From positions 1,074,868-1,138,867 of the forward strand of contig NW_003314277.1 of NCBI RefSeq assembly GCF_000143415.4: a stretch of DNA of 64,000 nt, in the 5' to 3' direction. This DNA is from Selaginella moellendorffii. Its lineage: Eukaryota; Plantae; Lycopodiophyta. Position 1 is the first letter of the stretch, and every line of letters starts with the position of its first letter. The notes under the pieces are model-generated. The model was not told the DNA's origin. It ran no database searches and saw only the letters and a list, made by a program, of their open reading frames with translations. This document shows positions 1-64,000 of this stretch, piece after piece. The position numbers were made by a program, and so were the translations under genes.

Positions 1-2506
1 CGAGAAACTTTACCTCTTGTTGAGCAAAGTCACATTTGCTCTCTTTAGCATACAGCTGGTGTTCCCTTAGTTTCTCAAACACCTTCGTCAAGTGTTTGGC
101 ATGCTCCTCTAGCATTTCGCTATAGATCAGGATGTCGTCAATATAGATGACCACAAAGTGATCCAGATAGGGTACAAAGATATGGTTCATCAACGCCGAA
201 AACGTTGCCGGCGCATTGCATAGCCCGAAGGGCATCACCAGAAACTCGAAGCTCCCATACCTCATTCGATAGGTTGTCTTCTCGACATCTTCCTCCGCTA
301 CCCTGATCTGGTAGTATCCTGACCTTAGGTCGATTCTCGAGAATTATTTTGCCTTTCCCAACCTATCGAACAGGTCCTCAATCCTTGGCAAAGGGTATTT
401 GTTCTTCTTTGTATACTTGTTGAGCAACTGGTAGTCTATGCACATGCGCATAGACCCATCTTTCTTTTTCACAAATAGCATCGGCGCCTCATACAGCAAT
501 TTGCTCAACCTAACATACCCCTTGTCTACCAACTCCTCTAATTGACGCTTGAGCTCCGCGAGTTCTTTTTCGTTCAAACAATAGGGTGGACGAACCACCG
601 CCTCAGCGCCCTCGACCAACTCAATCTTATGTTCTATTGGTCGTGCAGGGGGCAACCTTGCCGGTAGCTCCTCTGGCATGGTATCCTAGAATTGGTCCAA
701 CACCCGCTGAATCACTAAAGGTGCTTCTTCCGTTCCTGTCTTTTTGTCACTTCTCACTGAGAGTAAGCACAAAAATGCAGCCTTTGTCCCTTTAGTGAGT
801 TGTCCTCTCGTGGACACCAAGTTTATGCACGATTCTTTGGCCTTGCATTGCCCTACCTTTAAATCCTGGGCCTCCACCCTGGATCTTCTTCCTTGGGCAT
901 TCGCTAGTACCACAAGGTTCCTACCTTGTCCATGCAGGGCTACCACGAACCGATTAAACCAATCCATCCCGAAGATCACGTCAAATCCCGCCATGTCCAA
1001 CACGGTGAAATCCATGTCTACTTTCCAAGTCCCTACTTCGACTCTTGCTTGTCGAAGTACCTCATCGGTGCTTTGGCTACCTTGAACAAACTCTATAGTC
1101 CTTGGTTCGCCCAGCCGCTGCGCTGTTAGTCCGGCTTGCCGGACTATGTCTGCAGCCACAGAATTATCCGAAGCACCCGTGTCAATAAAGATCTTAACAA
1201 AGCTACCTCCGAGCTTCCCCCGGAGGGCTAGTAGATGTCGCGAACGACTCTCTACCAAAGTTGCTCGTGTAATAAGTAGCTTTGAGCTAGGGACTGGATC
1301 ACATACCTCATTTTGGACTTTACCCGATTTAATGGCTATATTGGCTCTAGCCTTCTTCGGGTAGGGACATTCCCTCGAAAAGTGTTCCACTTCACCACAG
1401 TTGTAGCATACATTGTTTCCCACGCTACTAAATGACTTGACCTTCTTATCCGTGGGTTTGTCTCTTTTTGCTTGACTCCCCCACGTACTTGCTCGTTGGC
1501 CACCGGATTTGCCTTTCCCGAACCCCGAGGACTCATTCTTAGAGAAACTCTTCTTGAATTTCCCCTTGCTATATGTTCCCCTCGGTTTGGCCCCTTTGTG
1601 AAACGTGGACCCCAACCCTGTCGCGTTCCCTTTTCGCAGGTTATCGTTGAAATGCACCTTGATAGCCGCATCTAACGCTTCCTTGTAGTTGGTTGGGTTC
1701 CAGCGCATCACTTCACTGCGAGCCCAGGTTTGCAAACCTGATATAAAGGCATGGAACGCATCCATATCCCCCATGTCCGTGACAAATATCCTCTTTGCCA
1801 TGAACCCATTCACATATTCCTGGATGGTTCCAGTCTGCTTCAGCCTACTCAACTCATCTCTCAGATGCAGAGTGGCATTCGGAGGAACGTATGTTGCGCG
1901 GATCCTCGCCTTCATTATGTCCCAAGTGGCCACTGGTCCTTCGTTGGCCTCCGTCGTTCTCCACCAAGACTTGGCATTATCTGCCAAGTATGGTTTTGCA
2001 CATAGGACCTTCTCCGAGCTTGGTAACCGCAACGCTCGGAAATAGTCCTCCATATCGTAAAACCAATCCTCCACCACCTTATAGTCATTCACTCCCTTGA
2101 AGACCGGTGGGGGCTTTCGTTTGTACTTAGGGACTGCCTGAGGGACTGATTCCACTTCGGTCTATTCGACCTTGTTTGGTTTTGCCTCAGTCCCTACCGA
2201 AGGGTCCGCATCTTCTGCGCTGCCAGCATCCGCAGTCTTTCGCTTTTTCTTCCGCTTCTCGTCACGCCTTAGTTTGCGTACGAGAGTCTCTAGCAGGGCA
2301 TTGGTCTGTGCCAACTGTCCTTCTAGAACATCCAATCGAGCCTTGGACGACCGAACCTCGCCACCAGACTCCTGCTTGGAAGTTTCCTCGCTAGAGTCAT
2401 CCTCATGCAAGGATTCCTCATCCACAGCCTCTTGTTCGACCGGAGGCTCCAGCTCTGGCGGAGGTTTCGTCTCCGCCTTGGTTCGTTTGCGCCCCGCCTT
2501 TGCCAT
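1..2506 (-). mobile_element. Ty3/gypsy LTR retrotransposon gag-protease-RT, defective; runs off the left edge
   Basis: ORFs 2162-2506, 686-2155, 344-679 and 1-343 share one frame separated by in-frame stops (TAG 2162-2164, TAG 686-688, TAA 344-346). Motifs: gag core AKSWW, zinc knuckle CYNCGEVEHFSREC, aspartic protease IFIDTGAS...[20 protein letters not shown] / [11 protein letters not shown] / IDLRSGYYQ / MPFGLCNAP / YIDDILIYS. Protease directly followed by RT is the gypsy order. Confidence 0.96.
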
Positions 2507-2550
2507 CTCCCAGCAATCCGCCTCTATCCTTCGCTAGAACTGAGGAAAAG

Positions 2551-2562
2551 GCTCTGATACCA
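2551..2562 (-). promoter_or_regulatory. Primer-binding site complementary to tRNA-iMet
   Basis: Plus strand gctctgatacca is TGGTATCAGAGC on the minus strand, 3 nt inside the LTR end (...TTACA). Confidence 0.92.
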
Positions 2563-2565
2563 AAT

Positions 2566-3691
2566 TGTAAACCACAAATTTTTCCTTTTCAATTTGCCAG
2601 CTTACCTCATCTATCTGTCCAACACTACCTTGGCTTTTGCTAAGTTCCCTTGCCAAGGTTCTCGCCTATGGTACCAGCTCCTACTTGGTTTCAGCTACTC
2701 ACTGCACAAGCGACCGAGCGTTAGCCATCCTTCCACGGATTCCCAAATCACTCCCAATCCCCCTCCCGGAGTTAGACTGGACTTAAGGTTCGGCTACACT
2801 CCCCGCAAGCACAAGCAGCCAAGCACACCAAGCTTCCAGATTCCTAACATCCCATGGTACCACAAGACTTGATCATGGGACCCTCTAAATCCCAAGTCTT
2901 GAGTGCAACACTTGCTTCGGGACGCCGGGGCGAAACACCGTGGCCTAGCGGCCCGGTATGGGTACCTCTACCCCCCCACTTCCATCCCGAAGGAAGGCCC
3001 AAGCCCCTAGGGAGGGCGAGGACCAATGAGCCGTATGGTACTCAAGTGGGGCACCACTCCACATGAGCCGGGAGCACTGCAATCGGTTTCCCTTTTGGGA
3101 GTGGGAGCTGCTCTTGAGCACTTCCCTGGATGGCCCCTCCGGCACCAACCAAGTCCATGCTCACTCCCACCCAAGGCCCCTCGGTCCCAGTCTCAACCTC
3201 AAGTCGGTTTGGAAGCCCCACTGGAGAGTCCCTTCAAAACTGGTTCCTAGACCTCACTATCCCTACTATACTTTTGGAACCCCCTACAGCCGCCCCCCCC
3301 CCTGGGAGACACACGCTTTGGGCTTTCACCCCTTGACCTGTATTAGTATTTAGACGTAGTCTCTGGCTCGATCTCGGACCCGATTTCGGATCCGACTTCG
3401 GATTCGGTCTCGGACTTGATCTCGAACTCGATCTCAGACCCGACCTCGGACTCGGTCTCGGACCCGATTTCGGATCTCGGACTCCGTCTCGAGCTCGGTC
3501 TCGAACTCGGTCTCGAACTCGGTCCTCGAGTCGGTCTCGGGCTCCATTCCGGACTCTATCTCGAACTCGGTCCTAGAGTCGGTCTTGGACTCGATCTTCA
3601 ACTTGGTCCCATCCGATGAACTCTTTGTCATTTTGGTCATGCTTTCGGGGTTCCTTTAACCTACGACACCTCAGCAAGTTAATTCCTTACA
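2566..3691 (-). mobile_element. 5' LTR (~1.13 kb) of the gypsy element
   Basis: TGTAA...TTACA termini (tgtaa at 2566, ttccttaca ending 3691) next to the PBS. Its right ~645 bp recurs at 4553-5201, also ending in ttccttaca. Confidence 0.85.
3360..3610. repeat. Degenerate CTCGRN hexamer tandem array inside the LTR
   Basis: Runs of ctcgga/ctcggt/ctcgaa/ctcgat. Similar arrays at ~4405-4550, 4848-5120 and 42310-42415. Confidence 0.9.
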
Positions 3692-5201
3692 ATAGTCTTA
3701 TCTCTCAAAAACTAGGCCACCCATCCATGAGTGGTCATCCCTTGACCACATTTTAGCACCCTTAGGATGCCTAGAGATGAGGAACACCCTTCCCCAATAT
3801 CCTTTCTTCAATCTCTACCAAGTCCCTCTCCAAACACGGTCGTGTTCACTAATATTGCTATTGAGTTATAGCTTGAGGGCCCGACCACTAAGTCCCACTG
3901 ACATCTGGGACATCCTCACCATGTGACCATGCCTTTGGTCACTATGCAAAAGGATTACTCATCTTCCCTTCTATAATCCAGAACTTTTGAACAATATTTT
4001 GAAACACTATGGCTCTATACAAGCCTTGTATGTACTCTCCCCACCTTCCACCCTTAAGTGCCTTAACCATATAGGTAGAGCGAGGTTTGGATGAACCATA
4101 CTAGGTATCCAAATAGGTAGTGCCATTCACACTTGGATTAAGAGCATTGACTATTCTATTTCCTAAGGGAGCTAAAGCCGGCTCTTGAACACTTCACTAA
4201 GTTACCCCATTTTTCCATCTATGTTCACTCTAGCATTGGACTTCTCAGTGGTTATATCATCACCCACCACATGAGTATAACCTTCCTTGGCTACATTAGG
4301 CTTTCCTAGCTAAACTGACTCCACTAAAGTCTTTCCCCTACTATACTTTTAGAGCTCACCAAACCCCTTAGGGTTTAGGAGATGATCACTTTGAGCTTTC
4401 ACCCTCGGACTCAGACTTAGATTTGGTCTCGGTCTCTAACTCAGTCTGGGTCTCGGTCTTGATCTTGGTCTCGGTCTTGGTCTCGACCTTGACTCAACCT
4501 TGGACTCGACTATGGACCTAGTCTCGGTCTCCATCTTGGGTCTATCTTAGATGGGGCACCACTCCACATGAGTCGGGAGTACCGCAGTCAATTTCCCTTT
4601 CGGGAGTGGGAGCTGCTCTTGAGCACTTCCTTGGGTAGCCCCTCCGGCACCACCCGAGTCTATGCTCACTCCCACCCAAGGCCCCTCGGCCCCAGTCTCA
4701 ACCTCAAATCAGTTTGGAAGCACCACTTGAGAGTTCCTTCAAGACTGGTTCCTAAACCTCACTATCCCTACTATACTTTTGGAACCCCTGCAGCACGCCC
4801 CCCCCCCCGGGATGCTTTGGGCTTTCACCCCTTGACTTGTATTAGTACTCGGACTCGGTCTTGAACTCGATCTCGGACCCGACTTCAGACTCGGTCTCGG
4901 ACTCGATCTCGGACCCGATCTCGAACTTGACTTCGGACTCAACCTCAGACTCGGTCTTGAACCGATCTTGGATCTCGGACTCTGTCACAAACTCGGTCTC
5001 GAACTCGGTCTCGAGCTCGGTCTCGAGCTCGGTCTCCGAATCGGCCTCAGGCTCGATTTCGGACTCTATCTCGAACTTAGTCTCAGAGTCAGTCTTGGAC
5101 TTGATATTAAACTCGGTCCCATCTGATGAACTCTTTGTCATTTTGGTCATGCTTTTGGGGATCCTTTAGCCTACAACACCTTAGGGAGTTGGTTCCTTAC
5201 A
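3692..5201 (-). mobile_element. Composite LTR remnant: second-family LTR piece (3692-4552) joined to a partial copy of the first LTR (4553-5201)
   Basis: 3700-4410 aligns by eye with 41655-42315 (e.g. catgagtggtcatcccttgaccaca, cacacttggatt, gagctcaccaaaccc). 4553-5201 aligns with 3047-3691. Confidence 0.75.
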
Positions 5202-5914
5202 CATTCAACTAACAATTTCCATTAAAACAACTTACATTTTGCATAACTTCATTATTGATACAGGTGACATAGGGGAAATATACATTGAGCATGAGCCAGT
5301 GATTTATCGACCACAAAGCTGGCAATTGGAGCCTCATGTTGTTGCTACAAATCTTAGAAACATTCTCACTAATTATGTAGTAGACTTAAACAAATCCACT
5401 TGAAGTTCACGAATTATTTTATTTAGCTACAAGTATCTTTAGTGTATTGATTTGCATGCTTACTAATATGTCATATTTTGCTTGCTTTGTGTCCACAAAA
5501 GTTTTGCAACTGGATCCTACGCTATAGTGAATGGAAATTTTCTTATGGATGGATTTGGAAATGCCAAGTAGGAGTAAACAAATGGTATGTAGTCTTAAAT
5601 ATATTACAATTACTTTTTATTCTATTTTGTTTTTTTTTTTTTTTTTTGTGCAAAAACAAGCCTAGTTGATGATCTGAGTGATGAGTTGATTGAAGACCAG
5701 ATGCCAAAGAAGGCTTTGAGTCCAAACAACAAGTTGAACATAAGCTACCAATTGATGGTGTTCTCAATCACCTATTCCTAAAATTGATCTATTTTCTAGT
5801 AAATCATTACATCTTCATTAGTTCAGCATCTCTCTCGTTGCTTCAAAGATAGTAATCAGCAACACTGTAAATTACAAAAGTGAAGTTCATGAATAAGAAA
5901 ATGAATTGACTTAC

Positions 5915-6720
5915 CAAAGAATCAACAATTGCAAACAAAGCTTGAGATATTTAATCCACACTCTTCACCATTTGGCTATCCATAATTAGAGTATGCTTCA
6001 TGAATTCTTCTTTCTTTAGATTTTGACAACAAATTTCCTTCTAGCTTTCTTCCATTGTATTAATAAGGCTCACATTATTGTCATGTAGTGCTCTTGCAAG
6101 TTGTTCTACAAGTTGTGTGCAAGACTTCTTCCTCAACCAGTCTAAACTATGTTTTTCAGGATTGTTGTTATTTCCTGTTATTGCCAAAAATGATTATGAA
6201 CAAAAACTACAAAACATACCTTCAAGCTTTAGTTCTCCACATGGAGGTGATGATGATCGTTGTTGTGAAGCTCTTGGTGTCAATAATGGTGATCACTAAA
6301 ATGTAACTGGTGAAGACATTAATTCTTAAATTTGTCCTTGTGAATTCACAATTTGACGGTCTTGAAGCCCCTTGTCCATCATTGTGTAGAGTTGATTATA
6401 AAATTTTGGTTTCACAACATTGCTTCATTATCATGTTCTAGTAACTGCTTCTGCTAGTAGGAACATGATATTTACATAACTTGATTTTGTTGAACTCTTT
6501 ATAGATATACTCCCACCGAAATTGGCATTGCCCAGGCAAATGGTTGACATAATGTGTCAAATAGTAATTGCAAACTTAGTGAACGACTGGAAGTCTGAAA
6601 AATCCAAAACTTACTCAAAGACTTGTTGCTAACAAACAACTACAATCTTTTTTTGTGCCTCTCCTAAATGCTACTTCATTGTTATAAGAAGAAATCATGC
6701 TTCTTTGTTTCATTCAGAAT
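5915..6720 (-). pseudogene. Decayed trihelix / Myb-SANT-like gene (ASR3/SH4-like, or a Harbinger-type accessory ORF)
   Basis: The minus strand at ~6400-6545 translates NHLPGQCQFRWEYIYKEFNKIK...SY*NMIMKQCCETKIL*, which resembles the trihelix pattern QCxxRW..FKKI..SYWxM. ~5915-5990 gives QMVKSVD*ISQALFAIVDSL. Multiple stops. Confidence 0.5.
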
Positions 6721-7877
6721 CAATAATTCATTCAAAGACCAATGTCCTTGATTTCTAACTGGTTTTGGAGGCTTCAATGGAGTAGGAGCAATAAAATTCC
6801 CCTTGCTGAATTAAGAACTATAATATAGGACCTCTTGTTGATATTGAGTGGAAAACATAATCTCCAAGTCATTTAGCTGCTACTCTCCCATTCCGCTCAA
6901 CCCTAAAACCAAAAATTGACATGTCAACAATAGTTGCAGGAGGAAATAATTACCATATTAACATTTTAACCTACTATTGCAGGTTTGATAGTGGTCAACC
7001 AGCTGGGCTTTTTTTAAAAATCATTCAAATTGATTTCATTGTCACAAGGCCACTGTCAAAAAAATGACAATGACGGTGACATGTACTAGGGCAACTTCAC
7101 TTCAAATTGCTGATATGGCTATCAACATTTGACTGTAATGGTCACATGTGCAGCATTGGAAAGTTTATTCTAACCATATGGTTAGGGCATCTTGGTGGTG
7201 AAGGTAGTGGGAGTACCCACAAAATTTATATTAGGTTATAATGTTTTAAAATGTTATCTTGAAATCTCTAATTGTGAGGAAACAAAAATGATTAATCCTT
7301 TTGCTTAATAACCAAAAGTATTACAGAGTGAGGAAGTTCTAAAGGTCATTAAAACTTAGTAGACCTTTAAATCCCATCCCAATAGCAATGTTGGTGAGCA
7401 CTACCATGAATTGAGAGGGACTTGGTGCAGATTAAAGGAAGAAAACTAAAGGAATGTGTCTCCTTAAACTTTAAAGCATTTTAAAGATGCTAAAAAGTGG
7501 TTATAGGGTTAGAGGAAGGATTATTATACACTAGTTTTATATTATAATCCTTTAATATCTCTAATTCATGGGTTATGAACATTGGAGTAGAGTGGCTTAG
7601 GGTAGCTAGAAGGCTACAAAAGAATGTTATATAGCAATGGCTCTAGCATCATGTGAAACATTGACTTAAGTAGTATAAGGGAGATCACTATGTTTTAGTC
7701 AATCAAATACCTACTTAAATAGTAATTTGCAAAGAAAAATTACTCATTCAAATTATGGCATAAGTATCAAGAATTAGATGGTAAAAGATACTAGGATAAT
7801 GAAAGTAAAAATTCCTTTTTATATTTAAAATAAATATTAATAAAAATGATAACATTCAGATATGTTGAATAAAGAAA

Positions 7878-8726
7878 TTATGTTACACATAAGTAATGAC
7901 TATGTAAAATCCACCAAATAACATTAGGATATGCTGCTAGGTAAATTTTTAAATTACAATCATTTTGAATAGTTAAGTATGAAGATATTATACAATTAGG
8001 TTGATTAGAACAGTATTTATTGGTTGTCCATAATACTCTTTTATTACTATATAAGACAAGGTTACCATCATTTTGGAGTTTTAGTACACAAATAGTATCA
8101 TGGTTTATAAAAAATTTTGTTCCCCATATCTTTACGGTTTTATAGAAAATAATAACTTGACAATTTGATGTTACCATTAAAATAACTTTACCATTTGGAG
8201 AAAATAAATATTAATTTTGTTGTAGTTGTTGTGGATTATATAATGTATGTTGTCTAAGAAAGCATACAGGATTAGAAGTTTCACTAAAGTTAAATTGTAA
8301 CCTATTATGAAATACCCACTCTTGAATTAATTTATATTGCATAAAATATCCTTTATTTTCATTTTCAAAAAAGTCTGGACAATTAAGTTGTATATAATTA
8401 ATATTTGCATAAAAAATCCTTTCAAAAGCAGCTATCAAAATTTTACCTGTAATTGTTTCTTCATTTTCACATTCATACTTTATTTTGAATCTGAAATCAA
8501 GAATTTCTACTGAAGTACTAATAAGCTCACCATCTGAATAATCCATAGGATATATTTTATTATAATCTAATTTAGATAATAGCTTTTGAAATATTGTACT
8601 AATTTTTACAATGTCCCGAGGATTTAAAATTCTAAATCTCCCAAACTTTGGTTTATAAATTGGTGCTATAACATATCTTGGAAAAAGAAAAACTATAATA
8701 AAAATGAAATTTAATTTTTGTATCAT
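7878..8726 (-). pseudogene. Secreted GNA/bulb-type (B-lectin) protein with an extra N-terminal domain, interrupted by one in-frame TAA
   Basis: ORFs 8211-8726 and 7878-8177 are in the same frame: ...TLYNPQQLQQN*YLFSPNGKVILMVTSNC...LQNDGNLVLY...WTTN...LTIQNDCNLKIY. QNDGNLVLY fits the QxDxNxVxY mannose-binding motif. The N-terminus is hydrophobic and signal-peptide-like. Confidence 0.72.
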
Positions 8727-9821
8727 TGTTTAGTGATTTATAGACTTCAAAATGACTTTAATTGAAACTCAGATAGTTTTAATATTACCACAAATATTCT
8801 ACAATTGTTCTTTTTTATGTGAAAGATGAAAGTGAATACGGGAATAATATATAGCATTTACAAAAATTTCTAGTTTATATAGTTATGTTGGAAGAATCCC
8901 ATAACTTACACCCACTTATTGTTGTGAATGTTTGCTTCTATTCCACATCCATTATTTTTAATGAGAAATAAAAACTAATTGATTCAAGATGTAATTTTAT
9001 ATTTGGGGTGGAAAACAAAGAACATTTGAAGTGGTTATTTGGCTTCTTCCCCGGCATTCTTGTAGCATATAAAAAGACAAAAAGAGAAAAATTAGTGATG
9101 GACACGTGGATATGTTTTCCCTTTGTAAATATTTTAAATAAACAACTTAGAGTAATTTAGTTTTACTTTTTTAGCTTACTGTAATAATAATTTTGAAATT
9201 AAGAATGGAGAAATTTTTTGCTAGAATTCACAGCATATTAGAATAAACTCTTTAAGATCTATTTAGTAAAATTTTAGCATTTCCCAATTTACCTTTACAA
9301 TTTCAATAATTCCCAATCTACCTCTTCTTTTTAAGGACATCACACATTGGTGACTTATTCTAAAACCAGGGGAAACCCAGAGTTCCTTTAAAGAAAATTG
9401 TCCAAATATTTTCTCCATAGCCATTGTGGCTATGGAGTCATTCTCTCAGAGCTGGAAAATATAAAGGCTAAGTTATGGCAATAGAAAATTTGCTATCTGC
9501 CCATGTTGATTCTCTTTCGAAATGTCTACACAAGATCTTTCAAATGCAAGTCTGTATTGTGAGGCCAAATGCATCTAAGGCCTCATTGCATCCTGGTTCT
9601 AGGCAGATTGGAAATTGTAGGAATATAAAAAAAAATTCTTAACACTAATTTATGCTTCTTTTCTTTTGCCTGGCATATTCTTAAAAAGATATTTGTTCAT
9701 AGGGTTTAGGGTTTAGGACAGGAATATGCTTCTTTATACCTTTCTGCGGAGAGGGCTACATTCTAGCAGGGAGAGCGCGGACTGATACATTCGAGCTATG
9801 AGCACCAAGGGTTAGGTTTTT

Positions 9822-12788
9822 ATGTCTTTGCGGCAGCGCGAGCTATGGCTGCTGCTGCTTGATCGAGGAGGAGGACGAGCGATTGTCCGCCACTACACCG
9901 CCAGGAGCTTCCCCAGCGGTAAGCCAGAGCGCGAGCACCTCACGCCCGATTTCGTGCGTCGCGCTGATCTGGTGACCTCGATTGTGGAGACGATCAAGGA
10001 CGTGAGGCTCGACGGCAGCTCCTGGTCTGTCCATAATATCCGCAATGTGCTCGGCCCCGTCCACGGCCAGGTGCTTGGATCCCACGTCGCAGCGGTGCTG
10101 CGATCGCTCAAGGTCACTGGGACGGCTATCAGTTTCTTCCGATGGGCTGGAGAACAGGCCGGATTCCAGCACGATGTCTTCACTTACAATTGCCTCATGA
10201 ATCTCCTGGTGGCCGAGAAGAACTACTCGCAGTGCTACGCGATCCACGAGGAGATGCTCAAGGCCGGGATCGCGCCCAACACTTTCTCCTTCAACATCTT
10301 GATCCGGAGCTTCGCCAGGACGCGCCGGGCCGACGACGCTGTGACGTGCTTCGAGATCATGAAGAGGAAGAGGTGTAAGCCCGACTTGCATACGTTTCTG
10401 ATCCTTGTGGATTGCCTGTGCAAGGCTGGGATGGACGAGAAGGCTTTCGAGGTTTTTCACGAGATGATGGCAATGGGATTTGTTCCTCCGGATCGGGCAC
10501 TTCACACCGCGATGGTGAGAACGCTGCTCAAAGCGAAAAGAGTGAAGGAAGCTCGAGAGGTTTTCGGACAGATGGAGAAATGTGGCTTCCCTCCCGACGC
10601 TATTGCTTACAACACAATGATCGACGGGCTCGCCAAAGCTGGCCATGCACAAGAAGCTCTCAAGGTTCTCGACAATATGCTCGCGAAAGCTTGCGTTCCA
10701 ACAGAAGTCACGTATGGGATTCTAGTGAACAGTCTTTGCAAGGCAGGAACCTTGGAACGGGCCGAGGAGCTGTTCCGAGTGATGGCAGCTAGTGGTTTTC
10801 GGCCGAATTCAGTCATCTACACGTCTCTCATCCACGGATTCGCAAAGTCGGGAAGAATGAAAGAGGCTTGCTCTCTCTTTGACGAAATGGTGGAGGCCGG
10901 GTACCGTCCAGACGTGATCACCCACACGGTTATGATAGACGGGCTGTGCAAGTCGGGAAACTTTGAGCAAGCTGCAAAGAGCTTTGAGGAGATGATGCGA
11001 GGCGGGTGCAAGCCAAACGTGGTGACTTACACGACGATCATCCAGGGCCTCAGCAAGATCGGGAGAGTGGCCAATGCTTTCAGGATTATGAAAGGGATGA
11101 TAGCTCATGGATGTTTTCCAGATTCTGTGACGTACATTTGCCTTCTCGATGGCTTCTGCAAGCTCGGGAGGCTCGACGAGGCTGCCCAGCTCTTGGACGA
11201 GCTTGACAAATGCTCCAGCTCTCCAAACTTACAGCTCTACTCGTCACTTGTAAATGGACTGTGCGATGGTGGCAGCGTTGAGAAGACACTCGACGATCTA
11301 TTCGAGCAGAGCAAAGCCGCAGCAGAAACCTTGGATCCCGGCCTGTGCTGCAGCATCATCGTCGGGTTGTGTAAGACCGGCCGGCTCGACGAAGCTTGCA
11401 GGATTTTCCAGAGAATGGTGTCGGAAGGATGCAAGCCCGACGCAACGACTTACAACATCCTGATCAACGGGCTGTGCAGGAGCCGAGAGAACCGAGTGGA
11501 GCGGGCATTCGCTTTGCTCCACGACCTCGAGAAGGTTGGCTACTTGCCAGACGCCGTGACTTACACCCCGCTTTGCATCGGCCTGTGCAAGATTGGCGAA
11601 GTTGACAGAGCTGTGAAGATGCTCGAGGAGGCGTCTAGCCGGGGTTGGAACGCCGACGTAGTGGCTTACACTGCTCTATGCACCGGCTTGTGCTATCAAG
11701 GCCAAGTCGATCGAGCAGTGAGCTTGTTCCAAGAGATGGTCCGCCAGGGTGGTGCTCCGGACGCTGCTGCCTATTGCTGCATCATCAACGGGCTGATCAA
11801 GGTGAAGAAACTGGAAGACGCTTGCAAGTTCTTCGACGAGATGATCGGCAAAGGCCAGAAGCCGACGGTTGCTACGTACACGGCACTCGTCCAGGCGCTG
11901 TGCCATGCCGGGAACGTCGACGAGGCGTTCCACAGGTTCGAGAGCATGCTTGCTCGGGGCGAGCTTGTTGGAAGCGTCATGATCTACGACGCTCTCATCC
12001 ACGGCTTTTGCAAGGCGTTGAAAGTGGACGCGGCGCTTAAGCTGTTCGAGGACATGATCTCCAGAGGCAACGTTCCCACTGCCGTCACATCCGCTTCGCT
12101 GTTTGATGGCCTGGTGAGGTCCGGGAAGACTGAGAAGGCCCAGGAGCTTTTACAGGAGATGGCTGCTGGCGGCTCTCCTCCTCATGCTGCTACTTTCACA
12201 GCGATCTTGGACGGACTTCGCAAGTCGGACGAGTCTGGCAAGCTGCTAAAGTTGGTCCAGGAAGATGGAAGCAGCAGCAGCAAGCAAGAAGCTGGAAGCG
12301 CTGTTGAAAGTCCAGGCCCGAGGAATGGTGACAGTCCAGAGAGGGAGGAACAGGATGAACGAGCTGGTAGTCATGATGGAAGTCTCATGCCGGATCAAAG
12401 CTCTACAAGAGACTGTGACGACCTGGACGGCGACTTGAGAAAGGAACAGGACGAGCAAGCTGTGGGCGATGATGAAAAGCTCTTACAGAATGAAAGCTCT
12501 GGCTTTCATGATGGGGACGACGAAAGCCATCAAAGTTTTGGAAGAAATGGTGGCGAATCTCCTGGAAAAGAGAGTGAAAAAGCTGTCGAAAGCCTCTCGG
12601 TGGATCGAAGTTTTATGCCTGATACAGAGGGGGATCAAAGCGAGAACTCTCAAGCTCCATGCCCCGAGACAAAGGATGGAGAGGAGGAACTCTTACGTTC
12701 TACTGATGACGATGAAAAACACACAGGCTCTTCACTCCACTCTAAGTTGTCAAGGCCGAAACGTCGGTGGCTTCCTTTTGGTGTATGA
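9822..12788 (+). CDS. P-class pentatricopeptide repeat protein (single exon, 988 aa) with an acidic C-terminal tail
   Basis: About 20 tandem 35-aa repeats (e.g. VVTYTTIIQGLSKIGRVANAFRIMKGMIAHGCFPD). Arg-rich N-terminus resembles a transit peptide. No E/DYW domain. Confidence 0.96.
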   Translation: MSLRQRELWLLLLDRGGGRAIVRHYTARSFPSGKPEREHLTPDFVRRADLVTSIVETIKDVRLDGSSWSVHNIRNVLGPVHGQVLGSHVAAVLRSLKVTGTAISFFRWAGEQAGFQHDVFTYNCLMNLLVAEKNYSQCYAIHEEMLKAGIAPNTFSFNILIRSFARTRRADDAVTCFEIMKRKRCKPDLHTFLILVDCLCKAGMDEKAFEVFHEMMAMGFVPPDRALHTAMVRTLLKAKRVKEAREVFGQMEKCGFPPDAIAYNTMIDGLAKAGHAQEALKVLDNMLAKACVPTEVTYGILVNSLCKAGTLERAEELFRVMAASGFRPNSVIYTSLIHGFAKSGRMKEACSLFDEMVEAGYRPDVITHTVMIDGLCKSGNFEQAAKSFEEMMRGGCKPNVVTYTTIIQGLSKIGRVANAFRIMKGMIAHGCFPDSVTYICLLDGFCKLGRLDEAAQLLDELDKCSSSPNLQLYSSLVNGLCDGGSVEKTLDDLFEQSKAAAETLDPGLCCSIIVGLCKTGRLDEACRIFQRMVSEGCKPDATTYNILINGLCRSRENRVERAFALLHDLEKVGYLPDAVTYTPLCIGLCKIGEVDRAVKMLEEASSRGWNADVVAYTALCTGLCYQGQVDRAVSLFQEMVRQGGAPDAAAYCCIINGLIKVKKLEDACKFFDEMIGKGQKPTVATYTALVQALCHAGNVDEAFHRFESMLARGELVGSVMIYDALIHGFCKALKVDAALKLFEDMISRGNVPTAVTSASLFDGLVRSGKTEKAQELLQEMAAGGSPPHAATFTAILDGLRKSDESGKLLKLVQEDGSSSSKQEAGSAVESPGPRNGDSPEREEQDERAGSHDGSLMPDQSSTRDCDDLDGDLRKEQDEQAVGDDEKLLQNESSGFHDGDDESHQSFGRNGGESPGKESEKAVESLSVDRSFMPDTEGDQSENSQAPCPETKDGEEELLRSTDDDEKHTGSSLHSKLSRPKRRWLPFGV

Positions 12789-12900
12789 GAGATCTTGGAA
12801 ACCATCAACTCGGATCCTGATAGCTCCATCATCTCAAACCTGTGAGAGCTCGTTCGATTGCTCTTTCGCTCGCTCGCTCGGCCCTTGAAACGATTGCTCG

Positions 12901-14322
12901 TCAAACTTTGTACATCTCCTCGATGCTCCTCTTCATCTTCTTGGTGCCCCGAGGCTTCTCGATCGGCTTGTTCATCCCGGCCATCTTGTTGTTGTACTGC
13001 GCACGAAACTTGTCATTGGAGCTCCACCTGAAAGGCCGGAAAAACTTCGATTAGAACGAATCAAAGGCGAGGGAAGAACAAACTCACGGCGTGTCCCATC
13101 GCGTCGTGTCCTCGTTCACGAGATCCGTCCACTTCACTCGCCCACTGCGGCCAAAGTTCTTGACTTGCATCACTTTCGGGAGTATGCTCTTGTTGAGCTT
13201 GTCCTCTCCAGTCGGCTCCGAGTAGTCCCGCTTGTAAATGTCGTTCCCTCCAGGGACAGCCGGATCCTTGTCGTCGGACATGAAGAACACTCCCTTGTGA
13301 TAGTACTTTTGCATGTACTTCCACTTCTTCTTCGGAGCCGGGGCCTCCTTCGGGTTCTTCCGATCGTACTCCTTGCGTTCTTCCTCGCTCATCTTCCTCA
13401 GCCTCTCGATCTCCTCCTTCTCCTTGTTGGCGTTCTCCTTCTCGTCCCTCTCTCGCTTTATCCGCGCGATCTCTCTCGCCTTCCAGGCCTCGTACTCTTC
13501 TTGCCCGTTGGTCTCGTCGTCGGTGTTAACTTCGTCACCATTCGTGTCCGTCACCTTGTTCTTCTCGCGCTCTTCCTCCTTCCGGATCTCTTCCACCAGG
13601 AGGTGCTTGGACTCGATCTTCCGCAGCTCCAGCTTCTTCTTCCAATCCTCCATCATCGCAATCTCCTCCGCCTCGAGCCGCTCGCGTTCCGCGATAGTCT
13701 CCCGGTCGGACTTCCTCACGAAAGTTGGCTTCATCATCGGCATCCCTCCCAGCTCGTCCTCCGAGTCGGTCTCTTCCTCCTCCTCGTCTTCCTCGTCTTC
13801 TTCCTCTTCGCCATCCTCTTCATCCTCCTCCGTGGCGGCAGCGGCGGCCTCCTCCTCCTCCTTTTGCTTCTGTAGAATCCTTTCCCTGTTCTTCTTCCGC
13901 CGCTCCTCCACCGCCTCCTCGTCCTCCACCTCCTCCGCTCCAGCATCTCTAGCGCCCGACTTCTCTTCCTGGCGGGTGGACACGATCTCCGCCTGCCGGA
14001 TCTCTCTGTGCCTCGCCACCGCCTCATCGCGGTTCCTCCGGCTCTCGGCCAGCCGCCGGAGCCGAGGATCATCCTCCGCCCTCGCAGCGGGTCTAGCGGC
14101 AGCAACCTCCTTCTCGTCCACCGGAGCTTTCGATTTCTCTGGCTCCGGCTTCTTCTTCTTCTTCTCGAAATTCTCCTCCTCTTCTTCCTCCTCCTCCTCC
14201 TCGGCCGCCCATTCTGGCTTCTTGCCCGGCCAGTAGCGCTGGACCTTGGTCTGGCCGATCTTCCCTCGCAGCTTTTCCCTCACGGCTATGGCGACGTCTG
14301 TCACTCCCGCCGAGACTGACAT
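12901..14322 (-). CDS. MFAP1: Microfibrillar-associated protein 1 (spliceosomal B-complex factor)
   Basis: Motifs MSVSAGV...RYWPGKKPEW, EYEAWKAREIARIKR, YMQKYYHKGVFF, LPKVMQVKNFGRSGRVKWTDL. A GT-AG intron at 13028-13087 leads to a last exon WSSNDKFRAQY...MYKV* (TGA 12901-12903). Confidence 0.95.
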
Positions 14323-14405
14323 CGTTCTTGCTCGATCGAAATCCCTCCCACTGTGCTAAGATCTAGGCGAGTACCTGGTTCGTGTAGCCCATTCCAAGCG
14401 CCAGG

Positions 14406-14419
14406 AACCCTAACCCTAA
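14406..14419 (+). promoter_or_regulatory. Telo-box in the MFAP1/UBA5 divergent promoter
   Basis: aaccctaaccctaa. Similar AACCCTA/TAGGGTT motifs lie just upstream of most genes here (~9700, 16918, 22840, 22966, 24069, 24112, 30422, 32422). Confidence 0.6.
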
Positions 14420-14453
14420 TTGTAAAACCTTTCCTCTTTACTCTTTCTTCGTC

Positions 14454-16555
14454 ATGGCGTCTGGCAGCAAGCTCAAGGCGCTCATCGATGCTGCTGACGA
14501 TCTTCTCGCCGATCCCGCGGCAGCGTCCTCGGATCTACTCCGCGAATCGATCAATCAGGTTCGTATGTGTTTTTGCGTGATCTAGAAAGAGATTAGAGCG
14601 TTTTTGTTCGTGTAGCTCAAGAAGAATGTGGAGAAACTGGATGCTTTGTCGCAGAGAGATCCAGATCTACCCGCTCGACAGAAAATTCAGGTGTGAAATT
14701 CTTTTTTTTTGGCGTTTATTGTCGCGTGATTCTTTCTTTGGTTAGAACATGAGTGCCGAGGTCGTGGGAAGTAATCCTTACAGCAGGTTGATGGCTCTCA
14801 AACGCATGGGAATAGTGAATAACTATGAGAAAATTCGGGATTTTTCAGTAGCGATTGTGGTGAGCATTGTCTTTCCTTGTTGTTGAGCTTGTCAAACTCT
14901 TCTCTTTTTTTTTCTCAGGGTGTTGGAGGAGTTGGAAGTGTTGCAGCGGAGATGCTCACTAGATGTGGAATAGGCCGCCTCCTTCTCTATGACTACGACA
15001 CTGTGGAACTCGCCAACATGAATCGTCTTTTCTTCCGTCCCGAGCAAGTACTGTCGTTTTGAGTGATCTTCTGAGTTCCTTTTCTGTGTTCTTCGTTTTA
15101 GGCAGGCCTATCGAAAACGGATGCTGCCGTGCAAACCTTGACCAGCATCAATCCGGATGTTGTTTTGGAGGTAAAGCTTTTCTGGTAATGACCAAATGAC
15201 CAAAGCTCTCCAGCCTGCTGCAGGGGTATAAGCTCAACATTACGACAGTGGAAGGATTCGGGAGCTTTATGGAGAGTCTTGCACGACCTTTCAAGGAGAA
15301 ATCGAGTGCTTCTCCGAGTGGAGTTGATCTCGTTCTTAGTTGTGTGGACAACTACGAAGCACGTATGGTAGTAAATCAGGTAAAGCTTTTTCTTGGTTTT
15401 GTGTTGAAGCTTTTCTCATGTTTCCTTGTGCTAGGCCTGTAACGAGCTTGGGCAAACTTGGATAGAGTCAGGTAAAGCTAATACATCTTTTCAAGGTGGA
15501 GCCACATAATTTTTGGAACAGGAGTTTCTGAGGATGCTGTCTCTGGTCATATACAGCTTTTGATTCCTGGCGAAACAGCCTGTTTTGCTTGTGCACCCCC
15601 GCTGGTAAGACTTTCCAGATTTTCTATTCCTTGCATTCATGCGTGGCTTCAGGTGGTCGCATCTGGAATTGATGAGCGAACGCTTAAACGTGAGGGAGTC
15701 TGTGCTGCTTCTTTGCCAACCACGATGGTGTTATTGCGGTTACGGTTTCATTCGTCTCCGTCTTGACCCTTTGGAATGTTTTGCAGGGAATTGTTGCGGG
15801 TCTACTGGTCCAAAGTACGCTCAAATATCTGTTGGAGTTTGGACAAGTGTCGAGATACCTGGTAAGTGGATCATTTACTTCTCTTCGCTATCCAGTTCTT
15901 AAAGAGCTGCGTATATCAGGGCTATAGCGCACTCAAGGATTTCTTTCCAACGATGGAAATGAAGCCCAATACCCAGTGCACAAATGCTGCCTGTGTGGAG
16001 CGTCAGGTAGGCATTAATTACGAGGAAAGCAAAGTCGACCGATCGAGAGATGTGTTGAATTTCTGTACAGCATGAATACGTGAAAAAGAAGCCCGAGAGA
16101 GACGCTCTTGCGAGAGCCAAAGCCGAGGCGGATCGAGCAGTACAGGATGTTGCACCCCTTCACGAGGACAACGAGTGGAACATCACGTAAGTTTTCTTCT
16201 TCTCGTTTCTTCTTCGTTGTTTGGTTTTGCGCTCTCGGGCTTACTCCTCCTGTTTGGTTTCATCGCAGCGTAATGGACGACGACGACGACAAAGACGTGT
16301 TTTTGGATGCTCAAACGACGCCGAATTCGCGTAAGTTCTTCGTTTTCTCATTCCTTCTCTCCAGAGATCTTGCGAGGGAAATCTCATACGTTGGCGATGT
16401 GTGCAGAGATTCTTCCCGAGGGATTTCTGCGAGAGCTCCCAGACGCGGACGATGCGTTTCGCAAACTTGATGAGGCATTTGTTGGTGGAGCCGCAGCGCA
16501 AGATAACGATCTAGAAGAGTTAGAGCGGCAGCTCCAGGCTCTAAACTCGGATTAG
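14454..16555 (+). CDS. UBA5: UFM1-activating E1 enzyme (multi-exon)
   Basis: Exons encode [87 protein letters not shown] and C-terminal [12 protein letters not shown]. Confidence 0.95.
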
Positions 16556-17130
16556 CTTTAGCTTAAATGCGATGTCTTTGGCACTAACCAAACCCCCCCA
16601 ACGTTCCAAAATTTGAAAGGCGACAGGAGTAAAATTTGAAAATTTAACCCTGTGTCGCCGGTAGCACTTCCCGGCACGCCGGCAAAGCGGTCACGCGTGC
16701 GTTTGGGCTTTCCGGCCATTAATCCCGGCCGGCAGGTAACCGTTGCCAAAATTGCCACTGCCCGTCAAAGGCCTTTGGAAAGCCGCCCGTCGCTGCCCGT
16801 CACCGCCCTTCCCATCGAGCAAATACCGTTCTGTGGGCACTCGGATCCACCGTCCGTCCCCCAATCTTTCGAATCTCCACCGTTAGATCCGCCAGGTATG
16901 GACGCGAGCTAAGGAGCTAGGGTTTCGTTTGGTAGCGAGCATGGGGCGCCATGGAGTTTCTAGGGTTTGTAGCGCCTGCTGGGAGCTGAGATTGCGGCAG
17001 GCGCCTTGGCGCGGGTGTCCCGGGGCCTTGGATTTCGATTTCCAGCATAGATCTTTGCAGCTTACTTGAGCCGGGGCATAGATTTTCAACAGGTATGGTA
17101 GAAATCGCAATTAGGAGCAGTAGCAGATAG

Positions 17131-20004
17131 ATGGCATCGAGCAAGGTCAAAGGCAGCAACAGCACGACTGATGATCCGCCCCACTCCTCCATTTGTTCCT
17201 CTGGAGCGGACACGGACGACGATGCGACGAATCAATTGCCTCCGGTGCAGGGGTATGGCTTGGATTTCTCGTGAATTGGCTTGATTTTGGGATTCTGTCC
17301 AGGCGAATTGGCGGGCCAACGAGGAGATCTTCCAAAGGAGGCTGGACCGCTGACGAGGTGATTGAATTATCCATTAGTACCGTTTGGTTCTTCCAGGACT
17401 TTTGTTTTTTAATCTAATTTTATTTCTTCGTCCAGGATGATGTTCTGAGACGAGCTGTGCAATGTTTCAAGTCGAAGAATTGGAAAAAGATTGGTATGTT
17501 GTGTCGATCTGATGCTTTCAGTTCTGTGCTCAACGACGTCTTTGGTTTGTTTCCAGCCGCGTTTTTCAAAAATCGTACCGATGTGCAGTGCTTGCATCGG
17601 TGGCAAAAGGTTTTAAATCCCGACCTTGTGAAGGGTCCGTGGACGAAAGAGGTGAGAAGAACAACAACTAGTTGATACTAGCCGTGAAGTTTGCTCATTT
17701 TTGGTTCTTTGTAGGAGGATGATAGGATAATTGAGCTGGTGAACAAGTATGGTGCTAAGAAATGGTCAGTCATTGCGCAAAACTTGCCTGGACGGATCGG
17801 AAAGCAGTGTCGAGAGAGATGGCACAACCATCTTAATCCTAATATCAAAAGGGATGCTTGGACTCAACAGGAAGATCTTGCTCTAATTTATGCACACCAA
17901 CGCTACGGAAACAAATGGGCCGAGATAGCGAAGTTTTTACCCGGAAGGTAGGTGCTCCTGCTTCTGTTGAATAATCGGCCTGACTTCCGCATTTACAGGA
18001 CGGACAATTCCATCAAGAATCACTGGAACAGTACCATGAAGAAGAAGGTTGATCCAGCACTTGCAAATGACCCGATTTCGAAAGCCCTCGCAGACTATCA
18101 ACTTCAAATGGAGGCTAAGCAGGCACAAGCGGTCCCAAGGCCTCCGCATCCCAAAATTCCTCTGGCTCCCGGCTTTGATCCATCGCTTCGACAGAAAAGG
18201 ATTGCGTCTACGGAACCCGGACTGATTTCTCAGCCACCTTCGGGATTGTATCCTGCGTATTATTTGTCGGGAGAGTGCTCCATGGACGCAGCCAGTCAGC
18301 CTACAACGGAAGATCTAGCTCAGTCCAACTCGCTCGACGTTTCGACTGCGACAGAACCATCTGCAGCGGCATATGGACAGGATCAGAATATGGTTGAGCA
18401 CTTTGAACCGGTTTTCTCATCGCTGAACGAGATGAAGCTCGAAGAAAGTGCCGGGGAAGGGACTACCAAAGCAGATGCCTCACAAGAAATTACCGAGGAA
18501 CAGGATCTTCTTTTCTACGAACCGCCTCGCCTGGCCAGCTCGGACTTGCCTTTTATGAACTATGACCTCAGCAGTGCGCATGAAGAGTACAGTCCTCTCG
18601 GGGTGAGACAGATGATAATGCCGTTCGTGAATTGTACAACACCGTTCACGTACTCTCCATCCAGCTTCACCAGTCCCCAAGAAAAGCTGAGGTCTGCTGC
18701 AAAGAGTTTTGGAGGAACGCCTTCTATATTGCGAAAGAGACCGAGGCAGCTCTTGAGTCCTTCGCAGGCTGGTGGTGGTGACGGAGCCAAGTTTGCAGAG
18801 CCAAGGCTGACGGATAATGCTGGGAATGCGGCCAGCAAAGCGGAAGGCAGCGCGGTTTTACTGTCTCCTCCTTACAACGTTTCTTCAAAGTTGTCTTCAA
18901 TATCAGAGGCAAATGATATTGGAGTGGACGAATTTCGAAGACTCAGGCAGCACTTCCAGGCATGCAGCGCTGATATCAACGCAGAGTGCAGTAAAGGCGA
19001 CTCCGAGGAATCTGCTCGTGGAGAAGGAGAGGTTAAGTCGAAGAGGGGAAGACTTGGCGATGGTGGTGATGCCTCAAGCGAGAAGCAACAAATCCAGGTA
19101 TTCTACTCTCTTCTTACTGCCCTGTTTGTATTGTTTTTATGACATTTTGTCGGCAGCAAACATCGTCCTCTGATCGGCCTCTTCTGTTGGATCCTGGAGA
19201 ATCACCGCCACCCCATAAAGCGAAGGGAAAAGCAAAGCTGACGATCAAAACTCCTAGCCGGCTTGGCGTCTTGGGTCAGAGCACACTGAACTCCGCTAAT
19301 AAATGGCAAGTCATGTTTCTTTCTTTCTTTCTTTGCTTGGTACAGTTTTAACCGGAATGCGTGCAGTGATCGTTTCTTCAGCGGTTTGTCACCACTTTCG
19401 AAGTCTCCGTGGAGGCTTGATTCGTTCCTCTCCTTGGGAAAGGATGGCTCGCCTTCGCTTCTTCAGGTGTGCAAAGATTTTCTTGCAAGGATTTAGAGAG
19501 TCTCGCTAACGGTCTTTCTAGCAGGGGATGAATTTGCCAATGGATGGTGGAGGAGACGACGCGCTGGGCATTATGATGCACCTGAGCGAGCATGCTGCCA
19601 CAGCGTACTCGGACGCTGAGGAGGTGCTGGCCAAGGTACCGTCCTCTGAAAGCGCGGTCACCCCCATTCCACTTCGTAAGATGCGAATGGATGAAAACAT
19701 TTTCTCTCACGACTCCAAGGAGAACATGACAGAGTCGGATGACAACGCAGGGGGCACCTCGGGATCGTTACTAAGTTGGCTCCTCGTAAGTTTTGCTCGT
19801 CCTTCTCTCTACATCTCTTTCCCAACTTGGCTTAAGTAGTAATCTGCCTTGCAGCCTTTCCAAGCGGAGATTTGCTCGCCAAACATGGACCTGACGAACT
19901 TGCTCCGCGGACCACTGGCAGCCGACGACACGGGCCAAGCTGCTGCGGCGGGGCTGCTGGATCCATTCAGTCCGTCCATGTATCTCTTGAAAGAGTACCG
20001 GTAA
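17131..20004 (+). CDS. MYB3R: Three-repeat MYB transcription factor (R1R2R3-MYB)
   Basis: R1 RRSSKGGWTADED...NRTDVQCLHRWQKVLNP, R2 LVKGPWTKEED...GRIGKQCRERWHNHLNP, R3 AWTQQED...[25 protein letters not shown]. Also LFYEPPR, EYSPLGVRQ, LRSAAKSFGGTPSILRKR and C-terminal SPSMYLLKEYR*. Confidence 0.96.
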
Positions 20005-20176
20005 TTTATCATCATATACCTCTAAATCTCTCAGCTTCCAGGTTCTCTGTTTCCTCTCGAGGAAAGGTATGTACCCATTTTTGTGTAAATGTAGCAGCGC
20101 TCATACTGGTTTTTAAGCGTGACTTTCTATCTGTATTTACTCACTCTCTCTTTTCTCGCTAATGACACACGGTTTG

Positions 20177-22831
20177 TTACCGCGAGCAGAGCCCCGCGGT
20201 GTCAATCGACCGGAGCCTTCTAATCTCCTCGTCGAGGCCCCGGATTATCCTGTCGTGGACGGTGTAGACTCCCGTTTGCAGTAAGTCGGCCTTCTGCTTG
20301 GTGAGCCTCACTATCTCAGACCTCTGGAATGCAGTTATCTGTGATAGGAAGGGCTCGCTGTCGTCAAACGAAGGAGCAACTATGTGCTCCATCGCTGCTA
20401 GTCTCTCGAAAAGCTCTCCTTTCGGTGGTGGTGGTGGCGGCGGCGGCGGCGGCGGCAGTGGAGGCTTTTGAGGCACTGGATTGCGTTGCTCGGGCTCGGC
20501 AACTGCTGGATGACTGGTTGCCGGGATCACAGCTTCCTTGTGCTCCTTGGTCTCGTGCTTGCTTTCGTCAGGTTCGCTCTCTTTGGCATCGGCAGTGGCC
20601 TCTTTGCTCAATGCCTCGGTATTTACTTGGCGTCGTGATACAGCAGCGGTGGCAGCAGCAGCGGCGGCAGCTGCGGCGGCCGTGAGAGCCGTTTGCTCCT
20701 GTTGCTGGAGGCGCTCCACTTGTTCTTTCAGCTGCTTGAGCTCGAGCTTGTCTTGGCTAGCTGCGCGAAGATGTTCCTGGAGCATTGCCGTGAGAGCCGT
20801 CGTGTCCCGACCGCCGCTGCTAGGCCGCGGGGGCGGTGGCTCTTGCGAGCGCTTGCGCATGTTTGCGAGTTCTTTGGCCAGCCGTATCACCTGTGAGCAA
20901 ATCCCTCCCTCTATTGAGTCAAAAGGAAAGAGAAAAGGTGGTGGAACTTTCTTGATACCTGTGCTTTGTACTCGTCTCGGGTCTTTTCGGCTGCGTCAGC
21001 TTTCTTTTCCAGCTCGTGGCATTGGTGCTTGAGGACTAGGATCTGGGCTGCGAGGTCGGCCTCGGAGGATAGCCTCTGTGCGGATTTGTAGGCCGCAAAC
21101 TCCTTCTCCACCGCGGCCAGCGTCGCGTTTGTGCTTGCCAGGCGCTGCTCCACGGCAGCGTATTGCTGCTGGAGCATCACAAACTTGCCGTGCTCCATCT
21201 CGATTCGTTGCTGGTAGTCGGCTTGCATTCTCTTGGCAACATTCTGAAACGCACAAGCAAAAGATTTGAGCATTGGCAAAAGTGAAAAGAAAGAAAGCGA
21301 GAAAACCTCGGCATCTGCTACTCGCTGTGCGCATTCTCGTTTCAAGGCTTCCTTTCTCAAAGCCGCTTCTTCTTCGGCATGAACCAGCGTTCTATCTCGT
21401 TTCTCCACAGCTAGTAGCTTCGTCCTGGAACAAAAGAAGAAGAATGACTCTCAGGGCGCTACGAAGGAAAGCTCGTCTCATAGTTCTTTTGTCTTCCTTA
21501 CCTTAGCTTTGCTTCCAGATTAGCGAGCTCAAGTCTAACCTTGTCCAAGGCAGCAGCTTGATCCTTTTGTTTCCTCTTGGACTCCTCTTCCAGGGCCTTG
21601 ATCGTCGCGACTTCCTTCTCCTTGAGCTCTGCGCGCCACCTCGCTTCTTCCGACCGCCGCCACATCTCAAACTCCCATGCCAGCTCGTACTCGACGTGCT
21701 CCCGGAGATCATCGCTCTTCTCGTCTTTGGCAGCACAGTGCACCACGTCTTTGCTAACCGGTTGGAACGAAACCGATGCCTTCTCGTGCTGCACGGCAGG
21801 AGCAGTCGAAGCAGCAGCAGTGGCCGTGGTCTTTTCTTTCTCGGCGTTCCTCTGCCCATTCTTTTTGGAAGCTCCTTCGGCCGCCGAAGTATCGGTTTGC
21901 ACAGCCACGGCCTTCGATCCGAGGTACTGGCTGATGTTGTTCTTGAGAAGAAGGAACGACTCTTCCAGCCCCGGACACGGATGATTCAGTGATGGCTCCT
22001 TGCCTTCCACGCGCTTGTGCTGTGATCCACTGACGGGTCCTAGTTCCTCGGCCGCGAGCACGATCCTGATGGAACCAGTCGTGACCTGTCTTACAATTAG
22101 CGCGATCGGAAAAACTGGATGCAACCCAAGTTACTTGTTTCTCGTTCCTCACAGTCACGTAGCCATCGAGTCGTGGGTCGTGCATCAACGGAGCCATGGA
22201 GATTCGAGCAATTCCTATCACGCTGTCCGCTGCATACCTGTGGAAGAACAAAGAGCTTGAAACCAAAAAGGAATTTGTTTTCTTGGTACCTATCGCGATG
22301 ATAGACTTCGGCTAGAAGATGAGGATCTTGTGCCAGTGTCGCAGCCAAGCCAAGCACAGAAACCGGCAGCTCCAGAGCAACGTAGCTGAAAACCAGTTTG
22401 GCAGCACCAGATTATCATCTGTAGAGAAGTGTATCATTATAAAAGCTCGCAATCCTTCTAACACTCAAACAAACAACAAAGAGCTAAAGGAAAAGCGTTT
22501 CTCTCTTCTTTTTTTTTCTCTCGGGGAAGAGATCTCTCTTCTTTTCTTCCTACGAGGAAGAGGAGACTCACCCATTTGGAATGGTGACTTCGCTGCATCG
22601 CTCCACGAGAACAGGAGGATGGCTCCTCAGCGGCGCCGTAAGCTTGGCCGCATTGCTCCCCGGAGTGGCCGACTCGAGGGCCAGCTTGACGATCTCCGGC
22701 GGTAGCACCACCTTGACGAACGCATTCACGGCGCGCATTGGCAGGCGCACGCCCGCCTTGAAGCTCCGCACATCCACGCTCACGCGGAAGAGCCGCAAGG
22801 CGGCATCGCCAGCTCCACCCCCGCCTTCCAT
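20177..22831 (-). CDS. CEP120: CEP120-like centriolar protein (single C2 domain plus coiled coil)
   Basis: C2 domain FRVSVDVRSF...PLRSHPPVLVER...LLAEVYHRDRY..DSVIGIARISM, then EYELAWEFEMWRRSEEARW, a long coiled coil and C-terminal RLTKQKADLLQTGVYTVHDRIIRGLDEEI. All match CEP120 hallmarks recalled from the animal protein. Confidence 0.85.
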
Positions 22832-22971
22832 GGACCAAGAACCCTAAATTTCCAACGAACTAAAGAATTTTTCTTTTTTTTAGGGCAAAGCTTCGCATTT
22901 GAAATTTAGGGCAGGACCATACAAATTCCCATTACCAAAGGTTCATAATCGTGTGATCAGTGGCTAGGGTT

Positions 22972-23758
22972 ATGGGTGGCGGCTTCACTTGCGTTGTGGG
23001 CGGCTTGCCCTGGTATGCCGATCAACGAGACCTGGATGGATTCATCCGGTTTGGAGATATCACCAGCGCCAAGGTAATAAAGATTCAATGCCTTTTTGTT
23101 TTGAAATTCTCTTCTTTTCTCAATTAATTAGATCATGCGTGACGAGAAGAACTTCCCAATGGGCTATGGCCTCGTCACCTTTAGCAGCGAGAGAGGCATG
23201 CGCAAGGCCATTGAGAAGATGAACGGCAAGCCCTTGCCGGACACGGGCTACGAGGTCCACCTGCTAGACGTGTTTGAAGCAACACCGGGGAGGGACTCTT
23301 GGAGCTGGGACACGCGAGAGTGCGAGAGGTGTGGACTGCCCGGCCACTGCAAAAAGGATTGCAACTCCATTCCCCCTACCGATCCAAAGCATGTCTTTGC
23401 GGGAGAGCTCAAGCCCCACCCATTCAGACCTGAGGTGCGTTAAAGCTTGCAATTTCTCCGTGAAAGTTTGTCATCTCTCCTCCTTGTGTGTGTGTGCGAG
23501 GTTATGCGGTACACGCTCACCCGTGAGGACTGGCCATGGGAGCCCCCGGCGCCTGATTACACCCAGAGAGAATGGCGGCAGGTGAGGAGAACGTATTGGA
23601 ACATGACGGTCGCTGTGGATCCAAATCGGCTCCGGAAGAGCGTTTTGGAAGCCTTTGATCGCTATGGCCCCTGGGAGTTCTTCCATGATCCTATGGACAG
23701 AGCTGATGGCTCTTTGCGTCCGGTCCCCAGGATTATCAGGCCGACCTTTGTTTTCTAG
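22972..23758 (+). CDS. RRM plus CCHC zinc-knuckle protein (3 exons) with an unrecognised C-terminal domain
   Basis: RNP2-like CVVGGL, RNP1-like MGYGLVTF, knuckle CERCGLPGHCKKDC. GT-AG introns at ~23074-23131 and ~23435-23500. Confidence 0.75.
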
Positions 23759-23789
23759 TAAATAAAGGGTTCACAAAATTTAGACTACA

Positions 23790-24118
23790 GTTGCAACGAA
23801 ACCGATGCCTGCACAGTCGAAGCAGTTTCTCAGTGTTCCTCGGCCCATTTTGTCTTTTGGAGCTCCATCCGCCCAAGTATCGTTTCACAGCCACGGCCTT
23901 CGATCCGAGGTACGGGCTTAGAAGAAGGAACGACTCTGGATGATTCAGTGATGGCCTCTTGGTACCTAGCGAGGATCTTATAAAACCTCGCAATCCTTCT
24001 AACACTCTAGCTAAAGAACTAAAAAGCTTCTCTCTCTTTTTTGAGAAAACGAATGGTGACTTACCAAGAACCCTAAATTCCCAACGAACTTTCTAGGGCA
24101 CATTTGAAGTTTAGGGTT
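23790..24118 (-). pseudogene. Deletion-collapsed duplicate of the CEP120 5' region and its upstream sequence
   Basis: Successive blocks match 21766-21995, 22447-22465, 22579-22591 and 22834-22911 in the same order (aacgaaaccgatgcc; acagccacggccttcgatccgaggtac; ctcgcaatccttctaacactc; accaagaaccctaaatt). Confidence 0.8.
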
Positions 24119-24126
24119 CTTGAGCT

Positions 24127-25062
24127 ATGGCAGTGCTGCTAGGCAGCTTGTCGGCTCCTGGCATCCATCCTCTAGCCAGGAGATCACCACAGAGGAAGGG
24201 CTTCTCGGCGTCTAGGTTGTCAATCCGGTGCTGCGAATCTTCTCCTCCTCGCGACTACGTGCCAGTGGTGAAAATGTGTGGGATCACCACACCCGGGGAT
24301 GCCAGTCGCGCGGCGGCGGCCGGGGCGAGCTACATTGGGATGATTCTCTGGCCGCGATCCAAGCGATCCGTGTCGATCTCCCTCGCGAGAGAGATCGCCG
24401 CCGCGGCCAGGGAGCAGGGCGCGGTGCCGGTGGGGGTTTTCGTGGACGAGGACGCGCACACGATCGCGGATTCGTGCCGGGAGGCCGGGCTAGATTGCGC
24501 GCAGGTAAGCCAGTGCTCCAGGGAATTGGGGAACTCTTCCAGGATGATGAGATTGGCACTGGCAGCTCCATGGAAGCGGTGCTAGAGCAGCGCTCGATGG
24601 CCTCGCATCGTCCTCGTCATCGCTACGAGTGATCTACGTAGCTCACGCCGACAAGGATGGATCCATCCAAACTCCACAGCCTGTGGCGGGGGCTCCCGTG
24701 GAGTGGACACTGATCGATAGCATTCAGGGTGGAAGGTATGCGATCTTTTCCTTGCGTGTTCTTCGGCTAGAACAAACTTTTTTTTCTCTGTGGGACTTGA
24801 CAGTGGCGAGAGTTTCGATTGGGAATCCTTGAGTCGGCCAGGCTTGGGCTTTGTTGGGAAGAGAGGATGGTTCTTGGCTGGAGGATTGAAGCCCGAGAAT
24901 GTGGGAAGGGCGATCTCGCTGCTGAGGCCGAGTGGAGTGGACGTTTCGAGTGGGATTGCTGGGCCGGATGGGATTGCCAAGGACTTGGATCGCATCGCCT
25001 CTTTCGTGAGCGCCGTCCACAACTGGAGGAGCCAGCGAGAAGAGAATGCTCTGCTATTATGA
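24127..25062 (+). CDS. PAI: Phosphoribosylanthranilate isomerase (TrpF), plastid-targeted, 3 exons
   Basis: Transit peptide, [53 protein letters not shown]. Confidence 0.95.
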
Positions 25063-25515
25063 ACAAGTTCCACTTCGCTTGGAGCATTTACCGCAAGAAG
25101 GCATTTTGTGTTTGGGAAGATTCCGTACTACACTTGGCTTGGAGTGAGACGATTGTCTTTGAGAGTTGTGAACGTCATTGGCGTTGTTTCTTCTTCAGCT
25201 AGCTTCGGCCGATTGTCTCGATGGATCGAGGTGGTGCTTGGAAAGATCACGCGTTTTCAGTTACCCTTTGGACTTGTGTAGAGTTGCAAGCGCCCAAAGG
25301 CACTTGCATTATTTGATCAGCACTATTTCTTGACGATCATGATCGCGTTTTTAGCTGTGTTTGTGACAATCCTCCTTGGAATGGACAATGGTGGAACGCA
25401 GCAGCCCATAAGCGAAACGGCCAGAAGTGCCGGCAGTAACACTTCTTCGCTTGGAGCACGAGAAGGCATCTTGTGTTTGGACTCGGAGTGAAAGAATCAA
25501 CTCAGTCCCAGTCCC

Positions 25516-26251
25516 TTACGCTCGTGGCCTGATAATCCTGGGGAACTCACGGCAAGAGCCATCATATCTTGGCGCATCATTGTGGAAGTACTCCTCGGGC
25601 GGTAAGATAGTGAAGGCTCTCAAAACGCTCTCCTGGATTTGCTTTGAATCCACAGGGACCTTCATCTTCCAATACGGTCTCATCACCTGCCGGCATTATC
25701 TCTGGCTGTAAACAGGCGACGGGGCCTCGCAGGGCGCGTCCTCACGGGTGAGCGTGTACTCCATTTCCTTGAGATTACAAACTTCCAGGAGAAATTACGA
25801 ACTTTAACTCACCTCAGGTCTGAATGGGTCGCGCTTGAGCTCTCCCGCAAAGACATGCTTTGGATCGGTAGGGGGAATGGAGTTGCAATCCTTTTTGCAG
25901 TGGCTGGGCAGTCCACACCTCCCGCACTCTCGCAAGTCCCGGCTCCAAGAGTCCCTCCCTGGTTTTGCTTCAAACACTTCTACCGGGTGGCACTCGTAGC
26001 CCGTGTCCGGCAAGGGCTATCTTATCAATGGCCTTGCGCATGCCTCTCTCGCTGCTAAAGGTGACGAGGCCATAGTCCATTGGGAAGTTCTTCTCGTCAT
26101 ACATGATCTAATTGAAAAAGAAGAGAATGTAAAAACAGAAAGTGCAATTTACCTTTGCGCTGGTGATATCTCCAAGCTGGATGAATCCTTCCAGGTCTCG
26201 TTGATCGGCATACCAGGGCAAGCTGCCCACAATGCAAGTGAAGCCGCCCAT
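25516..26251 (-). pseudogene. Pseudogenised paralog of the RRM-CCHC gene
   Basis: High similarity to 22972-23758. An 8-nt deletion near 26020 (gataagat-agcccttg versus gagaagatgaacggcaagcccttg) shifts the frame, and exon 3 has a premature TAA (cagagataa). A further fragment lies at ~26385-26455. Confidence 0.8.
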
Positions 26252-26884
26252 GAGTGCTCTATGAATTACAGCCTTCCGAAAAAATATCTATCCAATTGTG
26301 AGCTTTGTTACACTTCATACAATCAGCTGTTGAAAATTTACATTTTAACCAGCCAAAATAGCTTAAGCTTTTGTAATGATGCTATAACTCACCTGTCTGA
26401 ATGGGGGTCAAAGGTATGCTTTGCATCAGTTGGCTGGGCAGTCCACACCTCTCGCCCGTCCCTCCCTAAACTAAACAAGAGGGTTGTTAATTGAATTTAA
26501 AGGACAAAGTTCAAGGGTTTTTTAATTATTACTTTGCTGATAAGACTGTTTATCATGGTAAAACAACATCATTGACGCAAATCTGGGAAACTTAGGAATC
26601 TCTTTGAATCAAAGCAAAGCAACAATAAAACAGCAAAGGGGACATACAAAACAATTGACGTGTGGAATAATCTTGGGCTCATGAGAGATCAAATTGGCCA
26701 TCCTCTAGTGACCGGCAGATAATTTTCTAAAGAAAATACACGACTTTTCAAAACAAAGACATTGTTTTAAACATTTTTAAAGTGAAAAAAATTAGTTGTG
26801 GTTACTACTAGAGGTTTTATTTGCAAGAATTATTTTATTCACATCATCCCAAAAAATAATCACTCCATTCACAGTATACTCTCT

Positions 26885-29800
26885 CTACCTGAATCCTCCC
26901 TGCTGCTGCGATGGGTTATACATCCCCATCCCCATGCCATTCATCATGGGCGGCGCCATGGGCATCATGCTAGGATGCATTCCCATGGGCGGTGGAGGCA
27001 CCATGCCCATGCCCATGCCCATGCCCATACCCATTTGTCCACCCATGATGGGTGGTGGCGGCGGAGGTGCCCTGTGCATTATACTAGCACCAGCCAGCCC
27101 GAGACCAGAGCCCGACCCCATTGCCTGGCCTTTCGTCGCTGGCACCGACGATGTTTTCTTTTCTTCTCTTCTGGAAGCCGAGACTTTGGATTCCGTCAAG
27201 TGGATCCCCAGCTCCGCGAGAGGATCGCTCTTTACTGCAAACAGTGAAACAAATGTGAGTTGGGGGGGGAAAAGAAGCAGAGATGTCATACGTACATGGT
27301 CCTATGTTGAGGTTCACGAGACCCGAGCTGAGAGTGTCGGCCCAGACCGCGGACTTTGGCTGGAAAGGTTCCTGCTGCTTCGGCTTGGCGTGCAGAGTTG
27401 TGTCTTGGACCGAACTTTGCTGTTGCTGCTGCTGCTGCTGTGGAGCAAAAGGTTGTGAATAAGTTGGAGTTTGCTGCTGCTGCTGAAGAAACGACTGCGG
27501 CTGCTGCTGCTGCGGGAAACCGGCCTGTGCAAAGTGCGGCGGACGGAAAGTTGGTGGCTGTGGCACGAAAGACTGGGCCTGCTGTTGGAAGGCCGGTTGT
27601 TGTTGCTGAGGGAATTGCTGCTGCTGGAAGGGAAACTGCTGCTGAGGAGGGAACTGTTGTTGCTGCTGTGGACGGAAAGGTGGCATTTGCTGCTGCGGAG
27701 GAAACTGTTCCTGGGGTGGAAGCTGCTGCGGAGGGAACTGCTGCTGCGATGGTAGCTGCTGTGGAGGAAACTGTTCCTGGGGTGGAAGCTGCTGCGGAGG
27801 GAACTGCTGCTGCGATGGTAGCTGCTGTGGAGGAAACTGTTGCTGCGGCTGCAACTGCTGCGGAGGAAACTGTTGCTGCGAAGGAAGCTGCTGCTGCAAC
27901 TGCTGCGGAAGAAACTGTTGCTGCGATGGAAGCTGCTGCTGCAACTGCTGCGGAGGAAACTGTTGTTGTGCATGGAATTGTTGCTGAGGCAAGCTTTGCT
28001 CTTGCTGCTGCTGTGGAAGTTGCTGCGGCGGCGATTGACTGTTTTGCGCTTGGAAAGGATTGTCAGAAGACAATTGCGATGGCAACTCAGGCTGAGATTC
28101 CTGTTCGTACTGCGACTGTGGAACAAGGGCCAACGCTAGAGAGTCTTCAAATGAATTCGCTACACCATTGGTTGCGCCATCGGGAGCATTAGCGTGAAAC
28201 TCTGGCGTACCGAAAGGATTCGAGGGGTCAAGATCCTAAACACCAAAGCACGTGATTATAACATGAACTGCGATTCGTCCCCATACTTACGGTGCTTGAC
28301 GCGGAGGGAGCACTAGTGGGAGCAAATAGCTCCTCGACAGCACTTAGAAATGTCGGAGGTGCAGTTCCTGCCGATGTCAGTTTTGGCTCGTGACCAAAAA
28401 GATCTTGGTCCGATGAAGAACCTATACAAAGGTGATCAGTCTGGCAACAAAATAAAAAGAAGAAACACAAAGTTGAGCAGTACATACCGGGTATGGAGCC
28501 TCGTGGGTCAAATTCATCAACTGGAGAGCTTTCCGTCTTGGTTTCTTCTCGTAACTCTTCCTCTTTTTTAGCGTGGCTCTCTAAAGGAGCAACAGTATCG
28601 TTCCTGCTGACATACAACATATGCAAGTAAGCGCCGGTGCACGCATACATTAAGTACGTATATACCCCTTGCTTTGAGATCCATTTGCCGGACTAGAAAC
28701 CTCTTCATAGCTCGGGGGATTCGACCTCCCTCTTGACTGCTTTCTCTCGGATTTCCTGAAATCGCGATTGAGAATAAGTAAGCATTATAACGACAACTGC
28801 ATACATACCAGTCGTCGTCATCTTTGCTCCCACTACTTCTGCAAATTGCATAGTCAGAATGGGAAGAGTTATAAGCACTGAGGTTGCATACCTTGCATCC
28901 TCATAGCCACGGTCTCTATCAGTGCCATCATACTTGTCGGAATAAGGACGATCACTGTCTCGGCCATAGCGATCATCATCTCGGTATCTGTCTCCGTCTC
29001 TGTATCTGTCGTCATATCGATCCCCGTCCCTGTATCTATCTCCGGAATAGCGACCACCCCCATATCTATCATCGTCGTCACGGTCTGAATAAGTACCGCC
29101 AGTGCTCGAGTAAGAACTCGAGCGATAAATCCCTCCAACAGAAGATACGCCACGGTACCTGCATATGCAAGCATTGAGTGACAATCAACTGACGGGTGAT
29201 CTACGTACTTGTCTCTGTTCGCAGCTGCTTTTTGACGAAATTCACGAATTTTTTCTTTGTCGTTTATAAGAGAAACTAATGCCTGGGCTTTCCTCCTTAC
29301 AGTAAGTCCTTGGTCCCTACCACTAGAGTCCACATATTGAAAATCGACTAAAGTCTGCAAAACAACGCGGCTAAGAACTAGAAATAGTTGTGCTTGTTCT
29401 GCTACGAACCTGGATTTGGTAAGTGTGCTCCCGCAGTTCATCTATGAATCTTTCAGCGCCATGACCAACAAGAAACTCCATCACCGTCAGAGACTGTTAC
29501 AAACACAACAAGAAGTTCAAAAAAACTTTGCTTGCATTGGAAAAAAAAGGGTTTAAAAACCTTACCTTCAAGACATGACGCCAGTTCCTGCCTCGGTCAT
29601 TCAGACGCTTCCATAAAATAGTCATGATCATCTGATACTCGTTACTGCAAGAAGGGAAAGCACAAAAAGCGATCAAGCACTGTGAAAAGCAAAACAATCT
29701 TCGAGATTACAAATTCCGAGTCGCTTGGGCGATATCAGCCATGAGTGTTCCATGAGGACCCCAAGGCTCGTTGCAAGTCGCTTCTAAGACCTTCGAAAAC

Positions 29801-30023
29801 AAAAATGTAGCGCTACATGTAAGATCTCGAGAGCCAAAACCAAAAGACCTTTACCTTTCTCTCGATTTCTGGAACTTTAAGCACCTTCTTGTTCACTTCT
29901 CTCTTCCTGCAATACCAAAAAAAATGTTGGGCATCACCAGGAATTCCCCCCACTGTTCGAAGAAAATCGAGCGAAAACTCACATATTCCGGACCGTCTTA
30001 TCCAGCGCCTTCTTCAAATCCAT
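26885..30023 (-). CDS. ENTH-domain clathrin interactor (epsin-like), multi-exon
   Basis: [81 protein letters not shown] motifs, [18 protein letters not shown] and a Met/Gly-rich C-terminus. Confidence 0.92.
27415..28030 (-). repeat. Coding Gln/Pro/Phe minisatellite within the epsin gene
   Basis: QQQFPPQQL-type repeats, including a 66-bp unit repeated at 27697 and 27763. Confidence 0.9.
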
Positions 30024-30435
30024 TTTCGCTACACCCAACAGGCCCTCGGGAGCTCCGGATCTGGGATCTCCGCGCTAGGTCGCGATATTCAGCCGGATCT
30101 GAGGCAGCCGCAGCGAAATCTCTTCAGATGCCATCGCCGGAGGCGCCGTCAGCAATGCTTACCACATAAAAATCGCGAATTGACGCGCGCGAGCAACGCA
30201 AATCCGGAGGAAACGATGAGCCGCCTCTCGGAGGAGCATCAGCGCACGCGCACGAAAATGTAGAACAGGGAGATTCAGTAAAGAGAAACCCCTATCGTGG
30301 AGCACTTTTGGTCGTCCATTGGTTTAAAAGAACGGCGAGATGTGGCCCAACTTAGTATACTGCATAGCCCCAGGTGGCGCCCCCAGGGCCGTCGGATTGC
30401 CCGAGTCAACTTTTTAAAATTTAGGGTTAGGGCTC

Positions 30436-31713
30436 ATGCGCTGTGGATGGGGACGTTGCAGCGTCGTGAGAGCGGCGCTCCACGGATCGATCGCATCGCC
30501 TCGATCGATCAGAAGCAGCAGCAGCAGCAGCAGCAGTGATCGGCGTCTCCGATTTTTCTTCGATGCTGAGAATGAGGTGCCAATCTTCTACGCGAACAGG
30601 ATCGGTAGCTTCTGGTTCGAGCAAGATTTCCACGCGCTCTTCCGGAGAGCATACAGAGGGACTAGCGGCGATGGAGCAATGGATTACGCGAAGCTCGATC
30701 CGGCCGCCTGCATTGCGGCGATGGAGACGATCGGGCACACCCCGGCCAACAGGGAGATTGGGGTGTGCACGATTCCAAAGCTCTTCCACGAGAAGGGATG
30801 CTATCGAATTCGCCAGTGGACAGGGGAGCTGATGGGGCGAGAGTTTTTCTACCACGACGTCCTGCTGAGGCCGCTGGAGCTCCAGAGATTGCTACTCGAG
30901 GAAGAGCTCGCCAAGAACGGTGTTGTTCGTAGAGCAAGGTACTAGAGCGAGGAAAAAAAAGGTTTTCTTTTCTTCACGTCCGAGAGCTTCGCACAGATTC
31001 GCCAAGACAAAAGCGTGGATCGAGTCGGCCGCTGTGAAGCACGGGTTGGAAGTAGAGCTGATGAAGCAACAGGGATCCAACCTCGTCATCTTTCTGTCCC
31101 GGCAGGGATTGGAAAGGCGCAGCGCGATCGTCAAAGAGCTGGAAAAGGCTGGAGTTTGCGTCGAGGATGGGATCAAGCTCCAACTTTGGAGGCCCGAGGA
31201 GGATGCGCTCTACGCAGACACTCCACTTCCCTCGGAAAAAATGGCGGCCGAGAAGATGAGACGCATGAACGAGCGACTTGCGATGACGCATTGTCAACTT
31301 TGTCCAAGAACAGAGGTACTCTTACGTTCTTCTTCTTTTTTTTTCTTTTTGTTTTTCTGAAGCACGACTTTTTCCAGGGAGAACCTGTGGAATGGTACGA
31401 GGAATCGCCATCAAGGCCATTGTACGGGAGAGATTACGGATTCACCACGGACAAGCTGGTGATAGACATCGATACAAATCGATGGAGGAGGAACGAGAAC
31501 GCCATACCCTGGGAGGAGAGACTGCTAGCCACGCCTGGAGGGAAATTCAGAGAGGTACTCACCATTGTCGACATTGATGGCACGCCAGCAGATTTAATGC
31601 TGCCGAAAAAGAGAGTTCGGGGTTGGGGTGCTGCCAAGTTTGACAGTGGCAGCGCCAGGAGAAAGTCGCCGTCCCGGAAAATCAAATTTTTTACAGACTT
31701 TCTCAAGAAGTAA
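30436..31713 (+). CDS. Unknown protein, 3 exons, with a possible organellar transit peptide
   Basis: ORF pieces 30436-30938, ~30997-31315 and ~31378-31713 join through GT-AG introns with polypyrimidine tracts. Coding-like GC content and an Arg/Ser-rich N-terminus. No family recognised. Confidence 0.6.
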
Positions 31714-32451
31714 AATAGATCGCACAAAAGGTTGGTTGAATTCACATGTATTTTCTCTTACCAGATTCTAGTTTTTTGCAGGATCTACCTCAGGAGTAAA
31801 CTGTTCGTTGCAACGTCAAGCTGTTCATTCCTGTCGATGACGTTCGTATCCTCCAGATGTATTATCAGATGTATCTTCTCTTACCGGATTCTTTTTTTTT
31901 TTTTCCCAGGATCTACTGCAAGCTGTTCGTTGCTACTTCAGGCTGTTGAAGATGTTGCTCGAATTTCTGTCGATGACGTCTCTCCTGGTTCGTGTCCTCG
32001 ATTCGAGAGTATCGTCCCGGCTCCCAAGAGCAAAGCCTGTCCACGATCGAGAAACTTAACTTCACCAGCGTTCCTCCTCAGTCCTCACAAGCACGACTAG
32101 GCAAATCGAGAAAGCCTGTGGAAACCAGACTTTCAGTCACTCTCGGCTTCTTCCAGAAGATCTCGTCCCAGATCACGGCAAGGTGATCTCGAGGACTGTG
32201 GATCTTGCACTCTCGCTGCTAGCGCCGATTCGGCAGAGAATTGCCATGCTTGTCCTTCCGTGCTGGTAAAGTCGGCATTGCTACAAGTCAGGCACAAAGT
32301 TCCATGGAGTTTTCTAGCGCTGGAAGTTTTCTAGTCCCGTTTCTAAGTCCGTTCTAAGCGTTCATTGTTACTCCAATTGAAAATCGCCCTTTTTAGGGCA
32401 ACCATAGTATAGTCCTCTGTTTTAGGGTTTTTCTCTGGAAGCGCAGATCAA

Positions 32452-35400
32452 ATGAGCTCCCAGGTACCGCCGTATGGAGCCCCGATCCGGCCGGGCGGAT
32501 TCCCTCCACAGTATGGATCTATGCCGCTGCAAGCTCCCCCCGATGGATCCTTCATCCGGCCGCCACCGTATGGATCTGCGCCGCCACCGCCGCTGCCGGG
32601 ATCTCAAGCCGCTGCTCCTCCTCCCGGAGCTGGAGCTACGCCAGTGCCACAGTATGGCGCGTCGAATCAGCCGGGCATGGTAGGTTTTCGGCCACAGTAT
32701 GGCGGATCTCTGCGACCTCCGCCTCCATTCCAAGGTATGGCGCCGCCTTCTCGTCCATTCCAGGGCCCGGGAGTGGGATCAGGACAGGAAATTTCGAGCT
32801 TCCAGGCGAATTCAGGCATGCCGGCGCCATTCCAGAGCCAGTCGGCGTCGATCCAAGGGCCTCCCCAGTTCCAGGGCCCTCCTCCATCGTTCCAGAGCTC
32901 AATCCAGGGGCCTCCATCTTTCCAGAGCCACCCCTCCTCGATCCAGGGACAGCCGCCGCAGCCATTCCAGAGCCATCCTCAAGCTCCTCCACAGCCTCTA
33001 CAGATGCAAGGGCCTCCACTCCAGCCTCCACAGTTTCTAAGCCGGCCGCCAGGGCCTGGTTACTCGCAAATGCCGCCTCCTCCTGGCCAGAATTGGAGAC
33101 CCTCTGTGAGTATCGGGTTTTTTGGAGAAAGCTCTCTAATGCTTGTTTTCTCTGTTGCTAGATTGGAGATAATTTACAGCAGCCTGGCTCTCCCTCTACG
33201 ACTCCTTCGCAACGCATTGATCCATCTCAAATTCCCCGCCCTCAGCCCAGCTTCGCTACGTCCGTTTATGATACAGTTTCTAGCGGTCCAATTCCTCCGG
33301 TAAGCCTGCGAAACTCTTGTGTTCCTCCTTTTATAACTTTTTCCTTCGATGCAGTCTTCGACGAGTGATTTTTACGTGAGAGATGCCGGAAACTGTAGCC
33401 CAAGGATTATGCGAAGCACTCTTTATCAGGTAAGGTGGTAAACACTGGTGTTTCTGGCGTTCTGATTGTGAGAAACTTAGGTTCCATGCACCGCGGATTT
33501 GCTAAACACCTCGAAAATGCCTCTGGCTCTGATAATTCAGCCACTCGCCCTCCCTCACGTGAATGAAGAGCCTATCAAGGTACTCAAGAGAAGCAAAGAT
33601 TGTTGTTTTTGGTAGCTCAAATGCTTGGCAGGTTGTTGACTTTGGAGAAAGTGGGCCAGTTCGGTGCAATAGATGTAAAGCATACATTAATTCCTTTATG
33701 AAGTTTATCGACCAAGGACGCCGTTTTGTTTGCAATATTTGTGGTAAGATGTTTTCTATGCAAGCATGAAATCTAACGTGCTACATCAACAGGACACACA
33801 AACGAAACTCCGCGAGATTACGTTTGCAACCTCGGACCGGATGGACGAAGGAGAGACGCTGACGACAGGCCTGAACTCTCTCGTGGAACAGTCGAGTTCG
33901 TTGCAACCCAAGAGTATTTGGTACGTATTAGCAATATACAGACAGTCGTAAGAGTTAAAATAAATTTTGTAGCTTCGACCTCCAATGCCACCAGTGTTCT
34001 TCTTTCTGGTGGATGTCTCAGCTAATGCTATCAAGACGGGAGCGGCCGCCGCAGCTTGCAGTGCTATTCAGAGAGTTCTGGCGGATATTGCAGTAAGCTC
34101 GGTGCATAGTTTTTTGTGCTACTTGAATCATTCAAAATTTTGCTTTACGTTCAGGAAGGTCCTAGGACAATGGTTGGAGTTGCAACGTTTGATTCAACTA
34201 TACACTTCTACAATTTGAGTAAAGACCTGCAACAGGTTTAGATAATGTTCTTTTTTTATTCAAATCCTTCCTAAGTCGATATCGACAGCCATCCATGCTC
34301 GTAGTGCCAGACATACAAGACGTATATGTTCCAGTTGAAAACGGACTTGTGGTTCCTGTCGCTGAGGTTTGTAGTTGACCTTTCTAGTTTCTGTATTCAT
34401 CTTTGATGATTGAAGGGCCGCGAGCACATGGAAACTCTTTTGGAGAACATACCCAACATGTTTCATGACAACGTGGTTCAGGAATCAGCTCTTGGTGCAG
34501 CAATGAAGGTGCTTGGGCTTTAAGTTAGATACCTTGATACAAGGTGTTATTCTGTTGCAGGGGTCATTTCTGGCTTTGAAACCTACTGGGGGAAAGCTCT
34601 TAGTTTTCCAATCAGGTACTATGGACTAAAGCTTTTGTTTCGAACGTTCTTAAATGGGGTTTGCAGTTTTACCATCTATTGGCCTTGGAGCTTTAACCCC
34701 AAGGGAGGCGGAGGCGCGAGACAAATCTGCGGTATGGAGATTTACTTGTTTAGCATGTGACTCTATTGTTTTATTCTTAGGAAGCGCACAAGGTGTTACA
34801 ACCTGCAGATAAAACTTTGAAAGCCATGGCAGAGGAGTTTTCTTCGTCCCAGGTACCAAGCAACTAGGTTTGTCCCTGCAACATGTAAGCTTTCGATCAT
34901 GCAGGTTTGCGTGGACTTGTTTTTGACAACCCAAACATACGTCGATATAGCATCACTTTCAGTTGTGCCCATCACAACTGGAGGTCAAGTATGTTACTGT
35001 CAATCTCCTTACTTTTTGTCCGACTGACATCGTGTTCAGGCTTATTATTATTTTCCCTTCTCTGCTACCATGGATTCAGCTAAGTTGTATAATGATTTAC
35101 GATGGAACTTAACCAGGCCTCAAGGACTTGAAGCCGTGATGCGTGTGCGATGTAGTCAGGTAAAAGATATGAACTGGTTAGAACCTGTCTGAATCTCTCT
35201 TGTAGGGAATCAAAGTCCAGGACTACTTTGGCAGCTGTAAACGGGTTACCACTGATGTCGATCTTCCTGCGGTAATTGATCTACATGGAACTAAGCTCCT
35301 GTAATGCAGTGTGTTTTTCTAGATTGATTGTGATAAATCCATTCTGGTCACGTTCAAGCACGAAGACAAATTCCAAGAAGGAGCGGACTGTTGTTTTCAG

Positions 35401-36673
35401 GTGCGCTTGCATTTACATAATGCTATTGCCTGTTCTGACTATTGCCAAACTTGTCAATGCTTTTGTAGTCGGCGTTACTCTACACCACGGTCGATGGGCA
35501 TAGACGTATCAGAGTTAGTACACTATCACTTACTTGCACGAACGTTCTGAGCAACCTTTTCAAAGGCGCGGATCTAGATGCACAGTTCACTTATCTTTTG
35601 AAAACTGGTAAGTAATCTGTGTGATTTTCGTTCAAGGTTCTGAAATTGCCTTTGATACAGCTGCTCAAGGCGTGCCTGTCTCCCCTCTTTCGCAAGTTAG
35701 GGAGCAAACCATTGGACAGTGTGTTCAGAGCTTGTTTTCGTATAGAAAGTTTTGCGCAACTGCATCTTCTTCGGGCCAGCTTATCTTGCCCGAATGCCTT
35801 AAGCTGCTACCGCTATATACACTCGGTAAGTTTCGTGTCGTTTGTTTTTTTAACTTTTCACAATGTCGTTTCCTTCTTTACAGCTCTTACAAAGAGCGTG
35901 GGTCTCCGGCAAGATGTTCGTGTTGATGAAAGAGCTTACTGGCTTATGCGAGCTACAAGCATCTCGGCATCCCTCGCGATACCGTTGGTGTATCCCAGAC
36001 TATTTTCCGTCCACAACATACCAAAGGTACTAGTTATCTCTTTGGTACTCTGATTAAAGCGCGTTTTGCATAGCTGGACGAGTCGAGTCTACCACCGACG
36101 CTTCCTCTATCAAGCGAGAACCTGGACCCAGAAGGAATCTTTCTTTTGGAGACCGGTGAGGACGCTTTTCTATACGCAGGGAAGGCTGTCTCCTCTGAGC
36201 TGCTTCATCAACTCTTTGAAGTGCGGTCTGTGAACGAAGTGATTCCCGGACAGGTACTTCATTCCCTCGCTCGTATGACTCGTAATTTTCTTACTCTTGT
36301 TCTCTTTTGCAGTTTTTGTTGCAAGAGTACGATAACGAGCCATCAATTTTGCTGAACAAGATGGTGAACGAGATCCGTCGCCAACGCTGCTCTTACCTGC
36401 GGTATGTTTCGATAAAAAAAGCTCTCACTAGTCTTTCTAACGCGGATGCTTGCTATTCTAGGTTGCATTTGCTGAAGCGGGGAGATCCTTTAGGTGATCA
36501 AACACTCTCATTTTTTTTCTTTTTCGAGGCACTCTTGCTCATTCGGTTTTGTTACAGAGATGATGTTCCACTCCTTCATGATCGAGGACAAGAGCGGGCT
36601 GGGCTCGTCTTATGTGGAGTTCCTTGTCTACGTGCACAGGCAAATCCAGGTAAAAATGCAGTCTGGGAGCTGA
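32452..36673 (+). CDS. SEC24: COPII coat subunit Sec24C/D-like, many short introns
   Basis: Pro/Gln-rich N-terminus, GNCSPR, zinc finger [12 protein letters not shown]...[76 protein letters not shown] at 36671-36673. Confidence 0.96.
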
Positions 36674-37095
36674 GCTTATTAAAAGCGGAAGAAATTCATT
36701 CAATAACATTCCCCATTAGTCATGAATCTAAAAGATTCTCAAGCATAGCATTTGCAAGAATTATGTTTTGGCAAACCCATTTTACTCCAGACGTTGTAAA
36801 ACATTAATGTTTTTTACTACAATGAAAGCACAAATACCCAAAACGTCTGACTTCGCGCTTGACACGGTCGAAGATCTACATCCGTATCCGCGCGGCTTGA
36901 CATTTTACTTTTCAACGTCGAAAAAGTCAGCAAGTTATCCGGAACTATAACACGCTCTCCTGCACTATAGATCCTCCCACTCCATACTCAAGCACATCAA
37001 AGCTCACACTCAAGCTCCTCCAAGTTTCTCTAGCTTTCTCCGATCTCGTTCACAAGTCTGGGATCACATCAAAGCAAGAGGCGTTCTTAAAAAAG

Positions 37096-37323
37096 ATGGC
37101 GAGCAACAAGATGCTGCTGGCGATGCTTGTGGTGGTGCTCCTGGTGGGAGTTGACATTGGAGGAATTGCAAGTGCGAGCACCCAGGGGCGATGCAAGCCG
37201 GGGTGGCACTGGGATGGGAAGAAGTGCGTCTATTGCCAGCCAAACTGGTACTGGTACAACAATTCTTGCCACCGCTGCAAGATGGGCTCGCACTGGACTG
37301 GAAGTTCCTGCAAGAAGAACTGA
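37096..37323 (+). CDS. Secreted Cys/Trp-rich repeat peptide, type A copy 1 (3 repeats, 75 aa)
   Basis: Signal peptide MASNKMLLAMLVVVLLVGVDIGGIASA followed by three C-x3-W-x-W-x4-C units (one W replaced by S). Intact and intronless. Confidence 0.85.
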   Translation: MASNKMLLAMLVVVLLVGVDIGGIASASTQGRCKPGWHWDGKKCVYCQPNWYWYNNSCHRCKMGSHWTGSSCKKN

Positions 37324-37767
37324 AGTTGCCTATCAAGATCCAAGCTTATGTAATATGTCAACGACAATAAATATTGTGGTTGTGCTGTTTCTTGTGATAA
37401 CCTTTTGGTGAATAAAATGTGTGTGCTTTTCTTTCCATGACATCCCATTCTAAGGCTCGGTTTCCTCATCCAGAATCCGCTTGACGAGAGACTTGCTGCC
37501 AATTTCACTTTTAGTTTCTAGCAACTCGAGCAGCAAGATTATCGAAATACCGAAGTCTTGCGCTGCTGAGTTTCATACTCGAGACAAGAGATGAGAGAGA
37601 AATGTGAATCATGCCTCTTAGTTTGGCCACAAGTGGACTTTAAGAAATTACGGTTCGTAAATTTCTTGCAGTTTCTAGCTATTTACTTTTAAAAATATTA
37701 TCATATTTTTTAATGCATTGTCTTTTGATGATTTCACGGGACTTAAATAGAGACTGTTTCATCTGGA

Positions 37768-37870
37768 TTGACCCCGTCAATCAAGCACAAACACGACATG
37801 TCGTGCCGGAGACGCAGTAAAAACCGTGTGCATAGCTACTCAGCCTCAAATCCTCCATATAAATTGGTCC
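37768..37870 (+). promoter_or_regulatory. Type B promoter module: inverted W-box pair, 14-bp palindrome and TATA box
   Basis: TTGACCCCGTCAA (37768-37780), CACGACATGTCGTG (37792-37805) and catataaatt. The module recurs before every tandem B copy (39535, 44671, 46486, 48521). Confidence 0.65.
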
Positions 37871-37964
37871 CACATTGGCAACACCATAACACAGCAAAGC
37901 ATTTAATCAAGAGAAAGAAGAGATACAAGAAAAGCAATCAGTTTGCATTTCTATTGACGATACA

Positions 37965-38280
37965 ATGGCGAGCAAGTCACAGCTGATGCTTCTGGCCACG
38001 TTTGACAATCCTCCTGGTTGGAGTGGACGTTGGTGGAATCGAAAGCGCAGCAGCCCAGCAGAAATGCAAATCTGGCTGGAACTAGGACGGCCACAAGTGC
38101 ATCCAGTGTCCCAAAGGCTGGTACTGGTATAGCAACGATTGCCACCAATGTCTCTCCGGTTGGAAGTGGAGTGGAAGCAAATGCGTGAGTTGCCCGAGCA
38201 GCTGGTACTGGTACAACAACAAGTGCCACCAATGCCAATTTGGCTGGAAATGGAGCAAGGACCATTGCATCAAGAACTGA
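37965..38280 (+). pseudogene. Cys/Trp peptide type B copy 1 (pseudogene)
   Basis: Homologous to 46680-46997. A 2-nt deletion in the signal peptide and TGG>TAG at 38083-38085. Confidence 0.88.
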
Positions 38281-38421
38281 CCAAGTTGGAATCCAATATT
38301 TGATGGATCGTCACAAAATAATTGTCCCATGTCCATTTGGTTATGAAAGTATATGAAAGATGTGAGCTCGAACTCCCGACCCCAGCTTTCTTTCTTTCTA
38401 ACCTTTATTTATCCTGCGGCT

Positions 38422-38670
38422 GCATTCTACGACTGATTTTTACTTTCAGCCAAGATACTCCACGAACACAAAAGAAGGCTTTAGTACAAGAGAAGCTACC
38501 AGAGAAGTGTCTATGTCATCTTTTCGACATTGTTTGAGGTAAACTTCAAGAAAAGTTTACGTGAATTTTCTAGTTCACTTGGTTTCCATCCTTCCCCACA
38601 GGATTGTGTTGTCTCAAATGCGGACCAAATCTGGATCAATCGGTACCCAGTCCAAGCCAAGGCCGCATTG
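38422..38670 (+). pseudogene. Pectin methylesterase exon/intron fragment
   Basis: Matches 50102-50366 (gcattctacgactg, cagccaagatac, tacaagagaagctac, cattgtttgaggtaaactt, aaatctggatc, cagtccaag). Further copies at 45353-45598 and ~47206-47340. Confidence 0.85.
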
Positions 38671-38862
38671 TATCACAGCTTCACATTTGATTTTTTAACG
38701 TAGATATTGTCAATGAGTAGCCCTGAACTAACTTGGAGAAGCTTGAAGTGTTGGATGGGAGGATTTACAGTTCTAGGCTGTGACCACGTCTTATAGGATT
38801 AGCACTCAAAGTTTCTTATCGTTTGCAAGTCGAGACAGAGGCAAGAGGAGAGCTTTAAGAAA

Positions 38863-39136
38863 ATGGCGAGCAACAAGAAGAGCGTGAGGCGGTGCTCCTG
38901 GTGGGAGGCATTGCAAATGCAAGCGCCCTGACGTGGGAATGCAAGTCGGGTTGGCACTGGGATACGATTAGGAAGACGTGCGTCTCTGGTACAACAATTC
39001 CTGCCACCGATGCCCGGAGTACTGGTTCTGGTATACCAGTTCTTGCCACCGTTGCTCTGTTGGCACTGGTATGACATCGGTTGCCACCGATGCGAAAAGG
39101 GGCTGGCGCTGGACTGGAAGGTTCTGTAAGAACTGA
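38863..39136 (+). pseudogene. Cys/Trp peptide type A copy 2 (pseudogene)
   Basis: Starts atggcgagcaacaag and ends tgtaagaactga. Multiple frameshifts and internal deletions. Confidence 0.82.
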
Positions 39137-39697
39137 ATTGCCCATCATTTCCATGCTGAAACGTGTATAAAGCCAATTGTAATAACCTTTTGGTAAATAA
39201 ACTGTGTCGTCCATTCTACGGTAGCGGAAGTCCCATTTCCTCGGCAGGATCGGAAGAGATTTCATCCTGCCTTGCTGCTTGAGTTTCATTTTCTAATATT
39301 TCATAAAGTTTTTTTGGAATGTTTAGAAGCTTGGAGGCCTTTTCTCCACCATATCAATAAGTGCGTTCACTTTTGAAAACATTATCATATTTTTTAATGC
39401 ATATGAGGCAATTCATATAAAATAGTGATTGATCGCAACGAGATAGATAGATAGATAAACATACCGGGATATTTTTGATAATTTCACAAGGAAACTCGAG
39501 GTTGTTCATCTGGATAAAGTCGTACACTTGTTTCTTGACCACGTCAATCAAGCACAAACACGACATATCGTGCCCGAGAAGCAGTAAAAACCGTGTACAT
39601 AGCAGTGTTAGCCTCAAATCCTCCATATAAATTGGCACCATAATACAGCAAAGCAAAGAAGGGATACAAAAAAAAAATTAGTTTACATTTCTAGATC

Positions 39698-39821
39698 AGA
39701 TGGAAGTGGAGTGGAAGCAAATGCGTGAGTTGCCCAAGAAACTGGTACTGGTACAACAAGAAGTGCCACCAATGCCAGTTTGGCTGGAAATGGAGCAAAG
39801 GACCATTGCATCAAGAACTAA
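39698..39821 (+). pseudogene. Cys/Trp peptide type B copy 2 (5'-deleted fragment)
   Basis: Only the last ~2.5 repeats remain (WKWSGSKCVSCPRNWYWYNKKCHQCQFGWKWSK). The B promoter is still present upstream. Confidence 0.82.
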
Positions 39822-39890
39822 CCAAATTGGAGGCACAAAATGAATTGTGATTTTAAATCTGATTTAAATACAAACTTATTGGGAGAAACA

Positions 39891-39924
39891 TGGGGTGAGA
39901 GAGGCTCGAACTCTCTACCTCAGG
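39891..39924 (-). pseudogene. 3' half of tRNA-Met (duplicated fragment)
   Basis: tggggtgagagaggctcgaactctctacctcagg matches 49123-49156. Another copy lies at 47079-47110, with more decayed traces at ~38362-38383 and ~45278-45300. Confidence 0.85.
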
Positions 39925-40578
39925 TAGAATCAAAGGGCTAATGGAGCATTGGTTAAAAAAAGAGGAAGTTATGGTGTGCAATTTAGCGGATGATCATATG
40001 CAAAAATTGACATGTTGTCTTCCAATTCGTCTATAATTTTATGGCCATAATATGCCCATCGGATGGCCATGGCATGTTTCCATTATCACTCCATACACTC
40101 ATTAGCATAACTTTGATTTGTTAACTTAGGGTTGGTAGCTTGTCCTGGTCCTTAATGTTGCTGCCCAAGACAGGATTCAACTGGCATGGTAGATGAGTTT
40201 TTCTGGTAGGAGGTGAAATTTATTTCTTGTTTGTAGATCATTTGTTTTTTTCGGTTGCAGTGTCAAAATTGTTTGGCCTAAAGTATTTCCTAATGGTGTG
40301 TGTGAAACCACCTGATTTATGGCTTTAAATTATCCATTGTTATACTAATTGTGTACTAAATTTGTACAGTCGCAAGGCTTTGGAAATCTAATTAATTTTG
40401 TTACTTGAATTCTCTAGACTAAAACTACTAGTTACCTTGCAACTTACCTTGGAATTTCAAAACCAATGCTGTACAAGTACATGAGGCTTATTGATCCCAA
40501 TTGGAGGCATGTATATAACATGATGCCATCAAGAGAGGTATTGAATATTATCCAAGCTAATATTTCTATGAATCATGT

Positions 40579-41229
40579 TGTCACAAATTGGGGGATTATC
40601 AACTCCTGCTTAGGCTATAGAATTGCAAGATATTGATTTAGTCGACGCCAAATAGGAGCCAAACTAATATTTTAAATGATCGAACATATATTCCAACCAC
40701 TATCCCTACTATACATTTGGAACCCCCCCTCCCTCCCCCTGGAGAACACATGCTTTAGGCTTTCACCCCTAGCCTCCCTTAGTACCAATAGTTAATTTTT
40801 AGGATAAACTTAAAACTTATTATTTATGGAATGGCATTAGATTGCGTATTTGGACACAGGACCAACACTATCGTGTTTAAGACAATCTTTACATTCCGTA
40901 AATATGCCAAATTAGTAAATCAAGGCACATTCCATAAATAATAATGGACTAAACGTTAGGACATGATAGCGAGTGTGTTTGGTAGACATAGTAAGCTATC
41001 ATTTAGCAATATTGAGGGACTAATCTCAATATACAGAGGTTCTTGTCACTAGCCAGTGCAAGTTATAACGAGACGGGAAATCCTTACCAAGCACAAAAGG
41101 GGCTACTAAAGGGATCCAACTGTACTGACCTTTTGCTGTTATGGCAGTGAAGAAAGAGTGTCTATAAGGACTAGCTAATAAGTATCTTTCGACACCCGAA
41201 ATCACGTTTGTGACACTCTCCCCCCTTAG
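40579..41229 (-). mobile_element. 3' LTR (637 bp) with adjacent polypurine tract, from a third LTR family
   Basis: Perfect 9-bp terminal inverted repeat TGTCACAAA (40579) ... TTTGTGACA (41215). ctctccccccttag at 41216-41229 reads as the PPT AAGGGGGGAGAG directly before the LTR on the minus strand. Confidence 0.75.
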
Positions 41230-41366
41230 GGAAGATCAATGTCCTCATTGATGCATACCTGAGTTTAGCAAATTGTCAAGGAAATAACTCTGAAAGTTAA
41301 TAGAAAGCATATTATGTAGGAAACACATTGACTTAAATGAGTGATGGAACTACCTCTCCTCTACAT

Positions 41367-42560
41367 TGTAAGAAACTAAATTTTCTATTTTATTTTAGTC
41401 ACTTAACCACATCTTTGACCATTTGGAGGAGTCTTGCTCACAACTTCTATAAGTCATATTCTTGACTTGGGACATACTAGCACCATAAATGGCATTTATG
41501 CCACTTAGCCTTTACATTTGGTCCAAATGCTCCACATGTTTAATCCCATGATCAACACTCAAAGGTACTACTAACATATCAACCTGTTACACTAAGGTCA
41601 TGTTCATTCACCCTTATCACATTAATAGTCCAAGACCATCTACATCACAGTCCCATCTCTCAAAAATTAAGTTATTCGCCCATGAGTGGTCATCCCTTGA
41701 CCACACTTTAACCCTTAGAATGCTTGGAAACATGGGGAACACCCTTCCTCAATATCCCTTTTTTAGTCCCTACCAAGTCCTTCTTTATTCACGGCCATAT
41801 TTGCCAACACTGCCATTGGGTCAAGGCCCAAAGGCTCAGACTACTAAGTCGCATTGTCCTTTAGGACTTCCTCACCATGTGATTGTATTTAATCACTATA
41901 TTAGAGGATTATTCCTCTTTCTTTCCACAGTCTGGGACTTTGGGATAACATTTCGAAACACTATAACTTTATGCAAGCCTCGTGTACTTTCCCCACCTTC
42001 TGCCTTTAAATGCCCTAGCCATGTGGTTAGAGCGAGGTTCTGAGTATCTAAGTAGGTAGTGCCACCCACACTTGGATTGGGAGCATTGACCATTTAATCT
42101 CCGAAAGGAGCTAAAACTAGCTCTTAAACACTTTACCAAGCTACCCTACTTTTCTATTTGTATCACCCATTATATGGGTATAGCCTTCTTTGGTCACACT
42201 AGCATTTCTTGGCCAAATTGGCACCACTAGAATCTTCCCTTTACTATACTTTTGGAGCTCACCAAACCCTCTAGGGTTTAGGAAATAAACACTTTGGGCT
42301 TTCACCCTTGGACTACTCAAACTCGGATTTGAATTTGAATTCGGACTCCTTCTCAAACTCGGACTTGGACTCCATCTCAAACTCGGACTTGGACTCCATC
42401 TCAAACTCCATCTCATACACTTCCACATGTCATGTGTTAATCCTCTTGTGTCCCTTTTCTAAAAACTCACTTACTATTTGCTTTATGCTCGTTCCTTATA
42501 GAAGTTTCACTCCTACTCTCAACTATTTAAGTCAAAGCTTTTAATCTAAACATGTTACAT
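41367..42560 (-). mobile_element. LTR-derived remnant of the same family as 3692-4552; ends approximate
   Basis: 41655-42315 aligns with 3700-4410 and is followed by a ctcgga-type hexamer array. Possible tgtaa (41367) / ttaca (42559) termini; no target-site duplication confirmed. Confidence 0.6.
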
Positions 42561-42574
42561 TTGTTTGGCTTCTA

Positions 42575-43394
42575 CTACTCAAGGTGTGCCTATCTCCCCT
42601 CTTTCTCAAGTTAGAAAGCAAACCATTGGATAGTGTGTTCAAAGCTTGTTTTCATATAGAAAGTTTTGCGCAAATTGCATCTTCTTTGGGCCAGCTTATC
42701 TTGCCCGAATGCCTTAAGCTGCTACCGCTATATACACTCAGTAAGTTTCATGTTGTTATTTTTTTTAACTTTTCACAATCTCGTTTCCTTCTTTACAGCT
42801 CTTACAAAGAGCGTGGGTCTCCGGCAAGATGCTCGTGTTGATGAAAGGGCTTACTGGCTTATGCGAGCTACAAGTATCTCGGCATCCCTCGGGATACCGT
42901 TGGTGTATCCCAGAAAATTTTCCGTCCACAACATACCAAAGGTACTAGTTATCTCTTTGGTACTCTGATTAAGGTGCGTTTTGCATAGCTGGACGAGTTG
43001 AGTCTACCAACTCGTAATTTCTTACTCTTGTTCTCTTTTGCAGTTTTTGTTGCAAGAGTACGATAACGAGCCATCAATTTTGCTGAACAAGATGGTGAAC
43101 GAGATCCGTCGCCAAAGCTGCTCTTACCTGCGGTATGTTTCGATAAAAAAAACTCTCACTAGTCTTTCTAATGCGGATGCTTGCTATTCTAGGTTGCATT
43201 TGCTGAAGCGGGTAGGTGATCAAACACACTCATTTTTTTCTTTTTCGAGGCACTCTTGCTCATTCGGTTTTGTTACAGAGATGATGTTCCACTCCTTCAT
43301 AATCGAGGACAAGAGCGGGCTGGGCTCGTCTTATGTGGAGTTCCTTGTCTACGTGCACAGGCAAATCCAGGTGAAAATGCAGCCTGGGAGCTGA
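42575..43394 (+). pseudogene. Duplicated 3' part of Sec24 (truncated, internally deleted)
   Basis: Near-identical to 35661-36673 but lacks ~36095-36277 and all upstream exons. It begins the segmental duplication 35661-39925 / 42575-47110. Confidence 0.92.
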
Positions 43395-43816
43395 GGTCAC
43401 TAAAAGCGGAAGAAATTCATTCAATAACATTCTCCATTAGTCATGAATCTAAATGATTCTCAAGCATAGTATTTGCAAGAATTATGTTTTGGCAAACCCA
43501 TTTTACTCCAGACGTTGTAAAACATTAATGTTTTTTACTACAATGAAAGCACAAATATCCAAAACGTCTGACTTTGCGCCTGACACGGTCGAAGGGTTAC
43601 ATCTGTATCCGCACGGCTTCACATTTTACTTTTCAACGTCGAAAAAGTCAGCGAGTCATCTGGAACTATAACACGCTCTCCTGCACTATAAATCCTCCCA
43701 CCCCATACTCAAGCACATCAAAGCTCACACTCAAGCTTCTCCAAGTTTCTCTAACTTTCTCCGATCTCGTTCACAAGTCTGGGATCACATCAAAGCAAGA
43801 GGCGTTCTTAAAAAAG

Positions 43817-44170
43817 ATGGCGAGCAACAAGATGCTGCTGGCGATGCTTGTGGTGGTGCTCCTGGTGGGAGTTGACATTGGAGGAATTGCAAGTGCGAGC
43901 GCCCAGGGGCGATGCAAGCCGGGGTGGCACTGGGATGGGAAGAAGTGCGTCTCTTGCCTGCCAAGCTGGTACTGGTACAACAATTCTTGCCACCGATGCC
44001 CGCACAACTGGTACTGGTACTCGGGTTCTTGCCACCGCTGCCCGATTAACTGGTACTGGTACTCGGGTTCTTGCCACCGCTGCCCGATCAACTGGTACTG
44101 GTATGGCAACTCTTGCCACCACTGCCAGATGGGCTGGCGCTGGACCGGAAGTTTCTGCAAGAAGAACTGA
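43817..44170 (+). CDS. Secreted Cys/Trp-rich repeat peptide, type A copy 3 (6 repeats, 117 aa)
   Basis: ATG at 43817. Signal peptide, then CKPGWHWDGKKCVS CLPSWYWYNNSCHR CPHNWYWYSGSCHR CPINWYWYSGSCHR CPINWYWYGNSCHH CQMGWRWTGSFCKKN. TATAAAT at 43687. Confidence 0.88.
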   Translation: MASNKMLLAMLVVVLLVGVDIGGIASASAQGRCKPGWHWDGKKCVSCLPSWYWYNNSCHRCPHNWYWYSGSCHRCPINWYWYSGSCHRCPINWYWYGNSCHHCQMGWRWTGSFCKKN

Positions 44171-44878
44171 AGTTGCCCATCAAGATCCAAGCTCATGTAA
44201 TATGTCAACGACAATAAATATTGTGGTTGTGCTGTTTCTTGTGATAACCTTTTGGTGAATAAAATGTGTGTGCTTTTCTTTCCATGACATCCCATTCTAA
44301 GGCTCGGTTTCCTCATCCAGAATCTGCTTGACGAGAGACTTGCTGCCAGTTTCACTTTTAGTTTCTAGCAACTCGAGCAGCAAGATTATCGAAATACCGA
44401 AGTCTTGCACTGCTGAGTTTCATACTCTGAGGAAACAAGAGATGAGAGAGAAATGTGAATTAAAGTCGTAGTTTAGCCAGTTTAGTTTAGTTTACTTTTT
44501 CTTAGTTCTTGCTTCTGAGTGGACTTTAAATACCCATCAAGAAATTACGGTTCGTACAAATGTTATCATATTTTTTAATGCATATGTATCAGTTAGCAAC
44601 TCAGGTAAAACAAAAATCCATTATCTTTTGATGATTTCACGGGACTTAAATAGAGACTATTTCATTTGGATTGACCCCGTCAATCAAGCACAAACACGAC
44701 ATGTCGTGCCGGAGACGCGGTAAAAACCGTGTGCATAGCTGTCTTACTTGGACTCAGCCTCAAATCCTCCATATAAATTGGTCCCACATTGGCAACACCA
44801 TAACCCAGCAAAGCATTTAATCAAGAGAAAGAAGAGATACAAGAAAAGCAATCAGTTTGCATTTCTATTGACGATACA

Positions 44879-45196
44879 ATGGCGAGCAAGTCCCAGCTGA
44901 TGCTTCTGGCCATGTTTGTGACAATTCTCCTGGTTGGAGTGGACGTTGGTGGAATCCCAAGCGCAGCAGCCCAGCAGAAATGCAAATCTGGCTGGAACTA
45001 GGACGGCCACAAGTGCATCCAGTGTCCCAAAGGGTGGTACTGGTATAGCAACGATTGCCACCAATGTCTCTACGGTTGGAAGTGGAGTGGAAACAAATGC
45101 GTGAGTTGCCCGAGCAACTGGTACTGGTACAACAACAAGTGCCACCAATGCCAATTTGGCTGGAAATGGAGCAAGGACCACTGCATCAAGACCTGA
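44879..45196 (+). pseudogene. Cys/Trp peptide type B copy 3 (single nonsense codon)
   Basis: Full 318-nt frame with TAG at 44999-45001, the same lesion as in B copy 1. Confidence 0.88.
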
Positions 45197-45787
45197 CCAA
45201 GTTGGAATCCAATATTTAATGGATCGTCACAAAATAATTGTCCCATGTCCATTTCGTTATGAAAGTATATGAAAGATGTGAGCTCGAACTCCCGACCCCA
45301 GCTTTCTTTCTTTCTAACCTTTATTTAACTTATCCTGCGTGAATAATTAGCTGCATTCTACGACTGATTTTTACTTACAGCCAAGATACTCTACGAACAC
45401 AAAGGAAGGCTTCAGTACAAGAGAAGCTACCAGAGAAGTGTCTATGTCATCTTTTAGACATTGTTTGAGGTAAACTTCAAGAAACGTTTACGTGAATTTT
45501 CTAGTTGGTTTCCATCCTTCCCCACAGGATTGTGTTGTCTCAAACGCGAGGACCAAATCTGGATCAATCCGTACCCAGTCCAAGCCAAGGCCGCATTGTA
45601 TCACAGCTTCACATTTTACTTTCTAACGCAGATATTGTCAATGAGTAGCCCTGAACTAAACGTGCTAATCCTGTAAGACGTGGTCACCGCCTAGAACTGT
45701 AAATCCTCCCATCCAACACTTCAAGCTTCAAGTTTCTCAAAGTTTCTTATCGTTTGCAAGTCGAGACAAGAGGAGAGTTTTAAGAAA

Positions 45788-46056
45788 CTGGCGAGCAACA
45801 AGAAGAGCGTGAGGCGGTGCTCCTGGTGGGAGTTGACATTGGAGGCATTGCAAATGCAAGCGCCTAGAAGTGGGAATGCAAGTCGGGGTGGCACTGGGAT
45901 ACGAAGTGCGTCTCTGGTACAACAATTCCTGGATGCCAGTACTGGTTCTGGAATACCAGTTCTTGCCACCGCTGCTCTGTTGGTACTGGTATGGCATCGG
46001 TTGCCACAGATGCGAAAAGGGGCAGGCGCTGGACTGGAAGGTTCTATAAGGACTGA
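45788..46056 (+). pseudogene. Cys/Trp peptide type A copy 4 (pseudogene)
   Basis: Start codon changed ATG>CTG (ctggcgagcaacaag), with frameshifts. Paralogous to 38863-39136. Confidence 0.82.
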
Positions 46057-46679
46057 ATTGCCCATCAAGATCCATGCTGAAACTTGTATAATAGCCAATT
46101 GTAATAACTTTTTGGTAAATAATATGTGTCGTCTAGCGAAGTCCAATTTCCTCGGCAACAAAATCAGAAGAGATTTCATCCTGCCTTGCTGCTTGAGTTT
46201 CATTTTCTAATATTTCATAAAAAAATTCTGAATGTTTAGAAGCTTGAGGCCTTTTCTCCACCACATACATGTCACTCAATAAGTGCGTTCACTTTTAAAA
46301 ACATTACCATATTTTTTAATGCATATGAACCAGTTAGCAACTCAATTTATATTCATATAAAATAGTGATTGATCGCAATTAGATAGATAGATAGATAGAC
46401 ATTTTTATAGTCACCGGGATATTTTTGATAATTTCACAACAAAACTCGAGGTTGTTTCATTTGAATAAAGTCGTACACTTGTTTATTGACCCCGTCAATG
46501 AAGCACAAACACGACATATCGTGCCCGAGAAGCAGTAAAAACCGTGTACATAGCAGTGTTACTTAGACTCAGCCTCAAATCCTCCATATAAATTGGCACT
46601 ACTCTGGCACCATAACACAGCAAAGCAAACAAGGGATACAAGAAAAGCAATTAGTTTACATTTCTAGATTGACGATACA

Positions 46680-46997
46680 ATGGCGAGCAAGTCCCAGCTG
46701 ATGCTTCTGGCCATGTTTGTGACAATCCTCCTGGTTGGAGTGGACGTTGGTGGAATCGAAGGCGCAGCAGCCCAGCGGCAATGCAAATCTGGATGGAACT
46801 GGGACGGTCATAAGTGCATCCAGTGTCCCAAAGGCTGGTACTGGTATAGCAGCGATTGCCACCGATGCCTCTCCGGATGGAAGTGGAGTGGAAGCAAATG
46901 CGTGAGTTGCCCGAGCAACTGGTACTGGTACAACAACAAGTGCCACCAATGCCAGTTTGGCTGGAAATGGAGCAAGGGCCACTGCATCAAGAACTAA
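46680..46997 (+). CDS. Secreted Cys/Trp-rich repeat peptide, type B copy 4 (5 repeats, 105 aa)
   Basis: Signal peptide ending AAA|Q. The mature 74 aa has 10 Cys, 10 Trp, 11 K/R and 2 D. Confidence 0.9.
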   Translation: MASKSQLMLLAMFVTILLVGVDVGGIEGAAAQRQCKSGWNWDGHKCIQCPKGWYWYSSDCHRCLSGWKWSGSKCVSCPSNWYWYNNKCHQCQFGWKWSKGHCIKN

Positions 46998-47510
46998 CCA
47001 AATTGGAGGCACAAAATGAATTGTCCTATGATTTTAAATCTGATTTAAATAAAATCGCAAACTTATTGGGAGAAAAAATGGGGTGAGAGAGGTTCGAACT
47101 CTCGACCTCACACGAAGTAAAGCTTAAATCATAAAAACTTTGTTTTGAAAGTGCTATGAAAAGTTAAAAAAAGAGGAAGTGGCGTAGATTGTGTGCTCGG
47201 GAAGGATTCCACGAGCGTATTGCTTCCAGCCAAGATGCCCTCTATGATCGCAACAGAAGGCATTACTACAAGAGAGATTCATCTTTGGACAAGGCCGGCC
47301 ATTGTTTGAGGTAATTCAAGTCATTTGATTTCCATCCTTCTGTCACCTCATTGTTTCGCAGTTTCACATAACATTTGACTTTTTAACGTTGAGAAAGTCA
47401 GCGAGTCATCCGGAACTTATAAGACGCGGTCAATCCCGCACTCAAGCACATCAAAGTTCACACTCAAGCTTCTGCAAGTTTCTTTAGGCAAGTCTAAGAA
47501 AGTTCTAAAG

Positions 47511-47814
47511 ATGGCGAGCAACAAGATGCTGCTGGCGATGTTTGGTGCTCCTGGTGGGAGTTGACATTGGAGGAATTGCAAGCGCGAGCGCCCAGGGGCG
47601 ATGCAAGCACTGGGATGGGAAGACGTACGTCTCTTGCCCGCCCCGCTGGTACTGGTACAACAATTTTTGCCAGCGATATCGATGCCCGCACAATTGGTAC
47701 TGGTACTCGGGTTCTTGCCACCGCTGCCCGACCAACTGGTACTGGTATGGGAACTCTTGCCACCGCTGCCAGATGGGCTGGCGCTGGACTGGAAGTTTCT
47801 GCAAGAAGAATTGA
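47511..47814 (+). pseudogene. Cys/Trp peptide type A copy 5 (frameshift in the signal peptide)
   Basis: atgtttggtgctc versus atgcttgtggtggtgctc (5-nt deletion). The 304-nt span is not a multiple of 3, although the downstream repeats stay open. Confidence 0.8.
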
Positions 47815-48125
47815 AGTTACCCATCGAGATCCAAGCTCATATAAGATGTCAACGCCAATGATCATTGTAACCTTTTGGTGAATAAAATGTGTGTGCTTTT
47901 CTTTCCATGACATTGCATTCTAAAGCTCATGCAGAGTCCACTTGACAAGACACTTGCTGCTGAAGCATACAAAGTCTATGGAAAGGCTGGAATTTTTCCT
48001 GATTTAGGCATTCTCCCCAACAAGCAATTATCTCTTTTGGCATGTTGGCATGTAATATAAATATTTGGCTCTTAGGAAAGTTAGGCATCTCCACACTTCT
48101 ATTATTTGCATTACAAATCAAGTGT

Positions 48126-48130
<5 letters not shown>

Positions 48131-48162
<32 letters not shown>
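48131..48162. repeat. (CT)n microsatellite
   Basis: Direct read. Confidence 0.95.
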
Positions 48163-48165
<3 letters not shown>

Positions 48166-48723
48166 CTCATCCAGTGCCATCCCTTACCCACTTCTTTCTT
48201 GAGATTAAAGAGTGGAATTTCTTTTTTTTTTTTGCCGTTTTTCTATGTTCTTTTGGCAGGTAACAAAAGGTAGAAAAAGTGTGCACCAGCTGCCAATTTC
48301 ACTTTTAGTTTCTAGCAACTTGAGTAGCAAGATTACCGAATTGCACTGCAGAGTTCCATACTCTGAGATTTCATTCAGGAGACAAGAGATGAGAGAGAAA
48401 CGTAGATTAGTTTCTAGCTATTTACCTTTAAAAACATTATCATATTTTTTAATGCTTAACTCGTAATTTTTGATGATTTCACAGGACTTAAATAGGAATA
48501 ATGAGACTGTTTCATTTGGATTGACCCCGTCAATCAAGCACAAACACGACATGTCGTGCCGGAGACGCAGTAAAAACCGTGTGCATAGCTGTCTTACTTG
48601 GACTCAGCCTCAAATCCTCCATATAAATTGGTACACATTGGCAGAACCCAGCAAAGCAGTTAATCAAGAGAAAGAAGAGATACAAGAAAAGCGATTAGTT
48701 TACATTTCTAGATTGACGATACA

Positions 48724-49041
48724 ATGGCGAGCAAGTCCCAGCTGATGCTTCTGGCCATGTTTGTGACAATCCTCCTGGTTGGAGTGGACGTCGGTGGGAT
48801 TGCAAACGCAGCAGCCCAGCAACGATGCAAATCTGGATGGAACTGGGACGGCCACAAGTGCATTCAGTGTCCCAAAGGTTGGTACTGGTATAGCAACGAT
48901 TGCCACCGATGCCTCTCCGGATGGAAGTGGAATGGAAGCAAATGCGTGAGTTGCCCGAGCAACTGGTACTGGTACAACAACAAGTGCCACCAATGCCAGT
49001 TTGGCTGGAAATGGAGCAAGGGCCACTGCATCAAGAACTAA
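48724..49041 (+). CDS. Secreted Cys/Trp-rich repeat peptide, type B copy 5 (5 repeats, 105 aa)
   Basis: Intact ORF, nearly identical to 46680-46997, with a complete B promoter module. Confidence 0.9.
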   Translation: MASKSQLMLLAMFVTILLVGVDVGGIANAAAQQRCKSGWNWDGHKCIQCPKGWYWYSNDCHRCLSGWKWNGSKCVSCPSNWYWYNNKCHQCQFGWKWSKGHCIKN

Positions 49042-49122
49042 CCAAATTGGAGGCACAAAATGAATTGTCCTATGATTTTAAATCTGATTTAAATAAAATC
49101 GCAAACTTATTGGGAGAAAAAA

Positions 49123-49207
49123 TGGGGTGAGAGAGGCTCGAACTCTCGACCTCAGGATAACCTAGAAGCTATGAGACCTACGCGCTGACCAACTGCGCCA
49201 CCACCCC
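49123..49207 (-). tRNA. Elongator tRNA-Met(CAT) with an 11-nt intron (49159-49169)
   Basis: GGGGTGGTGGCGCAGTTGGTCAGCGCGTAGGTCTCATA[GCTTCTAGGTT]ATCCTGAGGTCGAGAGTTCGAGCCTCTCTCACCCCA, the canonical plant intron-containing tRNA-Met, followed by a T-run terminator. Confidence 0.97.
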
Positions 49208-49406
49208 ATAACAAAATTAATAAACCATTCTTTTAGTTTAACCTTTCGCAGCACCAAAAGGTTATTTTCGTTAATAAATTTATATGGTTTATTGTTTAAC
49301 TAATATGGTTCATTGTTAAATTTATCAAAACTCACATAATAATAAATTAGCTCCAGGCCTCTATAAAACTTATCAACTTCCTGACACAAATATTCAGGCA
49401 GCCACA

Positions 49407-50749
49407 ATGTTGAAGCCTTACCTTCTCTTTCTCCTCTTTGGTTTTCTGATTTTGTCTGTTCATTATCGGGGATGCCTAGGCCGCCGTGAGGATGATGATG
49501 ACGATGATGACAACCATGACGACCGTGACAATGATGGTGGTGACGATGACGACACTGAACTTCCACCCCGCGAAGCCCTTTCCCGTGCAAATTCTGATAA
49601 AGTCAAACTTTACGTCGGCCCCGACGAGGAGTACAAGACGATCACAGAGGCAATCAATGCTGTTCCCCTCCAAAACAAGCAGCGGTATATCATCAACGTC
49701 GCAGCAGGAGTTTATCGGTATGTTAGTGGTGAATGTGAGAAACCAGCCATTCTTTTGTTTTGTTTGGGCTGTGCAGTGAAAAGATCATAATCCCTGCAAC
49801 AAAAGACTTCATCACACTTGTCGGTAACCCTGACGCCAAGTTTTCCACGGTAATTGTGTTCAATGGGAACACCAACAATTCCGTCAAAACGTTCAACACC
49901 TCCACATTTGCAGTTGAGGCTAATTTCTTTGTAGCTCAGTACATTACTTTCAAGGTAAAAAAACAAAACTCGAATCCAAGCTAACAGCATATGCAATACT
50001 GACTTATTGTTGTTTTTATGATTTAGAACGATGCTCCGTTTGCTTACTCCGGAGCTGTGGGAGGCCAAGCCGTGGCCCTTCGCGTCTCGGGTGAATACGC
50101 GGCATTCTACGACTGCTTTATTACTTCCAGCCAAGATACCCTCTACGATCAGAAAGGAAGGCATTACTACAAGAGAAGCTACATTCAGGGAAATGTCGAT
50201 TTCATCTTTGGACAAGGCCGGGCATTGTTTGAGGTAAACTTACAAGAAAGTTTTACCTTTTCTTCTTACTTGGTTTTCATCGTTCCCACAGGACTGTCTC
50301 ATCATTTCAAACGCGAGGAGCAAATCTGGATCGATCACTGCTCAGTCCAAGTTCAATGCCACATTGGACTCGGGCTATTCGATTTACAACAGCTACATTG
50401 GAGGGACGGGCCTGGTGCATCTGGGTCGTCCGTGGAAGGAATATGCTTCGGTAGTATTTGTCAACAATTACCTGGACGAAGTCGTCAACCCGACTGGATG
50501 GGACCAATGGGCTTACAACCCAGCCGCGGGGTAAGGACAGTTTCCTCACCACATAGAAAGAGAAAAGGTGACGGGCCTAATCTCTCTGGATTCTGCAGGA
50601 CTGCGTTCTTTGCCGAACATGGGAACTTTGGTCCCGGCGCGGACAGCACCAGGCGTGTTAATTGGATCAAGCAGCTGACCTCAGATCAAGCTTATGAGTA
50701 CAGCGATATAAAGTTTATCGATGGGCAGGACTGGCTCTACTTGGAGTGA
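49407..50749 (+). CDS. Pectin methylesterase (no PMEI pro-domain), 5 exons
   Basis: Signal peptide, YKTITEAINAVP, AGVYREKI, QAVALRVSGE, QDTLY, GNVDFIFG, HLGRPWKEYA, FAEHGNFGPGA, FIDGQDWL. Confidence 0.95.
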
Positions 50750-50873
50750 TGAAGATTCTTTTCACTCAAGTTTTAACTAACCACTAACCCAAGTTCCTCA
50801 AATTTGCGATGTCATCTAACAAAGAAAAAGAAGAAAAATTCCCATTGAAACTAAAGCCTTTTGACAAATCTCT

Positions 50874-52447
50874 TTAAAGTGCTGTTGGAAGTATCGGACC
50901 ATTAGCATACAAAGCCACGAGCAGCGCAGACATGGCGGCCGAATTGTAAGTGGTGGCCTCGTTTTGCATTGTGTTGTCTCGCAAGTCGGAGTAGCTATCG
51001 TTTTGAAAGGGCCCTCCGACCAGAGCTCCGGTGGCGACGTGTGGATTTGGAGCAGAAGCGTGGAGCCACCGGAATCCATCTTTGCACCCAGTCGCTGCGT
51101 CCAGAGGTATGGATGCTTCTCTATGATGGAGCTGCTGTGGAAAGTTTGCGCCATATCCAACGAGGTAGCTCTTGGACATGGGGTTCTCTCCCAAGATGTA
51201 ATCGGCCTGTAAGAGAACTTTTTTAGCCTGAGACCACAAAAGTTCTAAGTTCTAGTTCCAACTTTGTAACTACTTTTAAGTCTCGAATTCTATCTTTGAA
51301 GAACTCTCAAAGTTTTTAGTACCTGTGAAGCCGCAAACGCCCGAAGATCTTTGGCCGCGAAGCTGTTCCCGGAACACCGGAACTGCTTAACTCCCGAGCT
51401 CGAAAGATAGTCCGCGTACACGACCGCTAAGAAAGCCGAGCCAACGGCGTGCTGGACAGCGTTCCTTTGGCTCACCCACAGCAATCCACCGGTACTCCTG
51501 TTCGTGCTAGCAGTGGGAGACTGTGGAAGAAACGCACAGACCAGGTGTTCGGCAGTCTTGCCATACTTCACCAGCGAGCTTCTCACCATTACATCACTCT
51601 CCTCCGGCTCAAACAAATAGTGTCGCGATAGCAGCACCTAGAAGAATGGAAGTGTGAGAAGAGTGTGGAAGAATCGAAGGAAAACAACACAAGAAAAGAA
51701 ATGGAAGTCAAAAAAACACTAGAAAGTTTGAGAAAGTGTGGAAAAACTTGCCTGAATGCCCGGTTTCTTGTCATCCCAGCTAAACCAAGCAGGAGCTTTC
51801 TCCCATCCGGCGCTTAGCTGTGCCAGCTTTCCAGTCGCGTAGGCGAGGTACTTTGAGTCCTTGGTCGCGTAAAACATCCACGAAGCGGCCCAGAGGAGCT
51901 CGTCCTCGAAGCCCGTAGAGTTATAGTACAGCTGATCGGATGGAAAGCTGGCGGTGTAAGATCCACGATGCTTGTCTGCAAAGGCGAAGAGCTGCGTTGC
52001 GTGTGAGAGGAGAGTTTGTGCGTACGAGGGGTCATCGTTTCGAAACACGAGCGAGGCTGCTGCCATGGCCGCCGACGTCTCGGCCGCCACCTCGGTCCCT
52101 GGGTGTGATGGATCCAGCTTGAAAGACGGGCGAGCAGTGTCCATCTTCTCGGCTCTCTCCCAGCATGCGTGATCCAGCCTTGGGCTTCCTACCTGGCTAT
52201 CACGAAAGTACAAAAGTTAGAAAGAGGATAGCTTGATCATAGAAGACGAACATACTACGAGAACTAGCGAAAAACTGAGTTCTTACACTTGTACCAGACG
52301 AAAAGATCATTCCAAGGAACATCCACAATAAAAACGTGAAAGACAAAATCGAATCTTCTCAGGAATTCGAAAGCATCGGTGGAAGGAAAAAACACCTCAA
52401 ATTACACGCGAAAAGGAGAAAACATATCTAAGTTACACAGAAAGCTG

Positions 52448-52497
<50 letters not shown>

Positions 52498-53520
52498 ACA
52501 TATATCTGAAGAACCATCTATCAACGACAAGAAATTACACTCACATGTAGCCGAGAATACCATCTATCTCTAGCTCAATTTCACGCGACTAACATAGAGA
52601 AAGATTAGCTCTAGCAAAAGAGAATGCAATCCAAAGAACCATCATTCTAGTTCTAGGTATTAGCAAAAGAAAGAACAAGAGAAACATACACAAGGAAACC
52701 ATAGCAGCTAGAGGAAAGAGAGGAGAAAAAAAAACGTGTACCTGGAAGTAGAGCTCGTTCTCTGATGCGTGGGCCTTGATGAGATAATCGGTGATCCATT
52801 TGAGCGATCCAGTGACCGAGTGGAGTTGCTGCGTGGCGGTGTACTCCTTCCTATACTCGAGAATGCTCCACGAAAGAATGGTGGCCGTGAACGCCATTGG
52901 AAAGCCAAACTTGATGTAATCCCCAGCGTCATACATTCCGCCGCTTAAATCCACGTGTGCATCGCTACCGTCGGATAGCGCCGAATCTCCTCGCCATTCT
53001 ATGGGATTGTCTGGGGGTAGCTTTCCCGCTGCGGAAGATCCAAACCATTAGAACGAACGAGGAAACGCAAAATCCAGGGGGAGGGGAAGGGACCGACAGC
53101 GACCACGAGGGACCCAATGCGGAGTTCTCGCAGCCAACGTGATCGATTTCGGGGAATTGCAAGGGAATCGATCGTCGACGAGGAAAGAAAAATCTACTCA
53201 CATTTCTGGATGTCGAAGAACTGGAGAGAGATCTTGAGTGGCTCCGCGTACTTGGCGTAGACAGTGCCTCCGGAGTCCTGGGATGGAGGATACGAGACGC
53301 TGGCGGCTGGAGGCTGGGCATTTGCTGGAGGGATCTTCCCTCCAGAGATTGGGGACGAGGAAGAAGAGGAAGAGGAGGAGGAGCTCCCGCCTTTGTGCCT
53401 GTGCTTGTGCTGCGCAACGAACACTGTGACAACGGATAGAACAGCCACCAATGCTACAATGCCGGCTAAAACCCACCATTGCCATCCCCCTTTCTCTGTG
53501 TGGCGAAGCCTCCTCACCAT
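50874..53520 (-). CDS. Glycoside hydrolase family 9 endo-1,4-beta-glucanase with an N-terminal membrane anchor
   Basis: LQFFDIQK, DLSGGMYDAGDYIKFGFPMAF, DHACWERAE, PGTEVAAE, EDELLWAA, SWDDK, DYILGENP, HHREASIP, GALVGGP, QNEATTYN. Confidence 0.96.
52449..52500. repeat. Compound (CT)n(CA)n microsatellite in a GH9 intron
   Basis: Direct read. Confidence 0.95.
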
Positions 53521-54660
53521 AGCTGTGAGCTGTGAGAGGAGGAGATCTCGATCAATGCCAGGAGCAAGGAGGAGAGGAGGACAACAGAAAAGAGAAGAAA
53601 AACTATTCTTTCATCTCTCTCTCACGCAGAGGAAGGAGATCTTGGATTTCTTTCTCCAGCTTCTTCTCTCTCTCTCTTCTTTTCTTTTTCTAAACTGCTT
53701 TAAATGTATTGATCAGATGGATCTCTTAACTCAATCGCATTCAATGCAGAACGGACGGGTAACAGGCTGCTCTGGTACCTGGCCGTAGAATATAAAAGGT
53801 CACATTTACATTTACGTACAAACATTTACATTGATCGTCAAGAAAATCAGTCTTTTTTATCTGACGTGATCGCCTGTGAGAGAATTGTATGCCAAACAGG
53901 CTATGCGTTGGAAGCAAGGAGAGTGTTTGAAACCATGCCCCGAGTGATTGACTAATTCGATAATCACTGCGGTCGCCCAGAACTTTAGAGAGGCGAGGAG
54001 CTCCTTTGACAGCCTACTAGGGAAGGTTCTTCTGGCAGGATCGCAAGATCAATCTTGCCAAGGGCCTGTTTGATTCGATGGAGGAGCGAAGCACAACGTG
54101 CTGCCTATGCATTTCGAAACGGCCAAGATCTTCCATCTGAAAGATTCCAAGATTCATGCTAAACGCGTTAGCCGAGCTTTACAGCCGTCTCCAGAAAACA
54201 GCCTCGCATCTTCGAGCTTGAGACGAGTAATCCTCCACCATACGAAATTGAGTACGTGCCGCCAAGCATAATGGACAATGCATGACATCTTTTGGGGTGG
54301 ACAGGCACAAACCGCATCCAATACGAAGTTCTTGAGTTCAAATCTCCTCGCCGCCCACCAGTTCATGGTCCATGCAACAAGAAATTACGAAGAAATTGCA
54401 AACCTTTGAGTCAAAATAGAGGGCTAGATAACATCTCCAAACCGATCAAACCAAGAAAAGCCACCTCTCAAAGACTCTAATTGCAGGCTGGATTGCTTCC
54501 TCAACACGGCTAATGGGAATGCTACAATCGAAGCTGCAAGAGCTTTTATTCCTGCAAATGCCACAGTTTTCCTTCAAACTCCAGCATTGCTGGTCTATTA
54601 CAGCAAATCTTTATTCCTGCAAATGCCGTGGTGAAGTCATATTACAGCAGTGTTGTGTGA

Positions 54661-54960
54661 TCACATCCTAATGCAGCGGCTTCCACCACCACTCCAGCTC
54701 AAACCAGGAGGGCAGCGATGGCAGCCATTTCTATACCAGTACCAGCTGCTTGGGCAACTCACGCATTTGCTTCCACTCCACTTCCATCCGGAGAGGCATT
54801 GGTGGCAACCGTTGCCATACCAGTACCAGTCTTTCGGGCACCGGATACACTTCTCACCATCCCAGTTCCATCCGGATTTGCATCGCTGCTGGGCGTCCAC
54901 TCCCACTAGGAGGAGTGTCACAAACATCGCCAAGAGTATCAGCTGGGACTTGCTCGCCAT
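54661..54960 (-). CDS. Secreted Cys/Trp-rich repeat peptide, divergent inverted B-like copy (5 repeats, 99 aa)
   Basis: MASKSQLILLAMFVTLLLVGVDA|QQRCKSGWNWDGEKCIRCPKDWYWYGNGC... CTATAAAT lies upstream at ~55033-55040 on the minus strand. Confidence 0.85.
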   Translation of the reverse strand: MASKSQLILLAMFVTLLLVGVDAQQRCKSGWNWDGEKCIRCPKDWYWYGNGCHQCLSGWKWSGSKCVSCPSSWYWYRNGCHRCPPGLSWSGGGSRCIRM

Positions 54961-57900
54961 GATGATTGATCTCAGAATTGTGATATCAGATTCTAAACTA
55001 TGATCTAGATCTCCAACTTCGTGGTTTGGGGAATTTATAGCACCGAGATATTGGAAGGGACAAAGGCTAAATAATCGTCTTCACTCGGCTTTGACGTCTT
55101 ACCACTTTGTTGCTCTTGATATAGTCAAGAACCTGTGGAATCTTCAGACCCCGGAAGCTGCTGTTTCTTACTTATTTATGATTTATATATATAAAGTGAT
55201 AGTGGGGGAGGCTTGCTGGCCGTTGGATCCCAGGCCCGGCATGGTTGTGGGAAAAATCATGTTGATGTTTGGATGGCCAATCAATAAGGGGCATGCTGTC
55301 TGGAAGAGAAGAAACTCATCGGGTGTTGTGGGTAAAAGCTATGGATTAAAGAAAACACGCGTTAGTCCAAGAATCACATTGCACCCAGGACAGGAGAAAT
55401 TTGCCCACTTGTTTGTGACATTGCTGCCTCTTGCAGATCCCAACATGAGATACTCTTCCAATTTCCAAATTCACCAAAGTCCCACAAAATATCAGGGGCA
55501 CTACTACAAAGATTGGCAGTGTTTCTTCCAGCCCTATGCATTCAAAAACTTTAAAACCATCTTGCTCTCCCCTGTCTCAACATATCCCAATATGTTATGA
55601 TGCTTCCTCTGGTTAAACACTACTCAAGCATCTAACATGCTCTTACAATTTGTGTAAGTGTTAAGCAGGGTGTTGGAGATCGAGTGGCAGCAAGTTCTAA
55701 GCCACAATGCTCCTGGCTGCCAGGGAATTAAATATATGCTGGCTTTCTTAAATGTGGAGTCACAGCTTATAAGCTCACTTTCTTAAAGTGAGCTAACATT
55801 GAAAACAGCTCTAACATTGCATCTGAGTTTATGGCTTCATTGTTGCTGCTTGCTCAGCTCGCAGCTTTGTTAGCACATGATGACGGCAGAGAACAGATTT
55901 GTGGAAAATCTGGTGCTACTCTAGAGGCTCTTGACAGGATGGAGGATCAAATGTTTTTCTTCTGCCTAGGATACAGCTAGTATGTTTAGAGCAAGCTGTT
56001 TAGCAATCGTCAAATCAGCATTGACATTGCTACCAGCAATAGACATAGCTACATGGCAACAGTAGGTATGAGCAAGAGCCAAAGGTATGTGTTATTTTCT
56101 TCTCCCTACCAAAGCAATTTTACATTAATTTCTAACTATGATAGGTTGTCCAAGAGAACTTCAACTTCAAGAGTATAGAAAAGGTATGTAAACTTTTTTT
56201 GCACCACTTGGGCTAAAAGTTTCTTTCTTCTAGATTTTGAGAGCTTGGAATCATGATGGTGAAGGATGGACATTGAGAGGAGGAGAGATATGTTAAACAA
56301 TAAACTTTGTCAACTGGCCAGCATTTGCTGGGCGATTTCTAGTAAGGATATGAAGTTGGAAACATGGTCAGCTTGTTAGTTAGTGAAAACTAAGTTTATA
56401 CCTCCAAGATAAATCCACAAACGTGATACTGAGCCTCCAACTCCCCTCCAGCTCCACCATCTCTTACACATGTCTCAACACTGTTATCAGCCACACATCT
56501 ACCACCAGCTCACCAAAGAAGGTGAGGATAGGTTGTGCCAGGCTGTTCTAAGTTGATCAAGATGGGATCACTATGTTTCTTTATTTGGTTGCAAAGATTT
56601 CCCCATCTAGTAACTCATAGTCATGTAAGATTCCCTCTCCAAAAGAAGATGGCAAGCCTCTTCTATTGGCTACTCCAACTTGTTAGAGACGTCCTCCAAC
56701 AGGTGCTCATGCTTGAGATCACTGTGTTTCTATAGTCAGTTTCAAATAGGACATGGTGTCAATGGCCAATTGCAAGCCAAAAATTTCCTCATGAAGATTT
56801 TCTTTCTAAAGAAGATGAAATTTTTTTCTTAAGACAAAACACTTAGAATTGTTCAAGGGGTGAGGTAACCTCCAAGCTTGAGATTCTTGTATAATGATGT
56901 CTGTTTTGTTACATTTCTGCCATGCTTCACATCCACGTTCTGACCTCTTACTACAATGATATTTACATCTCTTGAAACTTTGGCTACAGATCTAGATAAA
57001 TCTTATAATATTTTTGAAACTGAAAACATTCATATATGATTATAATAAAATTAAGAATATCATGAATCATAAACTAAATGCTATAAATATTATTATTTAA
57101 AACTTCAAATACATGGAAATAATGTGATATATTCAAATGATAATATTGTTTGGTCATCATTCAATATATATTGTAAAAATTGTCTTGTATCATAATTTTT
57201 AATGACTGCAATTTGCTACCTTTTCAAATAAATCAGAAAGTACAGATGTCATTAATAGTTTATTTTAAAATAAACTAAGTTTTAAAATGATTTTGTATTA
57301 TCAATCTGATTTTTTCAAAGGCATATCAAAGTTGAGACTAGATATTACATGTGATGAAGGAGCCAGCTAAGTGATAAGTTTAATGATGATAACAAATATA
57401 TGATTTATATAAGATATAGAAATCATTAAATAATTTTCTTTAAGCTGGAGCATTAACTAACAACTTTTGCCAAACCATCACAATTGCAAAGGAGTGAGTG
57501 AACATTAGGAAAATCTTGTTTGGTAATAAGCTACAGAACAAAATACTAATCATTTTCTCATGTTAATAAAAACACTTATTCTTGATGTTCTCCTTTTGAT
57601 TGTCTTGCTTATATTATTTTTTTGATTGTCTTGCTCAACTCTCCACTTTGAAGTGAAAGATACAAAGAAGTATTTTGGTAATGAAATTCCATTATCATCT
57701 TGATATCTATACCTGCATGTATCCTTCCATGATTTTTTTACCAAATAAGTAAAATGATAAAAATAAAAACCAGGAAAATAATTTATGTTAATTTTTTAAT
57801 ACTAAGTGAACATTTTTATGTAATCCACTTCTAATTACAAACCATTCCTCTCTTAAAATTTACTAAATTTCCAAGCACAAGTAAAAGCAACCAACTTCAT

Positions 57901-58643
57901 CCACTAAACCAACATCACCCATGTCATACCACATAGCACACATATTTTATCTAAGCCTGTGTAACTTAATCTTGGGGACAGTCCAAATGTTAACTAAATA
58001 TCCCTGTAAACATTAGGTTAATATAAGAATACAGTTAATATTCAGTCATGTAAAATATGGGTATTATATGATAAGCATGACATGGGCATTAGATAGGTAT
58101 ATTCATTTTCCTTCAATTTGACATTATCTATGCTCAAAACCGGAAAAGAGCATTTTGGGAGTGGGAGGGTAGTGAGAGGGACAAAGTTGAAATGGAACAT
58201 GAGTCTATAACTATTGTAGTCCAAATACTTGAGGTCGTTGATGAGGAATTTGATGAACTTAGGGAGGTATATGTTCTATCATTCCTAGACATATGTTGCT
58301 ATAGCTATAGTAACGGTTTTCATGTCCATTTGTCTTCTTCTTTGTCTACACTTCTAAAAAAGGTCACAAAGCACATTTCTTTGCAATTTTTTCCTTGTCT
58401 CCTCTTTTGGTAATTGTGTCAAGCCAAGTTGCTAGCAAAACAATCAACTGGTACCAAATATTTGAGATCATTGCTTGAGATGAGGGGTTCTTGTTATTGA
58501 CGACTTGGTGCAATGAACCTTTCAGATCCCTACAAAAGTACATCTCCTTAAGATATAAAAGAGCTCATGGAGATGGTGTAATATGAATGGTTAAGTTAAT
58601 CAAAATGTAGGTTCTCATTATATCTTCATTTCTATAAGTCTAT

Positions 58644-59254
58644 TTGCCTTTCCTTGGAGGAAGTTGCCCCAAAGTGCTGATTTATAAATTATTGTTGCAT
58701 TGCCTTGAGAAGATTACCTAAGAATCACTATGTTCCCACACCTTTTGTGTTGCCAAATATTTGCATAAGATGTGTCTCTATTGCGCTATAGACCTTGCAT
58801 GCTATGTCTGGGCAATGAATTGCTACTAGTGAGAGAAGGCACTCCTTTTGGGTGAGCCACATGAAGTATCAGATCTTGGTCAACCAAATTTTATTCACAC
58901 ATTAAGGGTAATTTTGGGAGTGGATATATTGAGCTCTTGCTATCTAGGTGTTTTGCCTTTCCTTGGAGGAAGTTGCCCAAAAGTGCTGATTCATAAATTA
59001 TTGTTGCACTGCCTTGAGAGGATTGCCTAAGAATTACTATAGAAACTTCCCATACCTCTTGTGTTGCCAAACATTCCCATAAGATGTGTCTCTATTGCCC
59101 TGTAGACCTTGCATGCTATGTCTGAGAGATGAATTGCCACCAATGAGAGAAGGCACTCTTATTGGGTGAGCCACATGAAGCATCATGTCTTGGTCAACCA
59201 AAGTTTATTCACACATTAAGGGTAGTTTTGGGAGTGGATATATTGAGCTCTTGC
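58644..59254. repeat. Tandem duplication of a ~310-bp unit
   Basis: ttgcctttccttggaggaagttgccc...gtggatatattgagctcttgc occurs at ~58644-58940 and ~58953-59254. Confidence 0.85.
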
Positions 59255-62200
59255 TTTTTTGATGAATGTGGAATAGATTGGAATATAGATCAGTTTTTGT
59301 CTGAGCTTTATCTCATATTGGAAGAAATCTTTACATGTATTACCCCTCCATTGCCACTTCATTAGGTCCTATTTTAGTTTATCTAGTGTCTATTGTCAAA
59401 ATCAATGAAGGCAAGCATATCGTTTCTTTAGTACAAGTGGATCTACACTTGCCATCTTCTTTTTAATTTAGATAACATGGATTAACTTGTCACGATATAG
59501 ATTTGAGAATTTAGAACACTACCATGTGGCACACTTTTTGGTCTACTTTGGGGTTTAGGGATTTGTGTTTCACAACTCCACCACCCATAGATGAAGTTCA
59601 ATATCCTCATCGAATGATAAACCATTTTATAAAGTAACCCTAGCATGGATTACCCTTTTCATCCTAATATTCGTTAATGATTTAACATCGAAGGCTCACC
59701 ATGCCTTACCCATCCTTTAAGGAGTATAGTCTTTCCAACTTAGAGATTCATTAAACTATTTATGGTGGTCATTCCCCTTTTGTTCATTTAGTTCATGCTA
59801 AATTTATTAGAGACATCTTTTTTATTTCAATTTTATTACTCATTTAGGAGTAGTCTCGGCCTCTCCTAACATAACTATCGCACTTTGGAACTTTAATATT
59901 AACATTTTGAATTAATTTCCTAGGTGTGTCCGACACCTTGCATTACACTAGTTATGCAAACCTCACTTCCCCATTTTAGGAAATTCTTTACTAGAGGGCA
60001 CCATCATCCTTTCTTTTATTTTATACCACTCTTAACATTAAGTTTCATTTATCTATAATTCGTGCTAAGGTTATCCATGGCTCTATCATCTGGCTACTTT
60101 ACCACTCTATATCTTTTGAAGCTTATACCTTCACTAAATTGGGGATCTATATTTGGAAATATATTTTCTTTCCCATAATCCATTAGTATCCACTATATGG
60201 GTGTTCCTCACCTAATTTGTCATTTGGATTCCTTTCAATAATTTTCATGGCCCATTCTTGGCCATTAATTTTTTGTTCCTATCTTTTGATTGTTACCAAT
60301 CAATATAAGATCACTATCTCCATCTTTGAGATATCATTTTGGTTCCATAGTAAAGGCTTTACTTTTGCCAAATCTAGAGAGTGTTTACCCTTAGTAAGTA
60401 TTTATAGTATTTTTTGTTATGGGCTTTATCTATGGCCTAGCTTTATGACCTTCCTATAGGTCTTTTCTAAAGATTATTTTTTTGGACTCACTATGCCATT
60501 GGATTGACATAACTAATTTCCCTTAGGTGTCCTTCCTATTTGGTCATCTTGACCAATTCACACCATTATTAATAGTTCAAATCATTAAAACTTTATTCCT
60601 TAACCTCATAAGGACCTTCTCGTTATTTAACCATAAGATCACCTAGTGATCTAACTTTGACACCTTAATAAGTTTACTAATAGATATTAAGTCTTCTAGA
60701 CCTTTAAGTTGTTGATTATGACCTCAGGGGCATTCCCCACACTTAGCAGTGCACCCAAGCCAACCTTTCCGGCCAAGGGTTCATAACAACTAAGATTAAG
60801 TGTCCCGATCTCATTCACTATGTCCTTGATGCCACTTGCATCAAAGTGTCAAGTTAAATATGTTGAGCTTTCATAGTAAGCAATTTAACTGTACATCACG
60901 ACTCCGGGGCATCCCCCAATTGGTGGTGTGCTCAAGTTAGTCTCCTTATTGAGAGTCTATAACTACTGAAAAATGAATGTCCTTATATTCAAAACCATCA
61001 TCAAACTTTAGTGAGTTGGGACTTGAACCTAAGCATTAAAGGGTTGAGATTCGAACCCAACCTCCATATATACATCTACAGACGGCATTATTTAGGATGC
61101 CTGACATAACTCCCTATGCTAGTGCACCCCACTTTAGGGTTTAGAGCGCAATATATAGTAGAGATAGTGAGTAGGTTAGGCATGGCTATAGCTCAACTTA
61201 TGTTAATAGCTTGGTTCCTTGTGGGTTTACCTATTAATGTTTTAGAAAAGGGTTATACCATTTATTTACTATAGCTTATTAGTTGATTTGTTAGCACTTG
61301 GAGTTAACACCAACATTTGCAAAAATTCAAAATTAGCACTCTAGACTCAATCACAAAAACCATATCTTTAAATATCTATATTGCACTAACATTCTTCTTC
61401 AATCACCTTCAAAATCAAATATTAAACTAAAATGCTAATAGAAAAAATGATATAAAATCAAATTTGAAGAACAACTCCTCAATCACTTGATATAACAATG
61501 CCACTTCCACTAACACGAATGTTAACAATACTAATGTCTCAACTACACACTTTTTTTATTTACCAATCTAATATTGAATATATAGGCATGATGTTCGATG
61601 TTAAGGCAGATTATTGGATCATGAAAATTTGTGTTAATGTGAACCCCTGCAAAGTTGTAGGTAATAGAAATTTAGTTGAGTTTTGAGAATTTACAATCCT
61701 AAATTGAGAGTCATTTTTTTCTAGGATAGGAAATTTTCCATAAAATTTCTTAGACTTTTTTAATGGCTAATCTATTAATCATTTTGCTTGAAAACCATTC
61801 TGTTTTTGTGAGCTATTACAAGTTAGTGAAAAGGTTAAAGTTGACTTTAATTAGATTAAACCTTAGTAGGGTTTGTATGATGTAACTCGGAAGGGATGTT
61901 GGGCTAAAACAATTGAGTTGAATAGAATTTAAAGTTGGTGTAAGAAAGTGATTATTGCACTTTATTAAAAAGTGAACCTTGTGCCTTTCTTTTGTAACAT
62001 TGGTAGGTTACACCTTGCATTTCATTAGTCTTTATAAATATAGGGAGCTTTCACTCATTTTTAGTTATTTGTAGTTGAAATGTTAGTACTTGCATTGTAG
62101 CCTTATCTATTAGGAGGTTATGCTCCATCTCATAGTCTTTAATTTAATTTTGGGTAGGTGTTGATTATACATAGCTAGTTTTTTCAGTTATGCTCTAAAC

Positions 62201-64000
62201 TATTGGCTAAACATGTTAGTAAATTTATTGCTATATGATTGGATTCGAGTACTCATTTTATCTATGATCCTTTATGTTATCTTTTTGTTGGACAAATATA
62301 TAACTCAATAACATGAATTTAGTGTTTGTGTCTTGTGAAGGCAAATTGAAGAGTGATTGTTGATTGCTTTGCAACTAATGTTTACTTGTAAATTTCTTCG
62401 AAGATTATTGACATTTGTTTTGCTCGATAAAGATTTAGCAAGGATGAAATTGTTTTACCGAATAGTGTTATAAAGGATCATGTCATTAAACTTATATGGT
62501 TTTTCCATATTGGTATGTCAATTCTATTTTTGTTGATATTTTTTAGTTATGTTTAGTCTGTAGTGTTGAATTGTATTGAGTCTTGGATGTGGCAATTTAT
62601 TCCATAATGACGTGTTATCTATATTTGAGTATTGTTGAATGATTGGTTTGGATACTAAATATAATATCTTTAACTTTGCTAAAGAACTTTAAATGGTGAT
62701 TTACTCTTGCTTTCTACTAGCTTTATTGATGATGAAGTGATGTCTTGACATTAATATTATTAGAATTAAGAGTGAAATGAGATGATTTGTTGTCTCTATA
62801 GGCATATTAAGGAAGTTAAATTTTCCTTGTGGTGGTTCAAATGTTTTATGAATAATTGGGCTCAATAGAGATTAATATTTCATTTTATTAATCTCAATAA
62901 GTGTTGATAGTTAGTTGTACCTTTGTGTCATTGGCATTTATGCAGTTTGTTGGTTAGAAACTCTGTTGTCAAATAAATTGAGTGGTAAGTTGAGTTAATT
63001 TTATTGTAAACAAGATTGTTTAGTAGAGGTTGAATTTTAATTTTTTTTTAAAACAGGATTTAGTCCTAAACTATGCTAGCTTTGCTAAAGAAAGAGTTGA
63101 TGATCGATATTGAAATTATGTTAGTACTAAATTGAGATTATATCGATTATTAATGATTTTTATTACGCTTGTTATGACGTTTACATCTTACTATAAATGG
63201 TGGATTCACAAAGGATAAGTTTGGTGGTCACTTGTTGAGTATAACTTTATTGTGTTTGGTTTTTAGATTTATGCAAAAATATTCTTTATTAGCTTTTGTA
63301 TTATAAAGTTTACCTTATCGATATTTTAAGGAAGGATATTGTGGATTGTACAATGATTTTTTTGATTAAAGTTGATTTATATGAGATATTAGGTGAGACT
63401 TAATTATAAACTTCTTTAAGTTTTTGGTTTTTTTTGAGTTTTAATACCCATTATTCAATTTATTAAGAGTTGTTATGGAAGGTATTTTAGTTTATTAGCT
63501 TCAATGTTAAAGCTAGCTTCCACATCTAGCAATCATTAGTGATAATTGACTGTTATCTAGGATAGTTGATTATATTTGTAAAAGGTTTTACTAATTTATT
63601 ATTGATGTTGAATGATTTACCTTTTTTTATGATGGTAGATTATTTCTTTGATGATGATTTTACATCTCTTTATTGATGGGATGATTGATGATCTTTTATA
63701 ATGGTTAATTATTCTTTTTGATGGCTTTTGGCTTAGCATATTATCATATATTTTTTGTGGCTTGCTCTAAATTGGTCTCTTGGGTTTAAGATATTAATAA
63801 GATGTTACTAATACTTGTTTAAATAATTTAAGTTCTTTAGTATTCCTATAACTTTAAAATATAATGATCTTGGTGGTTTCTATACTCTTGTTTTATCAGA
63901 TAATAACCCTATGGACTCGAAGTTCCCTCGGTAAAACGACCGCGTGCGCTGCCGTCCTGGGGGTGGGTTTGTGCGCCCTTTTTTTTTTTTTTTTTCTTTT

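Follow-up and report, generated by a model that had tools for sequence, protein, structure and literature searches.

A clustered family of predicted secreted Trp/Cys hairpin-repeat peptides in Selaginella moellendorffii

To our knowledge, the cysteine-rich peptide classes of plants have been defined almost entirely from seed plants. Hevein-like peptides have a cystine knot with adjacent CC and an S-x-W-x-W-C chitin core, while defensins, thionins, LTPs, snakins, and alpha-hairpinins carry the Cys motifs CxC, CxxxC, and CC together with helical elements. Among receptor-type modules, the strict TNFR A1 consensus reads C-x2-G-x-[Y/F]-x-x4-9-C. Hevein binds chitin via Trp21, Trp23, and Tyr30 (PMC4695807), and the choline-/glucan-binding repeats are aromatic 14-aa hairpins with their sites located between repeats (PMC4929436). 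In the type 2 repeats of thyroglobulin, each CxxC cysteine bonds to the neighboring repeat (PMC8748809), and algal MST1 polymerizes through a cysteine-rich rod (PMC11015965). LOX-1 has a Cys144-Cys155 disulfide and a β0-β1 ribbon, with Trp150 (the equivalent of W7 in the units described below) at the dimer interface (PMC2194713).

Gene cluster and repeat unit

The window analyzed here is a stretch of 64 kb, to whose positions all coordinates refer. A six-frame scan detected 36 matches to C-x3-W-x-W-x4-C (residues C1, W5, W7, and C12 of the unit), all within 37192-54882; 60 locally shuffled windows averaged 0.017 matches and never had more than 1. The original prediction of 11 paralogs, five of them intact, was borne out, the other six copies being dead. 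The features of the locus are as follows:

35661..46669, no strand: segmental duplication 35661-39696 / 42575-46669 (self-BLAST, tblastn, Pfam)
37096..37323, + strand: intact type A gene (75 aa; signal peptide and 3 units)
37965..38280, + strand: type B pseudogene (signal-peptide frameshift, stop in unit 1)
38863..39130, + strand: degenerate type A-like pseudogene
39699..39922, + strand: type B copy, 3′ fragment
43687, + strand: TATAAAT box of the 43817 gene (from sequence)
43712, + strand: transcription start of the 43817 gene, 105 nt before the ATG (from molecule ends)
43817..44170, + strand: intact type A gene (117 aa; signal peptide and 6 units)
44879..45196, + strand: type B pseudogene (unit 1 interrupted by a stop at its second Trp)
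45789..46075, + strand: degenerate type A-like pseudogene
46680..46997, + strand: intact type B gene (105 aa; signal peptide and 5 units)
47511..47814, + strand: type A pseudogene (signal-peptide frameshift, deletion in unit 1)
48724..49041, + strand: intact type B gene (105 aa; 5 units)
54661..54960, - strand: intact type C gene (99 aa; shorter signal peptide and 5 units, with 2 aa inserted in the final unit)

Repeat number changes in 42-nt steps, and gene death is frequent within the family. The segmental duplication doubled both the A-B block and the 3′ end of a Sec24-like gene, and pectinesterase fragments (38419-38670, 45350-45598, and 47219-47379) were copied along with it. A pectinesterase and a GH9 glucanase, the latter on the minus strand, were identified by Pfam as neighbors of the locus.

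The notion that the mature peptides consist only of W-x-W units held for 22 of the 24 units of the intact genes, which fit C-x3-W-x-W-x4-C, but not for the remaining two, where the first Trp is replaced by Ser (unit 3 of the 37096 gene) or by Leu plus a 2-aa insertion (unit 5 of the 54960 gene). Two unit types can be distinguished, one with G-W-[N/K/H/R]-W and the other with W-Y-W-Y followed by C-H-[R/Q/H]; WYWY, often flanked by Asn, is absent from half of the units, Y-x-Y is found in 11/24, and His follows C12 in 11/23. The hairpin tips differ from unit to unit. In all five intact peptides the Cys gaps run 10,2,10,..., giving 2 to 5 CxxC per peptide (an odd number, 5, in the six-unit form) and a lone Cys kept at each end.

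As anticipated, the type B mature peptide comprises 74 aa with 10 Cys, 10 Trp, a net charge of +9, and QQR or QRQ at the N terminus. That of the 37096 gene has 46 aa, 6 Cys, 5 Trp, and net +7, and that of the 43817 gene 88 aa, 12 Cys, 12 Trp, 8 Tyr, and net +9. The claimed signal peptide is seen as a hydrophobic N-terminal stretch (best 11-residue Kyte-Doolittle mean, 3.05 to 3.59) preceding A-x-A, A-S-T, or V-D-A, with Gln as the next residue; cleavage is predicted ahead of this Gln, the products being predicted to be secreted.

Transcription and selection

Type A and B genes are transcribed, with strong coverage by stranded RNA reads on their sense strand; the minus-strand GH9 gene, used as a strand control, gave the opposite mate strand. 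Transcription of the 43817 gene starts 25 nt behind the TATA box (59 molecule ends at 43712 and 28 at 43713), and for the 37096 gene sense depth was 7.6 and 87.7 over bin 37134-37767, with 18 molecule ends at 36991. The type B genes had sense depths of 9.3 and 0.5 (46680; 2.1 in a further run) and 57.5 and 3.8 (48724; 15.5 in a further run). Type A predominates in two RNA samples and type B in a third, pooled type A reaching ~350 RPKM in X16 (a rough estimate) versus a GH9 depth of 1 to 2.5 in the same run. RNA of the 54960 gene was weak (depth <1; in X11, a single 157-nt contig carrying 3 differences). The broken copies were nearly silent (depth ~0 to 1.4), with 1.4 and 0.7 for the 37965 pseudogene, 0 to 0.06 for 38863, about 1 or less for 44879, and 0 for 45789. 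X16 reads placed at 47511 belong to another A variant, since they show at least 6 differences and are joined to 43984. One abundant type A transcript carries Gly in place of W5 in unit 1 (45/47 reads in X15, 407/885 in X16); W-x-W is not strictly needed in each unit.

The reads also agree with the genes being intronless, as the only joints inside them either skip 84 or 126 nt in frame or lead from one paralog to another. Both public protein records touching the family are wrong models. One of them, RefSeq XP_024531936.1, fuses residues 1 to 52 of the 48724 peptide to the downstream pectinesterase, a fusion with 0 supporting reads in the RNA data; the adjoining pectinesterase is itself silent in the samples expressing the peptides.

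Purifying selection acts on the mature sequences of type B (dN/dS, 0.08 to 0.26). The 46680 and 48724 genes differ by 4 synonymous changes in 30.7 sites and 2 nonsynonymous changes in 182.3 (dN/dS, 0.08), and comparison of the intact B genes with C gave 0.18 and 0.26. The type A pair had a dN/dS of 1.1, from 5 changes only. C1, W7, and C12 are invariant in 23/23 units, while unit pairs differ at 37% of nonsynonymous sites.

Predicted fold and candidate roles

The proposal of one β-hairpin per unit was supported by AlphaFold2, which gave five hairpins for the 48724 peptide (single sequence; pLDDT, 80.9) and six for the 43817 peptide (8-row alignment; pLDDT, 92.2), with no helix in either model. 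By the precedent of LOX-1 and thyroglobulin, a C1-C12 disulfide would form inside each unit. With a lone Cys at both ends, this is the only pairing that leaves no Cys unused, and each CxxC would then join two neighboring disulfides. Hairpin geometry suggests that W5 and W7 share one face, opposite Y6 and Y8, that the invariant W7 likely packs on the disulfide, and that the exposed aromatic rings would come from W5, which is Selaginella-specific, and from the two Tyr. The best structure matches were all disulfide-rich rods (MST1, the TNFR family, class C GPCR cysteine-rich domains, ELAPOR1, thyroglobulin, and R-spondin), none of them significant (Foldseek PDB best E, 0.045; VIA best Z, 3.7).

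The reading that we tentatively favor, at somewhat short of even chances, is apoplastic defense through multivalent binding of microbial (most likely fungal) wall glycans or membranes. Tandem-duplicated genes would give rise to secreted chains of 3 to 6 disulfide-stapled β-hairpins, whose aromatic rings would stack on sugars or choline, ring stacking plus a net charge of +7 to +9 providing an avidity that rises with unit number. By analogy, the cationic and Cys-rich nature of the peptides, their tandem duplication, the 6/11 dead copies, and the sample-dependent A/B expression would all be in keeping with defense, as would the aromatic ligand sites of hevein and of the choline-/glucan-binding repeats and the pilin-type gene neighborhood of P0003, a compositional look-alike described below. 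Counting against this reading are the lack of a significant structure match, the absence of the hevein core and the gamma-core, the very weak choline-binding-protein matches and the low-scoring CBM14 lead, the tendency of known rods of this fold to polymerize or bind proteins, the Gly at W5 of unit 1 in the abundant A transcript, the missing W5 in the last unit of the three-unit gene, and the strong conservation of type B, unlike the hypervariability of many defense peptides. Possible, if on the doubtful side, is a length-tunable stapled "tryptophan ladder" of TNFR-like hairpins serving as a multivalent sensor or killer at fungal-glycan/choline surfaces, with A and B acting in different tissues or conditions. 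If true, this would be a new class of plant defense peptide, a counterpart in plants of the choline/glucan-binding solenoids of bacteria, and would offer engineers a minimal natural repeat scaffold.

Several observations would also fit a structural additive of the host wall in a particular tissue, the rods binding the plant's own polymers (cationic to pectin, aromatic to cellulose/mannan) or self-assembling or cross-linking via Y-W-Y: the very high, sample-dependent expression, the strong conservation of type B, the adjoining pectinesterase and GH9 genes, the polymerization of MST1, the best fold match, through its rod, and the Y-x-Y of 11/24 units, a motif with an isodityrosine role in extensins. 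We nevertheless consider this unlikely, as there are no Ser-Pro repeats in the five intact peptides, the adjoining pectinesterase is silent in the expressing samples and its fragments look like duplication passengers, and wall structural genes less usually show such fast birth and death. Binding to a protein, as an inhibitor of microbial or herbivore enzymes or a receptor ligand, via hairpin tips and Trp face as in TNFR-, furin-like, and C-type-lectin hairpins, is suggested by the structural relatives found, all of them protein-protein interaction modules, by the interface position of LOX-1 Trp150, and by the variation of the tips; near-identical units in 3 to 6 copies and variable number, however, better suit a repetitive polymer ligand, and no inhibitor family was matched in the Pfam search, making this quite unlikely.

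Chelation of Zn, Cu, or Cd by the CxxC junctions, the alternative raised in the original prediction, appears improbable. The 2 to 5 junctions per peptide, often C-H-R-C, the frequent His after C12, and one weak match to the Nup153 zinc fingers (E, 0.15) speak for it, but the signal peptide implies an oxidizing route, the lone terminal Cys of 5/5 peptides and the odd CxxC number of the six-unit form fit poorly, and the same cysteines bond to neighboring repeats in thyroglobulin. Least probable is a RiPP precursor whose often Asn-flanked WYWY cores would be excised and cyclized by a BURP-domain enzyme, as in cyclopeptide alkaloids. Selaginella kraussiana does make burpitides, and split precursors repeat an aromatic core that ends in Tyr (PMC11253845), but no BURP match was found in 75 window frames between 32.4 and 60.5 kb (75 of the 108 frames of ≥75 aa, the rest overlapping peptide genes), where short exons could escape; half of the units are without WYWY, and the invariant Cys and confident fold point to a folded product.

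Comparison with known modules

This highly expressed lycophyte family brings a different architecture to plant cysteine-rich peptides. If fungal surfaces are indeed bound, it would provide a new antifungal scaffold and imply that an early vascular lineage built defense peptides from a receptor-type module; even without a defense role, a 14-residue unit stacked 3 to 6 times offers a readily produced test case for the minimal hairpin rod.

The expected lack of a match to known plant classes was supported. The CxC, CxxxC, and CC motifs of defensins, thionins, LTPs, snakins, and alpha-hairpinins, the gamma-core, and the hevein CC/core were each found in 0/5 intact peptides, and no hevein-like Pfam family matched at E up to 10. 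The peptides resemble hevein-like and other plant Cys-rich defense peptides in being small, secreted-type, and cationic, with an even number of Cys, W-x-W on a β-strand, and clustered genes, but would form an open hairpin chain of variable length rather than a fixed knotted core. An Atlas CBM14 lead was weak (score, 0.77 to 0.80). The CW_binding_1 repeats of LytA, CbpF, and Pce share the tandem aromatic β-hairpins, whose neighbors could make up aromatic sites, but would at most be analogues in mode of action; they are bacterial, with a ~20-aa period (14 aa here), no disulfides, and another aromatic register; matches to the choline-binding-protein fold were very weak (E, 0.73 to 1.5; TM, 0.12 to 0.17).

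The N-terminal β0-β1 hairpin of the long-form C-type lectin-like proteins LOX-1 and CLEC12A has exactly C-x3-W-x-W-x4-C (CPQDWIWHGENC in LOX-1), as a single copy packed on the lectin domain. The ~120-aa lectin domain is absent from the Selaginella peptides, whose genes end after the last unit, and the PDB matches span the hairpin only. Convergence is as likely as kinship, given E values of 0.009 to 0.4. Metagenome 14-residue Cys arrays (P0003, P0125, P0010, and P0023) show a perfect 14-period with up to 30 units, P0003 and P0125 sharing the CHRC linker and the aromatic, cationic makeup. The nearest compositional look-alike, P0003, is a long CHRC...YYNN-type array beside pilin-type genes in a Bdellovibrionales genome (MAG). 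The likeness is one of spacing and composition, these arrays being mostly large proteins with other domains and no common signal peptide.

The idea of a module without precedent was not supported, the same hairpin occurring in growth-factor-receptor/TNFR-like rods and 14-residue arrays in many proteins. The unit is the minimal C-x10-C hairpin of such rods, with their spacing, CxxC junctions, and predicted hairpins, although only 2/24 units match the strict A1 consensus. Thyroglobulin type 2 repeats, the MST1 rod, ELAPOR1 (PF23091), ephrin-receptor-like (PF07699), and class C GPCR NCD3G modules have the same C-x10-C-x2 period, Gly/Asn at position 4, and an aromatic residue at 5 to 7, and the thyroglobulin repeats align unit for unit with the Selaginella peptides: CPEGSYSQDEECIPC. 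All Pfam scores were under the gathering cutoffs (PF23091, 17 to 20 bits versus 33.2), and no Pfam family or located paper covers a double-Trp cationic stand-alone peptide. Judging from sequence, the new part is the double Trp on a small, cationic, stand-alone plant peptide: W5 plus W7 occur in 22/23 units here versus 1/624 units in 14-residue arrays elsewhere. While the receptor and filament modules are parts of large proteins, the Selaginella units, Trp-doubled and cationic, make up the entire mature protein.

Organization of the peptide gene cluster

The original prediction of 11 paralogs, five of them intact, was confirmed by BLAST and translation, which recovered 11 copies in the window (five intact, six broken). 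A six-frame scan found 36 matches to the strict motif C-x3-W-x-W-x4-C, every one inside 37192-54882, compared with 0.017 matches per window in the shuffled control (60 shuffles). The main features of the window are as follows.

37096, plus strand: intact type A gene
43817, plus strand: intact type A gene
46680, plus strand: intact type B gene
48724, plus strand: intact type B gene
54960, minus strand: intact type C gene
48724-50749: chimeric RefSeq model XP_024531936.1 (peptide gene plus pectinesterase)
344-2506, minus strand: Ty3/gypsy-type retrotransposon gag-protease frame, LTR-like repeats close by
7878-8177, minus strand: mannose-binding B-lectin ORF (Pfam E 5.8e-8)
8211-8726, minus strand: unexplained 171-aa ORF

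The segment at 35661-39696 recurs at 42575-46669, bringing along the end of a Sec24-like gene and pectinesterase fragments; the cluster was built up by tandem and segmental duplication. The Sec24-like gene itself lies at 32452-36828, with a copy at 42575-43212, its 3′ exons having been duplicated together with the peptide block. Elsewhere in the window there is an AT-rich island (5000-9800, 24 to 39% GC) and an AT-rich stretch (55000-64000) in which a 314-nt segment is tandemly duplicated (58643-59264); its long frames, when scanned, gave no Pfam match.

The mature peptides are 46 to 88 aa long, with a net charge of +7 to +9 and a pI of ~9.1 to 9.4. The W-x-W signature ascribed to every unit held for 22 of the 24 units of the intact genes. 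In an alignment of 23 gap-free units (leaving out the final type C unit, which carries a 2-aa insertion), C1, W7, and C12 were invariant and W5 was kept in 22. The calculated 280-nm absorbance is unusually high, ~7 per mg/ml (43817-44170 and 48724-49041); a UV-screening side role for these two peptides is conceivable but unsupported.

Pfam returned no family above cut-off for the five intact peptides, and in protein searches only two public proteins, both from Selaginella moellendorffii, touched the family. XP_024531936.1 joins residues 1 to 52 of the 48724 gene (100% identity) to a pectinesterase starting at 49407, and EFJ36804.1 resembles type C over its first ~35 residues and then continues with unrelated sequence; both are incorrect gene models. 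The pectinesterase has its own ATG, a hydrophobic leader, and an Asp-rich stretch. The fusion was rejected: none of the read joints listed supports it, and pectinesterase depth was 0 in seven of eight runs, the 7.6 in the eighth (X1) being confined to the bin containing a tRNA end. This tRNA gene (49122-49208, minus strand), with a CAT anticodon and a short insertion, is likely an intron-bearing tRNA-Met.

Transcription and sequence constraint

Among the runs that a search listed as carrying the sequence, none was recorded as RNA; expression was read by aligning to the window three raw stranded RNA runs from one study (X14 to X16, ~12% of each sampled) and five contig sets, the mate convention being set by GH9, a neighboring minus-strand glucanase gene. 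Sense reads covered the intact A and B genes as follows.

37096 (3′ bin): sense depth 7.6 in X14, 87.7 in X15
43817: 4.7 in X14, 25.2 in X15
46680: 9.3 in X14, 0.5 in X15
48724: 57.5 in X14, 3.8 in X15

Within a type the reads are not uniquely assignable, because the paralogs share 92 to 96% of their sequence and the runs do not match the window exactly. In X16, the type A reads, which pooled on 43817, gave depths of 431 and 254, against 15.5 for 48724 and 1 to 2.5 for GH9; type A expression is roughly estimated at ~350 RPKM. Sense depth was below 1 for the type C gene and ~0 to 1.4 for the broken copies, except where reads of another A variant mapped to 47511. Molecule ends clustered at 36991 and 43712, 105 nt upstream of the ATG in both A genes and 25 nt downstream of the start of the TATA box; the Sec24-like gene end lies ~160 nt upstream of the type A start site. 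Further alleles or paralogs beyond the window are evident from reads that skip 126 nt (leaving three units) or 84 nt (leaving four; 20 reads, 14 starts) in frame, and from contigs that have an additional unit or another 5′ UTR.

Mature-region dN/dS was not near 1 for type B, with point estimates of 0.08 between the two intact B genes (four synonymous and two nonsynonymous changes) and 0.18 and 0.26 for B versus C; the value for the type A pair, 1.1, comes from five changes, too few to interpret. Of the 29 listed coding-region read differences, including many from cross-mapped paralogs, 14 were silent, none fell at Cys, and one at Trp (W5 of unit 1, replaced by Gly in 45 of the 47 X15 reads and 407 of the 885 X16 reads). 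The fixed core thus consists of W7 and the cysteines, whereas terminal units can do without W5.

Predicted fold and putative function

AlphaFold2 predicted one hairpin per unit, five in type B (single sequence; pLDDT 80.9, pTM 0.44) and six in type A (8 rows; pLDDT 92.2, pTM 0.63). In the type B model, a two-residue turn separates strand 22-25 (WYWY) from strand 28-31, a geometry from which we infer that W5 and W7 share one face, with W7 facing C12, and Y6 and Y8 the opposite one. The hairpin part of the proposed disulfide-stapled unit thus matches the models, while its C1-C12 staple is inferred from the LOX-1 and thyroglobulin precedents and from the lone Cys at both ends of all five intact peptides, which nothing else explains.

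The peptides may act in apoplastic defense, where they would bind microbial wall glycans or membranes multivalently. We favor this reading, tentatively, on the basis of the positive charge, the exposed aromatic residues, the varying number of units, birth-and-death evolution, and analogies with hevein (PMC4695807) and choline/glucan-binding hairpin repeats (PMC4929436). Against it stand the strong conservation of type B, the loss of W5 from unit 1 in an abundant A form, fold relatives that habitually bind proteins, and the absence from the peptides of both the hevein core and the gamma-core, the last in agreement with the earlier view that their spacing fits none of the familiar plant cysteine-rich peptide classes. 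A host-wall binder or polymer is rather unlikely, and a protein inhibitor or ligand unlikely; a metal chelator is improbable. A burpitide precursor (PMC11253845) is the most improbable, a BURP search of 75 frames between 32.4 and 60.5 kb having given no match.

Searches of titles and abstract starts, mainly in open-access journals, found no published description of the family, although secreted-peptide or tandem-repeat catalogues (e.g., PMC13503966 and PMC3149072) could include these genes. This is a real, expressed, and apparently undescribed plant peptide family assembled from a known module.

Comparison with known cysteine arrays

The full type B protein gave one match among two candidates, the alignment four among 3,282 longer proteins, and the mature alignment no short protein among 162 candidates; since the collections searched contain predicted proteins only, family members of other lycophytes may have escaped notice for the same reason. 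The ESM Atlas gave no usable match (leads all <0.9), and pattern scans of metagenome and viral contigs turned up 240 and 205 candidates, not one of which was confirmed.

A profile search over 1.84 billion representatives yielded 157 matches at E ≤0.001. Among the 150 of these listed, generic cysteine arrays prevailed, chiefly in large proteins; their perfect 14-period runs reach 30 units. Most of the array proteins are unnamed, and the source was looked up for 14; a few share the signal-plus-repeat format but lack WxW (e.g., P0025). Nearest in make-up is P0003, from a Bdellovibrionales genome, its gene lying after one with a pilin N-methylation motif, which hints at rods serving surface binding. 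Horizontal transfer from bacteria, considered because of this likeness, is conceivable, the similarity being limited to low-complexity repeat that speaks neither for nor against it. In a Bdellovibrionales MAG sequence (3132-7211), pilin-type genes precede one for a 728-aa protein whose many 14-residue cysteine units are cationic and rich in Tyr and His; without a Pfam match at E ≤0.1, it is a candidate pilus adhesin.

PDB fold searches gave no significant match (best Foldseek E, 0.045; best VIA match, Z 3.7, rmsd 3.2 over 48 residues), which implies neither a new nor a different fold. A viral fold search gave a single match, an uncharacterized giant-virus protein (E 0.001, TM 0.45). One class dominated the fold lists: MST1, thyroglobulin, the EGFR family, R-spondin, the TNFR family, Eph, ELAPOR1, and class C GPCR cysteine-rich domains. 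Two of the 24 units fit the strict TNFR A1 consensus.

The module has precedents. Two proteins of solved structure have exactly the spacing of the Selaginella unit: LOX-1 CPQDWIWHGENC and thyroglobulin, whose type 2 repeats align with the peptides unit for unit. The LOX-1 Cys144-Cys155 disulfide sits on the beta0-beta1 ribbon (PMC2194713), and each thyroglobulin type 2 CxxC cysteine bonds to the neighboring repeat (PMC8748809). A TNFR A1 module contains a single disulfide, and MST1 is built with a disulfide ladder (PMC11603874, PMC8024323, and PMC10602792). In a census of 624 C-x10-C-x2-C units (from 125 of the 157 fetched proteins, two Selaginella records excluded), W7 occurred in 177, W5 in 18, and both in one, despite the Trp-favoring search. 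The unit backbone is thus old and widespread, and the novelty in Selaginella lies in doubling the Trp and in packing the units into a small, cationic plant peptide.
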